Notes: a model not told the origin generated them from the letters alone. Shown: positions 1 to 64,000, counted from the stretch's first letter. The stretch: DNA of 64,000 nt from an uncultured Chloroflexia bacterium (GCA_963713975.1 OY970218.1:1920001-1984000); one strand, 5' to 3'. Program-made: numbers and translations.

Positions 1-150
1 CGAGGCAACGACCCACAGGACGCGGCTGCCGGGGTGCTCGGCTAGCAGCCGCAGGATCGTCGCGCCAGCGCCGATCTCGATGTCGTCGGCATGGGCGCCC
101 ACGGCCAGGATGGCGAGCGGACCCGGTGTCGAGAACGTGAGGCGGTGCAT
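1..150 (-). CDS. PIG-L/LmbE-family deacetylase (5' part; runs off the window start)
   Basis: Manual translation from ATG at 150 gives MHRLTFSTPGPLAILAVGAHADDIEIGAGATILRLL, with the PIG-L HxDD motif. It lies 3 nt downstream of the cytidylyltransferase stop. Confidence 0.85.
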   Translation of the reverse strand, partial: MHRLTFSTPGPLAILAVGAHADDIEIGAGATILRLLAEHPGSRVLWVVAS

Positions 151-153
151 CGC

Positions 154-942
154 TCAGCCATTGCCGTTGGGCTGCCAGGGGGCCCACGGCGGGCGCCCCT
201 TGTCGTATGCCGCCTGCAGCCGCTGCACGTCCTTGAGCGTGTCCATCGGGGCCCAGTAGCCATCATAGGTGTCGCCTTGCAGCCTGCCAGCAGCGATGAG
301 CCTCGAGAACGGCTCTTCGATCAACTCCTCACCCGGCCCGATGAAGTCGAAGATCTCCGGGCGGAAGATGAAGTAGCCACCGTTGATCCAGAGATCCGAG
401 GTGCCGACATCGTCGATGCGGGAGACGAGGTTCTGGTCGCCCATCCGGACGATGTGGAACGAGTAGGAGGCAGGGCGGACGCACATGAACGACGCGATGG
501 CGTCGCCTGCCATGAAGCGCGTGATCCGCTCGTCCAGCGGCGCATCCGTGAGGACGTCGCCGTAGTTCGCGAGGAACGGCTCGTCGCCGACGTGCTCGCG
601 CACCGCTACCAACCGCTGCCCCACGTTCGCGGACAGGCCCGTGTCGATGAAGGTGATCTTCCAGTCCGAGATGTCGCGCGCGAGCAGCTCGACCTTGCCG
701 GTCTCGCCCGAAAGCACGAAGTCGTTCGAGAGGGCCTCCTGGTACCGGAGGAAGTAGTCCTTGATGACGTCGGCCTTGTAGCCGAGGCACAGGATGAACT
801 CGCGGTGCCCGAAGTGCGCGTAGTACCGCATCACGTGCCACAGCATGGGTCGGTATCCGATGGCGACCATCGGCTTCGGAAGCTGCTCCGAGTGGTCACG
901 CAGCCGGAGCCCCTGGCCCCCACAGAACAACACGACCTTCAA
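154..942 (-). CDS. Glucose-1-phosphate cytidylyltransferase-like nucleotidyltransferase (paralog 1)
   Basis: KVVLFCGGQGLRL...PKPMV, ILCLGYK, NYGD, WINGGYF, WAPMDT motifs. Likely TTG start at 942; the longer ORF to 1284 is an overextension. Confidence 0.88.
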   Translation of the reverse strand: MKVVLFCGGQGLRLRDHSEQLPKPMVAIGYRPMLWHVMRYYAHFGHREFILCLGYKADVIKDYFLRYQEALSNDFVLSGETGKVELLARDISDWKITFIDTGLSANVGQRLVAVREHVGDEPFLANYGDVLTDAPLDERITRFMAGDAIASFMCVRPASYSFHIVRMGDQNLVSRIDDVGTSDLWINGGYFIFRPEIFDFIGPGEELIEEPFSRLIAAGRLQGDTYDGYWAPMDTLKDVQRLQAAYDKGRPPWAPWQPNGNG

Positions 943-1168
943 GCTTCCTGCGTCCCTTCGCGGATGAGGGCACGCCCGCCCGGCCGACCGCTGCGGCTCC
1001 GACGGGTGCCCCGATCGGGGCGGGTGCATGGTGCGACGCCGCACCGGGCAATGCACATCCTGTGGCCACTCAACGTTGGCGACCACCTGCCAGAGGTACC
1101 ATCGGGCAGAGTACCGGCGTCCATCGTGCCCGACCTGAACGGCGCCCGTACCGGGAGACGCGACACAC

Positions 1169-1936
1169 GTGCGAACTGTGATCCTGGCTGGTGGAGTGGG
1201 CAGCCGTTTGTCCGAGGAGACGACATCCAGGCCCAAGCCGATGGTCGAGATCGGCGGCAATCCGATCCTCTGGCACATCCTCAAGCACTACGCCCACTTC
1301 GGGTACGACGAGTTCATCGTCGCGCTCGGCTACCGGGGAGACATGGTCAAGCAGTACTTCGCGCAGTACGCGTCCCTGGCCGGCGAGATCACGGTCAACA
1401 CGGGCCGGGGGACCATCGACCGTGTCGGCGGACACCTCGAGGACTGGACGCTCCACCTCGTGGACACCGGTCTCGAGACCGCGACCGGAGGCCGGATGCG
1501 CAGGGTCGCACACCTCCTGGATGGAACGTTCATGATGACATTCGGGGACGGGGTCTCGGACGTGGACCTTCACCGCCTCGTCGCCTTCCACCGGTCTCAC
1601 GGGCGTCTTGCAACGATCACCGCCGTGCGCCCTCCTGCGCGCTTTGGGCACGTTGACATCAAGGGCGACGCCGTCGTGGAGTTCTCCGAGAAGCCGCAGA
1701 CCGGTGAAGGCTGGATCAACGGTGGCTTCATGGTCCTGGAGCCGGGAGTCCTGGACTACATCGACGATGACGACGTCTACTTCCAGAAGGAGCCGATGGA
1801 GCGTCTCGCTGCGGATGGCCAGCTGATGGCCTACCGCCACGAGTCGTTCTGGCAATGCATGGACACGATGCGCGACCGGGTCATGCTCGAGCGCCTCTGG
1901 AGCACGGGTCGCGCACCATGGAGGGTCTGGAACTGA
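1169..1936 (+). CDS. rfbF: Glucose-1-phosphate cytidylyltransferase
   Basis: VILAGGVGSRL, PKPMVEIGG, DTGLETATGGR, WINGGF, FWQCMDT..RD, APW motifs. Confidence 0.92.
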   Translation: MRTVILAGGVGSRLSEETTSRPKPMVEIGGNPILWHILKHYAHFGYDEFIVALGYRGDMVKQYFAQYASLAGEITVNTGRGTIDRVGGHLEDWTLHLVDTGLETATGGRMRRVAHLLDGTFMMTFGDGVSDVDLHRLVAFHRSHGRLATITAVRPPARFGHVDIKGDAVVEFSEKPQTGEGWINGGFMVLEPGVLDYIDDDDVYFQKEPMERLAADGQLMAYRHESFWQCMDTMRDRVMLERLWSTGRAPWRVWN

Positions 1937-2991
1937 TGCGGGTCCTGGTCACCGGCAGCGAGGGCTACATCGGGACGGTCCTGTGCGCCTACCTGCTTGA
2001 TCGCGGTCACGACGTGACGGGGCTCGACACCGGCTTCCACCGCGTTGGATGGCTGTACCACGGCGTCGACCGCTCGCCGGGCTGGCTGGCCAGGGACATC
2101 CGCCAGGTCGAGGCCGCGGACCTGGCCGGGTTCGACGCCATCGTGCACCTCGCGGAGCTGTCGAACGATCCAGTGGGGCAGCTCAACCCGGACATCACCT
2201 TCGAGATCAACCACCGCGGCAGCGTGCGCCTGGCAACGCTCGCCCGGGAAGCAGGCGTGGAACGCTTCATCTACATGTCCTCGTGCAGCGTGTACGGGGC
2301 CGCCGGGGATACGGACAGCACCGAGACCTCGGACGTGCACCCCCTGACGGCATACGCCAAGTGCAAGGTGCTGGTGGAGCGCGACCTGCCCTCCCTCGCG
2401 AACGACGACTTCTCGCCGACCTTCCTGCGCAACGCAACGGCGTTCGGCGCGTCGCCGCGGATGCGGTTCGATCTCGTCGTCAACGACCTGGCCGGCCACG
2501 CCTGGACGGAGCAGGTGATCCGGATGGACAGCGACGGTCGCCCATGGCGCCCGTTCGTCCACATCCTCGACATCAGCCAGGCGATCGACCGGGTGCTCAG
2601 AGCCCCCCGTGACGCCGTCCACTGCGAGATCTTCAATGTCGGCAGCAACCTCCAGAACCACCAGGTGAGGGAGGTCGCCGAGATGATCGCCGACACGTTC
2701 CCGGGTTGCCGGACGCAGTTCGGCGACAGCTCCGGCGACCACCGCAACTACCGCGCGAACTTCGACAAGATCCACGAGCGCCTCGGGTTCGAGACCCGGT
2801 ACGACGTCGCGAGCGGCGCTCGCCAGCTGCTCGAGGTGTTCCAGGCCGTCAGCATGACGACGGACCTGTTCGAGTCGCGCGCCCACACCCGGATCAAGCA
2901 GATCCGGCACCTGCTGGAGACCGGGCAGATCGACCAGCGGTTCTTCTGGGTCCGGGAGCCGGGCTCGCAGACCGGGAAGGCGGCCTCGTGA
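1936..2991 (+). CDS. NAD-dependent epimerase/dehydratase (extended SDR)
   Basis: GSEGYIG Rossmann motif, SSCSVYG, YxxxK (YAKCK). ATG overlaps the rfbF stop (TGATG). Confidence 0.9.
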   Translation: MRVLVTGSEGYIGTVLCAYLLDRGHDVTGLDTGFHRVGWLYHGVDRSPGWLARDIRQVEAADLAGFDAIVHLAELSNDPVGQLNPDITFEINHRGSVRLATLAREAGVERFIYMSSCSVYGAAGDTDSTETSDVHPLTAYAKCKVLVERDLPSLANDDFSPTFLRNATAFGASPRMRFDLVVNDLAGHAWTEQVIRMDSDGRPWRPFVHILDISQAIDRVLRAPRDAVHCEIFNVGSNLQNHQVREVAEMIADTFPGCRTQFGDSSGDHRNYRANFDKIHERLGFETRYDVASGARQLLEVFQAVSMTTDLFESRAHTRIKQIRHLLETGQIDQRFFWVREPGSQTGKAAS

Positions 2992-3533
2992 ACCTGAGCC
3001 CGGCGGGCCTTGCCGGGTCGTTCCTGATCGACCTGAGCAGGATCGGCGACGAGCGGGGGTTCTTTGCGCGGACCTGGGACGACGAGTGGTCCGAGCAGCT
3101 CGGCGTGGCGACCCGCGCGGTGCAGGTCAACCTGTCCACGAATCGCAGACGGGGGACGATCAGGGGCCTGCACTGGCAGGTGCCCCCGTACGGCGAGTCC
3201 AAGCTGCTGCGATGCACCCGGGGGGCCGTGTTCGACGTCGCCGTAGACCTGCGACCCGATTCGCCCACGTACCGCCAGTGGCAGGGGCACCGTCTCGACA
3301 CGGACAACCGCACCATGGTGTTCGTGCCCGTGGGCTGTGCGCACGGCTACCAGGCGCTCGAGGACGACTCGGAGGTCTCCTACCAGGTCTCGCACCCGTA
3401 CGTGCCCGGCTCCGAGCTCGGCATCCGCTGGAACGACCCGGCCCTGCAGATCGCATGGCCGATCACGGAGGACGTGATCGTGTCCGACAAGGACATGGCC
3501 TGGCCCGATCTCACCCCGGAGACACACGTATGA
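2988..3533 (+). CDS. rfbC: NDP-4-keto-6-deoxyhexose 3,5-epimerase (RfbC/RmlC family)
   Basis: DERGFFAR, RGLHWQ, KLLRCTRGAVFDVAVDLR, AHGYQ, IRWNDP, SDKD. GTGA overlap with the upstream gene. Confidence 0.9.
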   Translation: MNLSPAGLAGSFLIDLSRIGDERGFFARTWDDEWSEQLGVATRAVQVNLSTNRRRGTIRGLHWQVPPYGESKLLRCTRGAVFDVAVDLRPDSPTYRQWQGHRLDTDNRTMVFVPVGCAHGYQALEDDSEVSYQVSHPYVPGSELGIRWNDPALQIAWPITEDVIVSDKDMAWPDLTPETHV

Positions 3534-4819
3534 GCACCCTGCTTCGAGCGCTCGAGGAACGAGCTTCTGCCGGCGATCCCATCCGCGTCGGCCTGGTCGG
3601 TGCCGGTTACGCGGCTCGCGGGTTCGCGGCACGGATCATCCGCCGGTCGCCCGGCATCGAGATCGTCGCCATCGCCAACCGGACCGTGTCGCAGGCTGCC
3701 CGAGCCTACCGCGAGGCCGGCGTGGACGAACCGGGTCAGGTCGGGTCGGTGGCGGAGCTGGATGCCGCCATCCGTGGCCGCCGGCCGGTTGTCACCGACG
3801 ACCCCACCCTGCTGACCGGCGCCGGGGACATCGAGGTCATCGTGGAGGCGACAGGCGAGGTCGAGTTCGGCGCCCATGTCGCGACCCGGGCGATCGACGC
3901 CGGCAAGCACCTGGTCCTGATCAACGCGGAGCTCGACTCCTGTCTCGGCCCGATCCTCAAGACCCGGGCAGACGCTGTCGGCGTCGTCCTCACGGACATG
4001 GCAGGCGACCAGCCCGCCGTGATCATGGATCTCGTCGACGAGGTCCGGCTCCTCGGCTTCCGGCCGATCCTCGCGGGCAACATCAAGAGCCTGCTGGACC
4101 ACAAGCGCACGCCGGAGACGCAGAAGGGGTTCGCGGAGGCCCACGGGCAGCGGCCGAAGATGATCACCTCGTTCGCAGACGGCACGAAGATCGCAGCAGA
4201 GATGGGGGTCGTCGCCAATGCGACGGGCTTCGGCGTCGCCGAGCGCGGCATGCGTGGGCCACGCGCCGAGCGCGTGGAGCAGGCCCCGGAGCGGTTCGAC
4301 ATCGAGGCCCTGCTGGAGCGCCCGATCGTCGACTATCTCCTCGGCGCCGAGCCGAGCTTCGGTGTCTTCGTCCTGGGCTACGAGGAAGACGCCCTGACCC
4401 GCGACTACATGAAGTTCTACAAGATGGGCGACGGGCCGGTCTACACCTTCTATCGGCCGCTCCACCTCGGGCCGCTGGAGACCGTGCAGTCGGTCGCCCG
4501 CGCGGTCCTGCTGAACGACGCCGCGGCCGCGCCGCTCGGGGGACCGGTGACCGAGGTCGTCGCCCAGGCGAAGCGGGACCTGGCGGTCGGCGACACGCTC
4601 GATGGGATCGGCGGCTTCACCGTCTACGGCATGCTCGAGAACGTGGGCACCGCGCGCGGTGAGAGCCTGCTGCCGATGGGCCTGACGGACGGCGCTGTCG
4701 TCGTGCGCGCCGTGAGGGAGGACGCGCCACTGACCTTCGACGACGTCGAGCTGCCGCCGGACCGCCTGGCGACTACGCTCTGGCGCGACCAGGCGGCACA
4801 TTTCGGCGTTCCCCGCTGA
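3530..4819 (+). CDS. NAD(P)-dependent oxidoreductase, homoserine dehydrogenase-like with C-terminal SAF domain
   Basis: GLVGAG Rossmann motif, NAELD, GDQP, SFADGTK, C-terminal AKRDLAVGDTLDGIGG SAF motif. ATGA overlap. Confidence 0.85.
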   Translation: MSTLLRALEERASAGDPIRVGLVGAGYAARGFAARIIRRSPGIEIVAIANRTVSQAARAYREAGVDEPGQVGSVAELDAAIRGRRPVVTDDPTLLTGAGDIEVIVEATGEVEFGAHVATRAIDAGKHLVLINAELDSCLGPILKTRADAVGVVLTDMAGDQPAVIMDLVDEVRLLGFRPILAGNIKSLLDHKRTPETQKGFAEAHGQRPKMITSFADGTKIAAEMGVVANATGFGVAERGMRGPRAERVEQAPERFDIEALLERPIVDYLLGAEPSFGVFVLGYEEDALTRDYMKFYKMGDGPVYTFYRPLHLGPLETVQSVARAVLLNDAAAAPLGGPVTEVVAQAKRDLAVGDTLDGIGGFTVYGMLENVGTARGESLLPMGLTDGAVVVRAVREDAPLTFDDVELPPDRLATTLWRDQAAHFGVPR

Positions 4820-4866
4820 CCTCGATCCTCGCATCTGCGGCCTGACCCCGCGGACACGAACGGGCC

Positions 4867-6099
4867 TCAGCGCCTGCCTGTCGGGGCCTTCGGGTAGCCG
4901 CCGATCCCACGCCTGCGGGCCATTTCCTCGTACAGGCTGGCCGTCTCGCCGACGAAGCGGTCGACCCCGAAGGCGCCGGCGACGTACGCGCGGCCCGCGG
5001 CGCCCAGGAACCGGCGCCGGTCGCCGTCCGGGGCCAGCCCGATGAGCGCGGCACGCAGGGCATCATCGTCGCCCACCGGGACGACCACCCCCGTCTGCCC
5101 GTCCTCGACGATCTCGATGGTGCCGCCAGCCGCCGTGGCCACGATCGGAACCCCGGCTGCGGCTGCCTCGAGCACCGAGTTCGGGAGGCCCTCAGCCTCC
5201 GACGCCGAGACGAAGAGATCCATGGCGCCGAACAGCGGCCGCGCATCGAGAACGTCGCCCGTCAGGGTCACCCGCCCTTCCAGCCCGAGCGAGGCGACCT
5301 GGTGTTCGATCGCCTCGCGGCATGGCCCGCCCCCCACGAGCACGAGCCGGCAGTCCGGAACCGCCGCGAGCAGCGAGGGCATCGCGGCGACGATCCGCTC
5401 ATGCCCCTTGCCGGGACGCATCGAACCGACGTAGCCAACCAGGATGTCGGACGGCGCCACCCCCCATCCGGCCCGGATGGCCCTGCGCTCGTCCTCCGGC
5501 ATGGGATCGGGAATGAGCACGCCGTTGCGGATCACACGGATCGAGTCGCGGGCCACGCCCTCGCGACCTGCCACGTCGTCCGCCACCACCGAGGAGTTGG
5601 CGAAGATCACGTCCGACGAGCGGAGTGCGACCGAGTCCACTAAGCGTTCGAGGCGGTTGAACCGCTCCTTGTAGCCGCTGAGGCTGACGCGACCGCTGAT
5701 CAGCACGGGGGTACGCGTGATCCGGCGCGTCACGGCTGCCAGCCCGTACCCCTGGTAGAGCCAGGCATCGACGATGTCGAATCGCTCCCGCCTGCACAGG
5801 CGGACGTAGTCGAGGACCACCTTCGCCGTCCTGAGGGCGAGGAGGGGCCTGGCGGCCGTGCGGCGGCCATGGGCACCGAGCGAGTGCACCCTTGCTCCGG
5901 CGGCAACCGCCAGGTCGGCGTTCGGCGTCCAGCGTCCGAGCATGATGAACGTCACGTCGAACCGGTCGCGTGGGAGGCGCTCGGCCAGCAGGATCATCTG
6001 TCGCTCGGCGCCACCAACCGTCAGGGAGGCCGGGTAGAGGATCCGGAGCGGCGTTCGTCCGGCCGGTCCGGTTGGTGAAGCGGGCATGGGTGGGAGCAT
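4867..6099 (-). CDS. Glycosyltransferase family 4
   Basis: GGAERQM, VIRNG, KGH, EGLPNSVLEA motifs. The start may instead be at 6087. Confidence 0.9.
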   Translation of the reverse strand: MLPPMPASPTGPAGRTPLRILYPASLTVGGAERQMILLAERLPRDRFDVTFIMLGRWTPNADLAVAAGARVHSLGAHGRRTAARPLLALRTAKVVLDYVRLCRRERFDIVDAWLYQGYGLAAVTRRITRTPVLISGRVSLSGYKERFNRLERLVDSVALRSSDVIFANSSVVADDVAGREGVARDSIRVIRNGVLIPDPMPEDERRAIRAGWGVAPSDILVGYVGSMRPGKGHERIVAAMPSLLAAVPDCRLVLVGGGPCREAIEHQVASLGLEGRVTLTGDVLDARPLFGAMDLFVSASEAEGLPNSVLEAAAAGVPIVATAAGGTIEIVEDGQTGVVVPVGDDDALRAALIGLAPDGDRRRFLGAAGRAYVAGAFGVDRFVGETASLYEEMARRRGIGGYPKAPTGRR

Positions 6100-6153
6100 A
6101 CGACGGAGTGGGGACCGCCCCGCCCGCGTCCCGGCAGCCCGCCCCGCCGTCCG

Positions 6154-6882
6154 TCAGTTGATCGTGTCGCCCGGCTCCCAATCGATGATCTTGGCGGCCA
6201 GCCCACGCGCGGCCACCGCGTCCCGCAGCTGGGCCGGCGTTCCTGCGAGCGCCGGGAACGTGCCCCAGTGGATCGGAAGGACGTGGCTCACACCCAGCAG
6301 CTCCGTAGCCAGCGCGGCGCCCACCGGGTCCATCGTGTAGTGGCCGCCGATGGGGAGCATCGCGAGGTCCGGCCGGAACAGCTCGCGAATGAGCGCCATG
6401 TCACCGAAGACGGCCGTGTCGCCCGCGTGGTAGATCCGGAACCCGTTCTCCAGCTCCACGACGAAGCCGGCGGGCTCGCCGAGGTAGAGCGTGGTCTCGC
6501 CGCCGGCGTTCCAGTCGCCGGCCGAGTGCTCCGCGCCGGTCATGGACACCCGGAGGCCGGCCGCCTCGACCGTGCCACCCTTGTTCATGCCGGTGAGCTG
6601 GTCGGCTCCGCCCGGCAGGCGGCGGGCGAGCCACAGGCTCATCTCGTGGATGCACGGCCAGGCCGGCCGGAGGCGGGCGGCCAGGGCGATCGCGTCGCCC
6701 AGGTGGTCGCCGTGGCCATGGGTCACCAGGAGCAGGTCGCAGCGGTCCACCGTGTCGGCGGAGCGCGGACTCTTCGGGTTTCCCAGCCAGGGGTCGAACA
6801 GGATCACCTTGCCGCCCGGGGTGCGGACCTCCACGGCGGCATGACCCAGCCAGGTGAACGCGGTATCCCGCCCGATCGTCAT
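6154..6882 (-). CDS. Metal-dependent hydrolase, metallo-beta-lactamase fold (UPF0173/YtkL-like)
   Basis: WLGHAA, DPWL.GNP, THGHGDH, YHAGDT, LPIGG.YTM, PIHWGTF. Confidence 0.9.
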   Translation of the reverse strand: MTIGRDTAFTWLGHAAVEVRTPGGKVILFDPWLGNPKSPRSADTVDRCDLLLVTHGHGDHLGDAIALAARLRPAWPCIHEMSLWLARRLPGGADQLTGMNKGGTVEAAGLRVSMTGAEHSAGDWNAGGETTLYLGEPAGFVVELENGFRIYHAGDTAVFGDMALIRELFRPDLAMLPIGGHYTMDPVGAALATELLGVSHVLPIHWGTFPALAGTPAQLRDAVAARGLAAKIIDWEPGDTIN

Positions 6883-6986
6883 GTCGTGCCTCCCGCCGGC
6901 ACCGGGCCGGCCGCTGCTGCTGTGGATGACCGCAACCGATTATCCGCCTCGCGTCCCGGCGAGGCACGGCGGCTACACTCCGCTGC

Positions 6987-7826
6987 GTGCCCGCCGAGCA
7001 GATCGCATCGAACCTCGCGCTGATCAACTGGACCGTCCTGGCGGGGCTCGCCGTCGGGTCGTTCGTTCTGGTCGCGTTCGCGCGCCTGCGCACGGCGGCC
7101 ACGAAGGGGTACCTGGCATTCACGGCGCTGTGCGCGACCGGGTTCGGCGTGCTGGCGTATCTCTCGGACACGGCCCTGCCGGTCATCGTGGCCGGGTCGC
7201 CGGTGACGGCCGACCCGGCCTGGGATGCCCCTCGTCGCGCCCTCCTCGTCGCGTTCGTGGTCCTGGCCCTGGTCACGGCGATCGCGATCTCGCGCGGCGG
7301 ACGTGCAGTCCTGCCGGGTCTGGCCGGGGCGGCCGCGGGCGTGGCGGTCCTGGTGCTGGGCGCCCTGACATGGGGTGGCGGTCCGTTGGGCGTGGCCCAG
7401 CTCACCGTCCAGCTGGTGGTGCTCGCCCTGGCCGCGGGTGGCGTTTTCGCCGCCATGATCCTGGGGCACTGGTACCTCGTGACGCCCAAGCTGCCGGAGG
7501 CGCCGCTGGTCCGGGTCTCGCTGGGCCTGCTCTGGGTGGTGGCGCTGCAGGTGGTGCTGTTCGTGGTCTGGGTGGGCACCGGTGCCGGACCGGGCGCAAC
7601 AGGTGGGCCCTTCGCGGCGCTCTTCGGGCCATGGGCGCTGTTCGTCTGGCTGCGGCTGCTGGTGGGCCTCGTGTTCCCGCTCGTGGTGTCGTGGGCGGCC
7701 CTGCAGACCGCGAAGACCCGCTCGATGGAGTCGGCCACGGGCCTGCACTACATCAACGTGGGGACGATCCTCGCGGGCACGATCCTGGCGGCCGGCCTCT
7801 ACTTCGGCGCCGGGCTGCTGGTCTGA
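6987..7826 (+). CDS. Polytopic membrane protein of unknown function
   Basis: About 8 hydrophobic segments and AMILGHWYL / SATGLHY motifs. It ends 13 nt before moaD-moaE. Confidence 0.75.
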   Translation: MPAEQIASNLALINWTVLAGLAVGSFVLVAFARLRTAATKGYLAFTALCATGFGVLAYLSDTALPVIVAGSPVTADPAWDAPRRALLVAFVVLALVTAIAISRGGRAVLPGLAGAAAGVAVLVLGALTWGGGPLGVAQLTVQLVVLALAAGGVFAAMILGHWYLVTPKLPEAPLVRVSLGLLWVVALQVVLFVVWVGTGAGPGATGGPFAALFGPWALFVWLRLLVGLVFPLVVSWAALQTAKTRSMESATGLHYINVGTILAGTILAAGLYFGAGLLV

Positions 7827-7839
7827 TGGAGGTCTGCCG

Positions 7840-8676
7840 ATGACGGCCCTGCCGCCCCTGCGCATCCGGGTCCGGCTGTTCGCGATGCAGCGCGAGACGG
7901 CGGGCATGAAGGAGCTGCGGCTGGAGGTGCCGCTGGGCGCGACCGTGGATGATGCGTGGTCCGCGGTGGTCGAGGTGGTGCCCGCGCTTGCGCCCGGCCG
8001 TCCATCGCTGCGATTTGCCGTCAACGGCGACTACGCGGACCCGGACCGGCCCCTGGCGGACGGTGACGAGATCGCCTGCATCCCGCCGGTGAGCGGCGGC
8101 TCCGGAGAGGACGAGACGGCACCCGCGGGCGACGAGGGCCCGAACGTCCGTCGCCGCATCCTCGAGATTCGCGAGGTGGCGTTGGGCAGCGAGCTGGCTG
8201 CTGAGCTCGCCGACCGCCTGGCGACGAACGAGGATGGCGGCGTGGTGGTCTTCCTGGGCCGCACGCGAGTCACGCCCGGAACGCCGGCCCCAGGGCAGGA
8301 GGCGGAGGCCGCCCGTCATGCGGGCCGCGCGGTCACGGGCCTGGACTACGAGGTCTTTGAGCCGATGGCCGTATCCGTCCTGGACGCGATCGCCGACGAG
8401 ATCGAGGCACGGTTCGGCGTCCGGCGGCTGGCGATCGTCCACCGGGCCGGTCCCGTGCCGCTGGGTGACACGTCCGTCCTGGTCGTGGCCGTCGCGCCGC
8501 ACCGTGACGCGGCCTTCGCGGCTGCCCGGTACGCCATCGACGAGACCAAGGCCCGGGCCCCGATCTGGAAGGCCGAGCAGTTCGCGGACGGCCAGGTGTG
8601 GATCGGTGACGTGGTCCGGACCGGTCCCCCAGGGGAGCCTGCCCCGTCCCGGGATCCGGGCAACACGACGGCGTAG
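7840..8676 (+). CDS. Molybdopterin synthase MoaD-MoaE fusion protein
   Basis: N-terminal VRLFA...AVNG.Y...IPPVSGG (MoaD). C-terminal GGVVVFLG.TR, LDYE, IVHR.G, HR.AAF, KARAPIWKAE (MoaE). GGAGG RBS. Confidence 0.9.
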   Translation: MTALPPLRIRVRLFAMQRETAGMKELRLEVPLGATVDDAWSAVVEVVPALAPGRPSLRFAVNGDYADPDRPLADGDEIACIPPVSGGSGEDETAPAGDEGPNVRRRILEIREVALGSELAAELADRLATNEDGGVVVFLGRTRVTPGTPAPGQEAEAARHAGRAVTGLDYEVFEPMAVSVLDAIADEIEARFGVRRLAIVHRAGPVPLGDTSVLVVAVAPHRDAAFAAARYAIDETKARAPIWKAEQFADGQVWIGDVVRTGPPGEPAPSRDPGNTTA

Positions 8677-8746
8677 CCCGATCGTCTCACCGTCTGTCGC
8701 CCGGTTGACCGGTCGCGGCACGGGCACCGGGCGCCATACTGCGCAC

Positions 8747-10344
8747 ATGCAGCTGCTCGGGGACGCGTCGGCCCTGGAGGATCTCCGGTCGCGTGCGACC
8801 GCGGTGGCCTCCGCGTGGGGTGCCACCGCCGCCACCTTCACCACCATCGGCCAGGAGCGCGCGATCCTCCGGCTGTTCGGCGTCGGGGGGCTGGATCGGG
8901 CCGGTCGGCCGCTGGCCGCCGAGGTCGTGGACCGCTACCTTGCCCCGGATCCACGCCGGCTTGCCGGGGGCGTGGCGCTGCCGTTCGCAATGGCCCTGGC
9001 CGAGTACGACCTTGCGCCCCAGGAGCTGGCCCTGGAGATCACGGCCGGCAACGTCGACCTGGGCCTGGAGGCCGAGCTCCTGACGGAGCCGGACCGGCGG
9101 GCGATCGCTGTCGCCAATGCCGTCGCGCTCGCGCGCTCCGCGATGGAGCGGGTCGATGCCAACCGCACGGCACGCAGGGAGCTTCTCGGGCTCCTCGGCG
9201 ATCCGCCCAGGCCGTGGGTCGGGATGTCGCTCGCGGCACCGGCCATCGTCGATGCGCTGGACGAGGCCCGCCGCGCCATTGATGCCGGCGTGGAGCTGAT
9301 CTGGATCGACGTGCCGCCGAGCCGTGAGCTGTCGGAGCTGCGTGCCCGCGGCGGGGGCCCGATTGATGGCTGGCACGCCGCGCCGTCCTCGCGCGGCGGC
9401 CTCGAGGGCCACGATCCACAGGCGCAGCCCATCCCGACGGGCGCCCAGCGCGCCATCTCTGTCCTGCGGAGGTTCGTGGACGAGGCAGGCGCACGTCGCC
9501 GCGGGTACGTGCGGCTCATGACCGCGTCCCAGCACCTCGCGGCGCCGGACCAGGCGGTGGTGGCAGCGTTCGAGCGGATAGACCTCGTGGTTGCGGATCC
9601 GATCCGGGAGATCGTGACCGGGCGGGTCGACCCCGACCGGGCACTTGCGGACCACGCCTTCGCTCACCGCCTGCTGGCTCGTGCGGGCTCCCGGGTGCTC
9701 GTGCCCGCGGGACCGCTGCTCGTGGCCCCGGACCTCGCCAGCGGGGTGCCGTCCGACTCGGCCACCCGGTCGGGCCGGGCGCTCGCGATGCAGCTGCTGA
9801 CCGTCGCACTCGCGCGGCGGGACGGACTGCCCCCGATTCGATCGTGGTGGGTGCGCTGCCGGACTGGCTCGTGGACGAGCCCGGGGCGCCTGTGCATGCC
9901 GCAACCGAGGTGGCATTGCGGCGGGCGCTTCTGCCCGGCCACCCGCTGGCCTTCCTCGAGCCGCCACTGGCGGCGGATGCCGCGACCACCTGGAACGCCC
10001 TGGTGGCGGCGATCCTGCCGGATGCCGGTGACGTGGACCTTGTCCTGCGGCAGGCGACCGATACGCCCGGGCCGGCCGCGGCCACGACCAGAGCGGCCGC
10101 CGCCGTCGCGTCGAGCCTGCGCCGGGTCCGAACCGCACCTGCCCTGGAGGGCGAGGCCCTCGACCACGCCGCGCGCGTGGTTGCTGCCGCGGCCGGCACG
10201 CTCGCGTTGCTCGGGGACTCGGGCTGGCGATCGTTGGTCGACCAGCCGCTCGGCGTCGAGGCGGGTGGCCTGGGGGCGGATGCCGTGGCCGAGCGGACGG
10301 AGGCATTCGACCCACTGGCGGTCGAGGTGACGACAGCCGCCTGA
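8747..10344 (+). pseudogene. Lysine 5,6-aminomutase alpha-subunit (KamD)-like protein, divergent, with a frameshift at ~9830 (true pseudogene or sequencing error)
   Basis: TTIGQERAILRLFGVGGLD..GRPL, PQELALEI..GNVDL, YVRL and FERID resemble the KamD TIM barrel. The coding frame changes at the 5-C run 9830-9834 and continues as DSIVVGALP... to TGA 10344. Confidence 0.7.
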
Positions 10345-10510
10345 GTCGGACCGCGTGCTGCCGGGGACTGCACGACCCCCCGACCGGCGAGTACGCTCCC
10401 CGCAACAACCCGGGCGGCCGGGCGCCATGCAGCGCGCGATCCCCGAGCGTCGGCGAGCGCCCGCACCCCGCCCCCTGCGTCTCGTCGCGCCCGCGACGCT
10501 CACGAGGTGA

Positions 10511-11926
<1,416 letters not shown>

Positions 11927-11956
11927 TCGAAGGGCGGCGCTGGCAGCATCGCCACC

Positions 11957-13549
11957 ATGCGCCGCCCGCCGCTGCCGTCGTTAATCGGCGACCTCGTCGC
12001 GGACCGTCGCGCTGTCAACGCGCTTCTCGCCGGCATGGCCGCGCTGTTCGCTGCGGGCATGGACCCCAAGGTGATGGCGCCGATGGCGACCTCCACCCAG
12101 GCAGCGATCCGCGCGCGACCGGACATCGAGGGCCTGCTGCTCGTCGTCTCGGTCACCACGGCGGTCCTGATCCTCGTCGGCGGGGCGATCGGTGACATCT
12201 CGCGCGCCCGGCCGATCATCCTGGGAGGGCTGTCGGCATCCCTGGTCTTCGGGATCCTGGCGTTCCTGCTGACGGACCCGAGCCACCCGATGTTCGTGGT
12301 GGTCCGGTTCTGCGGCCTCGCCGCGGCCGCCTTGGTGCTGCCGGTCGCGCTGGCGATGGCCGCCACCTCCTATTCAGGCATTCCCCGTGCGACGGCCATC
12401 GGCATCGCCTATGCCGCGTACGGCGCCGGCCAGGGGCTGTCACCGATCCTCGTCGCGCTGATCCCGGGCAGCTATTGGCCGGCCTTCGCCGGGTCCATCG
12501 CAGCGTCGTTGCTGGCCCTCCTGATCGTCCGCTCGAGGATCCCGGACCTCGTCCGCGCCAACCGTGCGGAGCGCCCCTACGTGTTCGGCACCGCGCTGTG
12601 GGCGGCCGGTGTGGTGCTCATCTCGGCGGGCGTCCTGTGGCTGGGAGGAGGGCTGGAGAACCCGTTGCGCATCGGGCTGATCCTGGGCGGGCTCGCCCTG
12701 GTCGCCATCTTCTTCGTGTGGGAGCGGCGGCGCTGGGCCGAGCATGCCGATGCCGTGCGCATCGAGCGCCGCCCCGTGACCATCGCGCTGTTCGTGGGTC
12801 TCGTCATCGCGCTCGCCCAGATCGTGCCGATGTCCCAGCTGCCGCTCTACTTCGGGGTCGGGATGCGGTACGGCCCGATCCTCGGGATGGTGGCCCTGGC
12901 ACCGCTTTTCGTCGCCATGGTGCTGGCCGGTCCGATCGCGGGCTTCCTGCTCGCCCGCTTCCAGCCCCGGCATCTGATTGGGGGTGGCGTCCTGGCCGTC
13001 GGGATCGGCGACCTCCTGGTGGCCGCCGCGATCGGGCCGACGACCACGTACCTGGCGTTCATCGTCCCCCTGTTCCTGGTCGGCGCCGGGTTCGTCGTGG
13101 CGACCACCGTGCGGACGGCGATCATCTTCTCCAGCGTTCCCCGCGGGCTGCCGGCGACCGCGGCGGCGCTCAACGGGGCCTCGATCGAGGTTGGCACCCG
13201 CGCCGGCATCGTGATCATCACCGGCCTCCTCGCGGAGGTGGCCGTCAGCGCCTACGCGGGCTCGCTCGCCGGCCAGCCCCCGGCGCAGGTCGCGGGGCTC
13301 GTGGCCACGTTCCGGGACGTGCTGATCGCGCTGGGGACGCCCGCGTTCCACGCCATTGCCGGTGCCGTGCAACCGGCCGAGCTCGTCGAGTACCGCGAGG
13401 CGTATCTCGCCGGCGTCCAGGTCGCGATGCTGGCCGGCGGCGCGGTGGGCGTGATCGGCGGGATCATCGCGTGGATCACGCTGGGCCGGCGGAACCCGCT
13501 CCAGACCGTGTACGAGCACCGCGACGAGCGGCAGGTCGCCCCGGTCTGA
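11957..13549 (+). CDS. MFS transporter (DHA2-like, ~14 TM)
   Basis: 530 aa with many TM segments and an LVGGAIGD motif-A-like loop. Confidence 0.8.
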   Translation: MRRPPLPSLIGDLVADRRAVNALLAGMAALFAAGMDPKVMAPMATSTQAAIRARPDIEGLLLVVSVTTAVLILVGGAIGDISRARPIILGGLSASLVFGILAFLLTDPSHPMFVVVRFCGLAAAALVLPVALAMAATSYSGIPRATAIGIAYAAYGAGQGLSPILVALIPGSYWPAFAGSIAASLLALLIVRSRIPDLVRANRAERPYVFGTALWAAGVVLISAGVLWLGGGLENPLRIGLILGGLALVAIFFVWERRRWAEHADAVRIERRPVTIALFVGLVIALAQIVPMSQLPLYFGVGMRYGPILGMVALAPLFVAMVLAGPIAGFLLARFQPRHLIGGGVLAVGIGDLLVAAAIGPTTTYLAFIVPLFLVGAGFVVATTVRTAIIFSSVPRGLPATAAALNGASIEVGTRAGIVIITGLLAEVAVSAYAGSLAGQPPAQVAGLVATFRDVLIALGTPAFHAIAGAVQPAELVEYREAYLAGVQVAMLAGGAVGVIGGIIAWITLGRRNPLQTVYEHRDERQVAPV

Positions 13550-13604
13550 AGCGGCCCGTCGGGCCGAGCCCGCGATGTCCACCGACGCTCAGGAGCGATC
13601 CGCG

Positions 13605-13630
13605 GGAACGCGATCGCCGCCAGCGGTGTA
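13605..13630 (+). promoter_or_regulatory. Putative ECF-sigma promoter GGAAC-N16-GTGTA
   Basis: GGAAC at 13605-13609 and GTGTA at 13626-13630, upstream of the operon that contains the ECF sigma gene. Confidence 0.5.
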
Positions 13631-13665
13631 CAACGATCGTCGACCCGTCCCCTGAGGTGTCCCCG

Positions 13666-14325
13666 ATGCGCTCCCAGGCACTCGCCCTGCTCGCTGCCGG
13701 CCTCCTGCTCGCCACCGCCGCCGTCCCCGTCCTGGCCAAGGAGGGCGTGGAGGCGCGTCTCGACGCCCCGATCGGCATGGATACGCCGGGGGGCACCGAG
13801 CTCCTCGTCGGGATGACGGTCACCGCGCCCGACGGTGACACGACGGTTCCCGTCGTGGGGACGCCCATGTACCTCCGGCTCACTGGTCGCGACGGATCCT
13901 CGACCCGTGCCGCTGGGGCCGTCGAGGGGAAGCCGGGCCACTACGTGATGCGGATCGAGGTCCCCGCAGGCGGAGCACGGGCGGTCGAGATCGGCATCCA
14001 TGGCACCAGCGACCTGCCCGTCATCGTTGCTGGCGAGGTGCTGGTCTTCGGTGGGGTCACGGCGTCCACGGCGCAGGTCGCCCCGGCGCCCGTTCCGGCC
14101 CTCACGCCGTTCCCGAGAGCCTCGGCCGTCGCTCCCGCCGTCATCGCCCCGGTTGTGGCCGGCGAAGCCCCTGTCTCGTCCGTGGTCGAGCCCACCGCAC
14201 CGGGGCCCCTCGTTGCGGGGTTGCTCGCGCTGGCCGTCGTGCTCGGGCTGGGCCTCCTGGTCCTGGCGCGCCGTTCCCGTCGCCCGCCGCCGACCATCCT
14301 CCCGGACCAGGCTCCTGGCGGCTGA
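13666..14325 (+). CDS. Exported protein with signal peptide, Pro/Ala linker and C-terminal TM anchor
   Basis: MRSQALALLAAGLLLATAAVPVLA signal, C-terminal hydrophobic helix followed by RRSRR, GAGGT RBS. Confidence 0.7.
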   Translation: MRSQALALLAAGLLLATAAVPVLAKEGVEARLDAPIGMDTPGGTELLVGMTVTAPDGDTTVPVVGTPMYLRLTGRDGSSTRAAGAVEGKPGHYVMRIEVPAGGARAVEIGIHGTSDLPVIVAGEVLVFGGVTASTAQVAPAPVPALTPFPRASAVAPAVIAPVVAGEAPVSSVVEPTAPGPLVAGLLALAVVLGLGLLVLARRSRRPPPTILPDQAPGG

Positions 14326-14340
14326 CGGGCCGCCCTGCGC

Positions 14341-14940
14341 GTGACGATCGACGGGGCGGACGAGACCGGTGGCCGCGAGGCACGCCTGGTCCGCCGGGCT
14401 CAGGACGGTGACCACAGTGCCTACGGTGAGCTGGTGACGATCCACCAGACGGCAGCCTTCCGGGTCGCGTTCCTGCTGCTCGGCTCCGCCCCCGATGCGG
14501 AGGACGCGGCCCAGGACGGGTTCGTGCGTGCTCACGCCGCAATCGCGCGCTTCCGTGAAGGCGAGCCGTTCCGGCCGTGGCTGCTCGCCATCGTGGGCAA
14601 CGAGGCGCGCAACCGGCGTCGCGCCCGTGGCCGCCGCGAGGGGATGCTCGGACGGGCAATGTCCGCGTTCCGGGCCGGCGAGGTGGCGGCGACCGGCGGA
14701 CCGGAACGGCTCGTGCTCGCTGGTGAGACCCACGCCGAAGTCCGGGATGCGGTGGCGTCGCTCGACGACGGCGAGCGACATGTGGTCGCGTGCCGCTATC
14801 TCCTCGGGCTGTCCGAGGCCGAGACGGCCGCTGCGCTCGGGATCCCGGTCGGGACGGTGAAGTCGCGGCTCCACCGGGGCCTGCGCCGCCTGCGAGATCG
14901 GCTCGGGCCAGCGATGCGCCCGGCGGGAGACGTCCGATGA
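14341..14940 (+). CDS. ECF RNA polymerase sigma factor
   Basis: AEDAAQD.F, FRPWLLAI..N (region 2); LS.AETAAALGIPVGTVKSRLHRG (region 4). Confidence 0.92.
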   Translation: MTIDGADETGGREARLVRRAQDGDHSAYGELVTIHQTAAFRVAFLLLGSAPDAEDAAQDGFVRAHAAIARFREGEPFRPWLLAIVGNEARNRRRARGRREGMLGRAMSAFRAGEVAATGGPERLVLAGETHAEVRDAVASLDDGERHVVACRYLLGLSEAETAAALGIPVGTVKSRLHRGLRRLRDRLGPAMRPAGDVR

Positions 14941-15701
14941 CAGACCGTGCGCTGACCCCCGACCCTGGCCTCGAGGCCCTGCTGCGCGCCGCGGCCACCG
15001 GCGTCATGTGGCCGGCGACCCCCGACCTGCGTCCGGCCGTGCTCGCCGCGATCGACGCGCAACCGGTGGGGACCACAGCGCCCCCGTCGCGGCGCCGGAC
15101 CATCGTCCGCGCGCTCGTCCTCGCGCTGCTCGGGCTCCTGGTCCTGGCCGGCGTGGCCACGGCGCTCGGCTACCGGCTGCCCGGCCTCGACATCGTATTT
15201 GTGGAGCACCTGCCGCCTGCTGGTGCGGGACTGGAGCTGGGCTCGGAGATCACGCTGGCCGAGGCACGGGCCGTAGAGCTGCCGCGCGTCCTCGTCCCCG
15301 GCGGGCTGCCGGAGCCCGAGACGGCCTTCGTGCTCGGAACCGGTGACCGGCGCATCGTGACGCTGGCCTGGCGCGCTGCGGCGGGGGAGCCCGTGCTGGC
15401 CGGGACCGACCTCTCGCTGGCGATCATGGCGGTGCCGGGTCGGACCGACGAAGGCTTCCTGACCAAGCTACTCGGGCCGGGGACCGGCATCGATCCGGTC
15501 GACGTGGACGGCGACCCAGGCTGGTGGATCTCCGGTCTGCCCCACGATCTGCTCGTCCAGCGCCCCGACGGCACGGTCGGCATGGTCACCTCGCGCCTCG
15601 CGGGCGACACGCTCGTGTTCACCCGCGACGGCACGCTCTACCGTCTCGAATCCGCCCTTGGCCGCGACGCGACGCTGGCGATCGCCCGGTCGCTTGGCTG
15701 A
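14937..15701 (+). CDS. Putative single-pass anti-sigma factor
   Basis: ATGA overlap with the sigma gene; short cytoplasmic N-terminus, one TM helix and an extracytoplasmic domain. Confidence 0.65.
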   Translation: MTDRALTPDPGLEALLRAAATGVMWPATPDLRPAVLAAIDAQPVGTTAPPSRRRTIVRALVLALLGLLVLAGVATALGYRLPGLDIVFVEHLPPAGAGLELGSEITLAEARAVELPRVLVPGGLPEPETAFVLGTGDRRIVTLAWRAAAGEPVLAGTDLSLAIMAVPGRTDEGFLTKLLGPGTGIDPVDVDGDPGWWISGLPHDLLVQRPDGTVGMVTSRLAGDTLVFTRDGTLYRLESALGRDATLAIARSLG

Positions 15702-15723
15702 CCGGCGTGCCAGCCCAACCGAC

Positions 15724-17190
15724 CTATGCGATCCCGGCCGGAGTCCCCGGCAGCGCCTCCCCGAGGCCGTACGGCGCCCCGGCCGCGCGGACGCGGGCGA
15801 CCATGCCGGAGGCCACGGCCGGGTCCAGGTCCGGGACGACGTGCGCCGCCATGATCTCCTCGACCCGCACGCGGGCCCGTCCGTAGGCGTCGAGCCCGCC
15901 TGCGTCCAGCCAGGCCCGGCGCGAGCTGCGGTCGATGACCTTCGAGGGCAGGAACTGCTCGGAGCGGAACAGCTTGCGGGTCTCCTGGAGCTCCAGGAAC
16001 CGGCCCTCGGGCCCGGCGGCCTCGAAGAAGCCCGTGGCGAGGGTCTCGGTCGGCGTGGCCACGCCCCGCAGGAGCCGCTGGACCATCCCGATCATGTCGG
16101 CGTCGATGACCAGCTTCTCCGCGCTCTGGGCGAGCAGGAAGTCCAGCATCCCGGGACCGGAGATCATGTCGATCCCCGCCAGGCCGCCGATGAGCGCGGT
16201 CATGCCGCTCTCGAGGCCTGCCTGCGCATCGATGACCTTGGCGTCGGTCGCGCCAAGGTAGGCGTGGCAGGGCATCCCCAGCGACTTGCCGACCGCCGCG
16301 TAGCCCGCGTCAATCATGGCCGTCTCCACGGCGCCCATGGGTGTCGATCCCGAGCGCATGTCCACGATGGTCGGCGCCCCACCCCAGACGATGGGGGAGC
16401 CGGGCTCGGCGAGCTGGTGGAGCACGATCCCGGCCAGCGTCTCCGCCGCATGCTGGACGATCGACCCGATGAGCGTGACCGGTGCCGCGACGCCCGCCAG
16501 CGGCATCGAGATCAGCTCGGTCGGGACGTGGGCCCGTGCCAGGTCCATCACGTTGCGGCATGCGAACTCGGACCAGGTGAGGGGCGGTGACGGGCAGACG
16601 TCGAAGACGGCGCGCGGCTTCTCGGCCAGGGCATCCCGGCCACCGGCGTCGAGCGCCAGCAGGTCGATCATCACGGACGAGCCGCGCGGGGTGAAGGCGC
16701 CGGTGACGACGGGCTTGCCGGAGTTGACCAGGCACACGAACAGGCGGTACAGGTCGCCGATCTCGGTCGGGACGTCGTGGGCCACGATGGAGGTCGAGAC
16801 GGCGTCGTACGCAGGCAGCGCGTCCGCGACACGCACGATCCGGGCCAGGTCGGCGGCCCGTGACTGGCGGGTGTCGAGCGTCTCCGGGTCCAGGACCTGG
16901 ACGCCGGAGGAACCGGGATCGAAGTGCACGACGCCCTGGCCGTAGCGCACGGCGGGGGCGCCGGCCCGGTCGTACAGGTTGAACGCCGCGGGCGCGGAGT
17001 CCAGGGCGCGGCGGACCATCGCCTCGCCGATGGCGACCCGGTCACCGTCGGCAGTGGCGCCGTGGGCCACGAGGAGGTCGATCGCCTCGGGCTCCTCGAC
17101 CTTGATGCCGGGGCGCTGCAGCAGCTGCAGCGCCTCGTCGACGACGCGGTCGATCAGCGAGGGATCGAGGAGCTCGAAACGGGGTCGCAT
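15724..17190 (-). CDS. Trimethylamine:corrinoid methyltransferase (MttB) superfamily protein, non-pyrrolysine, #1
   Basis: PSPPL, G..APVTL.G, AE.LAG..L.QL..PG.P, DMR.G, TDAK..DAQAG.E, GPGML. No in-frame TAG. Confidence 0.9.
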   Translation of the reverse strand: MRPRFELLDPSLIDRVVDEALQLLQRPGIKVEEPEAIDLLVAHGATADGDRVAIGEAMVRRALDSAPAAFNLYDRAGAPAVRYGQGVVHFDPGSSGVQVLDPETLDTRQSRAADLARIVRVADALPAYDAVSTSIVAHDVPTEIGDLYRLFVCLVNSGKPVVTGAFTPRGSSVMIDLLALDAGGRDALAEKPRAVFDVCPSPPLTWSEFACRNVMDLARAHVPTELISMPLAGVAAPVTLIGSIVQHAAETLAGIVLHQLAEPGSPIVWGGAPTIVDMRSGSTPMGAVETAMIDAGYAAVGKSLGMPCHAYLGATDAKVIDAQAGLESGMTALIGGLAGIDMISGPGMLDFLLAQSAEKLVIDADMIGMVQRLLRGVATPTETLATGFFEAAGPEGRFLELQETRKLFRSEQFLPSKVIDRSSRRAWLDAGGLDAYGRARVRVEEIMAAHVVPDLDPAVASGMVARVRAAGAPYGLGEALPGTPAGIA

Positions 17191-17256
17191 CGGGTTGTCT
17201 CCGGGATGGGGCGAAGAGGTTGCTTCCCGCCGGTCCAGCCGACGCCGGCGGGCGGT

Positions 17257-18729
17257 TCAGGCCGCGCCGACGCCGGCCCTGGCCGCATGGGTGGCGATCA
17301 ACCGGCGGAGCTCGGCATCGAGCGCCTCGTCCAGCGGTTCCGGGCGGTGGTCGCGGAGCAGGGTCCGGGCTCGTTCCAGGGCCTCGCGGTGGTACTTGTC
17401 CGGGTCCGCCTCCCACTGCCCATACGGGCGGCGGTCGAGATAGCGCGGCTTCCACAGGCCGCGCATCGCCGTGCGCGTGTGGGGCGAGGTGAGGTAGTCG
17501 CCGCCGGGACCGACCTCGGCGATCGCCTCGAGCGCCAGGGACGCGTCGTCCACGGTCACCCCCTCGATCATCTGCGCGACGATCGACGCGATCTCCGTGT
17601 CGAGGATGAGTTGCTCGTAGGACCAGATCCGGGATCCGTGGAGAAGCCCGGCGCCCAACAGCATGTCCGAGCCCACGACGGAGGCCATGAACGCGGACAG
17701 CCCGTTCTCCAGGCCGGCCTGCCAGTCGGAGCGCTTGGCGCCGGTGGCGTAGGCGCCCATCGACAACGGCACCTTGTAGAAGTCGGCCAGCTGGTTCGTG
17801 ACCGCCCCGAACAGGAAGTCCTCGGGACCACCACCGGTGTAGGCGCCGGACCGGAGGTCCATCGCCGTCTGGGCAGCGGCGTAGTAGACGGGTGAGCCCG
17901 GGTACGCGAGCTGCAGCAGCGCCAGCGCCGCGATCACCTCGGCGTTGCCGACGACCAGCGACCCGGCGACGGTGGCCGGACCGCTGAAGGCGCACGACGC
18001 CATCGTCATGTAGCCCACCGGGATGCCGGCCTCGGCCGCGACCAGCCCGGCGTCGATGGCCCCGCCGTCATGGGCAAGCGGGCTGATGGTGCACTGCATG
18101 AGGGACAGGACGGGATGGGCGCGCAAGGCGTCGCGGCCGCCGGCGATGGCCGCGGCCATCTCGATCGCGACCGCGGCCTCCTCGGCCGTGACGATGCTCT
18201 CGGTCTGGACGTGCTTGGTGGAGTTGCGCCAGACGGCCGTGACCTCCTCGAGGGAGCGGCTCTCCGGGTGCACGTCCTGGGCGGACACCGCCACCCAGTG
18301 GAAGGCGATCTCGGGGAGCGCGTCGGCGACGCGCGCGATGTCCCCGACGTCCGCCAGTGCCGACCGGCGGACCTCCAGGGTCCACGGATCCAGGACCTCG
18401 ATCCCGCAGCCGTCGGTGGCGAGGTGGACGTGCTCCCCGTCGAGTGGCAGGTCGAGCTTCGGGTCCCGGGCGCCAAGGGTGTAGGCCGGGGGCGCGGTCT
18501 GCAGCGCGCGCTCGATCATGGCGCCGGGTGCCTTCACGATCCCGGTCGCGCGGTCGACGGTGGCGCCGTGCTCGGCCCAGATGGCCTGGGCCCGCTCCGA
18601 TGGGAAGCGGACGCCGACACGCTCGATGATGTCCAGGGTGGCGGTATGGATGCGGCCGATCGCTGCCGGTGACAGGACCTCGAAGCGTGGCCGGTTGCTG
18701 CCGGCCACGCTGTCCTCTGCGCTGCTCAT
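17257..18729 (-). CDS. MttB superfamily methyltransferase, non-pyrrolysine, #2
   Basis: STKH, ISPL, GPATVAG.L...NAE, MDLRSG, DWQAG.E, VGPGG.YL..PHT. Confidence 0.9.
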   Translation of the reverse strand: MSSAEDSVAGSNRPRFEVLSPAAIGRIHTATLDIIERVGVRFPSERAQAIWAEHGATVDRATGIVKAPGAMIERALQTAPPAYTLGARDPKLDLPLDGEHVHLATDGCGIEVLDPWTLEVRRSALADVGDIARVADALPEIAFHWVAVSAQDVHPESRSLEEVTAVWRNSTKHVQTESIVTAEEAAVAIEMAAAIAGGRDALRAHPVLSLMQCTISPLAHDGGAIDAGLVAAEAGIPVGYMTMASCAFSGPATVAGSLVVGNAEVIAALALLQLAYPGSPVYYAAAQTAMDLRSGAYTGGGPEDFLFGAVTNQLADFYKVPLSMGAYATGAKRSDWQAGLENGLSAFMASVVGSDMLLGAGLLHGSRIWSYEQLILDTEIASIVAQMIEGVTVDDASLALEAIAEVGPGGDYLTSPHTRTAMRGLWKPRYLDRRPYGQWEADPDKYHREALERARTLLRDHRPEPLDEALDAELRRLIATHAARAGVGAA

Positions 18730-18837
18730 GTGTGCCTCCAGCCGGGCACCTGGTGCCCGGCCACGCGTGTGCTCCGGCTCGAGCCCGGGAGCCGGTACCG
18801 TGCGGCGATCGGCGGGACGCCGGCCGCGGTCGTCTGG

Positions 18838-19503
18838 TCAGGCCCCGGCGGCCGCCCCGGAACCCATCAGCCTGCGGGCCAGCGCCACGGCGCCGATGGC
18901 GTCCTCGCTGTACCCGTCGGCGCCGATCTCGGTCGCCCAGCTCTCGCTTGCCGGTGCGCCGCCGACGATCACCTTGACCTTCTGGCTCAGTCCGGCGGCC
19001 GCGAGGGCTTCGACGACGGTCCGCTGCCCGGCCATCGTCGTGGTCAGCAGGGCCGAGACGCCGATGATGTCCGCGTTGTGCTCCCTGGCGGCCTCGACGA
19101 ACCGGTCCGGCGCCACGTCTACGCCCAGGTCATGGACCTCGAAGCCGCTGGTCGAGAGCATCATCCCCACGAGGTTCTTGCCGATCTCGTGGATGTCGCC
19201 CTTGACCGTGCCGATGACGACCCGGCCGACCACGCTGCGCTGGGTGGCCATCTGCTGGAGCACGGGCTCGAGGACGTCCATCGCCTTCTGCATGGCGCGG
19301 GCGGCGAGCATCATGTCAGGCAGGAACAGCTCGCCCTCGGCGAACTGCTCGCCGACGAACGAGAGGCCCGGGACCAGGCCGTTGTCGATCGCGTCGAGCG
19401 GCGGGACGCCGTCGTCCAGGGCCTGCTGGGCAAGGGTGGCGGCCGCCGGCGCGTCCCCGTCGATGACCGCCTGTCGCAGCGCCGCGAACAGCTCGTCGCT
19501 CAT
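18838..19503 (-). CDS. Cobalamin-binding corrinoid protein (MttC/MtbC-like)
   Basis: Cap domain (VG..F..GE.FLP), GTVKGDIHEIGKN (DxHxxG), SALLTTTM, VGGAP. GAAGGAG RBS 8 nt upstream of the ATG. Confidence 0.93.
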   Translation of the reverse strand: MSDELFAALRQAVIDGDAPAAATLAQQALDDGVPPLDAIDNGLVPGLSFVGEQFAEGELFLPDMMLAARAMQKAMDVLEPVLQQMATQRSVVGRVVIGTVKGDIHEIGKNLVGMMLSTSGFEVHDLGVDVAPDRFVEAAREHNADIIGVSALLTTTMAGQRTVVEALAAAGLSQKVKVIVGGAPASESWATEIGADGYSEDAIGAVALARRLMGSGAAAGA

Positions 19504-19544
19504 GTCGTCCACTCCTTCGCCCGGGTCAGCGGGCCTGGTGCTCG

Positions 19545-21023
19545 TCAGGGCTGGGTAGCGGGCCGCGGGCTCGCGGCCGCCCGTTCGAGGATTGCCGTGA
19601 TCTCCTGCTCGACCGCCTCGGGGAGCGGGGGAGCCTGGTGAGAGTCAAGGATCTTGTTCACGCGGGCGGCGGCGCGCTCCCCGAGCGAGGTGCTGCCGTG
19701 GGCCAGCCACGCGCCGTGGCTCGCCCGGTCGATCAGCGTTGGATACCAGCGTTCGCGGTAGTGGTCGAGGGTGTGTTGCGCCTCCAGAAACGATCCGTCC
19801 GGGCCGAGCGCGTCGATCACGTCCAGCGCGAGCGTCTCGGCGTCGATGGCGACCGGCCCGATGGCGGCCCGGATCCAGGCCGCGATCTCGTCGCAGATGG
19901 CCAGCTGGACGAGCGAGCCCGTCAGCCCGGACTCGAGGTACCCGCTGTCGTGGAGCAGGTGGCCGCCCGCAAGCGCATCGACGAGCATCGTCAGCGCGGC
20001 CTCCGCGGCCGCCTGCTGGTCGACCGCCTTGCTGTCGCTGCCGCCGGCGAGGCTGAACATCGGCAGGTCGTAGTGGTGCGCCAGCGAGGGCACCGTGCCG
20101 CGGTGATCCGGCTCCGCGTAGGGGTCGACCATGGTCCGCAGGTCGAGCGCATCGCCGCCAAAGCCGGGGATCACCACCGGCGTGCCTTCGCGCACGAGGT
20201 TGGCGAGGACCAGCCCCACCAGGACCCCTGCGTTGGTGAGCGCGATGTTGCCGGCCGTCGTGACCGGACCCGTGGTGCTGCCGGACGTCACCGGGATCCA
20301 CAGCGCCGGCAGCCCGCGCTCGGCGAGCGTCAGAAGCTTGCGCAGCGAGTCGCCGTTGTGGACGAGCCCACGGGTGACGTTGATGTACAGCGCGATCATC
20401 GGCCGCTCGCGCAGCGCGTCCGCGCCGCCGGCCACGGCCTCGGCCATCGCGATCGCGTCGACCATCGCGTCCACGTCGTAGGTCACCACCACGAGCGGCT
20501 TCGTGGTGTGGCGCAGCATGACCGCCATCTGCTCGCGATCGGCCATGTCCGGCGACACGTCCGACGGCAGGAACATCGACATCCCGAAGTCCATGTTCGG
20601 GAGCGCGTCCACCAGCGTCAGGCCATCGCGCGTGTCCTGGATCGTCGCCTTGCGCCGCTCCCCGGTGCGGTGGTCGATCGCGTTGAGGCAGTCCGAGCCG
20701 GGCCCGAAGTAGACGTTGTCGCCTTCGAGCACGATGCGTGGCATGCCGCCCCGGTCGAACAGCGTGATCGAGCGCTTCGCCACGGACAGCGCCCACTCGA
20801 CCAGTGATCGCGGGACATGGACGCGGCCGTCGTCGGCCACCTGTGCGCCGGCACCGTGCAGCCGCTCGACCGCCTCGGGATCGTGCAGCACCACGCCGGT
20901 CCGCTCCAGGATCGAGATGCTCGCCTCGTGCACGAGCCGGCAGTCGTCCGCTGTCAGGCGGTCGTAGCGCGGCGACCGCCGGGCGCGCGCAGCCTCGGAT
21001 GCATTCGGGGCAAACGAAACCAC
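19545..21023 (-). CDS. MttB superfamily methyltransferase, non-pyrrolysine, #3
   Basis: VHEASISILERTGV, TTKP, GPVT.AG, SDSKAVDQQAAAE, HD.GYLESG, GP.GSFL...HT. Inferred GTG start at 21023 after GGAGG. Confidence 0.88.
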   Translation of the reverse strand: MVSFAPNASEAARARRSPRYDRLTADDCRLVHEASISILERTGVVLHDPEAVERLHGAGAQVADDGRVHVPRSLVEWALSVAKRSITLFDRGGMPRIVLEGDNVYFGPGSDCLNAIDHRTGERRKATIQDTRDGLTLVDALPNMDFGMSMFLPSDVSPDMADREQMAVMLRHTTKPLVVVTYDVDAMVDAIAMAEAVAGGADALRERPMIALYINVTRGLVHNGDSLRKLLTLAERGLPALWIPVTSGSTTGPVTTAGNIALTNAGVLVGLVLANLVREGTPVVIPGFGGDALDLRTMVDPYAEPDHRGTVPSLAHHYDLPMFSLAGGSDSKAVDQQAAAEAALTMLVDALAGGHLLHDSGYLESGLTGSLVQLAICDEIAAWIRAAIGPVAIDAETLALDVIDALGPDGSFLEAQHTLDHYRERWYPTLIDRASHGAWLAHGSTSLGERAAARVNKILDSHQAPPLPEAVEQEITAILERAAASPRPATQP

Positions 21024-21157
21024 GGACACCTCCCTGCGATGGAGTCGGCCGATCAAGCGTCCTGCCCGGGAGTCCGGGGGCGACAGGGCGGAAGGTCCCG
21101 TCGAAATGGGCCGAGGGACTGTCCGGTCGCTTGCACGGGCACCCGAGACTGGAGAGG

Positions 21158-22777
21158 ATGCCCCATGTGATCCACGGGTCCGAGCGGCGCCCGCTCGTCC
21201 CCGGACGCCTCCTGTACGACGAAGCAGACCAGCTCTCGGTGATCGTGCCCGCCTCGTGCAAGCGCACGGGTCGCTGTCACGAGTGCGTGGTCGAGGTGCG
21301 GACCGGGGCCGACCAGCTGTCGCCACGGACGCCGGAGGAATCCTTCCTGGGTGCCGGGTTCCGGCTCGCCTGCCAGGCGTGGGTCGAGCGCGCAGAACGG
21401 GACCTGGAGTTCGCAGTCCTGCGCCGACGGCTGCGGATCCTCCTGGCGCCCGAGGACCGCGGCGGCTCGCGGGACCTGGACCCGGTCGTCACGATCGAAG
21501 ACGGCCGATACCGCACGGACGATGGCGCGGATCTCGGCGTGGCGATGGGGGCGGCGATCGGGGTCGCGCTCGACGTCGGCACCACCACCGTGGTCCTCGA
21601 GCTGGTCGATCTCGCGACCGGCGGCGTCCTTGCGGTCGCCGCCCTGGAGAACCCGCAGCGCTTCGGCGGCTCCGACGTGATGACCCGGATCTCCTACGAC
21701 GCCGAGCTCCCCGGCGAGCTGCGCCAGGCGCTCCGCCGCGCCGTCAACCACGAGCTCAAGCGGCTGTGCGCGGAGCTCGGGCTGGACCGACGTCAGCTGG
21801 TGGACGCCTACGTCGTGGGCAACTCCACGATGCGAGACATGTTCTTCGGCCTGGACGTCGGCCCCATCGGCCGTCTCCCGTACCGGTCCGTGACGGAGAC
21901 CGACGTGCGGACGGGCCGGGCGGAGACGACCTCGATCGTGCGGCGGGCCCACGAGATCGGCCTGCTGGTCAATCCCCAGGCCCGTGTCACCGGCGGCCCG
22001 CTGATCGCAAGCCACGTCGGCGCGGATGCGGCCGCGGACCTCGTGGCCGTGGAGGCGGTGGGGCGCGGCGGGTCGTTCCTCCTGGTCGACATCGGGACCA
22101 ACAGCGAGATCGTCGTGTCCGACGGGTCCCGGCTGCTGGCCGCGTCGAGCCCGGCCGGTCCTGCGTTCGAGGGTGGCGGGGTGCGCTACGGGATGCCGGG
22201 CGCCGACGGGGCCATCGAATCGGTTCGCATCACGGACGGGCGGTTCCAGGTCAGCATCATCGGCGATCTCCCGCCCGAGGGGATCTGCGGGTCCGGGCTG
22301 GTCGACCTGCTGGCCGAGCTCCGCCGTGCGGGCTGGATGACCAACCGCGGCACGTTCGCGGACAAGGCCCACGAGATCACGGTCGAGCCGGAACGCCCCA
22401 TCACGCTATCGCGGTCCGATGTCGGACACCTCTCCATCGCGAAGGCCGCCACGGCCGTCGGCCAGCGCGTTCTCCTGCGTCGGCTCGGCATGGAGCCCTC
22501 GGACCTCGACCGGGTCTACCTTGCCGGGGGCTTCGCGAACGCCATCGACGTCTCGTCCGCGATCGACATCGGACTGCTGGTGCCCGTGGCGCCCGAGCGG
22601 GTGGTCCGCGTGGGCAACGCGTCGATCGGTGGTGCCCGTACCCTTCTGGTGAGCCGGCGCCGCCGCGCCGAGCTCGAGTCCCTCGTGCGCCGGATCGAGC
22701 ACGTGGAGCTCGAGTCGGAGTCCGACTTCTTCGATCTGTTCACCGACGGCTGCCTGTTCGAGCCGATCACCGTCTGA
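21158..22777 (+). CDS. ATP-dependent reductive activator of corrinoid enzymes (RACE/RamA-like, ASKHA fold, N-terminal 2Fe-2S)
   Basis: C...G.C..C and RLACQ ferredoxin motifs; DVGTTT, NPQ.FG.DV..RI, DIGTN.EI, AGPAFEG, GICGSG, LAGGF, VGNAS. Confidence 0.9.
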   Translation: MPHVIHGSERRPLVPGRLLYDEADQLSVIVPASCKRTGRCHECVVEVRTGADQLSPRTPEESFLGAGFRLACQAWVERAERDLEFAVLRRRLRILLAPEDRGGSRDLDPVVTIEDGRYRTDDGADLGVAMGAAIGVALDVGTTTVVLELVDLATGGVLAVAALENPQRFGGSDVMTRISYDAELPGELRQALRRAVNHELKRLCAELGLDRRQLVDAYVVGNSTMRDMFFGLDVGPIGRLPYRSVTETDVRTGRAETTSIVRRAHEIGLLVNPQARVTGGPLIASHVGADAAADLVAVEAVGRGGSFLLVDIGTNSEIVVSDGSRLLAASSPAGPAFEGGGVRYGMPGADGAIESVRITDGRFQVSIIGDLPPEGICGSGLVDLLAELRRAGWMTNRGTFADKAHEITVEPERPITLSRSDVGHLSIAKAATAVGQRVLLRRLGMEPSDLDRVYLAGGFANAIDVSSAIDIGLLVPVAPERVVRVGNASIGGARTLLVSRRRRAELESLVRRIEHVELESESDFFDLFTDGCLFEPITV

Positions 22778-22784
22778 GGTAGCG

Positions 22785-24551
22785 ATGAGCCCGTCCTCGA
22801 GGTCCCGCACCCGAGCCCACGATGCCGCAGCCGCAGAGGCCGCAGCCGCAGGGGCCGCAGCCGCAGAGGCAGACGCCGCACCGTCCGCCGACCTGCCCAC
22901 CACCGGCCCGGGCGCCCTGCGCCGCGTGCTGGGCTCCGAGGCCGGCTTCGCCACGATCGTGGAGCTCGTGCCCTGGGCGGGCGAGCTGGGCGATGCCCGC
23001 GGCCAGAAGCCCCTGCGCATGGCCGCGGAGCTGGCGGGCAACCCGCGGGTCACCGCCCTCTCGGTCACCGACAACGCGGGCGGCCACGCGAGGCTCTCCC
23101 CCGACGCCCCGGGCGAGGCGCTGCGGGGCCTCGGCCACGACGTCATCGTCCACATCGCCTGCCGCGACCGCAACCGCAACGGCATGCAGTCCCTGGGCTG
23201 GGACCTCCTCTCGCGCGGGCTCACCAGCGTCCTCGCTATCAGCGGCGACTACCCGGTGGCTGGCTACGAAGGCCTGCCCAAGCCCGTGTTCGACATCGAC
23301 TCGGTGGCCCTGCTCGAGCTGCTCCACAGGCTGGGCATGGAGGCCGTGGCCAAGGCCGCCAGCGACGGCGCCCCCGACCCCGAGCAGCACTGCTTCTTTC
23401 TCGGCTGCGCGATCGACCCCTTCAAGCGCCTCGAGCGGGACCTCGTCCCCCAGTTCCTCAAGCTCGCTCTGAAACAGCGCTCGGGCGCCGACTACGCGAT
23501 CACCCAGGTCGGCTATGACGCGCACCGCCAGGACGTGCTGCTGCGCTGGATGCGCCGCGAGTCGATCTCGATGCCCGTGGTCGGCAACGCCTACATCCTG
23601 TCAGGCCCCGTCGCCCGTGCCTTCAACGCAGGGAGGGTGCCCGGCTGCGTGGTCACGGACGACCTGCTGCGGGTGGTCGAGCGCGAGGCAGCGTCCTCCG
23701 ACAAGGGGCGAGCCTTCTTCCTCGAGCTTGCCGCCAAGCAGCTGGTCGTGTCCCGGGGCCTGGGCATGCGGGGCATCTACATCTCCGGGCACCGGGATGC
23801 CGCCGAGGTGGGCCGCGTGCTCGAGATGGCCGACGCCCACGACCCTGCCGACTGGCGCTCGCTGGTGAAGGACGTCTCCTTCGGCCTGCCCGGCGCCTTC
23901 GAGCCGTTCGAGCCCGACGGTGCGGGGCTGTCCACCGACGAGCTCAACCGCACCTGGGCCCGCAGCCTCACGCCGCAGGCTCGCACGCGTGCCCGCCGCG
24001 ACGTCGACCCCTTCTACAAGCTCAACCGCACTGTCCACGGGCGCGTCTTCGAACCCGGGACCCCGGGCTTCCGCGCCTGGGCGGCCGTGTACGGGAGGAT
24101 CGAGGCGCTCCACGTGGGCAAGCCGCTCCACGTGTTCGAGCAGGCGGTCAAGGTCCCGCTCTACGACTGCCGCGACTGCGGCGACTGCAGCCTGCCCGAC
24201 CTCGCCTACCTGTGTCCCGAGAGCCACTGCCAGAAGAACCAGCGCAACGGCCCCTGCGGCGGTGCAAAGGACGGCATGTGCGAGGTCCCTGGGCACACCT
24301 GCGTCTGGGCCGATGCCTATCGCCGGCTCAAGCCCTATGGCGAGGAGCGCACGATGCTCGAGCGCCCGGTCGTGGTCCAGGACAACGACCTGCGCCGGAC
24401 CAGCGCCTGGGGCAACACCTTCCTCGGCCGCGACCACTACGCCCGGCGGGCCGAGGTCCAGGCGACCCTGGCCGTCGCGTCCGCACCACCGACCACCCCC
24501 GCCACGGCCGCCACCCCAGTGTCCACTCCCGAGAAAGGACCCCGCTCGTGA
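22785..24551 (+). CDS. metF: Methylenetetrahydrofolate reductase (MetF) fused to a C-terminal Cys-rich MetV/MTHFR_C domain
   Basis: VTDN, HIACRDRNR, LAISGD, K...GADYAITQ.GYD; C-terminal CRDCGDC...CP...C.K..RNGPCGG...CEV...CVW. Confidence 0.85.
   Translation: MSPSSRSRTRAHDAAAAEAAAAGAAAAEADAAPSADLPTTGPGALRRVLGSEAGFATIVELVPWAGELGDARGQKPLRMAAELAGNPRVTALSVTDNAGGHARLSPDAPGEALRGLGHDVIVHIACRDRNRNGMQSLGWDLLSRGLTSVLAISGDYPVAGYEGLPKPVFDIDSVALLELLHRLGMEAVAKAASDGAPDPEQHCFFLGCAIDPFKRLERDLVPQFLKLALKQRSGADYAITQVGYDAHRQDVLLRWMRRESISMPVVGNAYILSGPVARAFNAGRVPGCVVTDDLLRVVEREAASSDKGRAFFLELAAKQLVVSRGLGMRGIYISGHRDAAEVGRVLEMADAHDPADWRSLVKDVSFGLPGAFEPFEPDGAGLSTDELNRTWARSLTPQARTRARRDVDPFYKLNRTVHGRVFEPGTPGFRAWAAVYGRIEALHVGKPLHVFEQAVKVPLYDCRDCGDCSLPDLAYLCPESHCQKNQRNGPCGGAKDGMCEVPGHTCVWADAYRRLKPYGEERTMLERPVVVQDNDLRRTSAWGNTFLGRDHYARRAEVQATLAVASAPPTTPATAATPVSTPEKGPRS
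22824..22868 (+). repeat. 3 x 15-bp tandem repeat GCCGCAGCCGCAGRG (Ala-rich N-terminus of MetF)
   Basis: Read directly; encodes AAAAE AAAAG AAAAE. Confidence 0.85.
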
Positions 24552-25588
24552 AGCTCGACCGCGCCGGATCGCCGTTCCAGATCGTCGGCGAGAACATCCA
24601 TGCCACCCGGGTCCTGAAGCGGGCCGGCAAGCACGCGGTGGAGCTGGATGACGGCACGACCGGGATCGCGTTCGTGACCGGCGACGGGACGGCGCTCGTC
24701 CTGCCCGTCCACCCTGACCTCGCCGCCGCCCGCGACTTCGCAGCGGGCAAGATCAAGCACGTCCAGAGCGCCGTACGCTGGGGACTTGACGGCGGCGAGC
24801 AGGCGGACACTGCAGCCGCCTACGTGCGCGCCCTTGCCGCCCGTCAGGAGGCCACCGGCGCCGACTGGCTGGACCTCAATGCGGACGAGGTCTCGGCCGA
24901 CGCCGGGCTGCGCGCCGCGGCCATGGCCTGGCTGGTCACCATCGTCGAGGCGACCGCAGTGGTGCCCGTCTCGATCGACTCATCCGACGTGGGCGTGCTC
25001 GCCGCCGGTGTCGCGGCATCCACCCAGCCGCGGGGCCGGCTGCTGCTCAACTCCGCGTCGCTCGAGCGGCCCGACGTCCTCGACCTCGCCGCGGAGACCG
25101 GCTGTGCCGCGATCCTCGCCGCGAGCGGCCTGGGCAGCATGCCCGCCGACGCGGAGGAGCGCGTCGCCAATGCGGTCCGCCTGATCGAGCTGGCCATGGC
25201 CCGCCAGATCGCACCGGACCTGCTCTACGTGGACCCGCTGGTCCTGCCCGTCGCCGTGACGGGGGAGGCCCCGGCGCATGTGCTCGAGGCGGCCCGCCAG
25301 CTTCGCGCGGAATACGGCGACACGATCCACCTGACAGGCGGCCTGTCCAACGTCTCGTTCGGCATGCCGGCCCGCAAGCTGCTCAACGACACGTTCATTG
25401 ACCTCGCGGCCGAGGCCGGCATCGACAGCGGGATCATCGATCCAGTGGCGTCGGACCTCGTGCGGGTGTTCGCCGCGGACCGCGACACCGAGGCGTACCG
25501 GCTGGCCGCGGACATGCTCCTTGGGCGTGACCCGTTCGGGGGCGAGTACGTGCGCGCCTTCCGCGAGGGGCGGCTCGGAGCCGAGTAG
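24548..25588 (+). CDS. Methyltetrahydrofolate:corrinoid methyltransferase (AcsE/MtgA-like pterin-binding domain)
   Basis: IVGENIH, GADWLDLN, SIDS, LLNS, DPLVLP, GGLSNVSFGMP.R..LN..F, IIDP. GTGA overlap with metF. Confidence 0.87.
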   Translation: MKLDRAGSPFQIVGENIHATRVLKRAGKHAVELDDGTTGIAFVTGDGTALVLPVHPDLAAARDFAAGKIKHVQSAVRWGLDGGEQADTAAAYVRALAARQEATGADWLDLNADEVSADAGLRAAAMAWLVTIVEATAVVPVSIDSSDVGVLAAGVAASTQPRGRLLLNSASLERPDVLDLAAETGCAAILAASGLGSMPADAEERVANAVRLIELAMARQIAPDLLYVDPLVLPVAVTGEAPAHVLEAARQLRAEYGDTIHLTGGLSNVSFGMPARKLLNDTFIDLAAEAGIDSGIIDPVASDLVRVFAADRDTEAYRLAADMLLGRDPFGGEYVRAFREGRLGAE

Positions 25589-25597
25589 CTCCGGCGC

Positions 25598-26341
25598 TCA
25601 GCCGGCGGGGACGGCCTTGACCACCCCGTCGTCGTAGCTCATCGCCAGCCGCTCGCCCGGCTGGAGCACGAGCACGTCCTCGTTCCAGTCGCCGTCGATC
25701 AGGCGTCGGAGCAGCACCAGGTTGCCCTCGATGCGCTCGAACGCCCAGCCGCGACGGTCCGCCTCGTCGCGCGCCGCACCCTCGGACGTGGCTTCGTCTG
25801 TCACGCCCATTGCGACGAACGCGGCGCGGCCGTAGTGCGTGCGCCAGCCGCCCATGACCTCCATCAGGTAGTCCGCGTTGTCCTCGCCGTACTTCGCGAC
25901 GTACTCGGCGCGGACCTCCTCGATCCCGGCGTCCGTGTCCGAGCCGACGGCAAGGCCACCCACGCTGGGCCGGTAGCCGTCGTTGCGCTCGAGCTGGTCC
26001 GCCACGTACCAGTAGGTGGCGACCTTCCCGTGTTCCTCGAGGTACCGCTCGCGTGCTCCAAGGAACAGCGTGATGCAGTCGTGGGCCCGGGGGAGGATCA
26101 CGGGCACGCCCCGCGCCTCGATCCCGGCCGTGGCGCCACCGCACAGCCCGTAGCCCAGCACGATGGCCTCGGCGCTGGCCGGTGCGTCGTCGATCGCCTC
26201 CTGGAGCTGGTCCCGCAACGACTTCGGCTCGTTGTGCAGGCCGCGCTCGAACAGCCGGATGTCCACGACATGCGGGGAGCGGGCGGCGCACAGGTAGACC
26301 GGACGCGCGAGGACGTCACAGGCAATGGCGTAGAGACGCAT
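25598..26341 (-). CDS. DUF1638 family protein (corrinoid-cluster associated)
   Basis: IAC.V, GLH..P, LGYGLCG, PRAHDCI.LFLG, G....L..L..GDW motifs. Confidence 0.8.
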   Translation of the reverse strand: MRLYAIACDVLARPVYLCAARSPHVVDIRLFERGLHNEPKSLRDQLQEAIDDAPASAEAIVLGYGLCGGATAGIEARGVPVILPRAHDCITLFLGARERYLEEHGKVATYWYVADQLERNDGYRPSVGGLAVGSDTDAGIEEVRAEYVAKYGEDNADYLMEVMGGWRTHYGRAAFVAMGVTDEATSEGAARDEADRRGWAFERIEGNLVLLRRLIDGDWNEDVLVLQPGERLAMSYDDGVVKAVPAG

Positions 26342-26504
26342 CAGGCGGATCGAAGCTTGGACATGGTGGCGATCCTACCGCCTCGGGAGCGGCCCGAGGC
26401 GCGGTGCGTGCAGGTTCGCGGGACCTCCTCCGACGCGCCGGCGTGGTAGCGTCCGCCGATCGGGCGCCGCTGTCCATGGCGCCCACCCCGTGGAGGGTTC
26501 ACCG

Positions 26505-26909
26505 ATGGCAGGCAGCGGCACGCGTGAGGATCCGTGGGACCTCGTGACGGCGAACGGGGGATCGGGGTACCAGATGTGGCGTGACGAGGAGGCAGACCCG
26601 CCTGCCCTCGTGTGCCAGGTGGGCAGCACACAGCTCCGCTACCAGCTGCGTGCGATCGAGGACCTCGCGGCCTGGCTTCGAGAGCAGGGAGACTGGGTGC
26701 CTCTTGGCGGGGCGGACGAGCAGAAGCCCGCCGCGGACGGGACGGTCGAGGCATGGGGCCGGTCCGGGGACAACCCGGTGGGCGGCTGGTACGGCACCCG
26801 CAAGGGCTATCGCGGGCGGTTCGGCGTCTACCTGCCGCCCCTCCTGGAGCTCCTGGGGCTGGCGGAGCTCGAGCACAACCCGAAGAACAACCGCGTCCGG
26901 GCCGTCTGA
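26505..26909 (+). CDS. Conserved hypothetical protein (DUF6855-like)
   Basis: GGAGG RBS; CQVGST, LG.ADEQK, NPVGGWYG, RGRF, EHNPKNNR. Family recalled from memory, not searched. Confidence 0.7.
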   Translation: MAGSGTREDPWDLVTANGGSGYQMWRDEEADPPALVCQVGSTQLRYQLRAIEDLAAWLREQGDWVPLGGADEQKPAADGTVEAWGRSGDNPVGGWYGTRKGYRGRFGVYLPPLLELLGLAELEHNPKNNRVRAV

Positions 26910-26954
26910 GGACCCGCCGGAGCACGCTCGGCCCGGACAGGGCATGCTTGCCCG

Positions 26955-28088
26955 GTGACTTCCCCCAGGACTCCCCGCCCGGAGCCGGCATCGAGCCGCT
27001 CCCCAGCTGCCGGGACCAGCCACGGCCCCGGCGCCTCTCGGACGACCAGCACCCTCGCCGTGGTCGCCATCGTGGTGGCCATGGCCGCCCTCGCGCTGGT
27101 CGCATGGCGCGTCGTGGCTCCGGGCGACACCGGCTGCCAGGCCGCGGCCTGGGACGTGAAGCCCGCGACCGATGACCTCCCTGCCGACTGGACGCTGAGC
27201 GCCACCCAGTACGACCTCAACCGGCAGACCCTGTCGTTCCTGGGGTCGTTGCCCCTCGACGAGGTGTCAGGGCAGGCCGTGGTGTATGTGACGGTCACCT
27301 GCTTCGAGCAGGGGGCTGCCGACGCCGTTTCGCGCTCCGCCGCTGCCGCCGAGGCGGCTGGCCAGTCGGTCACGAGCCGGGATGACCTGGGAGACCAGGG
27401 GTTCAGCGCGGCCGATGACACGGGGTCGATCTTCCAGCAGTTCCGCACCGGGAGCCTCGTGGTGTACCTGGCGGCCTCCGGCGACGCCACCGAAACGGAG
27501 GTGGACCAGCTCGCTTCCGCGTTCGACAAGGCGCTCGGTGGCGACGGCGGCACCATCGCATCGATCGGGCCGGTGCCGGTCGGTGTCGACCCGACTGACG
27601 AGCTCCTGCCTGATGAATCGGTCGTGGCAGAGAGCCCGGCTGCCCCGGATCTCGTCGCCGCCCTGCCGACGACGGTGGGCGGCGTCACCCTGTTCGCCGA
27701 TTCGGCGACCGGCTCGACCATCCTCGGCGAGGACCAGGGCAGTCGCGCCATCCAGGCGGCGTTGCGGGCGGCGGGCAGACAGCCGGACGACCTGCGCGTC
27801 GCACAGGCCTACGATGAGCTGGGAGAGTCGGACCTGTCCATCCTCGGGGTGGCGGTGGACGGGATGCCCCTCGATGCTGTCCGGGCCCTGGTGATGAGCT
27901 CCTGGCTGGCGGCATCGGGCGAGGGCGTGACGATCGACACCGTGCCGCTGGACGGCAAGACGTGGACCAGGATCGACTACGGCGACGGCGGCACCATCGA
28001 CTACGTGCTCGCCGCGAACGACCGCGTGATCGTCGTCACCACCGCGGATCCGGACCTGGCCGCCGAGGCGGCCGCCGCCCTGCCCTGA
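26955..28088 (+). CDS. Membrane-anchored acidic exported protein, unknown function
   Basis: N-terminal TM helix, Asp/Ala-rich extracellular region, strong GC3 codon bias. Confidence 0.7.
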   Translation: MTSPRTPRPEPASSRSPAAGTSHGPGASRTTSTLAVVAIVVAMAALALVAWRVVAPGDTGCQAAAWDVKPATDDLPADWTLSATQYDLNRQTLSFLGSLPLDEVSGQAVVYVTVTCFEQGAADAVSRSAAAAEAAGQSVTSRDDLGDQGFSAADDTGSIFQQFRTGSLVVYLAASGDATETEVDQLASAFDKALGGDGGTIASIGPVPVGVDPTDELLPDESVVAESPAAPDLVAALPTTVGGVTLFADSATGSTILGEDQGSRAIQAALRAAGRQPDDLRVAQAYDELGESDLSILGVAVDGMPLDAVRALVMSSWLAASGEGVTIDTVPLDGKTWTRIDYGDGGTIDYVLAANDRVIVVTTADPDLAAEAAAALP

Positions 28089-28111
28089 CGGGCGTCCGCG
28101 CGTCCTTGGGT

Positions 28112-28129
28112 CCGTCACGGAGCCGTCAC
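28112..28129 (+). promoter_or_regulatory. Tandem direct repeat CCGTCAC-N4-CCGTCAC (OmpR/PhoB-type box)
   Basis: 11-bp periodicity just upstream of an OmpR-family regulator gene. Confidence 0.5.
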
Positions 28130-28158
28130 CGTTGCCGCGCACGATCTGCGGGGCGATG

Positions 28159-28890
28159 ATGTCCCAGATGCCCACCCCGCCTCCCGGTCCCATCCTGGTG
28201 GTCGACGACGACCCGAAGATCGTCGCTCTCGTCCGAACCTACCTCGAGCGCGAGCGCTATCCGGTGGTCACGGCGGCCGATGGTCGTGAGGCGCTCGATG
28301 CCATCGATCGCCTGGCCCCACGTCTCGTCGTGCTGGACCTGATGATCCCGGAGATTGACGGGCTCACCGTCATGCGCCGCGCCCGCGAGACGGGCGACGT
28401 GCCGATCCTCGTCCTGTCGGCGCGGAGCTCGGTGGGTGACCGCATCATCGGCCTGTCCGAGGGTGCGGACGACTACCTGCCCAAGCCGTTCTCGCCCGCC
28501 GAGCTGGTGGTGCGGGTGCGCACGATCCTGCGCCGGACCGAGCGGACCGCGGCCTCCGGTGTGGTCCTCGTGCTCGGCGACCTGGAGGTCGACGCGGACC
28601 GGCACGAGGTGCTGATCGACGGGCGGCCCGTCGCCCTGTCGGCGCTGGAGCTGCGGCTTCTGGCGACGCTGCTGGATGCCGGCGGTCGGGTCCTCGGACG
28701 TGACCGCCTGCTGGACGCGATCCACGGTGAGGGTGAGGGCGACGTCCTGGATCGCGCCATCGACCAGTACATCAAGCGTCTCCGGGAGAAGCTCGGCGAC
28801 GACCCGGCTGTGCCCCGCTACGTCGCGACTGTCCGTGGCGTCGGCTACCGGGCGGCGGGCCCGGTGGAACGGCGGGTGGCTGTGCGGTGA
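28159..28890 (+). CDS. OmpR/PhoB-family response regulator
   Basis: ILVVDDD, LDLM.P..DG, GADDYL.KPF, winged helix ending in TVRGVGY. Start among ATGs at 28156/28159/28168. Confidence 0.93.
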   Translation: MSQMPTPPPGPILVVDDDPKIVALVRTYLERERYPVVTAADGREALDAIDRLAPRLVVLDLMIPEIDGLTVMRRARETGDVPILVLSARSSVGDRIIGLSEGADDYLPKPFSPAELVVRVRTILRRTERTAASGVVLVLGDLEVDADRHEVLIDGRPVALSALELRLLATLLDAGGRVLGRDRLLDAIHGEGEGDVLDRAIDQYIKRLREKLGDDPAVPRYVATVRGVGYRAAGPVERRVAVR

Positions 28891-29951
28891 GGCGCCCGCG
28901 GAGCGGGATCTCGGCACGCTTCCTGGTCGCCGCACTGGCGGTCGCCGGGGTCGCGCTCGGGATCGTCGCGGTCGGTGTGCTGCGGGTCGGCGGCGAGGCC
29001 TTCGAGGCGCTGATGATGGCCGCGGGCGACAGTGCCGACCATGCCCGCGAGATGTTCGACGCGAGCGTCACCGTCGTGTTCGCGATCGCCGCCGTGGTCG
29101 CCGCCGTGGTCGCCCTGGGACTGGCCGTGGTCCTGGCGCGCCGCCTCGCCCGTCCCATCGAGCGCCTGGCGGCGGCGGCCGCGAGGATCGCAGACGGCGA
29201 TCTAGAGGCACGGGTCCCCGAGGACGGCCCCACGGAGCTGCGAGCCCTGGCCGCCGCCTACAACCGGATGGCGGCCCGCCTCGCGGAGCAGGAATCGCTT
29301 CGCCGGGAGTTCATCGTGAATGCCTCGCACGAGCTGCGCACCCCGCTCACGAACCTGCAGGGCTATCTGGAGGCGCTCCGGGACGGGGTCATCCCGCCGG
29401 ACCCGGAGACGTTCGACTCCCTGCGCGAGGAGGTCGACAGGCTCACCCGTCTCGCCGCCTCGCTGGACGTGCTGGCGGGCGCGGACGGTCACCGCGGCCG
29501 GGTCCAGGAAGTTGACCTCGGCGGCATCGTCCGTGGCTCCGTGGACCTCGTGGCGCCCGCGCTCGCCCGGCGGTCCATCGACCTGGAGCTCGTGGCGCCG
29601 GAGGGCGTCCTCGTCCGGGGGCGGTCGGACGAGGTAGCCCAGGTGCTGGCCAACCTGCTCCAGAACGCGGTCAGGTACACGCCGCCGGGGGGACGGGTCA
29701 GGGTGACGGTGGATCACGATGGCGACCTGGCCCGGGTGCGTGTCGCCAACACCGGCCCGGCCATCCCGCCCGAGGACCTGCCACGGATCTGGGAGCGCTT
29801 CTACCGGGTGGAGAAGTCGCGGGCCCGTGAACGTGGTGGGGCGGGCATCGGGCTGGCCATCGTGAAGCAGCTGGTCGAGGGAGGGGGAGGGCGCGTCGGG
29901 GTCGTGTCGCAAGGCGGCTGGACCGAGTTCACCGTGCTGCTGCCCGCCTGA
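28887..29951 (+). CDS. Sensor histidine kinase (HAMP, HisKA, HATPase; BaeS-like)
   Basis: Two TM helices, HAMP, SHELRTPL, NLL.NA..Y, FYRVEKSR, GAGIGLAI. Confidence 0.93.
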   Translation: MRRPRSGISARFLVAALAVAGVALGIVAVGVLRVGGEAFEALMMAAGDSADHAREMFDASVTVVFAIAAVVAAVVALGLAVVLARRLARPIERLAAAAARIADGDLEARVPEDGPTELRALAAAYNRMAARLAEQESLRREFIVNASHELRTPLTNLQGYLEALRDGVIPPDPETFDSLREEVDRLTRLAASLDVLAGADGHRGRVQEVDLGGIVRGSVDLVAPALARRSIDLELVAPEGVLVRGRSDEVAQVLANLLQNAVRYTPPGGRVRVTVDHDGDLARVRVANTGPAIPPEDLPRIWERFYRVEKSRARERGGAGIGLAIVKQLVEGGGGRVGVVSQGGWTEFTVLLPA

Positions 29952-29953
29952 CC

Positions 29954-30008
29954 GACGGAAGACCGCTCGCGACGGAGGACACCCCCGTCGGCCGGCTGAC
30001 CTTCCGTC
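29954..30008 (+). terminator. Nested stem-loop after the two-component operon
   Basis: GACGGAAG pairs with CTTCCGTC (outer stem) and CGACGG with CCGTCG (inner stem). No U-tract. Confidence 0.4.
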
Positions 30009-30086
30009 CGCAAGGTTGGGCGGCGTATGCTCAGCGGGCCGGAGTCGCCGGCAGGTGCCGTCGGGGCCGTGCCAGGGAGGCAAGAG

Positions 30087-30605
30087 GTGCGCGAGCAGGT
30101 CGTCGCGTGGGCGGGGGACTGCATCGTTCGCGGGGACGTGGAGCTCGGCGAGGGACGCCTGAGCGACCAGGTCAACGACCTGGACATCGTAACCTTCTAT
30201 GACGTCACGCTGCAGGCGCTCGATGACGGGCGCGAGGTGCGGCAGGACGAGCTCGAGGTGGGTCGCGGCGAGTTGCATGTGATCGAGGTGCGCGGCCGGC
30301 GCGGCGACCCGGAGCGGCGCCTCCGGACGGTGGAGGAGCACGTGGCGCTGGAGCTCGGGCCGTTCGTGGTCACGGGCAACCTGCATCGGCCGCCGCACAC
30401 CCAGCCGCTGGCCGCGCTCTCCCGCTGGGCGCGCTTCGTACCGCTGACGGACGCCGTGGTGAGCATGCGGGATCGGGAGGGGGACCGGGTGGCCGAGGAG
30501 GTCGTGCTGGTCAACCGCGATCGGATCAGCCGCACGGATCACCTGATGGCACCGCCCTTCCACGCCCCGGTCCCGGAGCCGCCCGCCACGGGTCAACCCG
30601 GCTGA
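30087..30605 (+). CDS. Hypothetical beta-rich protein (DUF6812-like, internal duplication)
   Basis: RG....RLSD..N and GNLH...FVPLTDA...VLVNR repeats. Start uncertain (30027 or 30087). Confidence 0.65.
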   Translation: MREQVVAWAGDCIVRGDVELGEGRLSDQVNDLDIVTFYDVTLQALDDGREVRQDELEVGRGELHVIEVRGRRGDPERRLRTVEEHVALELGPFVVTGNLHRPPHTQPLAALSRWARFVPLTDAVVSMRDREGDRVAEEVVLVNRDRISRTDHLMAPPFHAPVPEPPATGQPG

Positions 30606-30626
30606 CCCACCCTCCGCTCGCCGGGC

Positions 30627-31289
30627 ATGCCGTACCATTTGTCCCGATCAGGTCGCCTTGATCAGGGGCGGCGATCGAATTCGTGGGACAGCGGATTGGA
30701 CGACTGGGGACACAATCTCGGGATCGATGGCGTCGCCGCGACGATGGGCGGCCCCGAGGTGGACATCGAGCTGGTCGGACCGCACCTGCGGGTGGGCGGG
30801 CGCATCGCCCTGGGGCGCTTCCACCGCCTCAGTGACCGCATCAACCACGGACGGGGCTTCCTCCTGCTCCACGATGCCCGGCTGCTCAAGCGCAACGGGG
30901 ATCCCACGCCCCTCGTGGTGAAGGAGCTGTACGTCAACCAGGACGAGGTCACCTTCGTCGCGATGCCCCACATCGCGGACGTCGGCCTCCACCTGTCCGC
31001 TGATATGGACCGGCCGATGATCCAGAAGCAGACCCGGCGCCACATCGTGTTCACGCCGGGCCACGTGATCTCCGGCCTGGTCCACGTCCACTCGGAGATG
31101 TCCATCGCGGGGTTCGTGGACTCCACCGATCCCCGCTTCATCCCGATGACGCACGTCTCGGCCCGGTCGCTCGCCGACCGCCGGGTCGTGAGCCACTTCG
31201 ACCTCCTGCTCGTGAACCGCACCCAGATGACCGCGGTGGCCGAGGCAGCACCCGCCGACGCCGAGGCTCCCGCCGTGGAGACGAGCTGA
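30627..31289 (+). CDS. Hypothetical protein paralogous to the upstream gene (DUF6812-like)
   Basis: GRI...RLSDRIN...FLLLHDA...YVN and GLVH...RFIPMT...LLVNR. The true start may be downstream (e.g. 30744). Confidence 0.65.
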   Translation: MPYHLSRSGRLDQGRRSNSWDSGLDDWGHNLGIDGVAATMGGPEVDIELVGPHLRVGGRIALGRFHRLSDRINHGRGFLLLHDARLLKRNGDPTPLVVKELYVNQDEVTFVAMPHIADVGLHLSADMDRPMIQKQTRRHIVFTPGHVISGLVHVHSEMSIAGFVDSTDPRFIPMTHVSARSLADRRVVSHFDLLLVNRTQMTAVAEAAPADAEAPAVETS

Positions 31290-31329
31290 CGGCGATGGCC
31301 GTTCAGGGCGGACGCCCCAGCCGACTGCC

Positions 31330-32154
31330 ATGAGCTTCCTGCTCCGCCTCCTGCGACCGCGACCGGCCGACGACGAGTGGGCTGTCGAGGACGTCGTCGA
31401 CGAGGTCCCGGCGGCCACGCCCGAACCCCTGGAGCCCGTCCCGGAGCCACCGGCCGCGATCGCCTGCCCATCGTGTGCAACGCTGGTCGACCCGCCGCCC
31501 ACCCGCAATCGGCGCTGCCCCCGGTGCCGGCAGACCATCGTCGTGCGTCGCGTCGGCGGCCGCGCCGTCTACCTTACCGAGGCGGCCGTGGAGGTCTTCG
31601 AGGCCGAGCGCCGGCGCGAGGCCAACGTTGCCACCTGGACGCAGGCCCGCGTCCAGTGGCTGCGCCGGGCCCGCCTCGTCGGAGCTCCCGAGGACCGGCG
31701 CCAGCGCATCGCCGCCCACGCCGTGTCGGCCGAGGCGGTGGAGGAGGCCCGGGCGCTCTACCTCGCACACGCATCGAAGGCAGCCAAGGCCGCGAGGCGG
31801 ACGCACACCTGGGACGAGGTCGCCCGGATCGAGCGCGAGCAGGCGGCCGCGCTGTACCAGGACGCCGGATCGCCGGTGCCACCACCGGAGGAGATCGCGG
31901 GGCTCCACACCGACGCGATGACGGCGCTGCTGCGGTCCCTGCGGCCGCTGGGGACCCACGCGGAGATCGTCGGAGGAAGCTGCTGCTCCGCCTGTCGCGG
32001 CGACGACGGCCGGGCCTTCCCGATCGCCGAGGAGCTGCGCACGCCCCGGCTGCCGCATGCCGGCTGCCCCCGCGGCCTGTGCCCCTGTGAGTGGTGGGTC
32101 GGCGGAACCCCCAAGAAGAAGCGGACGCGGCGCCGGCGATCCACGCCCGCCTGA
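31330..32154 (+). CDS. Hypothetical Cys-rich (zinc-binding) protein
   Basis: CPSC...CPRC ribbon, C-terminal CCSAC...LPHAGC...CPC, basic tail. Confidence 0.7.
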
Positions 32155-32239
32155 GCCGGGCAGGACGGCGCGGCGTCGGCACGACCCCACCCCGGGGCCT
32201 CTAGAATCCTGCGAACCGAATCACAGGGAGCCAGCGCAC

Positions 32240-33442
32240 ATGCAGAGCCATGCCATCACGATGCTCGGCACAGGTCTCATCGGGGACTTCTACACGATGA
32301 CCCTCCACGGCCAACGCGGCCGCGACCGCGTCCGGGTCGTCTACTCGCGGAGCGAGGGCCGCGGCCGCGCGTTCAGCGAGCGCTGGGGCATCCCCGAGTT
32401 CACGACCGACATGGCGGCGGCGGTTCGCCATCCTGAGACCGATGTCGTGGTGGTCGCGCTTCCCAACCACCTCCACGAGGAGGCCGTGAAGGCCATTGCC
32501 GCCGCGGGCAAGGCGGTCCTGTGCACCAAGCCGCTCGGCCGGACGGCAGCGGAGGCGCGCCGGATGCTCGACGCGGTCGAGCGCGCCGGCGTGTTCGGCG
32601 GCTACCTCGAGGACCTGTGCTACACGCCCAAGACCCTCAAGGCGATCAAGTCCGTCCGTGACGGCGCGCTGGGCGACGTGACCTGGGTCCGCTCTCGCGA
32701 GACGCATCCCGGGCCGCATAGCGCCTGGTTCTGGGACGGCCGGCTGACCGGTGGCGGCGCGATCATCGACCTCGGCTGCCACTGCATCGAGATCATCCGG
32801 AACTTCGTGGGCAAGGGCAATCGGCCCGTGTCGGTCATGTGCACCACGGACACCCTCGTCCACCCGATCGACGACGAGGACAACGCGATCGCGCTCATCC
32901 GGTTCGAGTCCGGTGCCATCGGCCAGTTCGAGGTCAGCTGGACGTTCCGCGGCGGCATGGACCTGCGGGACGAGGTGGCCGGCACCCACGGCACCATCTG
33001 GCTCGATCACTTCCTGCGCACGGGGTTCGAGATGTTCACCGCGGGCGGATCCAGCGGCTATGTCGCCGAGAAGGCCGAGACGGCAGCGGGATGGCTGTTC
33101 CCGGTGGGCGACGAGGTGGCCGAGCTGGGCTATGTCGACATGTTCACGGACATGTTCAACGCCATCGACACCGGCGGCACGCCGCAGGAGTCGTTCTACG
33201 ACGGCTACGTGGTCAACGCGGTCATGGACGCCGCCTACCGCTCCGCGAAGAACGGCGCCTGGGAGCCCGTGGACCTGTTCGAGTGGCGTGGCGGCTCGAC
33301 GCAGCGGATCACGGCGACCGGCGAGCGGTACGAGGGCTTCGTGGTCATCAAGCGGGAGATCCTGCCGGACGGCCGCGTCAAGATGATCCTCAAGGACCCC
33401 GCCACCGGGGACTATCTCGATCGGATCGTCGAAGGGGCGTGA
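32240..33442 (+). CDS. Gfo/Idh/MocA-family oxidoreductase #1
   Basis: [33 protein letters not shown]. Confidence 0.9.
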
Positions 33443-34170
33443 GCGCACCCGGGTTCCGGCTCGAGGTCCTGCCCGCCGCGGGCTGGGCCGCCACGGTGGC
33501 CGAGGCGATGCGTGACCGGCTCCAGGACCGGCCGGGGCTGTGTGTCTGCCTGCCGACTGGCGACACCCCGACCCCGGTCTACGCCGAGCTGGTTGCCGCG
33601 GAACGACGTGGCGAGGTCTCCCTGGCGGCGGCGACGGTCGTCCTGCTCGACGAATGGGTGGACCTTCCGCGTCACGATCCGGCCCGCTGTGACGCCCGAT
33701 TGCGGGCCGAGCTCGTCGGCCGGCTCCTGGCGCCTCCGGCGTTCGTGCCGATCGACGTCGACGGGCCGGATGTCGAGGCCGCCGCCGTCGCCCACGACCG
33801 TGTGATCGCCCGGGGGCTCGATCTCGCCGTCCTGGGCCTGGGCATGAACGGGCATGTCGGCTTCAACGAGCCCGGGTCGCGGCCCGACGACCCGACCCGG
33901 CTCGTGCGCCTGGCGCGCTCGTCGCGAGAGGCCGCGATCACGCGCTACGGCGCCGGCGTCACGCCGACGGCCGGGATCACCGTCGGCCTGTCACGCCTGC
34001 TCGAGGCGGGGGAGTGCTGGCTCCTCGTCACCGGCGAGCGCAAGGCATCGATCCTCCGTCGAGCGCTGGACGAGCCGGAGGGCCCGGACTGTCCCGCGTC
34101 CTACCTGCGCAGGCACCCGCGCCTGACGGTCTTCGCCGACGATGCTGCGGGGTCCTTGCTGCGGCGGTAG
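33439..34170 (+). CDS. nagB: Glucosamine-6-phosphate deaminase-like protein
   Basis: [43 protein letters not shown] overlap. Confidence 0.8.
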
Positions 34171-34437
34171 CGGGGCAGGGGGCCCCTGAGCGTCAGCGAG
34201 CCACGGAGCGTCAGCGCTCACCCCGTGACCGCCGCGAGATCGCCGGGGCGTTGTCGAGTGGCCATGGGGTGACCCTGGCAGTGGTCACCTACGTGGGCTC
34301 AATGCACCCTCCGTTCCCCACGGGAGCGAACGGTGAACCGGGGGGCGATGCTGTTCCACCGGTGAGTGGGATCGGGGCTCGAGGCGCGTGGCCAGCGCCG
34401 GACCGCCGCGCCCGGACCGAGGCCGCGCCCGGTCTGA

Positions 34438-35808
34438 TCACGCCCCCGGCGTCACACCCGCCGCCATCGAGGCCGCCAGGCCGCTGGGCTCGCCCGCCTC
34501 TACCCAACGAGCCAGCGACTCCCGGCTGAACAGCTGGTCCACCACCATGGCGGAGGCGCCGATCACGCCGGCCAGGGAGCCCAGTGATGAGCGCTGGACC
34601 AGGAGGTCCCGCGTTGCCAGCGGCAGGCCCCTGCCATAGACGACCTCGCGGATCGACGCCAGCAGGACGTCCCCGCTCTGGGCCACCCCACCCCCGATGA
34701 CGACCAGGGACGGGTTGAAGAAGTTGACGACGCCGGCCAGCATCAGGCCCACGCGGCGACCGGCGGCCTGGAGGAGCTCGGTGGCCACGGGGTCGCCGAA
34801 GGAGGCCGCCCGCGCGACGTCCTCGGCCGTGACCGGCCGGTGGGCATCGAGGATCGCCCGCAGCCTTGGGCTCCGACCTTCCCGGGCCGCAGCCTCGCCG
34901 TCGCGGGCGAGGGCCCCGCCTCCCGCGAGCGCCTCGAGGCACCCGGTGTTCCCGCACCGGCACACCACCGATGGGTCGTCGGAGACGTGGCTGTGGCCCA
35001 CATCCCCGGCGGAGCCTTGGGCGCCCCGATGCAGGCGGCCATCCGAGATGATGCCGGCGCCGATTCCCGTCCCGATCTTGACCACGATCACGTTCTCGTG
35101 TCCGGCGGCAACACCCGATCGCCACTCGCCGAGCGCCAGGACGTTGACGTCGTTGTCGACCCAGACCGGCACGCCGTAGCGTGCGGCGAAGCGCTCCCGG
35201 GGCGGGTAGTGATCCCAGCCCGGCATGATCGGCGGGGAGACCGGCCGCCCGGTCCGGAACTCGACTGGGCCCGGCACGCCGATCCCGATCCCCCACAGCC
35301 GGCCGGGGAGCCGCCGTCGCGGCGCCTGCAGCTCCTGGAACAGCTCGTCCACGCGGGCCAGCACGACCTCGGGTCCGGACGAGATGTCGGCCGGCTCGTC
35401 CATATGGCCGAGGATCCGTCCGTCCAGCGTCGTGACCGCGACGTCGACGCTTGTCGCCCCGAGGTCGGCGACCAGGATGTGCCCGGCGTCGCCCTGGAAC
35501 GCAAGCTGCCTCGGCGGCCGGCCCCCCGTGCTGGGTCCCGGTGGCCCCTCGGTGACCAACCCGCGATCCAGGAGCTCGGAGACGCGCCGGGCGACCACGG
35601 TCCGCGACAAACCCGTCTCGGCGACCAGGTCCGCCCTGGACCGGGTGTGGCCCAGCCGGATGCCATCGAGCACGGTGGCCAGGGTGTCCAGGGTCTCGTC
35701 GGGAGGTACGGAAGGGTCCCCGGCACGCGGCCACCCGACCGCGCCTGCGGTGGCCCGGCCAAAGTTGCCGCCAGGGACCGAGTGGTCACCCACGAGGGGA
35801 TCGTACAC
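34438..35808 (-). CDS. ROK-family transcriptional repressor (HTH plus ROK)
   Basis: SRADLVAETGLS HTH, STGGRPP, GIGVPGPV, DNDVN..ALGE, GDVGH, CRCGNTGCLE. Start uncertain. Confidence 0.9.
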   Translation of the reverse strand: MYDPLVGDHSVPGGNFGRATAGAVGWPRAGDPSVPPDETLDTLATVLDGIRLGHTRSRADLVAETGLSRTVVARRVSELLDRGLVTEGPPGPSTGGRPPRQLAFQGDAGHILVADLGATSVDVAVTTLDGRILGHMDEPADISSGPEVVLARVDELFQELQAPRRRLPGRLWGIGIGVPGPVEFRTGRPVSPPIMPGWDHYPPRERFAARYGVPVWVDNDVNVLALGEWRSGVAAGHENVIVVKIGTGIGAGIISDGRLHRGAQGSAGDVGHSHVSDDPSVVCRCGNTGCLEALAGGGALARDGEAAAREGRSPRLRAILDAHRPVTAEDVARAASFGDPVATELLQAAGRRVGLMLAGVVNFFNPSLVVIGGGVAQSGDVLLASIREVVYGRGLPLATRDLLVQRSSLGSLAGVIGASAMVVDQLFSRESLARWVEAGEPSGLAASMAAGVTPGA

Positions 35809-35832
35809 GGGCCATCCTCGGACCGGCACTCC

Positions 35833-35857
35833 ACTTTTGCATTTGACCGGCAGAAGT
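35833..35857. promoter_or_regulatory. 25-bp imperfect palindrome ACTTTTGC-N9-GCAGAAGT, putative ROK operator
   Basis: AT-rich inverted repeat (1 mismatch) between the ROK repressor and the divergent sugar operon. Confidence 0.6.
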
Positions 35858-36012
35858 AGCATCATGAGCGGAGGAACATCGCGCGTCCCCCGGATCGGCG
35901 CGACGGCCCCGTCGGATGCCGTGACCGGGACCCCGTCGACCGATGATCGCTCTAGCTGTATAGACTGGTTGCCGGCTCGTACCGGACGTCCAGGGGAGGT
36001 CAGCCGCAAGCC

Positions 36013-37170
36013 ATGCCGCGCCGCAGCGAGATCTCAGCCGCCGTCATCGGCAGCGGGTTCATCGGCACCGTTCACGTCGAGGCGCTTCGGCGGATCGGTG
36101 TGCGGGTCGCCGGCCTGCTTGAGTCCTCGCCTGAGCTGGGCGAGCAGCGGGCGGGAGAGCTGGGTCTGCCGCGGGCATACGTGAGCATCGAGGATCTCCT
36201 CGCCGACGACGTGCAGGTGGTCCACGTCACGTCGCCCAACGAGCTGCATCACGCGCAGGCCAGGCGGATCCTCGCCGCCGGGAAGCACATCGTGTGCGAG
36301 AAGCCGCTGGCGATGACGTCGACGGAGTCCGCGGAGCTGGTCGCCCTGGCCGCGGCTTCGGGTCTCGTGAACGCGGTCAACTTCAACATCCGCTTCTACC
36401 CGCTCAACCAGCACGTCTCGGCTCTGGTCGCCGACGGGGGCCTGGGCGACGTGCGCCTGGTCACCGGGCGCTACTTCCAGGACTGGCTGCTGTATGACAC
36501 GGACTGGAATTGGCGGCTGGAGAAGGACCAGGGCGGCGTGCTCCGCGCCGTGGGTGACATCGGCTCCCACTGGCTGGACCTGACGAGCTTCCTCAGCGGT
36601 CGCAGGGTCGAGGCCGTCATGGCCGATCTCACGACGTTCATCCCGATCCGCCGAAAGCCCGCCGGCCCGGTGCTCACGTTCTCCTCGGAGCGCGCGGCCG
36701 AGACGGTGCCGGTGGCGATCCACACCGAGGACACCGCGACCATCCTCCTGCGCTACGAGGGCGGCGCGCGCGGCAGCGTGGCGATCAGCCAGCTCAGCCC
36801 CGGGCGCAAGAACAGCATCGCCTACCAGATCGACGGCTCCTCCTCCGCCGTCGCGTGGGATTCGGAGCAGCCGGAGCAGTTGTGGATCGGTCATCGTGAC
36901 CGGCCCAACGAGCTCCTGCTCCGGAACCCCGCGTTGATGAACGCGGCCGGTGCCGCCGCGGCCCGGTTGCCCGGTGGCCACGTGGAGGGCTTCGCCGACA
37001 CCTTCGGCGCCGTGTTCACGGCCATCTACGACGATGTCCTCGCAGGGCGGCCGTCCGCTGCGCCCCGCTACGCAACGTTCCGTGATGGGCACGAGGAGAT
37101 GCTCGTGGGTGATGCGGTGCTCGAGAGCTCCCGGACCGGCACCTGGGTCACCGTCGAGCACCAGGCATGA
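36013..37170 (+). CDS. Gfo/Idh/MocA-family oxidoreductase #2
   Basis: GSGFIG, TSPN..H, CEKPLA, YFQDWL, NWR, DIGSHW.D, LPGGH.EG. Confidence 0.9.
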   Translation: MPRRSEISAAVIGSGFIGTVHVEALRRIGVRVAGLLESSPELGEQRAGELGLPRAYVSIEDLLADDVQVVHVTSPNELHHAQARRILAAGKHIVCEKPLAMTSTESAELVALAAASGLVNAVNFNIRFYPLNQHVSALVADGGLGDVRLVTGRYFQDWLLYDTDWNWRLEKDQGGVLRAVGDIGSHWLDLTSFLSGRRVEAVMADLTTFIPIRRKPAGPVLTFSSERAAETVPVAIHTEDTATILLRYEGGARGSVAISQLSPGRKNSIAYQIDGSSSAVAWDSEQPEQLWIGHRDRPNELLLRNPALMNAAGAAAARLPGGHVEGFADTFGAVFTAIYDDVLAGRPSAAPRYATFRDGHEEMLVGDAVLESSRTGTWVTVEHQA

Positions 37171-37219
37171 CCGGCACGTGCCCCACCATCACCCGTCACG
37201 CCGCGGAGGGTCTGCAACC

Positions 37220-38134
37220 GTGAAGCTCGGCTTCCTCACCGCCCCCTTCCCCGAGACTCCGCTCATGGACGTGGCCGACTGGGCTGTCGGGGCGGGCTTC
37301 GAGGTGCTCGAGATCGCCTGCTGGCCGCACAGCTCCGGGCCCACCCGCCGGTACGCCGGGACCAGCCACATCGACGTCGCGAACCTGTCCGCGTCGCAGG
37401 CGGTCGAGATCCGGGGCGAGCTCGAAGCGAAGGGCCTGGCCATCTCCGGCCTCGGCTTCTATCCCAACCCGCTCCACCCGGATCCGGAGCACCGGGCATC
37501 GGTCATCGGCCACCTCAAGCGGGTCATCGAGGCCGCCGAGAAGATGAACGTGCCGCTGGTCAACACGTTCATGGGCGGTGACGCGGCCCTCAACCAGGAC
37601 CAGAACTGGGAGCGGGCCCTCGAGATCTGGCCCGACATCGTCCGGTTCGCGGATGATCACGGGCGGAAGATCACCCTCGAGAACTGCCCGATGCTGTTCA
37701 GCCACGACGAGTGGCCGGGCGGGCACAACATCGCCACCACGCCCCGCATCTGGCGCCGCATCCTCGAACAGTGGGGCGACACCATCGGCCTCAACTTCGA
37801 TCCGTCGCACCTGGTCCTGCAGATGATCGACATGCGCCGGTTCCTCAAGGAGTTCGGCGCGCACGTGCTCCATTTCCAGGCAAAGGACCTGATGATCGAC
37901 GTCGACGGGCTCTACGAGCGCGGCGTGTTCTCGATGGGGATGGGCTGGCAGATCCCGCGCATCCCGGGGCTTGGCGAGACCGACTGGAGCGTCGTCTTCA
38001 GCGAGCTGTATCGCCAGGGCTACGAGGGCGACTGCATCATCGAGCACGAGGATCGGCGGTTCGAGGGGACCGACGAGAAGGTCAAGCAGGGCTTCCTCAT
38101 CGCGCGGGACGTCCTGCGCCCGTACTGCAAGTAG
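37220..38134 (+). CDS. Sugar phosphate isomerase/epimerase (xylose isomerase-like TIM barrel)
   Basis: LEI.CWP, ENCPM, GLNFDPSHL, H..AKD, R.PGLG..DW, IEHED metal ligands. GTG start after GGAGG. Confidence 0.88.
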   Translation: MKLGFLTAPFPETPLMDVADWAVGAGFEVLEIACWPHSSGPTRRYAGTSHIDVANLSASQAVEIRGELEAKGLAISGLGFYPNPLHPDPEHRASVIGHLKRVIEAAEKMNVPLVNTFMGGDAALNQDQNWERALEIWPDIVRFADDHGRKITLENCPMLFSHDEWPGGHNIATTPRIWRRILEQWGDTIGLNFDPSHLVLQMIDMRRFLKEFGAHVLHFQAKDLMIDVDGLYERGVFSMGMGWQIPRIPGLGETDWSVVFSELYRQGYEGDCIIEHEDRRFEGTDEKVKQGFLIARDVLRPYCK

Positions 38135-38155
38135 CACCACCCACCCAGGAGCTCC

Positions 38156-38896
38156 ATGGCACTCAGCATCGACCAACTCACCGAGCGCGACATCGCCAAG
38201 ACGATCGACCACTCGCTCCTGCGGCCGGAGCTCGACGACGCGTTCGTCGAGGATGGCTGCCGCCTCGCGGCGAAGTACGACGTGGCCTCGGTCTGCGTCC
38301 GCCCGACCGACGTCAGGCGCGCCAGGGCCATCCTGGGCGGCACGGATGTGGCGGTCGGCACGACGATCGGCTTCCCCCATGGCAACCACGTCACCGAGAC
38401 GAAGGTCTTCGAGGCCCGGCGTGCCCTCGCCGACGGCGCGACCGAGCTCGACATGGTTCTCCTCATCGGCGCCCTCAGGAGCGGTCGTGACGAGGACGTC
38501 CTGGCCGACATCAGGGCGGTCGTGGACGTCGCCCATGCCGGCGGCGGGATCGTCAAGGTGATCTTTGAGAACGCCTATCTCACGGACGACGAGAAAGTGC
38601 GGGCCTGTCGCCTGACCGAGGCCGCCGGAGGCGACTTCGTCAAGACCAGCACCGGCTTCGCCCCGTCCGGCGCCACGCACCATGATCTGCGCCTGATGCG
38701 CGCCAGCACATCGCCCCACGTCCGGGTCAAGGCGGCCGGCGGGGTGCGGACGCTGGACGCGCTGCTGGCCGTGATGGAGCTTGGGGTGACCCGCATCGGC
38801 GCCACGGCGACCGAGGCAATCATCCTGGACTTCCGGGCCCGCAAGACGGGCGAGGGCCTGGCGCTCGTGAACCCGGTCGAGGCAGGAGGCTACTGA
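38156..38896 (+). CDS. deoC: Deoxyribose-phosphate aldolase
   Basis: IDHSLL, SVCV.P, IGFPHG, ELDMV, KVIFE, FVKTSTGF, VKAAGGVR. Confidence 0.92.
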   Translation: MALSIDQLTERDIAKTIDHSLLRPELDDAFVEDGCRLAAKYDVASVCVRPTDVRRARAILGGTDVAVGTTIGFPHGNHVTETKVFEARRALADGATELDMVLLIGALRSGRDEDVLADIRAVVDVAHAGGGIVKVIFENAYLTDDEKVRACRLTEAAGGDFVKTSTGFAPSGATHHDLRLMRASTSPHVRVKAAGGVRTLDALLAVMELGVTRIGATATEAIILDFRARKTGEGLALVNPVEAGGY

Positions 38897-39957
38897 TGAC
38901 GTCCGTACGGATCGGGATGCTGGGCTGTGGCTTCATCGGCGAGTTCCACGCCCTGGGGCTCCGCTATGTGCGGGATGCCCGGATCGTCGCCAGCTGCGAC
39001 GCGAGCGCCGAGCGGCGCGAGGCGTATGCCGCGCGCTTTGGCGGTACCGCGTATGCGACCGTCGAGGAGCTGTGCGCCGACCCGGACGTCGACCTCGCGG
39101 TCGTGTCGCTGCCCAACCACCTGCACCGTGAGGCCGTGCTGGCGCTGGCGGCAGCCGGCAAGGGGGTCGCGTGCACGAAGCCGCTCGGCCGCAATGCGGA
39201 CGAGGCGGCGGACATGCTGCGCGCCGTGACCGAGGCCGGCGTGTTCAACGCCTACCTCGAGAACGTGATCTTCAACCCGGACCTGCTGCGGATGCGGGAC
39301 ATGGTCGTGGCGGGCGCCATCGGGCGGCTGACCACGGTGCGTGCTCGCGAGGGCCACTCCGGGCCGCATGCCCAGCACTTCTGGGATGCCGGGCTGGCCG
39401 GTGGCGGGGCGCTCCTGGACATGGCGTCACACGGCGCCGAGTACGCGCGGTTCCTGTTCGGCAAGGACGTCGCCGTGACTGACGTGTTCGCCTGGGGCGC
39501 CACGCTGGTCCATGGGGAGCGCACGACCGGCGAGGACAACGCGATGATGATCATGCGCTTCGCCGATGGGCGGGCGGCGACCATCGACGTGTCCTGGTCC
39601 TCCAAGGGAGGGCTCGAGGGCCGCTTTGAGGCCTACGGCGACGCCGGGCGCCTGATCACCGACATCAGCGTGGGCTCCCTCAAGGCCTTCGTCGAGCGCC
39701 CGGCCGGGTATCTCGTGGAGAAGGCGGACGTCGAGACGGGCTGGGTCTTCCCGGTGCCCGACGAGGTGCGCGTTCACGGCCACGACCTCATGATGGCGGA
39801 CGTGATCGACGCCTTCCGGACCGGCCGCGCCCCCTCGGAGACCTTCGAGGACGGCTACGCCGTGAACGGCATCCTCGACGCCGCCTACCGGTCCATCCGC
39901 AGTGGTACCTGGGAGCCCGTGACGCTGGACTCGACCCTGCTTGGTGCCGGCGCTTGA
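38896..39957 (+). CDS. Gfo/Idh/MocA-family oxidoreductase #3
   Basis: GCGFIG, LPNHLH, CTKPLG, GGGALLDM.SH, EDNA. Confidence 0.9.
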   Translation: MTSVRIGMLGCGFIGEFHALGLRYVRDARIVASCDASAERREAYAARFGGTAYATVEELCADPDVDLAVVSLPNHLHREAVLALAAAGKGVACTKPLGRNADEAADMLRAVTEAGVFNAYLENVIFNPDLLRMRDMVVAGAIGRLTTVRAREGHSGPHAQHFWDAGLAGGGALLDMASHGAEYARFLFGKDVAVTDVFAWGATLVHGERTTGEDNAMMIMRFADGRAATIDVSWSSKGGLEGRFEAYGDAGRLITDISVGSLKAFVERPAGYLVEKADVETGWVFPVPDEVRVHGHDLMMADVIDAFRTGRAPSETFEDGYAVNGILDAAYRSIRSGTWEPVTLDSTLLGAGA

Positions 39958-40754
39958 TCACCGCTCCCGCCACGGCGGCCGACACCTGGCTCCAGCGGGC
40001 GGCCGATGTCATCGCGCGCGTCGCGGAGACGCAGTCCGAGGGGATCGAGACGGCCAGCCGATGGTGCGCGGAGGCCATCGCGTGCGATGGCCTCGTGCAT
40101 CTCTTCGGCACCGGTCACTCGCGGATCCCGGTGGAGGAGATGTTCCCGCGCTACGGGTCCTACCCGGGCTTCAACCCCATCGTCGAGCTGTCCATGACGT
40201 TCCATACCCAGGTGGTCGGGGCGAACGGGCAGCGCCAGGCGATGTTCATCGAGCGCCTGCCCGGGCTCGCCGAGGTCATCCTGTCCAACTTCCGCTTTGG
40301 CCCGCACGACGTGATGATGGTCTTCTCGGCCGGCGGTCTGACCGCGGCCCCGGTGGAGATGGCACGTGGCGCGCGGGCCCGGGGCATGCGCGTGATCGCC
40401 GTCACGTCGATCGCGCAGTCCATGTCCGCCGAACCGGATGCCGCCGCTGGCGCGCGGCTTCTGGACGAAGCAGATATCGTGCTGGACGTGTGCACTCCCG
40501 CTGCAGACGCCATGGTGACGATCGACGGTCTCGAGAGCCCGGTTGGTCCCGGATCCACCATCGGCGCCGTCGCCATCGTCAACGCCATCAAGGTCCGGAC
40601 CGCCGAGCTCCTCGTGGAGCAGGGGGCGATGCCCCCGGTCCTCACGCGCGCGAGCGCCGTTGGGGCCGAGCGGTCGAGGACGCTCTTCGACGAAGCCTAT
40701 CGAGAGCATGCGCGGCGGCTCGCCCGTGCGATCGACCAGCAAGGAGGTGGGTGA
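39954..40754 (+). CDS. SIS-domain sugar isomerase-like protein (UPF0309-like)
   Basis: HLFGTGHS, EEMFPR.G, ERL.G.A, VIAVTS, P.ST. TTG start overlapping the upstream stop. Confidence 0.85.
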   Translation: MITAPATAADTWLQRAADVIARVAETQSEGIETASRWCAEAIACDGLVHLFGTGHSRIPVEEMFPRYGSYPGFNPIVELSMTFHTQVVGANGQRQAMFIERLPGLAEVILSNFRFGPHDVMMVFSAGGLTAAPVEMARGARARGMRVIAVTSIAQSMSAEPDAAAGARLLDEADIVLDVCTPAADAMVTIDGLESPVGPGSTIGAVAIVNAIKVRTAELLVEQGAMPPVLTRASAVGAERSRTLFDEAYREHARRLARAIDQQGGG

Positions 40755-40846
40755 CGCTCCAACGAGCTCGACGCAACACACTGGGATACCGGCGGACCTC
40801 TGCTCGATCCTGAGCAACCGGCCGCCACAAGGAGGAGACGCAGTAC

Positions 40847-42025
40847 ATGAAGCAACTAGGCAAGACCCGGGCCCTGGTCGCCCTGGCGGCGATCGCGGTC
40901 ATCGCGGGCGCCTGCGGCAGCAGTGCCGCGACCGAGGCTCCGGCCACGGCCGCCCCTGCCACCGAGGCTCCGGCCACCGAGGCCCCGGCCACCGAGGCCC
41001 CGGCCACCGAGGCCCCGGCCGCAATGTTCAAGATCGGTTACTCGAACGGCGGCGGCGTCGGCAACGGCTTCCGCGAGGAGCAGGTCTGCACCGCCAAGGC
41101 GCAGGCGCTGGCCTCCGGGCAAGTTTCCGAGCTGATCACGATCCACCGCAACACGGACGCCGCCGGCCAGCTCCAGGACATCCGCGACCTGATCGCGGCG
41201 GGCGTTGACGCCATCGTCTTCAACCCGAACGACCCCGCGGCCCTCAACCCGGCGCTCGAGGAGGCCAAGGCGGCCGGCATCCTGACCGTCGCGGTCGATG
41301 CCTACACCACCAACCCCGACACCTACAACCTCTACAACAACCAGATCGACTACGCCTACCTCGGCGCCAAGTGGCTGTTCGAGCAGATGGGCGGCGCGGG
41401 CAACGTCTACTACATGCGCGGCTTCGCCGGCCACCCGGCCGACAACGATCGCGACATCGGGTTCAAGAAGGCGCTTGCCGAGTACCCGGACATCAAGGTC
41501 CTCCCGAACGCCGACGGCGTGCACACGGGCTGGGATCCGGCGACCACGACCCAGCTGATCAACGACTACATCGCCAGCGGCCAGTACGACGACACCCAGG
41601 GCATCTGGACGTCGGGCATGGACTCGCAGGTCGTTGACGCGATCAAGGCCGCCAACAAGAGCTTCGTGCCGATCGTCGGCGCGGACCTCGGCGCATTCGT
41701 CGCCCAGCTCCTCAACCCCACCGACTACCCGGCCCTCGAGGGCGTCGCCGTCACCAACACCGCCGCCGTCGGCGGAGCGGGCGTTGGCCTCGCGCTCAAG
41801 CTGCTCCAGAACGAGTCGGTCACGACCGACCCGAGCGCAACCCAGCCGAACACCGTCCTCCTGACTCCCGTCGCGGCCGACAACGTGACCGACGCCGGCA
41901 AGGCGCTCCTCGCGTCCTGGCAGGTCGACGGCCTCGATCCCAACTGGCCGCTTGGCCTCCAGATCGACGGCTTCACCACGTACACCCCCGAGCAGGCCGT
42001 CGCCTGCAAGGGCCCGGGCGAGTAG
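40847..42025 (+). CDS. Sugar ABC transporter substrate-binding lipoprotein (periplasmic binding protein type I)
   Basis: Lipobox AGAC, KIGYSN, Q..DIRDLIA.GVDAIV.NP, AGGAGG RBS. Confidence 0.9.
   Translation: MKQLGKTRALVALAAIAVIAGACGSSAATEAPATAAPATEAPATEAPATEAPATEAPAAMFKIGYSNGGGVGNGFREEQVCTAKAQALASGQVSELITIHRNTDAAGQLQDIRDLIAAGVDAIVFNPNDPAALNPALEEAKAAGILTVAVDAYTTNPDTYNLYNNQIDYAYLGAKWLFEQMGGAGNVYYMRGFAGHPADNDRDIGFKKALAEYPDIKVLPNADGVHTGWDPATTTQLINDYIASGQYDDTQGIWTSGMDSQVVDAIKAANKSFVPIVGADLGAFVAQLLNPTDYPALEGVAVTNTAAVGGAGVGLALKLLQNESVTTDPSATQPNTVLLTPVAADNVTDAGKALLASWQVDGLDPNWPLGLQIDGFTTYTPEQAVACKGPGE
40931..41020 (+). repeat. 6 x 15-bp tandem repeat encoding a TEAPA linker
   Basis: ACCGAGGCYCCGGCC units with one degenerate copy. 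Confidence 0.9.
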
Positions 42026-42052
42026 CACTCCCCGAGTCAACTCGGATCACCT

Positions 42053-42081
42053 GGGAGATGCCGGCTCGTCCGGCATCTCCC
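42053..42081 (+). terminator. Perfect 12-bp hairpin between the SBP and ATPase genes (attenuator or mRNA stabiliser)
   Basis: GGGAGATGCCGG-ctcgt-CCGGCATCTCCC. Confidence 0.65.
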
Positions 42082-42098
42082 GTCTATACCGGGGAACC

Positions 42099-43658
42099 AT
42101 GACCCTCACCGCCACAGACCTCCTGCTGGAGGCGACGGGAATCACCAAGACCTACGGCGCGGTCGTCGCGCTCAAGGCCGCGTCCCTCGCCGTCCACCCG
42201 GGCGAGGTCCATGCGCTCATGGGCGCCAACGGCGCCGGCAAGAGCACGTTCGTCAAGATCCTGACCGGTGCCGTCCACCCCGATGGCGGCACGATCGCCG
42301 TGCGCGGGCGGACGCGTGTCGTCCATTCTCCGGGCGAGGCACGCCGCGGCGGCCTCGTGCCCGTCTACCAGGAGCCGGCGCTGATCCGGGACCTGGACAT
42401 CCGTGACAACCTCCGTCTCACCGAGACACCGATCGAGCCGTTCCTGCACTGGGCGCAGGAGCTCGGCCTAGGTGACCTTGACCTGTCGGTCATGGCGCGG
42501 CGTGTGCCGCTCGCATCCCTCCGGATCATCGACCTCGCGCGCGCTCTCGCCATCGAGCCCGACGTCCTGATGCTCGACGAGATGACCGCGGCGCTGCCCG
42601 CGAATCTCACCGAGCGCGTGCTCGAGGTGGTCGGTCGTCTCCGCGGCGGCGACAGGTCCGTCATCTTCATCTCCCACCGCATGATCGAGATCGCGGAGGT
42701 CTGCGACCGGGCGACCGTGCTCCGCGAGGGAGAGACGGTGGGCGTGGTGGACGTCGCCGCGGGCTCCGAGGATCAGATCGTCGAGCTCATGCTCGGCGAG
42801 AGTGCCGAGGAGCTGTCCGCGGTCGCGCACCGGACGGCTGCCAGGGTACGGGCGCCGGGGGCAGCGCCGCGCATCACCGCGCGCGACCTCACCGCCCGCA
42901 AGATCCTCCACGACGTGTCCTTCGACCTCTATCCGGGTGAGGTGCTCGGGGTGGTCGCGCTCGAGGGCCAGGGCCAGGACGAGCTGTTCGAGATCCTCTC
43001 CGGCTCGGAGCGCCCCAAGCGTGGTGAGCTGCTCGTGGACGGCGAGGCTGTCAACTTCCACCACCCGGCCGACGCGATCCGGGCCGGCCTCGTGTACGTG
43101 CCGGCTGATCGTGCCGAGGCCCTGCTGATGCAGCGGTCGGTCCGCGAGAACATCGCCCTCCCCTTCACAACCGCGATGCGCCGGTGGGGCCTGATCCGAA
43201 GCCTTGAAGAGAACCGGAAGGTCGAGGACGCCATCGAGACCCTCCAGATCGACACGCGGGCCCAGGGCGAGGTCCGGCGGCTATCTGGCGGCAACCAGCA
43301 GAAGGTCACGATCGCCCGCTGGGTCGCCGGTGGCGTGCGGACCCTGCTCTGCTTCGACCCAACGCGCGGCATCGACATCCGGACCAAGAACCAGATCTAC
43401 GGCCTGCTGCGCGACCTCGCCGAGGGAGGCGCGGCCGTGCTGTTCTACACGTCGGAGCTCAAGGAGGTCCAGCTGGTCTGCGACCGGGCGATCGTCATCT
43501 TCGGCGGCCAGCTGGTCGCGGAGATCGGGGTCGCCGACGCGGACGAGCCGGCGCTGCTCCGTGCGGCCTACAACCTGAGGGCGGACGGTGCCCCGGCCCA
43601 GCCGGCTGCCGTCGAGCCGCTCGTGCCCCCGACCAACGACGGGGTTGATGCCGAATGA
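42099..43658 (+). CDS. Sugar ABC transporter ATP-binding protein (CUT2, two ABC domains)
   Basis: GANGAGKST, LDE.TA, FISH, LSGGNQQKV, DPTRGID. Confidence 0.93.
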   Translation: MTLTATDLLLEATGITKTYGAVVALKAASLAVHPGEVHALMGANGAGKSTFVKILTGAVHPDGGTIAVRGRTRVVHSPGEARRGGLVPVYQEPALIRDLDIRDNLRLTETPIEPFLHWAQELGLGDLDLSVMARRVPLASLRIIDLARALAIEPDVLMLDEMTAALPANLTERVLEVVGRLRGGDRSVIFISHRMIEIAEVCDRATVLREGETVGVVDVAAGSEDQIVELMLGESAEELSAVAHRTAARVRAPGAAPRITARDLTARKILHDVSFDLYPGEVLGVVALEGQGQDELFEILSGSERPKRGELLVDGEAVNFHHPADAIRAGLVYVPADRAEALLMQRSVRENIALPFTTAMRRWGLIRSLEENRKVEDAIETLQIDTRAQGEVRRLSGGNQQKVTIARWVAGGVRTLLCFDPTRGIDIRTKNQIYGLLRDLAEGGAAVLFYTSELKEVQLVCDRAIVIFGGQLVAEIGVADADEPALLRAAYNLRADGAPAQPAAVEPLVPPTNDGVDAE

Positions 43659-44644
43659 GCGCCGCCGCCGCTCCCGTCCAGCGTTCCGTGCCCGTCGGAT
43701 CGTTCCTGCATCGCAACGGGTGGACGCTCGGGCTGGTCGGGTTCCTCGCCCTGCTCCTCCTGTTCACCAAGTACATCCAGCCCGACTACGGCGTGGCCGG
43801 GGTCCAGGGGCTCGCCATCTCCGTGCTGCCGCTGGCCCTGGCCGCGGTCGCCCAGGCCATCGTGGTGATCTCGGGAGGGATCGATCTCTCGGTCGGGTCA
43901 ATGATGGCCCTGACCAGCGTGGTCGCGGCCTCGCAGATGAAGGGCCAGTCCGAGGAGTTCGGCGTCCTCGTGGTGATCGGCGTGCTCATGCTGGGCCTCG
44001 CTCTGGGCGCCATCAACGGCGGCGTCGTCGTCGCCACCCGGGTGCCGGACATCGTGGTCACGCTCGCCATGTCCTTCGTGTGGGCCGGCTTCGCGCTGCT
44101 GGTGCTCAAGACCCCCGGCGGCGGTTCGGTCGCCTGGCTGAAGGACCTCGTCCTGGGCTCCCTCGGCAACGAGTGGATCCCGAAGGCCGCCGTCGTCCTT
44201 ATCTTCATCGTGGCCATCATCTGGATCCCGTTCCGCCGATCGAGGCTCGGCCTCTCGATCTACGCGATCGGCAGCAATCGCCTCGCCGCCTTCCGCAGCG
44301 GGGTGGAGGTCGGCCGGACCAAGATCCTGGCCTACGCCCTGACGGGCCTGTTCGCGGCGCTGGGCGGTCTGTCGCTCACCGCGAGCACCGGGATCGGGAC
44401 GCCGGTTCCCGGGCCGTACACGCTCATGAGCGTGGCCGCCGTCGTGCTTGGTGGCGTCAGCCTGGCCGGTGGCCGGGGCGGCGTGTTCGGGCCGATCGTG
44501 GCGGTCATGATCCTGCAGCTCATCCGTACCGACATCACGTTCCTCAGGATCAACCCGAACGTCGCGGTGGTCGTACAGGGGGCGATCCTCATCGGAGTGG
44601 TCATGATCGGCAGTCTCGTACAGATCCGGAGGGCGCGAGCATGA
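43655..44644 (+). CDS. Sugar ABC transporter permease
   Basis: GGIDLSVG, IYAIGSN..AA..SG, AAVVLGG.SL.GG.G. Confidence 0.92.
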   Translation: MSAAAAPVQRSVPVGSFLHRNGWTLGLVGFLALLLLFTKYIQPDYGVAGVQGLAISVLPLALAAVAQAIVVISGGIDLSVGSMMALTSVVAASQMKGQSEEFGVLVVIGVLMLGLALGAINGGVVVATRVPDIVVTLAMSFVWAGFALLVLKTPGGGSVAWLKDLVLGSLGNEWIPKAAVVLIFIVAIIWIPFRRSRLGLSIYAIGSNRLAAFRSGVEVGRTKILAYALTGLFAALGGLSLTASTGIGTPVPGPYTLMSVAAVVLGGVSLAGGRGGVFGPIVAVMILQLIRTDITFLRINPNVAVVVQGAILIGVVMIGSLVQIRRARA

Positions 44645-45639
44645 CCGGTCTCGCCGGAACGCCCAGTGCAAGCAGCCCCTGGCGCAGCGCCGCTGGCTGG
44701 CGCGCCCTGTTCCGCGACCGTCCGCTCGTCCCGCTGCTCGGCTTGCTCGCCCTGCTCGTCATCGTCCTGGGGCTGGTCAAGCCCGACATCATCAATCCCG
44801 GCTGGGTGGGCTTCACGCTGCGAGCCGCCATCCCCCTGGCGATCCTCGGCGCCTGCCAGACGCTCACGTTCCTGACCGGTGGCATCGACCTGTCGGTCGG
44901 CGCGGTCGCCTCCATGTCCGGGTTCGTCGTGGCGACGCTCGTCGGCCCCCAGGGCCTCCTGATCGCGGTCCTTGTTGCCCTGCTCATCGCGGCCTTCGTC
45001 GGCCTCATCACCGGCGTCGGTGTCGGGGTGTTCAGGGTGCACCCGCTGATCATGACGCTGGGCATGAGCCTGGTCGTCCTGGGCATGGCCAACGTCTGGC
45101 AGCTGATCATGGTCAAGACGGGCTCGGGCGTCCCCGACCTGGAGCGCTGGCTTGGGTCGGGCCTGACCTTCGAGGTGCTGCCCAACAGCCTGCTGATCTT
45201 CGTGCCCCTCGCCGCGGCGATCCTGCTCCTGCTGCGCCGCACCGGCTACGGACGGCTCCTGTACGCGATCGGCGACAACCCGGTCGCCTCGCGCCTGTCG
45301 GGCGCCCGGTCGTGGCAGGTCCTGATCGTCCTGTACATGCTCTCCGCCTGCATCGCCGCCCTCGCCGGCTTCCTCTACTCGGGTCTCAGCAACGTCGCCA
45401 GCGTGACCCTGGTCGACACCGCGGTCCTGCCGTCAGTGGCCGCCGCGGTCATCGGCGGCACGGCGATCATGGGCGGCCGCGGCGGCTACTCGGGCACCAT
45501 CGTCGGTGCGCTGATCCTGACCGTCCTGACCTCGCTGCTGACGGTCCTCGGGTTCCCGGAGGCCGTGCGCCAGATCCTGTTCGGCTCGATCATCGTGGCG
45601 GTCGCGGCGGCCTACACCCGGGTCACGGCGGAGTCCTGA
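44641..45639 (+). CDS. Sugar ABC transporter permease
   Basis: GGIDLSVG, YGR.LYAIGDN...SRLSG, AAAVIGGT...GGRG. Confidence 0.92.
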   Translation: MTGLAGTPSASSPWRSAAGWRALFRDRPLVPLLGLLALLVIVLGLVKPDIINPGWVGFTLRAAIPLAILGACQTLTFLTGGIDLSVGAVASMSGFVVATLVGPQGLLIAVLVALLIAAFVGLITGVGVGVFRVHPLIMTLGMSLVVLGMANVWQLIMVKTGSGVPDLERWLGSGLTFEVLPNSLLIFVPLAAAILLLLRRTGYGRLLYAIGDNPVASRLSGARSWQVLIVLYMLSACIAALAGFLYSGLSNVASVTLVDTAVLPSVAAAVIGGTAIMGGRGGYSGTIVGALILTVLTSLLTVLGFPEAVRQILFGSIIVAVAAAYTRVTAES

Positions 45640-45665
45640 GCGGGCTTCGACGGAGGAGATACGCG

Positions 45666-46601
45666 ATGACGGCGGGGACAGCGACGCGCCACCTGGGCCT
45701 GGATCTCGGCGCGACCAACCTCAAGTGGGCCGTCGTGGAGCATGAGGCCGGCACTTGGACCATCGTCGCGCGTGACCAGGTGCCGACGGAGGTGAGCGCC
45801 GCCCCTGCTGACGTTCCGGCCACGGTGGTCGGCCAGCTGGCGAGCATCGCCACGACGGCCATCGCTGCATGGGGACCCGTCACCACCGTCGGGATCGGGG
45901 TGCCGGGCCTTTATGACCCGGTCGCGGGCACGACCCGCTTCCTGCCCAACATCCCGGGACCGTGGGCGGGCCAGCCCGTGGGCGGGCCGGTGGCGGAGGC
46001 GACTGGGCTGCCCGCGTTCCTGATCAACGATGCGCGCGCCTTCGGCCTTGCGGAGCTGCGTCTCGGTGCCGGGCGCGGTGCCGGCGCGATGGTCGGGCTG
46101 ACGCTGGGTACCGGTGTCGGTGGGGTGTTCGCGGTCGACGGGCACGTCAACCTTGGCCATGACGGGACGGCGGGCGAGCTCGGTCACCAGACCATCGACC
46201 CGGACGGCCCGTGGTGCACCTGCGGGAACCGGGGCTGCATGGAGGCCTACGCGCGCGCCGACCAGATCGCGGCGGCCTGTGGCACCGCGACCGCGGAGGA
46301 GGCTGTCGCAAGGGCCCGTGCGGGTGACCCACGAGCCTGTGATGGGATGGCGCAGGTGGGACGGTACCTGGGGATCGGGATCAGCAACCTCGTGGTCATC
46401 ATCTCGCCTGACCGGATCGTGATCGGCGGCGGGATCGCCGCGGCCGGGGACCTCCTGTTCGAGCCGATCCGCGCCGAGCTCCAGCGCCGCGTCCACATCA
46501 CCTCCCTCGACGATGTCGTGCTGGTCCAGGCGGAGCTTGGGACGTGGGCAGGCTCGATCGGGGCGGCCGTCCACGGCGCGGAGCAGGCGGCGGCGACATG
46601 A
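45666..46601 (+). CDS. ROK-family sugar kinase
   Basis: [41 protein letters not shown]. No HTH. Confidence 0.9.
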
Positions 46602-47341
46602 TGCCCCAGCCCGCGTGGCTTCCCCACTACCGCCAGATCGAGCTGGCGCTGCGTGACCGGCTGCCGACGCTGCGTCCGGGCGAACGACTGCCATCGGACA
46701 GCGACCTGTGCCGCGAGTTCGGGGTCAGCAGGATGACGGCGCGCAACGCGATGCAGCGCCTGGCGGACGATGGTCTCGTGCAGCGGATCCCCGGGCGCGG
46801 CACGTTCGTCATCGAGCCGCCGTCTCACCGGCACGCGGACCGCCTGATGGCGTTCTCGCACGAGATGGAGCGACGGGGGCTCACGCCAGGGTCGCGGCTG
46901 CTCGCTCGCGAGATCCGCCCCGCGACGCCCCACGACGCGCAGTCGCTCGGTGTCCACCTCGGCGACCCGGTGGTCCTCGTCCGTCGCCTGCGGATGGCCG
47001 ACGGCGTGCCGATGGCGATCGAGACGGCGGTCCTCGTCCGCCGCACCGCGGATGCGGTGATGCTCTCAGACCTTGAATCCGGGTCAATGCACGAGGCGCT
47101 CGACAGGGCAGGCCTGCAGCTCCGGCGTGGCATGGCGACGATCACGTCCGAGGCGGCCACGTCAGAGGATGCGGGTCTCCTGGCCGTGCAAATCGGCGAT
47201 CCGCTCCTCGTGGAGCGTCGCGTCATCGAGGATGCCGCCGGTCGGCGCGTGGAGGCCACCGAGTCCCGCTATCCGGGTGACCGCTACGCGCTCGATGTCC
47301 GCTTCGATGTGGACGACCGGCCCCAGGACGCAGCGTCGTGA
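46598..47341 (+). CDS. GntR/HutC-family regulator with UTRA domain
   Basis: [23 protein letters not shown]-terminal UTRA. Confidence 0.9.
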
Positions 47342-48492
47342 GCGGCCCGTCCCGGGAGCGCGTTCGCATGGCGCTGAGCCACCGCGAGCCGGACCGCATT
47401 CCTTTCGACCTTGGCGGCTCGCGCATGACCGGCATCCACATCCGCGCCTACGCCCGACTCCGGACGGCCCTCGGCCTGCCCGCCATCGATGTCCGCGTGA
47501 GCGACGTGACCCAGCAGCTCGCCGACGTCGACACGGACGTCATGGACCTGCTGGGCTGTGACGTCCGCCTCGTCGGGCCCCGCTCGGCTTCCGGGTACCG
47601 CCACGAGGTGGTACAGGAGGGCGGCTACCTGTCCTTCCGCGACGAGTGGGGAGTCGGGCGCCGGATGCCGAGCGTCGACGGCCTGTACTACGACGCGTTC
47701 GACGAGCCGCTCGGAGGCGAGGTGGACGCCGCGACGATCGACGCGTTCCCGTGGCCCGACCCCACCGATCCAGGCCGCTACGCGGGCATGGTCGAGGCGG
47801 CCAGGCACATCGCCGAGGTCGAGGGGCGCGCCGTGTTCGTCGGGTCGATCTGCAGCGGTCTCTCCGAGGGCCTGTTCAAGGTACGCGGCTTCGAGGACGG
47901 CTACATGGACCTCGCGGCGGACCCCGATCGCGCCCGGCATGTCATGGAGAAGGTCCTTGAGGTCAAGCTCGCCTACTGGGACCGGGTCCTGCGTGACCTG
48001 GGCGACCTGGTCGATATCGTGGGCGAGGCCGATGACCTCGGAGGGCAGGACCGGCCCCTGTTCTCACCGTCGACCTACCGGGCCCTGGTGAAGCCCCTCC
48101 AGCGGGAGCTCTTCTCGTTCATCCGGGCCCGGACGTCCGCCCGGATCTTCCTCCACAGCTGTGGTGCCATCCGCGAGCTCATCCCGGACTTGATCGAGAT
48201 CGGCGTCGACGTTCTCAACCCGGTCCAGGTCTCGGCGACCGGCATGGACAGCGCGGAGCTCAAGCGCGAGTTCGGGCGCGACCTCGTCTTCTGGGGCGGG
48301 GGCGTCGACACCCAGCGTGTCCTGGGGGCCGGTACCCCGGAAGAGGTGTACGCCGAGGTCCGGCGGCGCGTGGACGACCTGCGGCCCGGCGGAGGCTTCG
48401 TGTTTGCCGCGGTCCACAACATCCAGCCCAATGTGCCCGCCGCGAACATCCTCGCGATGCGGGCCGCACTGCGGGAGGCAGATGATGCATGA
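47338..48492 (+). CDS. Uroporphyrinogen decarboxylase / MtaA-CmuA methyltransferase family protein
   Basis: SRERV..AL.H.EPDR.P, DEWG, ADD.G.Q, HSCGAI, LNPVQ, FWGGG.DTQ, GGGF.FA..HNIQ. Confidence 0.88.
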
Positions 48493-49633
48493 GGTGATCG
48501 AGGGCCGGCTGGTCCTCGCGGATGAGGTCCTGCCCGGCCGGGTGGTCGTCGAGGACGGCTGGATCACGGACCTGGCAACGGACCCGGGGAACGAGGCGTG
48601 GGGGGCCGGGCCGCTGTTCGCGCCGGGCCTGATCGACGTCCATGTCCACGGGTGGGGCGGCCACGACGGCACCGGCGATGCTGCTGCGCTGTCGGGCATG
48701 GCCCGAGCCCTGTACCGGCGGGGGATCACCTCCTTCCTGCCGACGGCCCCCTCGCTGCCCGAGCCCGAGATCCCGCGCTTCGCGGCTCGGGTCCGCGAGT
48801 GGATGCCCGAAGCGCCGGTGGACGGGGCCGAACCGTTGGGCTTCAACCTCGAGGGTCCGTTCATCGCCCCGGCGCGCAAGGGTGCGCATGACCCCGCGCT
48901 CCTGCGGACCCCGGCGAACATCGACCCGGCCGTCATCGAGGCATCCCTGGACGGCCTGAGGATCATGACCATCGCCCCTGAGCTGCCGGGCGCCCTGGCG
49001 CTCATAAAGCGACTGGCCGGCCTTGGGATCGTGCCGTCCATCGGCCACTCCGCCGCGACCCTGGACGAGGCGCGGGCAGGCTACCGCGCCGGTGGGACGA
49101 CGGCCGCGAAGACGACTACGCACCTGTTCAACGCGATGACCGGCGTGGACCACCGTCTCCCGGGGCTGGCCGTCGCGGCCCTCACCGAGGACGACGCCTA
49201 CGTCGAGCTGGTCGCGGACGGGTTCCACGTCCACCCCGGGCTGTGGCCGATCATCCTGCGCTCGAAGCCTGCGGGCCGTCTCGTGCTCATCAGCGACGCG
49301 ATGTCCCTCGCAGGGACGGGTGATGGTCCAGGGAGCATCGGGGGGCTGGACGTGGTGGTGCGCGGAGGCCGCGTGACGCTGACGGGCACCGAGACGCTGG
49401 CCGGGTCAGTCATCGCCATCGACATGGCGGTCCGCAACATGGTCCGCGAGGGCGTCCCGATGCCGGTGGTGATCGCCGCCGCGTCGGCCAACCCGGCGGC
49501 CCTCCTGGGCGAGACGGACCGAGGACGCATCGAGGTCGGCCGACGCGCCCACCTGATCGAGCTGGACGACGACCTGTACGTGCAACGGGTCACGCGAGGT
49601 GCGGGCTGGACGATGGCGGCAGGGAGATCATGA
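48485..49633 (+). CDS. nagA: N-acetylglucosamine-6-phosphate deacetylase
   Basis: PGLID.HVHG, TSFLPT, LEGPFI...KGAH, T.APE, GHS.A, THLFNAM, DG.HVHP, SDA, LAGS. Confidence 0.92.
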   Translation: MHEVIEGRLVLADEVLPGRVVVEDGWITDLATDPGNEAWGAGPLFAPGLIDVHVHGWGGHDGTGDAAALSGMARALYRRGITSFLPTAPSLPEPEIPRFAARVREWMPEAPVDGAEPLGFNLEGPFIAPARKGAHDPALLRTPANIDPAVIEASLDGLRIMTIAPELPGALALIKRLAGLGIVPSIGHSAATLDEARAGYRAGGTTAAKTTTHLFNAMTGVDHRLPGLAVAALTEDDAYVELVADGFHVHPGLWPIILRSKPAGRLVLISDAMSLAGTGDGPGSIGGLDVVVRGGRVTLTGTETLAGSVIAIDMAVRNMVREGVPMPVVIAAASANPAALLGETDRGRIEVGRRAHLIELDDDLYVQRVTRGAGWTMAAGRS

Positions 49634-51018
49634 CCGCCGAGCCCCGGCTGGTGCCACCGCTCGACCCCCACTTCCGCCCGTTGGCCCTGGCCCAGGCCGG
49701 TCTCCGCGAGGACATCCTGGCCGCCGGCGGCGGGATCCGCGTCGCGCTGGCGATCGAGCAGCCGGCCGGTTCGGTCTGGCACCGGGAGACGCTGGTGCAC
49801 GCGCCCGGCCATCCCGACGAGACCGCCTCCCACAAGGCGGTCGAGCGGCTGTGCAAGTTCCTCCTCTGGTCCCGGGGCGGGGCGAGGCTGTACGTCGACG
49901 GACCCGGCAGCCTGGTCTCGTACCTCGAGCGGCACTACGTCGCCGACCCGGCGGGCACGTTCGACGCGGCCTTCATGGGCCCCCGGCTGTTCAACGTTCC
50001 GTTCGAGGTGATCGGCGCGCCCGAATCGGCGTTTCCTGCCGAGCGCGAGGCTGCGGCCGTACTTGGCCGCCATCTCGATGGCTGCCGGATCGGCTTCGAC
50101 CTTGGTGCGAGCGACCGCAAGGCGGCCGCCGTCATCGGCGGCGAGGTCGTGTTCAGCGAGGAGATCCTGTGGGACCCGGCGAACCAGACGGATCCCCAGT
50201 GGCACGTCGACCAGATCATGGACTCGCTACGGCGTGCGGCCGCCCACCTCCCACGCGTGGATGCCATCGGCGGCAGTTCGGCCGGCGCGTACGTGGACAA
50301 CGAGGTGCGCGCGGCGTCACTGTTCCGGTCCGTGCCGCCGGAAGCCTTTGAGGCGCGGGTTCGCGGCCTGTTCAGGGAGCTGCAGGCCGCCTGGGGCGGG
50401 ATCCCGTTCGTCGTCGTGAACGATGGCGAGGTGACAGCCCTGGCGGGTTCGATGATGACCGGATCGGGAGCCCTGCTGGGGGTCGCGATGGGCTCCAGCC
50501 AGGCCGCGGGCTATGTCGACCGCGAGGGCCGCCTGACGTCACGCATCGACGAGCTCGCGTTCGCGCCCGTCGATGCATCCCCGGACGCGGCACTCGACGA
50601 GTGGTCCGGGGATCGCGGCTGCGGTGTCCAGTACTTCTCGCAGCAAGCGACGTCGCGCCTCATGGGCCGGGCCGACATCCGTGTCGATGCCTCGGCGCCG
50701 CTGCCCGAGCGCCTGGTCCACCTGCAGGAGCTCATGGCGGCGGGCGACCCGCGCGCGGACCGCGTGTACCGGACCGTCGGCACGTACCTGGGCTACGCGC
50801 TCCTGACGTACCGCGAGCACTACGACCTGGAGCACCTCCTCCTGCTCGGCCGGGTGATGACGGGCACGGGCGGAGACGTGATCATCGAGACGGCGCGGGA
50901 TGTCCTCGCGGCCGAGGACGCGGCCGCGACGGAATCCATCACCATCCACCTGGCCGACGAGCGGCAGAAGCGCCACGGCCAGGCCGTCGCGGCGGCGAGC
51001 CTGCCCGAGATCGCCTGA
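49630..51018 (+). CDS. Atypical ROK-family protein with N-terminal extension
   Basis: IGFDLGASDRK, VNDG.VTALAG, G.AMG.S.A.GY, ELAFAPVD. Lacks the CxCG zinc motif. Confidence 0.8.
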   Translation: MTAEPRLVPPLDPHFRPLALAQAGLREDILAAGGGIRVALAIEQPAGSVWHRETLVHAPGHPDETASHKAVERLCKFLLWSRGGARLYVDGPGSLVSYLERHYVADPAGTFDAAFMGPRLFNVPFEVIGAPESAFPAEREAAAVLGRHLDGCRIGFDLGASDRKAAAVIGGEVVFSEEILWDPANQTDPQWHVDQIMDSLRRAAAHLPRVDAIGGSSAGAYVDNEVRAASLFRSVPPEAFEARVRGLFRELQAAWGGIPFVVVNDGEVTALAGSMMTGSGALLGVAMGSSQAAGYVDREGRLTSRIDELAFAPVDASPDAALDEWSGDRGCGVQYFSQQATSRLMGRADIRVDASAPLPERLVHLQELMAAGDPRADRVYRTVGTYLGYALLTYREHYDLEHLLLLGRVMTGTGGDVIIETARDVLAAEDAAATESITIHLADERQKRHGQAVAAASLPEIA

Positions 51019-51089
51019 ACGGGGACGCCGGCGGCCGATCCAGCCGGAGGGCAACCCCGCACGACCGGGCAATCCCGCAGCAGGGGATC

Positions 51090-51127
51090 GTCCGGGCGGC
51101 CGGTGGGGGGATACCGACCGCCCGGAC
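51090..51127. terminator. 15-bp stem-loop between convergent genes
   Basis: GTCCGGGCGGCCGGT / ACCGACCGCCCGGAC with one mismatch (a G-U pair on the minus strand). Confidence 0.6.
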
Positions 51128-51139
51128 CGGGAGAGTCAG

Positions 51140-53311
51140 CTAGCTCGCGTTGATGCCGGCGATCTCCAGCATGCGCTGGGCCGTATACGACGGCCCCTCG
51201 TCACGGGTCAACTGGGCCAGGACGTCGATCGGGAGGTCGTCCACGATGGCGCCGTTGGGGTTGAACAGCAGGTTCTCGTCCACGGCGAGCCCGAAGGCGG
51301 ATCCCTCCTTGACCGCGTGGTACAGGTTCCTCGGCGCTACCGAATCCCCCACGTTGAGGACGTGGACGCCGGCCGCCTTGAGCTCCCCGAACAGGTCCAG
51401 GTCCGGCCGGGTGTGGCACGTCACCACATCGTCGACCTCGAGGTTGGTGCGGTTGAAGTCCTTGTCCTGGAGGACCACCTCGCCCTCGCGGATCTCCGCG
51501 ACGGTCGTGCTGGTGATGACCGTGACCTTGTGCTTGTACGGCCGTGAGCTGAGGGCCTCCGCATCGCCTAGCGCAAAGCGCTTGCGCAGGACGTACATGT
51601 GGATAACCTCGCAGTCCGCCGCGAACTCCCGGTTCTCGGTCACGATCGTGACCTGCTTGCCGATGTCCGCGAGCCAGGCTGCGGTGTCCGTCGCGGCGTA
51701 GCTGTCGCCCCAGAGCAGGACGCGGGCGCCGAGCTTGCGCATCCTGCGGCCGCCCGGATGGCACTCGCAGGCTACCTTGGGGCAGGCCATCGCCTCCTCG
51801 AACGGCACGACGCGGTCCGCGTCGCCGGCCACCGGCGGCACGAACGTGCGGGCGCCCGTCGCGTTGAGCACGATGTCGAAGTCGCGCAGCTCGTCCACCG
51901 TCGGTGCGTGGTTGAGCCGGATGTCAACGTTGAGGTCGAGCAACTGGTCCCGGATCCAGTCCAGGTACCAGCGCATCTTCTCCTTGCCCGGGACGAGGCA
52001 CACGTAGAGCATCGCGCCGCCCAGCTCCGCGTGCTTCTCGAACAGGGTCACGACGTGGCCCCGCTCGGTGGCGATACGGGCCGCTTCCATGCCGGCGGGA
52101 CCGCCGCCGACGACCGCCACCCGCACGGGTCGCGGCGAGCGCTTCATGTCCGCGTAGGCGGGGTTCCCGCAGGCCGCGTTGATGGAGCACGCGATCTCGT
52201 GCTTGGCCATCAGCGACTCCTGCCAGCAGCCGCCGAGGCAGGAGATGCACTTGCGGATCGACTTGACCTTGCCGTACTTCGCCTTGACCGGCCAGTACGG
52301 ATCCGCGAGGAGCTGCCGGGCGAGGCCGACCAGGTCCGTCTTGCCCTCGGCCAGGATCTGCTCGCAGTACTCGGGATCGCGCAGCGAGTGGCTGGTGATG
52401 ACCGGGATCCTGACGACCTTCTTGGTCGCCTCGGCGGCGTACGTCGCCCAGCCCTGCGGGTACTGCATCGGGTCGAAGCCGGCGCCCGGGCTCTCCTGCA
52501 TGCCCTGGGAGAGGTCGAGCGCTGCAACCCCGGCGCGCTCGAGCACGCGTGCCGTCTCGAGGCCCTCCTCGAGGTCGCGACCGCCGGGGCACCACTCCTC
52601 GAACGAGTAGCGGACGAGGACCGGATAGCCCTTGCCGCACTTCTTCTGGATGGAATCGATGACCGCGAGCGGGAACCGCATCCGGTTCTCGAAGCTGCCG
52701 CCGAAGCGGTCCGTCCGCATGTTGAGATACGGGCTCATGAACTCCGAGAGCAGGTAGCCGTGGGCGGCATGCAGCTCCACCGCGTCGAAGCCCGCCTGCT
52801 TGACCCGCCAGGCGGCCTCGCTGAACAGGTCCACGAGCTCGAGGATCTCCGCGATGGAGGCTTCGCGGATCTCCTTGCCCTTCTCCTCGGCGTTCTCGTA
52901 GATGATCTCGTGCCCCGCCGACCACGGCAGCTTCAGCACGCGGTCGGTGGCGCCCAGGGTGTTGTAGCGGGGGATGGCGCACTGCCGGCCCGGGTGCTGG
53001 AGCTGGACGGCGCACTTCGCGCCGTAGCGGTGCATCGACTCGGCCAGGCGGGCGAGCCCAGGGACGTAGTTGTCACCGTCGGCCACCAGGCAGGTCACCG
53101 TCGGCCGGCCGGTCTTCATGTCGGGCGTGGTGGCGCCCACGATGACGAACCCGGATCCGCCCCGCGCGATCGACTCGTGGTGGTGGATGTCCCGCTCGCT
53201 CACCTCGCCGTCGGCGTTCGAGGAGCTGATGTCCGTGGGGACGTGGACGATGCGGTTGGGAAGCTCGATGGGTCCCAGCTGGAGGGGGCTGAACAGGTGC
53301 GGGAAGGCCAT
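51140..53311 (-). CDS. NADH:flavin oxidoreductase (Old Yellow Enzyme barrel + 4Fe-4S + FAD domain; DCR/BaiCD-like)
   Basis: LPNRIV, QLQHPGRQ, ELHAAHGYLL..F.SP..N.RTD.FGGS.ENR.RF, CISC...C...C..N, VVGGGPAGME. Confidence 0.92.
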   Translation of the reverse strand: MAFPHLFSPLQLGPIELPNRIVHVPTDISSSNADGEVSERDIHHHESIARGGSGFVIVGATTPDMKTGRPTVTCLVADGDNYVPGLARLAESMHRYGAKCAVQLQHPGRQCAIPRYNTLGATDRVLKLPWSAGHEIIYENAEEKGKEIREASIAEILELVDLFSEAAWRVKQAGFDAVELHAAHGYLLSEFMSPYLNMRTDRFGGSFENRMRFPLAVIDSIQKKCGKGYPVLVRYSFEEWCPGGRDLEEGLETARVLERAGVAALDLSQGMQESPGAGFDPMQYPQGWATYAAEATKKVVRIPVITSHSLRDPEYCEQILAEGKTDLVGLARQLLADPYWPVKAKYGKVKSIRKCISCLGGCWQESLMAKHEIACSINAACGNPAYADMKRSPRPVRVAVVGGGPAGMEAARIATERGHVVTLFEKHAELGGAMLYVCLVPGKEKMRWYLDWIRDQLLDLNVDIRLNHAPTVDELRDFDIVLNATGARTFVPPVAGDADRVVPFEEAMACPKVACECHPGGRRMRKLGARVLLWGDSYAATDTAAWLADIGKQVTIVTENREFAADCEVIHMYVLRKRFALGDAEALSSRPYKHKVTVITSTTVAEIREGEVVLQDKDFNRTNLEVDDVVTCHTRPDLDLFGELKAAGVHVLNVGDSVAPRNLYHAVKEGSAFGLAVDENLLFNPNGAIVDDLPIDVLAQLTRDEGPSYTAQRMLEIAGINAS

Positions 53312-53499
53312 GACGGGTTTTCTCCTGCGAGTGGCGGGCACGCGTCGCCACGTCCCGATGCTGGCGGTCCGGGGCCGTGGCCGCAATGCCAGAGCGGGTC
53401 GATGAAGTGGCAGAAGCGGCCACGGGTACCCGGTCGGGGTACCGGAAACGCTCCAAGTGGCCCTGTCCGATACGGCTGGACGGCTGGCATCGTCGAGCC

Positions 53500-54399
53500 A
53501 TGGCCGTTCACGTCTGGCAACAGGACATGGAGCCCGAGTTCCCGCTCGCGGTGGTCGAGTACGGCGCGCGTGGCGACGGCGATCCGATGCACTGGCACGA
53601 TCATCTCGAGATCGCGCTGGTCCTCGAGGGGCGGGGCGTCTTCATGTTCGGCCGGCGCGCCCTCGCCGCGGAGCCCGGCGACATCTTCTTCATCGACAAC
53701 TCGCAGCCCCATGTTGCCCTTGCCGATTCGGGCTCGGCGCTGCGCCTGTTGCTGGTGCTGTTCCGCCCGGAGCTGCTCGCAGGCCCCGGCTGCCGAGGCC
53801 TGGACCTGGGCTATCTCGCGCCGTTCCGCGTGGACGAGCGTGTCTCGTCGCCACGGATCCGGGGCACCTCGGTGCTGGCCGGGGAGGTCGCCCCGGTGCT
53901 GCGCCAGCTGCGGTCGATCTGTGAGCGGCACGATCCGGCCGAGCGTCACCTCGCCGACGCGACCCTGCGCATGGCCCTGGCGCTCGTCAACCGTCACCCG
54001 GGTACCGGCGCCAGCCCCGGAGCGGCGCGTGCTGCCGCCGATCGCCGCGAGCAGATCCGGCCGGTGCTCGCCTACGTGGACGGCCACTGCCGGGACAGCA
54101 TCACGCTCGATGACGTGGCCGAGCTGGTGCACGTGAGCCCGTCCCGCGTTCGCCACGTGTTCAAGGACGTGACCGGCGTCAGCTTCAAGGAGTACGTCAC
54201 CCAGGTCCGCGTGGCGGAGGCAAAGCGGCTGCTGTTGTCCACGGACCTGTCGGTCGCGGAGATCGCCCGCGCCGTCAGCTACACCAACCTCAACCAGTTC
54301 TACAAGGTGTTCTACCGCTCGTGCGCGATGTCGCCCGGTGAGTACCGGCGCTACTACACGCTCGCGGGCAGTGAGGCGGGGCCGGCGCTGGTCCGCTAA
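53500..54399 (+). CDS. AraC-family transcriptional regulator (cupin plus HTH)
   Basis: HWHDHLEI cupin; TL.DVA...HVS, FK..TG.SF..Y....R...AK.LL, SPGEYR. Confidence 0.92.
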   Translation: MAVHVWQQDMEPEFPLAVVEYGARGDGDPMHWHDHLEIALVLEGRGVFMFGRRALAAEPGDIFFIDNSQPHVALADSGSALRLLLVLFRPELLAGPGCRGLDLGYLAPFRVDERVSSPRIRGTSVLAGEVAPVLRQLRSICERHDPAERHLADATLRMALALVNRHPGTGASPGAARAAADRREQIRPVLAYVDGHCRDSITLDDVAELVHVSPSRVRHVFKDVTGVSFKEYVTQVRVAEAKRLLLSTDLSVAEIARAVSYTNLNQFYKVFYRSCAMSPGEYRRYYTLAGSEAGPALVR

Positions 54400-54455
54400 C
54401 CAAAGCCCGGCGGAACCCCTGCGGCACCGCCACCGACGATCGAGAGGAAGCCAGG

Positions 54456-55337
54456 ATGGACGCGGCGGTACGCGACGAGGTGGCAGTGCGGGTGCGCGAG
54501 GCCGTCGACGCCGACTGGGTGGACGCGGGGCGCATCTGCTACGAGGCCTTTTCGAGCCTCGCGGACCAGCACGGGTTCCCGCATGACTTCCCGACCGTCG
54601 AGGCGGCGTCGGCCCCGATCCGGTGGCTCATCAACCACCCCCACATCTACGGCGTGGTGGCCGACAAGGGCGGGCGCGTCATAGGCTCGAACTTCCTCGA
54701 CGAGCGCGGCACGATCTCGGCGATCGGCCCGATCAGCGTGGACCCCGGCACCCAGGACCGGCACGTCGGCCGGCTGCTGATGGACGCGGTCCTGGAACGC
54801 GCCCATGCCCAGAACGCGCCGGGTGTCAGGCTGCTCCAGATCGCCTACCACAACCGGTCGCTGAGCCTGTACGCCAAGCTGGGGATGGAGGTCCGTGGGT
54901 CCTTCGCAGCCATGCACGGCCAGCCCATCCGCCAGGCAATGCCGGGTTACGACGTGCGGCCGGCGACGCAGGATGACGAGTACGCCTGCAACTCCCTGTG
55001 CCTGCGGGTCCACGGCCACGCCCGCGCCGGCGAGGTGCACGAGGCGATCGAGGCGGGCGACGCACGCGTGGTGGAGCGCCTCGGCCGGATCACGGGCTAC
55101 ACGACGAAGATCAACTACTTCGCCCACTCCGTCGCGGAGACCAACGACGACCTGCGGGCGCTCATCTGCGAGGCGAAGGACTTCGGGACGCCGGGCTTCC
55201 TGGTCCCGCTGTCCAACAACGATCTCTTCCGCTGGTGCCTGGACAAAGGCCTGCGGATCTTCTTCGTGACCAACATGATGACGATCGGGCTGTACCAGGA
55301 GCCCGAGGGCCCCTACATGCCGTCGGTCGGGTACTGA
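54456..55337 (+). CDS. GNAT-family N-acetyltransferase
   Basis: IGPISVDP..Q...VGR.LM, SL.LY.KLG. Confidence 0.85.
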   Translation: MDAAVRDEVAVRVREAVDADWVDAGRICYEAFSSLADQHGFPHDFPTVEAASAPIRWLINHPHIYGVVADKGGRVIGSNFLDERGTISAIGPISVDPGTQDRHVGRLLMDAVLERAHAQNAPGVRLLQIAYHNRSLSLYAKLGMEVRGSFAAMHGQPIRQAMPGYDVRPATQDDEYACNSLCLRVHGHARAGEVHEAIEAGDARVVERLGRITGYTTKINYFAHSVAETNDDLRALICEAKDFGTPGFLVPLSNNDLFRWCLDKGLRIFFVTNMMTIGLYQEPEGPYMPSVGY

Positions 55338-55364
55338 CCCCGAGCCTCACGCAGCGCGATCGGC

Positions 55365-56192
55365 CTATCCGGGGCCAGGGGAGGCCCGTGGCTCGCTGAC
55401 GCCCCAGCCGCCGTCCACGGCCACGATCTGTCCCGTCACCATCGCCGCGTCCGGGGAGAGGAGGTGGAGGGCCGTCCTGGTCACGGCCTCGGCGTCGATC
55501 GGCCCGCCCGCGAGCGGCTGCTTCGCTGCCAGGTAGGAGAGGATCTCGGGGTCCTCCTGGGCCCGCAGGCTCATCGGCGTGGCGATGAGCGACGGAGCGA
55601 CGGCGTTGACGCGGATCCCGTGTGGCGCGTAGTACGCGGCGAGTGAGCGGGTGAGACTGACGATCGCGCCCTTCGAGGCGGCATAGGCGTGGGTGGCGAA
55701 GAGGGCCGCAACCGGGTGCGTTGCAAGCGTGCTCGCCATGAGCAGCAGGGCACCCCGGCCCCCATTCGCGTCCGGTGACTGGGCCAGCATCCGGCGGATG
55801 GCGGACCGGGCAACCAGGAACTGGGTCGTGGCGTTGGCCTCTATCACCGTCTCCCAGCCCTCGAGCGTGGCCTCGTGGATCGGGCCGTCGCCAAACCGGC
55901 GGCCGGAGATGCCGGCGACGCTGTAGACGGCGTCGAGGCGCCCGATCTCGGTCCCAAAGGCCTCGAACACGGCCTCCACGTCCGCCTCCAGTCGAAGGTC
56001 CGCCGCTTGCCACAGGCAGCGTCCGCCCGCCGCCGTGATCTCGCCGGCGAGGCGCTCCAGGTGGGCCGCCGTGCGCGACACGGCGAACACCGCCCCACCT
56101 TCCGCGGCGATCGCCCGCGCGGCGGATGCCGCCATGCCCGTGGATCCGGTGACCAGCACCGACCGACCCTCGAAGCGCCCGGGGCGCGTCAT
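55365..56192 (-). CDS. SDR-family oxidoreductase
   Basis: VLVTGSTG, YAASKGA, IRVNAVAP, TGQ...VDGG. Confidence 0.9.
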   Translation of the reverse strand: MTRPGRFEGRSVLVTGSTGMAASAARAIAAEGGAVFAVSRTAAHLERLAGEITAAGGRCLWQAADLRLEADVEAVFEAFGTEIGRLDAVYSVAGISGRRFGDGPIHEATLEGWETVIEANATTQFLVARSAIRRMLAQSPDANGGRGALLLMASTLATHPVAALFATHAYAASKGAIVSLTRSLAAYYAPHGIRVNAVAPSLIATPMSLRAQEDPEILSYLAAKQPLAGGPIDAEAVTRTALHLLSPDAAMVTGQIVAVDGGWGVSEPRASPGPG

Positions 56193-56842
56193 GTCCCGGC
56201 TTCAGGCGCGGTGCCCAGGCCCGAGATCATGGCGCGGCGGGCCGCTCCGTCCCCGCCCGTCAGGGCGCTGCCGATCCCGACCGCCGTCGCACCCGCCTCG
56301 AGGAACAGCCCTGCGTTGGCCGCGTTCAGGCCTCCCGCGGGGATCAGCGCCGCGTCCGGCATCTGGCGACTGAGCTCGCGCACGAATGACGGCCCCACGG
56401 CCGACGCCGGGAACAGCTTGACGAACGTGGCTCCGGCCGCCCATGCGACCGCGATCTCGGTCGGCGTGAAGGCCCCGGGGATGAAGGGCAGGCCCTCCTC
56501 GACCGCTGTGGCCACGAGCAGGGTGTCCAGCACCGACGCCACGCCGAAGTCGGCGCCGGCCCGCCGCGCGGCCTCCAGCTCGCCCCGGCGAAGCACGGTG
56601 CCGGCACCGACGAGGAACGGACCGTCTGCCCGGTCGGCGAGCCGCTCGCGGACCGCGACCAGGTCCCCCTCGGCGTTGGTCGCGTCGAAGGTGATCTCGA
56701 ACGCCCGGGCACCCGCGTCAGCGAGCTCGGCGACGAGGCCCAGGAGCGCGGTCCGGTCCGGCACCCCCCTGAGCACGGCGATCAGCCGATGGTGGCGGAT
56801 GGCTGTCGCGACAGGTCCGTGGCGGAGCGCGTCGGCCGTCAT
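56189..56842 (-). CDS. eda: KDPG/KHG aldolase family protein
   Basis: IAVLR, FEIT, VGAGTVL, PGA.TPTE, VKLFPA, P.GG. Confidence 0.87.
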   Translation of the reverse strand: MTADALRHGPVATAIRHHRLIAVLRGVPDRTALLGLVAELADAGARAFEITFDATNAEGDLVAVRERLADRADGPFLVGAGTVLRRGELEAARRAGADFGVASVLDTLLVATAVEEGLPFIPGAFTPTEIAVAWAAGATFVKLFPASAVGPSFVRELSRQMPDAALIPAGGLNAANAGLFLEAGATAVGIGSALTGGDGAARRAMISGLGTAPEAGT

Positions 56843-58146
56843 CGGACCAGCGCCGCGACGGACGGGGCGTCCACGGGATCCAGCAGCGCACCGTCGAGGG
56901 CCAGCCGCTCCCGGAGTGCGGAGGCGAGGACGCCGCGCGGGAACGCGCCGTCATCGGCCGCGATGGCGGCCGCGGTCCCGGCGGCCTGGCCCATCGCCAT
57001 GCAGGTGGCCATGGAGCGCGCCGACGCGTGTGCATCGTGCGTCGCGGAGAAGCAGCGCCCGGCGACGAGCAGGCCCTCGATCCCGGCCGGCAGGAGCGAG
57101 CGGTAGGGGATGCCGTACACGCCGGACTCACCGACATAGCGCCACGCGGTGTCGCCGCCGGTCCCGTGGTCCTCGATCGGGGCTCCGCACAGGGCGATCT
57201 CGTCCTCGAAGCGGCGTCCGCCGAGCACGTCCTCCCGGGTAAGCCGGTAGTCGCCGTGCACCCGGCGGCTCTCGCGCACGCCGATCGCGGGGCTGGTCGC
57301 CACGATCACCGACCGCGCGAACCCCGGGACCAGGTCGCGCAGGAAGCGGTGGTACTCCTGCACCTGGCGCCGGCCATCGACCTCGGCCGCCGTGAGCTGC
57401 TCCGGGTCCGTGGGGTCCACGTTCGGGATGCGGGTCATGTGGATCAGGGCAACCCCCTCGTACGGTGTGCGGTGCCAGGAGCCCTCGATCCGCGGCAGCC
57501 GGTAGCGGCCGGTGCCGGCGGCCTCCCGCATCCGGCTCCAGAGCTCGGCCTTGGGCACGGCCGCCGCCGCGGCGATGTCGACGTTGGCCAGCTTGAACAG
57601 GGTCGACAGTGATTGAACCACGAGCCCGTCGCCGGGTGCGTCGTGGGGCACGCCGGCGAGCGCGCAGACGTCCGCGTCACCCGACGCGTCCACGAACGCA
57701 GAGGCCCCAACCCAGCGCTCGCCGCCCTTGTTCCAGAGCCGGATGGCGCTCAGGCGGCCGTCCTCGACCCGTATGCCCGTCGCCCAGGTGTGCAGCAGCA
57801 GGTCCACCCCGGCGTCCTCGGTGAGCTGCTCCCAGAGGACCTTGAGCGCCTCCGAGTCGTAGGTGACGCCGGTCCCGGCCCCATAGGTGTTCGGCCGCTC
57901 GAAGGCCACGCCGTCCGCGGTCAGCCGCTGCGCGATCTCCCAGCCAAGGCCGCCGACCACCCGTCGCGGCCGCTCGCCCGGCGTGTAGAAGGCGTAGAAC
58001 GTGTCCAGGACGGCCGTCGATGTGCCGCCCATGAAGGCCAGCCGGTCCACGAGCAGGGTCGAGGCGCCCCGCCGCGCGGCCGAGATGGCGGCCGCCGCCC
58101 CCGCGGACCCCGCCCCCACGACAACGACGTCGTAACGGTCCCTCAT
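56839..58146 (-). CDS. FAD-dependent oxidoreductase (FAD_oxidored family)
   Basis: DVVVVGAGSAG, FVDASGDAD, GVRESRR..G.Y.LT, YGIPYRSL.P, LLVAGRC.S, CMAMGQAAG. Confidence 0.88.
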   Translation of the reverse strand: MRDRYDVVVVGAGSAGAAAAISAARRGASTLLVDRLAFMGGTSTAVLDTFYAFYTPGERPRRVVGGLGWEIAQRLTADGVAFERPNTYGAGTGVTYDSEALKVLWEQLTEDAGVDLLLHTWATGIRVEDGRLSAIRLWNKGGERWVGASAFVDASGDADVCALAGVPHDAPGDGLVVQSLSTLFKLANVDIAAAAAVPKAELWSRMREAAGTGRYRLPRIEGSWHRTPYEGVALIHMTRIPNVDPTDPEQLTAAEVDGRRQVQEYHRFLRDLVPGFARSVIVATSPAIGVRESRRVHGDYRLTREDVLGGRRFEDEIALCGAPIEDHGTGGDTAWRYVGESGVYGIPYRSLLPAGIEGLLVAGRCFSATHDAHASARSMATCMAMGQAAGTAAAIAADDGAFPRGVLASALRERLALDGALLDPVDAPSVAALVR

Positions 58147-59105
58147 GCGGGGCCTGCCCCGGGCATCGCGTAGAAGCGGGCCGGGTTGGCGGTCAGGATC
58201 CTCTTGGTCGCCTCGTCGTCCATGCGCTGCCGGAGCCTGGGCGCGAAGGTGCGCATCAGGTACCGGAGCCCAGGACCACCCTCGTAGGAGCGGAGGTAGT
58301 CGCGCGAGCCGAGATCGAGGCCGAGCATGATCCGGTCCAGGTGGCCGGCGTGGGCGACGGCCTCGATCAGGTCCAGGACCACCGAATCGGGGTGGTACTT
58401 GGTCCGCCCGATCGTGTCGTACTCCAGGGTCACGCCACGGGCAGCGACCTCCGCGTGCAGCTCGGCATCGGGGTTCCGGTCAAGGTGCGCCAGCGCGATC
58501 CGCTCGGGCCGGGCCCCGGCCTCCTCGAGGAGATCCACGATCTCGTGGGCCGCCGTGCCGACCTCGCTGTGAACCAGGATGGCGGCGCCCGTGGCGGCGG
58601 AGGCTCCGGCGATGGCCTCGAGGCGTCGGCGCTCGCCGTGTGAGATCCGGTGGTATGAGGCCCCGCCCTTGATGGCGCCGGCCCGCGCCCTGTCGAGCGG
58701 CAGGGCCGGATCGGTCCAGTCGGCCGGGTGCATGCCGTCGGTGAGGTCCGCGTACAGTCGGGCGGCCAGCGTCTCGACGCTCGCCCGGTACACCCAATGC
58801 CCATCCGGGTAGTGCGCATCTCGGTGGTAGCCCGTCGCCGCGATGACCGGGACGCCCGTCGCCTCGGAGACCGCCCGCAGGCCGGCCGGGTCCCGTCCAA
58901 GGCCGATCGGCGTCATCTCCACGATCGTGCCGATCCCGGAATCCCGACCCTCGATGACCTCGGCGACGGCTCGCTCGACGTCCGTGAAGCCCTGTCCGGG
59001 GAGGCCCGGCGAGTCCAGCAGCAGGTGGTCGTGCGCGTCTACCACGCCCAGCGTGGCGGCGGCCCGTGGCCCCGTGACCGTGATGACGTGGTCCTCGGTC
59101 ACCAT
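58143..59105 (-). CDS. Phosphotriesterase-family amidohydrolase/lactonase
   Basis: TVTG, HDH, T.VEMTP.G.GR, ATG, G.IK, H, LAHLD, LG.D, N.ARF. GGAGG RBS. Confidence 0.87.
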   Translation of the reverse strand: MVTEDHVITVTGPRAAATLGVVDAHDHLLLDSPGLPGQGFTDVERAVAEVIEGRDSGIGTIVEMTPIGLGRDPAGLRAVSEATGVPVIAATGYHRDAHYPDGHWVYRASVETLAARLYADLTDGMHPADWTDPALPLDRARAGAIKGGASYHRISHGERRRLEAIAGASAATGAAILVHSEVGTAAHEIVDLLEEAGARPERIALAHLDRNPDAELHAEVAARGVTLEYDTIGRTKYHPDSVVLDLIEAVAHAGHLDRIMLGLDLGSRDYLRSYEGGPGLRYLMRTFAPRLRQRMDDEATKRILTANPARFYAMPGAGPA

Positions 59106-59220
59106 GCCTCCGTGGATCGACGCCGGCGAGTGCCGGGCCCACGGGGAGTGTACCGGCGGGCAGCCCGCGGAGCGCCCGCGCACCACCTGCAGGGGGTGTG
59201 GTGTCCAATCACTCGTACTC

Positions 59221-59250
59221 TTGACGGCGGACATTGTGGGAAGGCATGGT
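59221..59250 (+). promoter_or_regulatory. Possible sigma70 promoter TTGACG-N18-CATGGT in the divergent spacer
   Basis: Near-consensus -35 in an AT-richer patch; weak -10. Confidence 0.3.
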
Positions 59251-59315
59251 CGGAGCAACGCTCCTCGAGCGGGTGGTGCCACGCCTCCCGCCGGAGCGAG
59301 AGCCGACGAGGCGTC

Positions 59316-60401
59316 ATGCCGACCGCCAGGGGGACCGGGGACCGACGACCGACCGCGGCTGGTCGAGCCCGCCCCGCTTCCCCTGTCCGGTTCCGTCTCC
59401 CTGCCCTCGCCGCGGCCCTGCTCGCGGTGGTCGTCACGGCCGGCTCGCTCGGGGCCGGAGCCACCACTGCGGCGACCACGTGGTCGAGGAACCTGTGGGT
59501 GCCGTCGGCGGCCGTCTACCAGGACCCGTACTTCTCCGCCTGCACGGCCGCAGCGGTCATGACCATGCTCAACACGATCGCCGGCCGGAGCACGGGCGGC
59601 GACGGGTTCGCCTGGACGGCCTACCGCGTGCGCAACAACGAGACGGATCGCGAGGACGTTCGGGACATGATGTCGATCTTCGCGTTCGAGCGGGCGAACG
59701 ACACGTTGCGGGCGAAGGGGAAGGGATCGGATGCCCACGGGTGGCGGAATGCGCTCAACGCCTACGGGTGGGGCGCCGACACCATGGCCGACCCGGCGAG
59801 ACGTGTCTACGAGGACCGCGCCTACCGGACGTTCGGCGGCGCGGTCAAGGCGGCGGTGCGTGCCATCGCACGGTACGGGATGCCGGTCGGGATCCTCGGC
59901 TGGGCGGGCGGGCATGCCCAGGTGATGACCGGGTACGTCGTGACCGGTGCAGACCCGCGCGTGTCGAGTGACTTCTCCGTGGTCGCGGTCTACCTGTTCG
60001 ATCCGCTGCGGTCGAACCGGACAGTCAACAGGCGCCTGAGCCTGGCCACCCTCCGCGACGGCCCGCTGCGCACCAGGTTCCAGCGCTACCGGGCGACGGA
60101 CAGTCCGTATGACGACCCGCTGACGAGTGGGGCGATCCGCAGTTCCGTGTCGCCCTCGGTCGCCCGTTCCGAGTGGTTCCACCGTTGGGTGCTGGTCGCT
60201 CCCGTTCGGATGTCCGGGTCAGCCCCGATTCCGACTCCGACGCCGACGCCGACACCACCGCCGACGGCGACCTCGGCACCCACGCCGGAACCACCGCCGC
60301 CGCCCGCGCCGACACCACCGCCCATGCCGACCCCGGAGCCGACGCCGGAGCCGACGCCGGTTCCGACCCCGGAAGCCCCGCAGGGCTCACCGGCCGACTG
60401 A
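59316..60401 (+). CDS. Secreted papain-like/C39-like peptidase with Pro/Thr-rich tail
   Basis: Signal-like N-terminus; YQ......C..A...MLN (Cys), GGHAQVMTGY (His), YLFDP (Asp); PTPTPTP tail. Confidence 0.7.
   Translation: MPTARGTGDRRPTAAGRARPASPVRFRLPALAAALLAVVVTAGSLGAGATTAATTWSRNLWVPSAAVYQDPYFSACTAAAVMTMLNTIAGRSTGGDGFAWTAYRVRNNETDREDVRDMMSIFAFERANDTLRAKGKGSDAHGWRNALNAYGWGADTMADPARRVYEDRAYRTFGGAVKAAVRAIARYGMPVGILGWAGGHAQVMTGYVVTGADPRVSSDFSVVAVYLFDPLRSNRTVNRRLSLATLRDGPLRTRFQRYRATDSPYDDPLTSGAIRSSVSPSVARSEWFHRWVLVAPVRMSGSAPIPTPTPTPTPPPTATSAPTPEPPPPPAPTPPPMPTPEPTPEPTPVPTPEAPQGSPAD
60224..60380 (+). repeat. Low-complexity CCGACG/CCGGAG repeats encoding a PT/PE tail
   Basis: Read directly; encodes PIPTPTPTPTPPPT...PTPEPTPEPTPVPTPEAP. 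Confidence 0.8.
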
Positions 60402-60508
60402 CCGTCGGCACCTGTCAGTACGGCCGGTTGCCGCCCGGCCGCCGTCCTTCCGACGCCGGATTGCGTGCCGTTCGGCACGGGAGCCTGCTTGACCGCGTAG
60501 TGGACGCT

Positions 60509-62920
60509 ATGACCATGGCTGCACCTGTTCGACCGGACAGCCGCGTCCCGGCCGCCAGCGATCCGTCCACCGCCCGCACGCTCCACGTGGAGGGCGTGGT
60601 CCAGGGCGTTGGATTCCGGCCGTTCGTCTGGAGGCTGGCGACGGAGCTGGGTCTCGCGGGTCGGGTCCGCAATGCCGCCGGCAGGGTCGAGATCGTGGCC
60701 GCCGGTTCGACCGCCGGGCTGGACGACATGGCCCGCCGCCTCCGGACGGACGCCCCGCCCCGTGCGAGGGTCGAGCGGGTGACCGTGGGCCCGTACACCG
60801 GGGACGCCGCCGCACTGCCCATGCCGTTCGCCATCGACGAGAGCGTGGCGGCCGTGGGTGCCGATCGCCTGTTCCCTCCCGACATCGCCACCTGTGACGA
60901 CTGCCTGCGCGAGCTGCACGACCCCGCGGATCGCCGGTACCGCTACCCGTTCACCAACTGCACGAACTGTGGACCGCGGGCCACGATCATCGACGAGCTC
61001 CCGTACGACCGGGCTCAGACGACGATGCGGGCGTTCCCGCTGTGCGCCGCCTGCGAGGCCGAGTACCGCGACCCGGCGGACCGGCGGTTCCACGCCGAGC
61101 CCGTCGCCTGTCCCGCGTGCGGTCCCCGGCTGGCCTGGTGGCCCACAGGTGCCCCGGCCCCGATCGCCGCCTCCGAGGCCGCGCTCGCCGCGGCCGTCCG
61201 GGAGCTTCGCCACGGGGCCGTGGTCGCGGTCAAGGGCCTGGGTGGGTATCACCTTGCCTGCGATGCCACCGACGTGGAGGCCGTGGGCAGGCTCCGGGAC
61301 CGCAAGCGCCGATGGGCGAAGCCGTTCGCGATCATGGTCCGGGACCTCGCCGCGGCCCGGGACCTGTGCCGGGTGGGCGTCCTCGAGCGCCGCATCCTGG
61401 AGAGCCCCGCCCGCCCCATCGTCCTGCTCGAGGCGCGGCGAGACGGACGTCCAGGTCTGGCGCCCGCCGTGGCCGCCGGGAATCGCCGGTTGGGCGTGCT
61501 GCTCCCGTACACCCCGCTCCACCACCTCCTGCTCGAGGCCGTCGACCGGCCCCTCGTCCTGACGTCGGGCAACCTGACGGACGAGCCTCTTGCCACGGAC
61601 GACGCGGACGCCTCCATCCGGCTGGCGGGCCTCGCCGACGGGTTCCTCGCCCACGACCGCGAGATCAGGGCCCGCTACGACGACTCGGTGACGCGGGTGG
61701 TCGCGCGCCGCGAGTCGGTGGTGCGGCGCGCTCGCGGGTATGCCCCGGACCCCATGCCGCTCCCGGTGGCGACGCCCGTTCCGCTGCTGGCCGTCGGCGC
61801 CGAGCTCAAGCACACGTTCACGCTCGCTCGCGGGGGGCGCGCCCACGTCGCCCCCCACAACGGGGACCTCGAGGACCTGGCAACCCACCGTGCGTTCACG
61901 GACGGACTGGCCCACCTGTCGCGGCTGCTCGCGCTCGAGCCGGAGATCGTCGTCCACGACCTGCATCCGGAGTACCTCTCGACCAAGTACGCGCTGGAGC
62001 GGTTCCCGGCCGCGAAGCGGATCGTCGTCCAGCACCACCACGCGCACGTCGCCTCGTGCGCGGCCGAGCACGGCATCACCTCCCCGTTCCTGGGCGTGGC
62101 CTACGACGGGCTTGGCATGGGCGACGACGGCACGTTCTGGGGCGGTGAGCTGTTCCTCGCGGATCTCCGCGGCTACCGGCGGCTCGGCAGGTTCGGGCGG
62201 GCGCCGATGCCCGGTGGAGCGCTCGCGGTGCGCAAGCCCTACCGGATGGCCCTCGGCTATCTCCTTGGCGCGGAGGCCACCGGCGACAATGAGACCGGGA
62301 TGGAGTTCAACTCCCTGTCGCAAGGCGTCGCAGGGCCGTTCCTCGCCCGCCTCGATCCCCGGGAGGTGTCGCTGGTCGGGACGCAGGTCGCCCGCCGCCT
62401 CAACGCCCCGCTCGCCTCCTCGGCGGGACGGCTGTTCGATGCCGCGGCCGCCCTCCTCGGCATCCGCGACGTGGCGGAGTACGAGGCCCAGGCGGCGATC
62501 GACCTGGAGCTGGCCGCGGGCGATCGACGGCCCGGCGCACTCCCCTGGCGCCTGGCCTGGGCCGACGGCCTGCTGGTGTACGACCCGCGGCCCACGCTAC
62601 TCGCGCTGCTCGACGGACTCGGTGGCGGACGTTCGCCGGGCTCCCTGGCCGCGGGCTTCCAGGAGACGATCTCGGACGTTACGGCCGCGATGCTCGATGA
62701 TGTGCGGAAGCGGACCGGCGTCCGGACCGTCTGCCTGTCCGGCGGCGTGTTCCAGAACCGGCGGCTGGCGTCCGACCTGGTGCGCCGCCTTGCCGCCGAC
62801 GGGTTCGAGGTGTTCATCAATCGCCAGGTTCCCGTCAACGACGGGGGCGTGAGCTACGGACAGGCCGCGGTGGCGGCGGCGAGACTGGGTGCCGGTGACG
62901 CGCCCATCGAGGAGGGCTGA
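60509..62920 (+). CDS. hypF: [NiFe]-hydrogenase maturation carbamoyltransferase HypF
   Basis: VQGVGFRPFV, CxxC zinc fingers, RRFHA.P.AC, KGLGGYHL.C, HDLHP.Y, QHHHAH, LSGGVFQN, NDGG.SYGQ. Confidence 0.96.
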   Translation: MTMAAPVRPDSRVPAASDPSTARTLHVEGVVQGVGFRPFVWRLATELGLAGRVRNAAGRVEIVAAGSTAGLDDMARRLRTDAPPRARVERVTVGPYTGDAAALPMPFAIDESVAAVGADRLFPPDIATCDDCLRELHDPADRRYRYPFTNCTNCGPRATIIDELPYDRAQTTMRAFPLCAACEAEYRDPADRRFHAEPVACPACGPRLAWWPTGAPAPIAASEAALAAAVRELRHGAVVAVKGLGGYHLACDATDVEAVGRLRDRKRRWAKPFAIMVRDLAAARDLCRVGVLERRILESPARPIVLLEARRDGRPGLAPAVAAGNRRLGVLLPYTPLHHLLLEAVDRPLVLTSGNLTDEPLATDDADASIRLAGLADGFLAHDREIRARYDDSVTRVVARRESVVRRARGYAPDPMPLPVATPVPLLAVGAELKHTFTLARGGRAHVAPHNGDLEDLATHRAFTDGLAHLSRLLALEPEIVVHDLHPEYLSTKYALERFPAAKRIVVQHHHAHVASCAAEHGITSPFLGVAYDGLGMGDDGTFWGGELFLADLRGYRRLGRFGRAPMPGGALAVRKPYRMALGYLLGAEATGDNETGMEFNSLSQGVAGPFLARLDPREVSLVGTQVARRLNAPLASSAGRLFDAAAALLGIRDVAEYEAQAAIDLELAAGDRRPGALPWRLAWADGLLVYDPRPTLLALLDGLGGGRSPGSLAAGFQETISDVTAAMLDDVRKRTGVRTVCLSGGVFQNRRLASDLVRRLAADGFEVFINRQVPVNDGGVSYGQAAVAAARLGAGDAPIEEG

Positions 62921-62923
62921 GCA

Positions 62924-63274
62924 ATGTGTCTGGGGATCCCGGGCAAGGTCACGGAGATCCGCGACGAGGCCGGCCTCGCCATGGGCAAGGTGGACTTCGG
63001 CGGCGTGCGCAAGGATGCCTGCCTCGCGTACCTGCCCGAGGTCGAGCTGGGCGACTACGTCATCGTCCACGTCGGCTTTGCCATCAGCCGGGTGGATGAG
63101 GAGGAGGCTCTCAAGACGCTTGAGATCCTCGGTGAGATGGGCGTCATGGAGCCCGAGCTCATGACGATGGGGCCGGGCATGGACGAGCCCGCTATCGAGT
63201 CCGATGACGCCCCGGACGCCCTGACCTTCGACCCGGCGCTCCGGAGCTCGGCCATGGGGGGCCCAGCCTCGTGA
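62924..63274 (+). CDS. hypC: Hydrogenase assembly chaperone HypC
   Basis: [20 protein letters not shown]; acidic C-terminal extension. Confidence 0.95.
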
Positions 63275-64000
63275 AATACCTCGACGAGTACCGCGACCCC
63301 GTGCTCGCGAGGAAGCTGCTTGCGGAGATCCACCGGATCACGACCCGGCCGTGGACCCTGATGGAGGTCTGCGGAGGCCAGACGCACACGATCGTCAAGC
63401 AGGGGATCGACGAGGCGCTGCCCGAGGGTGTGCGCATGATCCACGGCCCCGGCTGCCCGGTGTGCGTGACGCCCCTCGAGCAGGTGGACAAGGCGCTAGC
63501 CATCGCCGCCCGCCCCGACGTGATCTTCACCAGCTACGGTGACATGCTGCGCGTCCCCGGCTCCTCGACGGACCTGCTCGCCCTCAAGGCCCGTGGTGCC
63601 GACGTCCGCATCGTCTACAGCCCGCTGGACGCCCTCAAGATCGCGCTCGCGAACCCGGACCGACAGGTCGTCTTCTTCGCCGTCGGCTTCGAGACGACCG
63701 CGCCCGCGAACGCCATGGCGGTGGCGGAGGCGGCCCGCCGCGGCATCGACAACTTCAGCGTCCTGGTGTCGCACGTCCTGGTGCCGCCGGCCATGACCGC
63801 GCTCCTGGACTCGCCCACGAACAAGGTCCAGTCGTTCCTGGCCGCGGGTCACGTGTGCGCCATCATGGGCTGGACCGAGTACGAGCCGATCGCCGCGAAG
63901 TACAAGGTCCCGATCGTGGTGACCGGCTTCGAGCCGCTCGACCTGCTGGAGGGGATCCTCATGGCGATCCGCCAGCTGGAGGAGGGTCGCTTCGAGGTCG
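63271..64000 (+). CDS. hypD: Hydrogenase formation protein HypD (partial, runs off the window end)
   Basis: [54 protein letters not shown]. Confidence 0.95.

Follow-up and report, generated by a model that had tools for sequence, protein, structure and literature searches.

The segment at positions 15724–26341 of the window (the whole stretch of 64,000 nucleotides that was analysed) contained eight genes, all lying where an earlier note on this DNA had placed them (Table 1). The cluster comprised three full-length MttB-family genes (MttB1–MttB3), a corrinoid protein, a RACo-type activase, a fusion of MTHFR with a MetV-type domain, a pterin-binding methyltransferase and a DUF1638 gene, and every domain assignment exceeded its Pfam cut-off. 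Pfam and NCBIfam matches, together with a DIHEIG sequence, confirmed the arrangement of three MttBs and a DxHxxG corrinoid protein on the minus strand, and domain matches likewise bore out the divergent activator, MetF-MetV fusion and AcsE-like methyltransferase on the plus strand and the convergent DUF1638 gene. The activase operon was tight: the start codon of the MTHFR fusion follows 7 nt after the activase stop codon, and the GTG start of the MtgA-like methyltransferase gene overlaps the stop codon of the fusion. The region between this operon and MttB3 presumably holds promoters for both directions. The MttB3 ORF as listed extends to 21326, and its coding signal and homology start near 21029. 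No Rfam family besides PYLIS_3 was detected in the window at the gathering threshold. The host is a soil-type, Limnocylindria-like member of Chloroflexota with a G+C content of 72%, and its genome (estimated to be 92% complete) encodes a terminal oxidase (COX1 present).

Table 1. Features of the cluster, with positions counted from the first letter of the window.
Feature	Position	Strand	Description
MttB1	15724-17190	-	488 aa, non-Pyl MttB-family methyltransferase (MT1); Pfam PF06253 287.7 bits
PYLIS_3-matching stretch within MttB1	16152-16251	-	Rfam 42.7 bits
MttB2	17257-18729	-	490 aa, non-Pyl MttB-family methyltransferase; Pfam PF06253 300.6 bits
MtgC-like corrinoid protein	18838-19512	-	224 aa; PF02310 (B12-binding) + PF02607 (B12-binding_2)
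MttB3	19545 to about 21029	-	about 494 aa, non-Pyl MttB-family; PF06253 284.8 bits
Divergent intergenic region, about 130 bp, MttB3 / activase operon	21030-21157	.	frame plot, sequence
RACo-type activase	about 21158-22777	+	Fer2, Raco_middle, RACo_C_ter (Pfam)
MTHFR + DUF5981 (MetV-type C-terminal domain)	22785-24551	+	PF02219, PF12225
MtgA/MtgD/AcsE-like pterin-binding methyltransferase (MT2)	about 24548-25588	+	Pterin_bind 68.6 bits
DUF1638	25598-26341	-	247 aa; PF07796 119.3 bits; convergent with pterin-binding gene

All three MttBs belonged to the MttB superfamily, with PF06253 matches covering model positions 23–497 of 500 (curated cut-off, 25 bits). Pairwise identities among them were 30–33%, and they fell into three deep clades of the tree (support 0.986–1.0), in line with the dissimilarity claimed for them earlier. 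Their best or near-best PDB match was the solved MtgB (196–228 bits), compared with 650–1000 bits within their own orthogroups. The M. barkeri MttB (7xcl) matched MttB1 (210 bits) and MttB2 (227 bits) as well as MtgB did, and the S. meliloti homolog (4yyc) scored poorly with all three (125–139 bits). By these values, the three paralogs are no closer to the solved MtgB or MttB than to each other, which is new. MttB2 was the most conserved of the three; its homologs numbered over 3500, and the top 120 were 67%–91% identical.

No in-frame TAG occurred in the three MttB genes, all of which are uninterrupted ORFs under translation table 11, as had been proposed. The motifs around the Pyl site were LGATDAK (MttB1), AYATGAK (MttB2) and AGGSDSK (MttB3). 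Alignment by phmmer with the Pyl-containing 7xcl placed Ala, Ala and Gly, respectively, at the equivalent of Pyl334, and these positions shared one column in a MAFFT alignment of 167 sequences, in agreement with the small residues previously assigned to this site. For MttB1, support independent of the protein alignment came from the PYLIS_3 match (gathering threshold, 38 bits), whose first codon is the exact counterpart of the Pyl UAG, model positions 1–3 (UAG) being aligned to GCG (Ala). A working PYLIS in MttB1 was considered and set aside, and the match was read as coding-sequence homology. None of the three had the UAG codon, Tyr364 and TIGR02369 score of 525 bits that mark a pyrrolysine-dependent TMA methyltransferase; the column of MttB Tyr364 held S (MttB1), L (MttB2) and H (MttB3), and the scores against this Pyl MttB equivalog model were 367, 429 and 333 bits, respectively.

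The active sites were compared at five signature columns, namely MtgB Y97, R312, Pyl334, H348 (= MttB Y364) and F356, with residues mapped by pairwise phmmer and MAFFT at about 30% identity. In this order, the signature was S/H/A/S/L in MttB1 (kept in 49–56 of 56 orthologs), C/S/A/L/S with the motif ATGAK in MttB2 (59–60 of 60) and S/F/G/H/G in MttB3 (31 of 31). Each MttB represents a deep orthogroup with its own nearly invariant active-site signature, a feature that is new. The MtgB of Desulfitobacterium hafniense (2qne, 9yce) resembles them in family, length, non-Pyl TIM barrel and the D-[AS]-K region after the Pyl position. In PMC13080624, its aromatic pair Y97/F356 is described as making cation-pi contact with the quaternary nitrogen, and R312 and H348 as binding the carboxylate. 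In contrast, the aromatic pair and Arg312 were lost in all three MttBs here, and the number of these four residues retained was 0/4 in MttB1, 0/4 in MttB2 and 1/4 in MttB3. The R312 column held H, S and F in MttB1, MttB2 and MttB3, respectively, with Arg absent throughout, and the H348 column held S, L or a gap, and H, so that His was found only in MttB3. The aromatic pair was replaced by S/L, C/S and S/G, and these replacements were constant in 52–56 of 56, 60 of 60 and 31 of 31 orthologs, respectively; the Y97 column was ambiguous by one position, neither candidate position being aromatic, and in MttB1 a Phe immediately preceded the F356 column. Arg312 is said in PMC13080624 to be conserved also in MtcB, MtpB, MtyB and MthB, and the contrast between these enzymes and the three MttBs is drawn from that paper's statement. 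With the Arg for carboxylate binding and both aromatic residues missing, glycine betaine is probably not a substrate of the three enzymes, and carboxylated betaines in general are perhaps not substrates either. A tight grouping with MtgB combined with retention of its substrate residues, the outcome that the earlier note had set against its own reading, was not what these scores and counts gave.

The corrinoid protein, in which DIHEIG represents the DxHxxG motif, consists of a cap domain and a Rossmann B12 domain and scored 215.7 bits against TIGR02370 (cut-off, 215.3). Its best NCBIfam match was the glycine-betaine-specific MtgC model NF047995 at 232 bits, below the required 310, and a second glycine-betaine-specific MtgC model was not reached (199.6 vs. 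370 bits). The activase has the RACo/RamA-type layout of an N-terminal 2Fe-2S domain, a RACo middle domain and an ASKHA C-terminal domain (PF14574, 222.6 bits; PF17651, 120.6 bits; PF00111, 31.8 bits), with C34/C40/C43/C72 invariant in the N-terminal domain, and remained below the equivalog models for AcsV (262 vs. 800 bits) and RamA (119 vs. 500 bits). The MTHFR-MetV-type fusion, which carries a Cys-rich C-terminal tail, is the second MTHFR of a genome with two such matches and the analogue of MetF2. The MT2 score against PF00809 exceeded the cut-off of 25.5 bits, as for a methyl-THF:corrinoid methyltransferase, and that against NF005719 (180.5 bits) was under the cut-off of 259; elsewhere in the genome, Pterin_bind matched inside the MetH frame and at 1458 kb (241.7 bits), the latter probably being FolP. 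DUF1638, with the conserved residues C8/H36/C67/H87/D88/C89, had been treated as a bystander, a view at odds with published accounts in which corrinoid-dependent methyl transfer is reported to require it or to be accompanied by its induction. Some of its relatives are fused to ASKHA ATPase domains, and the protein is presumed to be an accessory of corrinoid reactivation.

Judging from sequence, this Limnocylindria-like Chloroflexota bacterium, which is aerobic-capable, is likely to use the cluster as its central unit for corrinoid-dependent methyl transfer. Each of the three MttBs, acting as an MT1, would hold its own methylated substrate, most likely an N-methyl compound, in the TIM-barrel pocket and methylate the one MtgC-like corrinoid protein in its Co(I) state. 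The pterin-binding MT2 would pass the methyl group from the corrinoid to tetrahydrofolate, and the MTHFR-MetV-type fusion would oxidise methyl-THF, yielding methylene-THF that could be assimilated or oxidised further. Cofactor at Co(II) would be restored to Co(I) by the 2Fe-2S/ASKHA RACo-type activase and DUF1638, with ATP being spent. We infer the direction of methyl flow and the individual roles; read in this way, every step from substrate through corrinoid and THF to methylene-THF, as well as reductive reactivation, would have its gene, which is consistent with the complete module previously proposed.

This architecture has already been published for Ruegeria pomeroyi, and the machinery belongs to a known type, not a new one. 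The scheme in PMC12478193 comprises MtgB/MtgC/MtgD/MetF2/RamA/DUF1638, whose genes are grouped in operons in other marine bacteria and in S. meliloti; all six parts are matched here part for part within 10.6 kb, and the hosts of both systems are oxygen-respiring. Unlike the Ruegeria system as described there, the present one unites all parts in one divergent cluster with three MT1 paralogs, belongs to Chloroflexota and does not allow glycine betaine to be inferred as the substrate. Eubacterium limosum likewise passes methyl groups from non-Pyl MT1s (MtpB/MtcB/MtyB/MthB) via a corrinoid protein (MtqC/MthC) to a THF methyltransferase (MtqA/MthA), with several paralogs sharing one partner set and with proline betaine, carnitine, gamma-butyrobetaine and phosphocholine as substrates, although such hosts are strict anaerobes and Arg312 is conserved in their enzymes according to PMC13080624. 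The Methanosarcina MttB, which works with MttC and RamA, belongs to the same family, but it is described in PMC9842639 as a Pyl-dependent trimethylamine methyltransferase; here, there is no UAG and the methyl chain would lead to THF, not coenzyme M. The unit might instead be mainly a split, RamA/DUF1638-reactivated methionine synthase of the Phaeobacter/Ruegeria type, carrying methyl groups from methyl-THF to homocysteine with the MttBs as side entries. Fitness data in PMC5764234 indicated that the split methionine synthase of P. inhibens depends on DUF1638 and a RamA-like protein, one DUF1638 relative (P0151) is fused to S-methyl_trans, the MtgC-MttB2-MttB1-MtgA-RACo series in locus L048 is followed by a homocysteine S-methyltransferase gene, and S-methyl_trans occurs in the host not just within MetH and an MTHFR fusion but also as two stand-alone frames (342 and 385 aa). 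However, a classical MetH is already encoded in full by the genome, with its homocysteine, pterin, B12 and reactivation modules in a single frame of 1336 codons, so that a dual role in methionine synthesis like that of the Ruegeria system is not required. No homocysteine-binding gene was found in the cluster or in the 25 full-cluster loci, and only a minority of the phylum as sampled carries the cluster, whereas an essential biosynthetic enzyme would be expected more widely. We therefore regard this explanation as highly improbable.

The eight-gene order recurred in dozens of related genomes, placing the cluster far beyond chance and answering the call in the earlier note for a check of its conservation in relatives. 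In a survey of 65 MttB2 orthologs, in which each count covers only loci with room, MtgC was directly upstream of MttB2 in 53/61 loci and MttB1 directly downstream in 49/59; MttB3 was upstream in 29/57, and RACo, MtgA and DUF1638 were within the locus in 25/51. Among 301 sampled Chloroflexota genomes, MttB2 orthologs occurred in 16, MttB1 in 17 and both in 15, adjoining in all 15, and MttB3 occurred in five. MtgC-MttB2-MttB1 is thus the conserved core, and MttB3 is optional. The grouping of three MT1 genes around a single corrinoid protein, the top match of that protein to a glycine-betaine-specific MtgC, the architecture shared with the Ruegeria glycine betaine system (PMC12478193) and the very strong MttB2-MttB1 adjacency would all suit stepwise demethylation of one compound (betaine to dimethylglycine, sarcosine and glycine, or trimethylamine) through one corrinoid protein. 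Nevertheless, the absence of MttB3 from about half of the loci and its occurrence in five of the 301 genomes, against 16 and 17 for the other two, make a fixed three-step chain unlikely, and none of the three enzymes keeps the betaine-binding residue set of MtgB. Moreover, the characterised non-Pyl members named in PMC13080624, PMC12155760 and PMC8604678 all act on quaternary amines; none of dimethylglycine, sarcosine, TMA, DMA and MMA served MtgB as a substrate (PMC13080624), and tertiary and secondary amines need activation, the proposed role of pyrrolysine in MttB (PMC9842639). Stepwise demethylation is accordingly unlikely.

The same adjacency of MttB2 and MttB1 could also mean that the two are halves of one obligate heterodimer in place of the MtgB/MttB homodimer. 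In the solved MttB-MttC complex, as described in PMC9842639 and PMC13080624, each corrinoid protein touches both subunits of the MttB dimer and the active site of one subunit is lined by the C-terminal loop of the other, and such dimer-spanning contacts make a division of labour between two unlike subunits structurally conceivable. In contrast, MttB1 occurs as tandem copies in four genomes (G043, G258, G067 and G019) and without an MttB2 ortholog in two of the 301, and each protein keeps a full barrel, a [ST]-x-[AS]-K region and its own invariant signature, as for two active enzymes. An obligate heterodimer is thus rather unlikely, a shade more so than the stepwise route, and separate MT1s sharing one corrinoid protein remain our preferred reading. 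In eight distant loci, no transporter, regulator or substrate-specific accessory gene was conserved beside the core; the neighbours were PntAB, GntR/FCD, a peptidase and other unrelated genes, and the genomic context is therefore uninformative on substrates.

The genome-wide gene counts point to a wider role of the cluster. Seven MttB matches contrasted with one RACo (the cluster activase being the single RACo_C_ter match), one DUF1638 and one MtgA-like gene. Four further MttB paralogs lie 1.27 Mb away beside a PotD-type ABC transporter, in a second MttB cluster that also has a DAO oxidase and in which no corrinoid protein was found. Since the activase, DUF1638 and the MtgA-like MT2 are each encoded once in a genome estimated to be 92% complete, the unit probably also serves these four distant MttBs. 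Four other small corrinoid proteins are encoded in the genome, three of them with URO-D-type genes or an unassigned protein nearby, and these could serve the distant MttBs instead of the cluster MtgC. The earlier description of the cluster as self-contained therefore fits only in part: genes for a transporter, a regulator and downstream C1 oxidation are all missing from it, and it probably has clients elsewhere.

A bolder possibility, to which we give only a small chance, is that MttB2 and MttB1 are an obligate co-inherited pair, either a heterodimer or consecutive enzymes, and represent a new functional MttB branch, devoid of pyrrolysine, the Arg that binds carboxylate and the cation-pi aromatic residues, for a substrate class new to non-Pyl members, such as trimethylamine/dimethylamine or another non-carboxylated methylamine. 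If this were true, oxygen-respiring soil and freshwater Chloroflexota would gain a pyrrolysine-independent, B12-dependent route that carries methylamine carbon into the folate pool.

Genes in the window (G+C content of 72%; bases 1,920,001–1,984,000 of a genome that is a single contig of 3.62 Mb) were called by combining ORF lists and frame plots of third-position G+C with profile searches. The gene calls and profiles confirmed the cluster described in the earlier note, including its coordinates and three MttB motifs, and the predicted gene content supports its interpretation as a corrinoid demethylation module. The plus-strand trio is tightly packed, with a gap of only 7 nt between the activase (RACo) and the MTHFR fusion and with the start of the pterin-binding methyltransferase gene (MtgA-like MT2) overlapping the stop of the fusion.

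Predicted features of the methyltransferase cluster (window positions)
Feature	Position	Strand	Evidence or remark
MttB1	15724–17190	−	profile; uninterrupted ORF
MttB2	17257–18729	−	profile; uninterrupted ORF
Corrinoid protein (MtgC-like)	18838–19512	−	profile; motif DIHEIG present
MttB3	19545 to about 21029	−	ORF, frame plot, profile
Intergenic region, about 130 bp	21030–21157		between MttB3 and activase
RACo-type activase	about 21158–22777	+	profile
MTHFR + DUF5981 (MetV-type) fusion	22785–24551	+	profile
Pterin-binding methyltransferase	about 24548–25588	+	profile
DUF1638	25598–26341	−, convergent	profile

The left flank, between the cluster and an MFS transporter gene, encodes a secreted or membrane protein (signal-peptide/membrane-anchored, Ala/Pro-rich) together with a sigma factor of the sigma-70/ECF type and a membrane anti-sigma factor, both putative (13665–15701, +). 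None of these three proteins had a Pfam match at E ≤ 0.01, and the sigma factor was recognised from its translation by eye. Beyond the transporter lie a tyrosine phenol-lyase gene (10514–11926, +), which passed the equivalog cut-off (770 vs. 720.7 bits), and an adjoining B12-enzyme-like gene with a partial match to the lysine 5,6-aminomutase alpha TIM barrel (8234–10330, +). The right flank contains DUF6855, a protein without assignment and a two-component pair. In other genomes the flanking genes do not accompany the cluster, which is therefore regarded as lacking both a transporter and a dedicated regulator. No RNA element, including a cobalamin riboswitch, was found in the cluster at the Rfam gathering score except PYLIS_3; a COG3860 match (E 0.27) was below the threshold. 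No public sequencing runs, RNA runs included, were listed as covering the MttB1–MttB3 stretch.

The non-pyrrolysine status proposed for the three MttBs was borne out. All three are uninterrupted ORFs, and in an alignment to the Methanosarcina barkeri MttB structure (7xcl), the Pyl334 position is occupied by Ala in MttB1 and MttB2 and by Gly in MttB3; these residues share one column of the multiple alignment. MttB Tyr364, reported as required for Pyl activation (PMC9842639), is replaced by Ser, Leu and His in MttB1, MttB2 and MttB3, respectively. Against the MttB equivalog model, whose cut-off is 525 bits, the three proteins reached only 367, 429 and 333 bits. The PYLIS_3 match lies inside MttB1 (16152–16251, −; 42.7 bits vs. 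a gathering score of 38), and the opening UAG of the model falls on GCG (Ala). With no UAG available for recoding, the match was read as coding-sequence conservation. It suggests that what this Rfam model detects is mostly the conserved coding part of mttB, so that homologs lacking Pyl can also match it. In-frame stops in other homolog matches were considered as Pyl codons and rejected, as each fell at the C-terminal limit of its match, judged by alignment column in four fetched loci (L025, L034, L054 and L061) and by match coordinates in genome G086 and in MttB4, a further MttB of the source genome.

The active-site residues also differed from those of the glycine betaine enzyme MtgB. According to a recent study, MtgB holds the quaternary nitrogen with Y97 and F356 and the carboxylate with R312 and H348, and R312 is conserved in MtcB, MtpB, MthB and MtyB (PMC13080624, JBC 2026). 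In place of Y97/R312/H348/F356, MttB1 has S/H/S/L, with a Phe retained beside the F356 column, MttB2 has C/S/gap or L/S, and MttB3 has S/F/H/G; the alignment leaves a one-residue uncertainty at the Y97 column, with either candidate residue being non-aromatic. In phmmer searches, scores against MtgB (9yce/2qne), MttB (7xcl) and the Sinorhizobium meliloti homolog (4yyc) were 204, 210 and 125 bits for MttB1, 228, 227 and 139 bits for MttB2, and 196, 144 and 131 bits for MttB3. On these grounds, the three proteins are predicted to be neither pyrrolysine enzymes nor MtgB. The loss of Arg312 in the three paralogs, together with the absence of Arg from this column in all seven MttBs of the genome (0/7), argues against glycine betaine as the substrate and makes carboxylated betaines as a class less likely.

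The methyl donors of the three MttBs cannot be named from sequence alone. A scan of 71 flanking ORFs in eight distant loci for substrate clues revealed no recurring transporter or catabolic gene; a GntR/FCD regulator was located upstream in two of the eight. An OYE/FadH-type flavoprotein in the window (51140–53386) was considered for a role as dehydrogenase of trimethylamine or dimethylglycine and rejected, since its best NCBIfam models (mycofactocin-type, bilirubin reductase and BaiCD) were all far under their cut-offs.

MttB1, MttB2 and MttB3 share only 30%–33% identity with each other and 26%–42% identity with the four other MttBs of the genome. For phylogenetic analysis, 160 MttB homologs were collected from 79 loci of species-representative genomes, and a FastTree phylogeny was built on 166 sequences after removal of one junk hit (L014), which had 27% identity and several stops. 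In this midpoint-rooted tree, which contains homologs without any characterised enzyme, MttB1 (52 members plus three distant ones), MttB3 (31) and MttB2 (60) formed separate clades with local support of 0.986–1.0; the MttB2 clade has a 14-member sister group at 44%–48% identity. Residues at the active-site positions, including Pyl334, were nearly fixed within each orthogroup. The signature was C, S, A, L and S in MttB2 (60/60 at each position except L, 59/60), S, F, G, H and G in MttB3 (31/31 at each position) and S (55/56), H (55/56), A (49/56), S (56/56) and L (52/56) in MttB1. In the MttB2 orthogroup, moreover, the motif ATGAK replaces the usual x-D-[AS]-K of the family. The three proteins thus appear to represent old, separately conserved lineages, and their near-fixed signatures are the pattern that would be expected from three enzymes with different, fixed specificities. 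The signatures of the MttB2–MttB1 pair seem to match no characterised member, and a literature search, with most subscription journals outside its coverage, found no paper characterising the three orthogroups.

The most interesting feature of the cluster is the co-inherited MttB2–MttB1 pair. MttB2 orthologs of at least 55% identity were present at 65 loci. MtgC, the small corrinoid protein, was directly upstream of MttB2 in 53 of the 61 loci with room for it; two loci scored as misses (L044 and L045) do have MtgC, as split matches. MttB1 was directly downstream in 49 of 59 loci with room, and two of the ten misses (L061 and L070) have an adjacent MttB1 that failed the spacing rule. MttB3 was found upstream in 29/57 loci, and RACo, MtgA and DUF1638 were all present in 25/51. 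Conservation in related genomes, which the earlier note had proposed as a check, is therefore that of an MtgC–MttB2–MttB1 core, with MttB3 in about half of the loci. An even sample of 301 Chloroflexota genomes, including the source genome, contained MttB2 orthologs (at least 61% identity) in 16 genomes, MttB1 orthologs (at least 55%) in 17 and MttB3 (at least 51%) in five. The two partners occurred together in 15 genomes, in each case as neighbours on a single contig. MttB2 without MttB1 was found once and MttB1 without MttB2 twice; these matches fall almost entirely in two families, and kin genomes are non-independent observations. Four genomes of one genus in a second Chloroflexota family (G043, G258, G067 and G019) carry tandem duplicates of MttB1 directly downstream of MttB2. 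In one Chloroflexota MAG (L048:9283–16693), MtgC–MttB2–MttB1 is followed by a pterin-binding MT2, RACo and a homocysteine S-methyltransferase, an arrangement that would link the pair to methionine formation.

Beyond the cluster, the genome encodes a heme-copper oxidase subunit I, a complete four-module MetH in a single frame and a second MTHFR. Seven PF06253 matches were identified, four of which lie outside the cluster at 665–674 kb. This second locus (L008; 661001–681000 of the contig) comprises a PotD-type ABC transporter, MttB4, MttB5, a DAO-family oxidase, SelD, MttB6, MttB7 and a molybdopterin oxidoreductase, and contains no corrinoid protein, activase or MT2. Two pieces on the same strand (87 and 504 aa) make up the oxidoreductase, which may be a formate dehydrogenase with selenocysteine. 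RACo_C_ter, DUF1638 and the MtgA-like pterin-binding protein each occur once in the genome, all in the window cluster. Of four additional small corrinoid proteins, two are close to groups of URO-D (MtaA/CmuA-like) genes, at about 1275 kb and 1522 kb (L089 and L090), one is beside methylmalonyl-CoA mutase, and the fourth is beside a 430-aa protein without a Pfam match at E ≤ 1e-5. This last pair (contig positions 3468001–3469946; L088:5202–7147) lies near sugar-isomerase-like and GFO/IDH/MocA genes; its 430-aa member may be a corrinoid-dependent methyltransferase that has escaped recognition. Another URO-D/MtaA-CmuA-like gene is located in the window (47338–48492, +), where a GntR/UTRA regulator and a NagA-like amidohydrolase are its neighbours. 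Several corrinoid methyltransferase systems seem to depend on one activase in this organism. Judging from gene counts in a genome estimated to be 92% complete, the window cluster probably supplies activation and the exit to folate for the distant MttBs and further corrinoid systems.

For DUF1638, an all-against-all HMMER search yielded 1888 cluster representatives at E ≤ 0.001. Among the best 150 relatives, 14 were 915–959 residues long, and 18 that were clearly longer than the query (320–959 residues) were scanned for domains. All eight long-class relatives scanned (P0148, P0178, P0180, P0191, P0193, P0216, P0229 and P0249) contained DUF1638 followed by Hydant_A_N and Hydantoinase_A, of the ASKHA ATPase type with weak similarity to MutL reactivase. 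Four shorter ones had the beginning of this architecture, four had DUF1638 alone, one was fused to S-methyl_trans (homocysteine S-methyltransferase) and one to GGDEF-HD. Across 92 aligned full-length members, C67, D88, C89 and G95 were invariant and C8, H36 and H87 at least 90% conserved; C8/H36/C67/H87/D88/C89 suggest a putative metal or Fe-S site. The AlphaFold model was confident (pLDDT 91.9, pTM 0.87). Foldseek against the PDB gave no match to it at E ≤ 0.001, and VIA-align gave middling matches (Z of 8.3 and below) to two-lobed alpha/beta proteins, for example racemases (hydantoin or Asp/Glu) and LacI/periplasmic binding proteins, which are generic matches from which no functional conclusion was drawn. 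The predicted complex with RACo scored 0.00, evidence neither way. The fusions and conserved residues fit a role beside an ASKHA-type activase, without defining that role.

The cluster has the same parts as the proposed scheme for Ruegeria pomeroyi and co-located proteobacterial operons (MtgB, MtgC, MtgD, MetF2, RamA and DUF1638), in which RamA and DUF1638 are induced on N-osmolytes (PMC12478193). In Phaeobacter inhibens, fitness patterns of DUF1638 and RamA-like genes are reported to match those of split methionine synthase genes (PMC5764234). Given this shared parts list and these fitness data, the proposed mechanism is one already described for systems of this type. All of the 79 fetched loci, like the closest homologs of MttB2, were from MAGs, with records titled Chloroflexota, Chloroflexia, Candidatus Limnocylindria/Limnocylindrales or Anaerolineales, and a few Gemmatimonadota for a paralog at 44%–46% identity. 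In one floodplain study, mttB was annotated in 17% of MAGs, with carriers including Limnocylindria and Anaerolineae (PMC11264602). The presence of mttB-annotated genes in MAGs of these two groups is thus already known in print.

Annotators could use the three signature-recognisable orthogroups and the MtgC–MttB2–MttB1 core to drop the labels ‘trimethylamine methyltransferase’ and ‘glycine betaine methyltransferase’. Non-pyrrolysine MttB homologs are among the commonest ‘methylotrophy’ annotations in soil and sediment metagenomes and, to our knowledge, only a handful of their substrates have been established, all from anaerobes or Proteobacteria. For substrate screening, enzymologists gain three well-delimited targets together with the partner proteins (corrinoid protein, MT2 and activase). 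Should the MttB2–MttB1 pair use non-carboxylated methylamines, metagenomes of oxic soils would have to be read differently with respect to methylamine turnover and the demand for B12.
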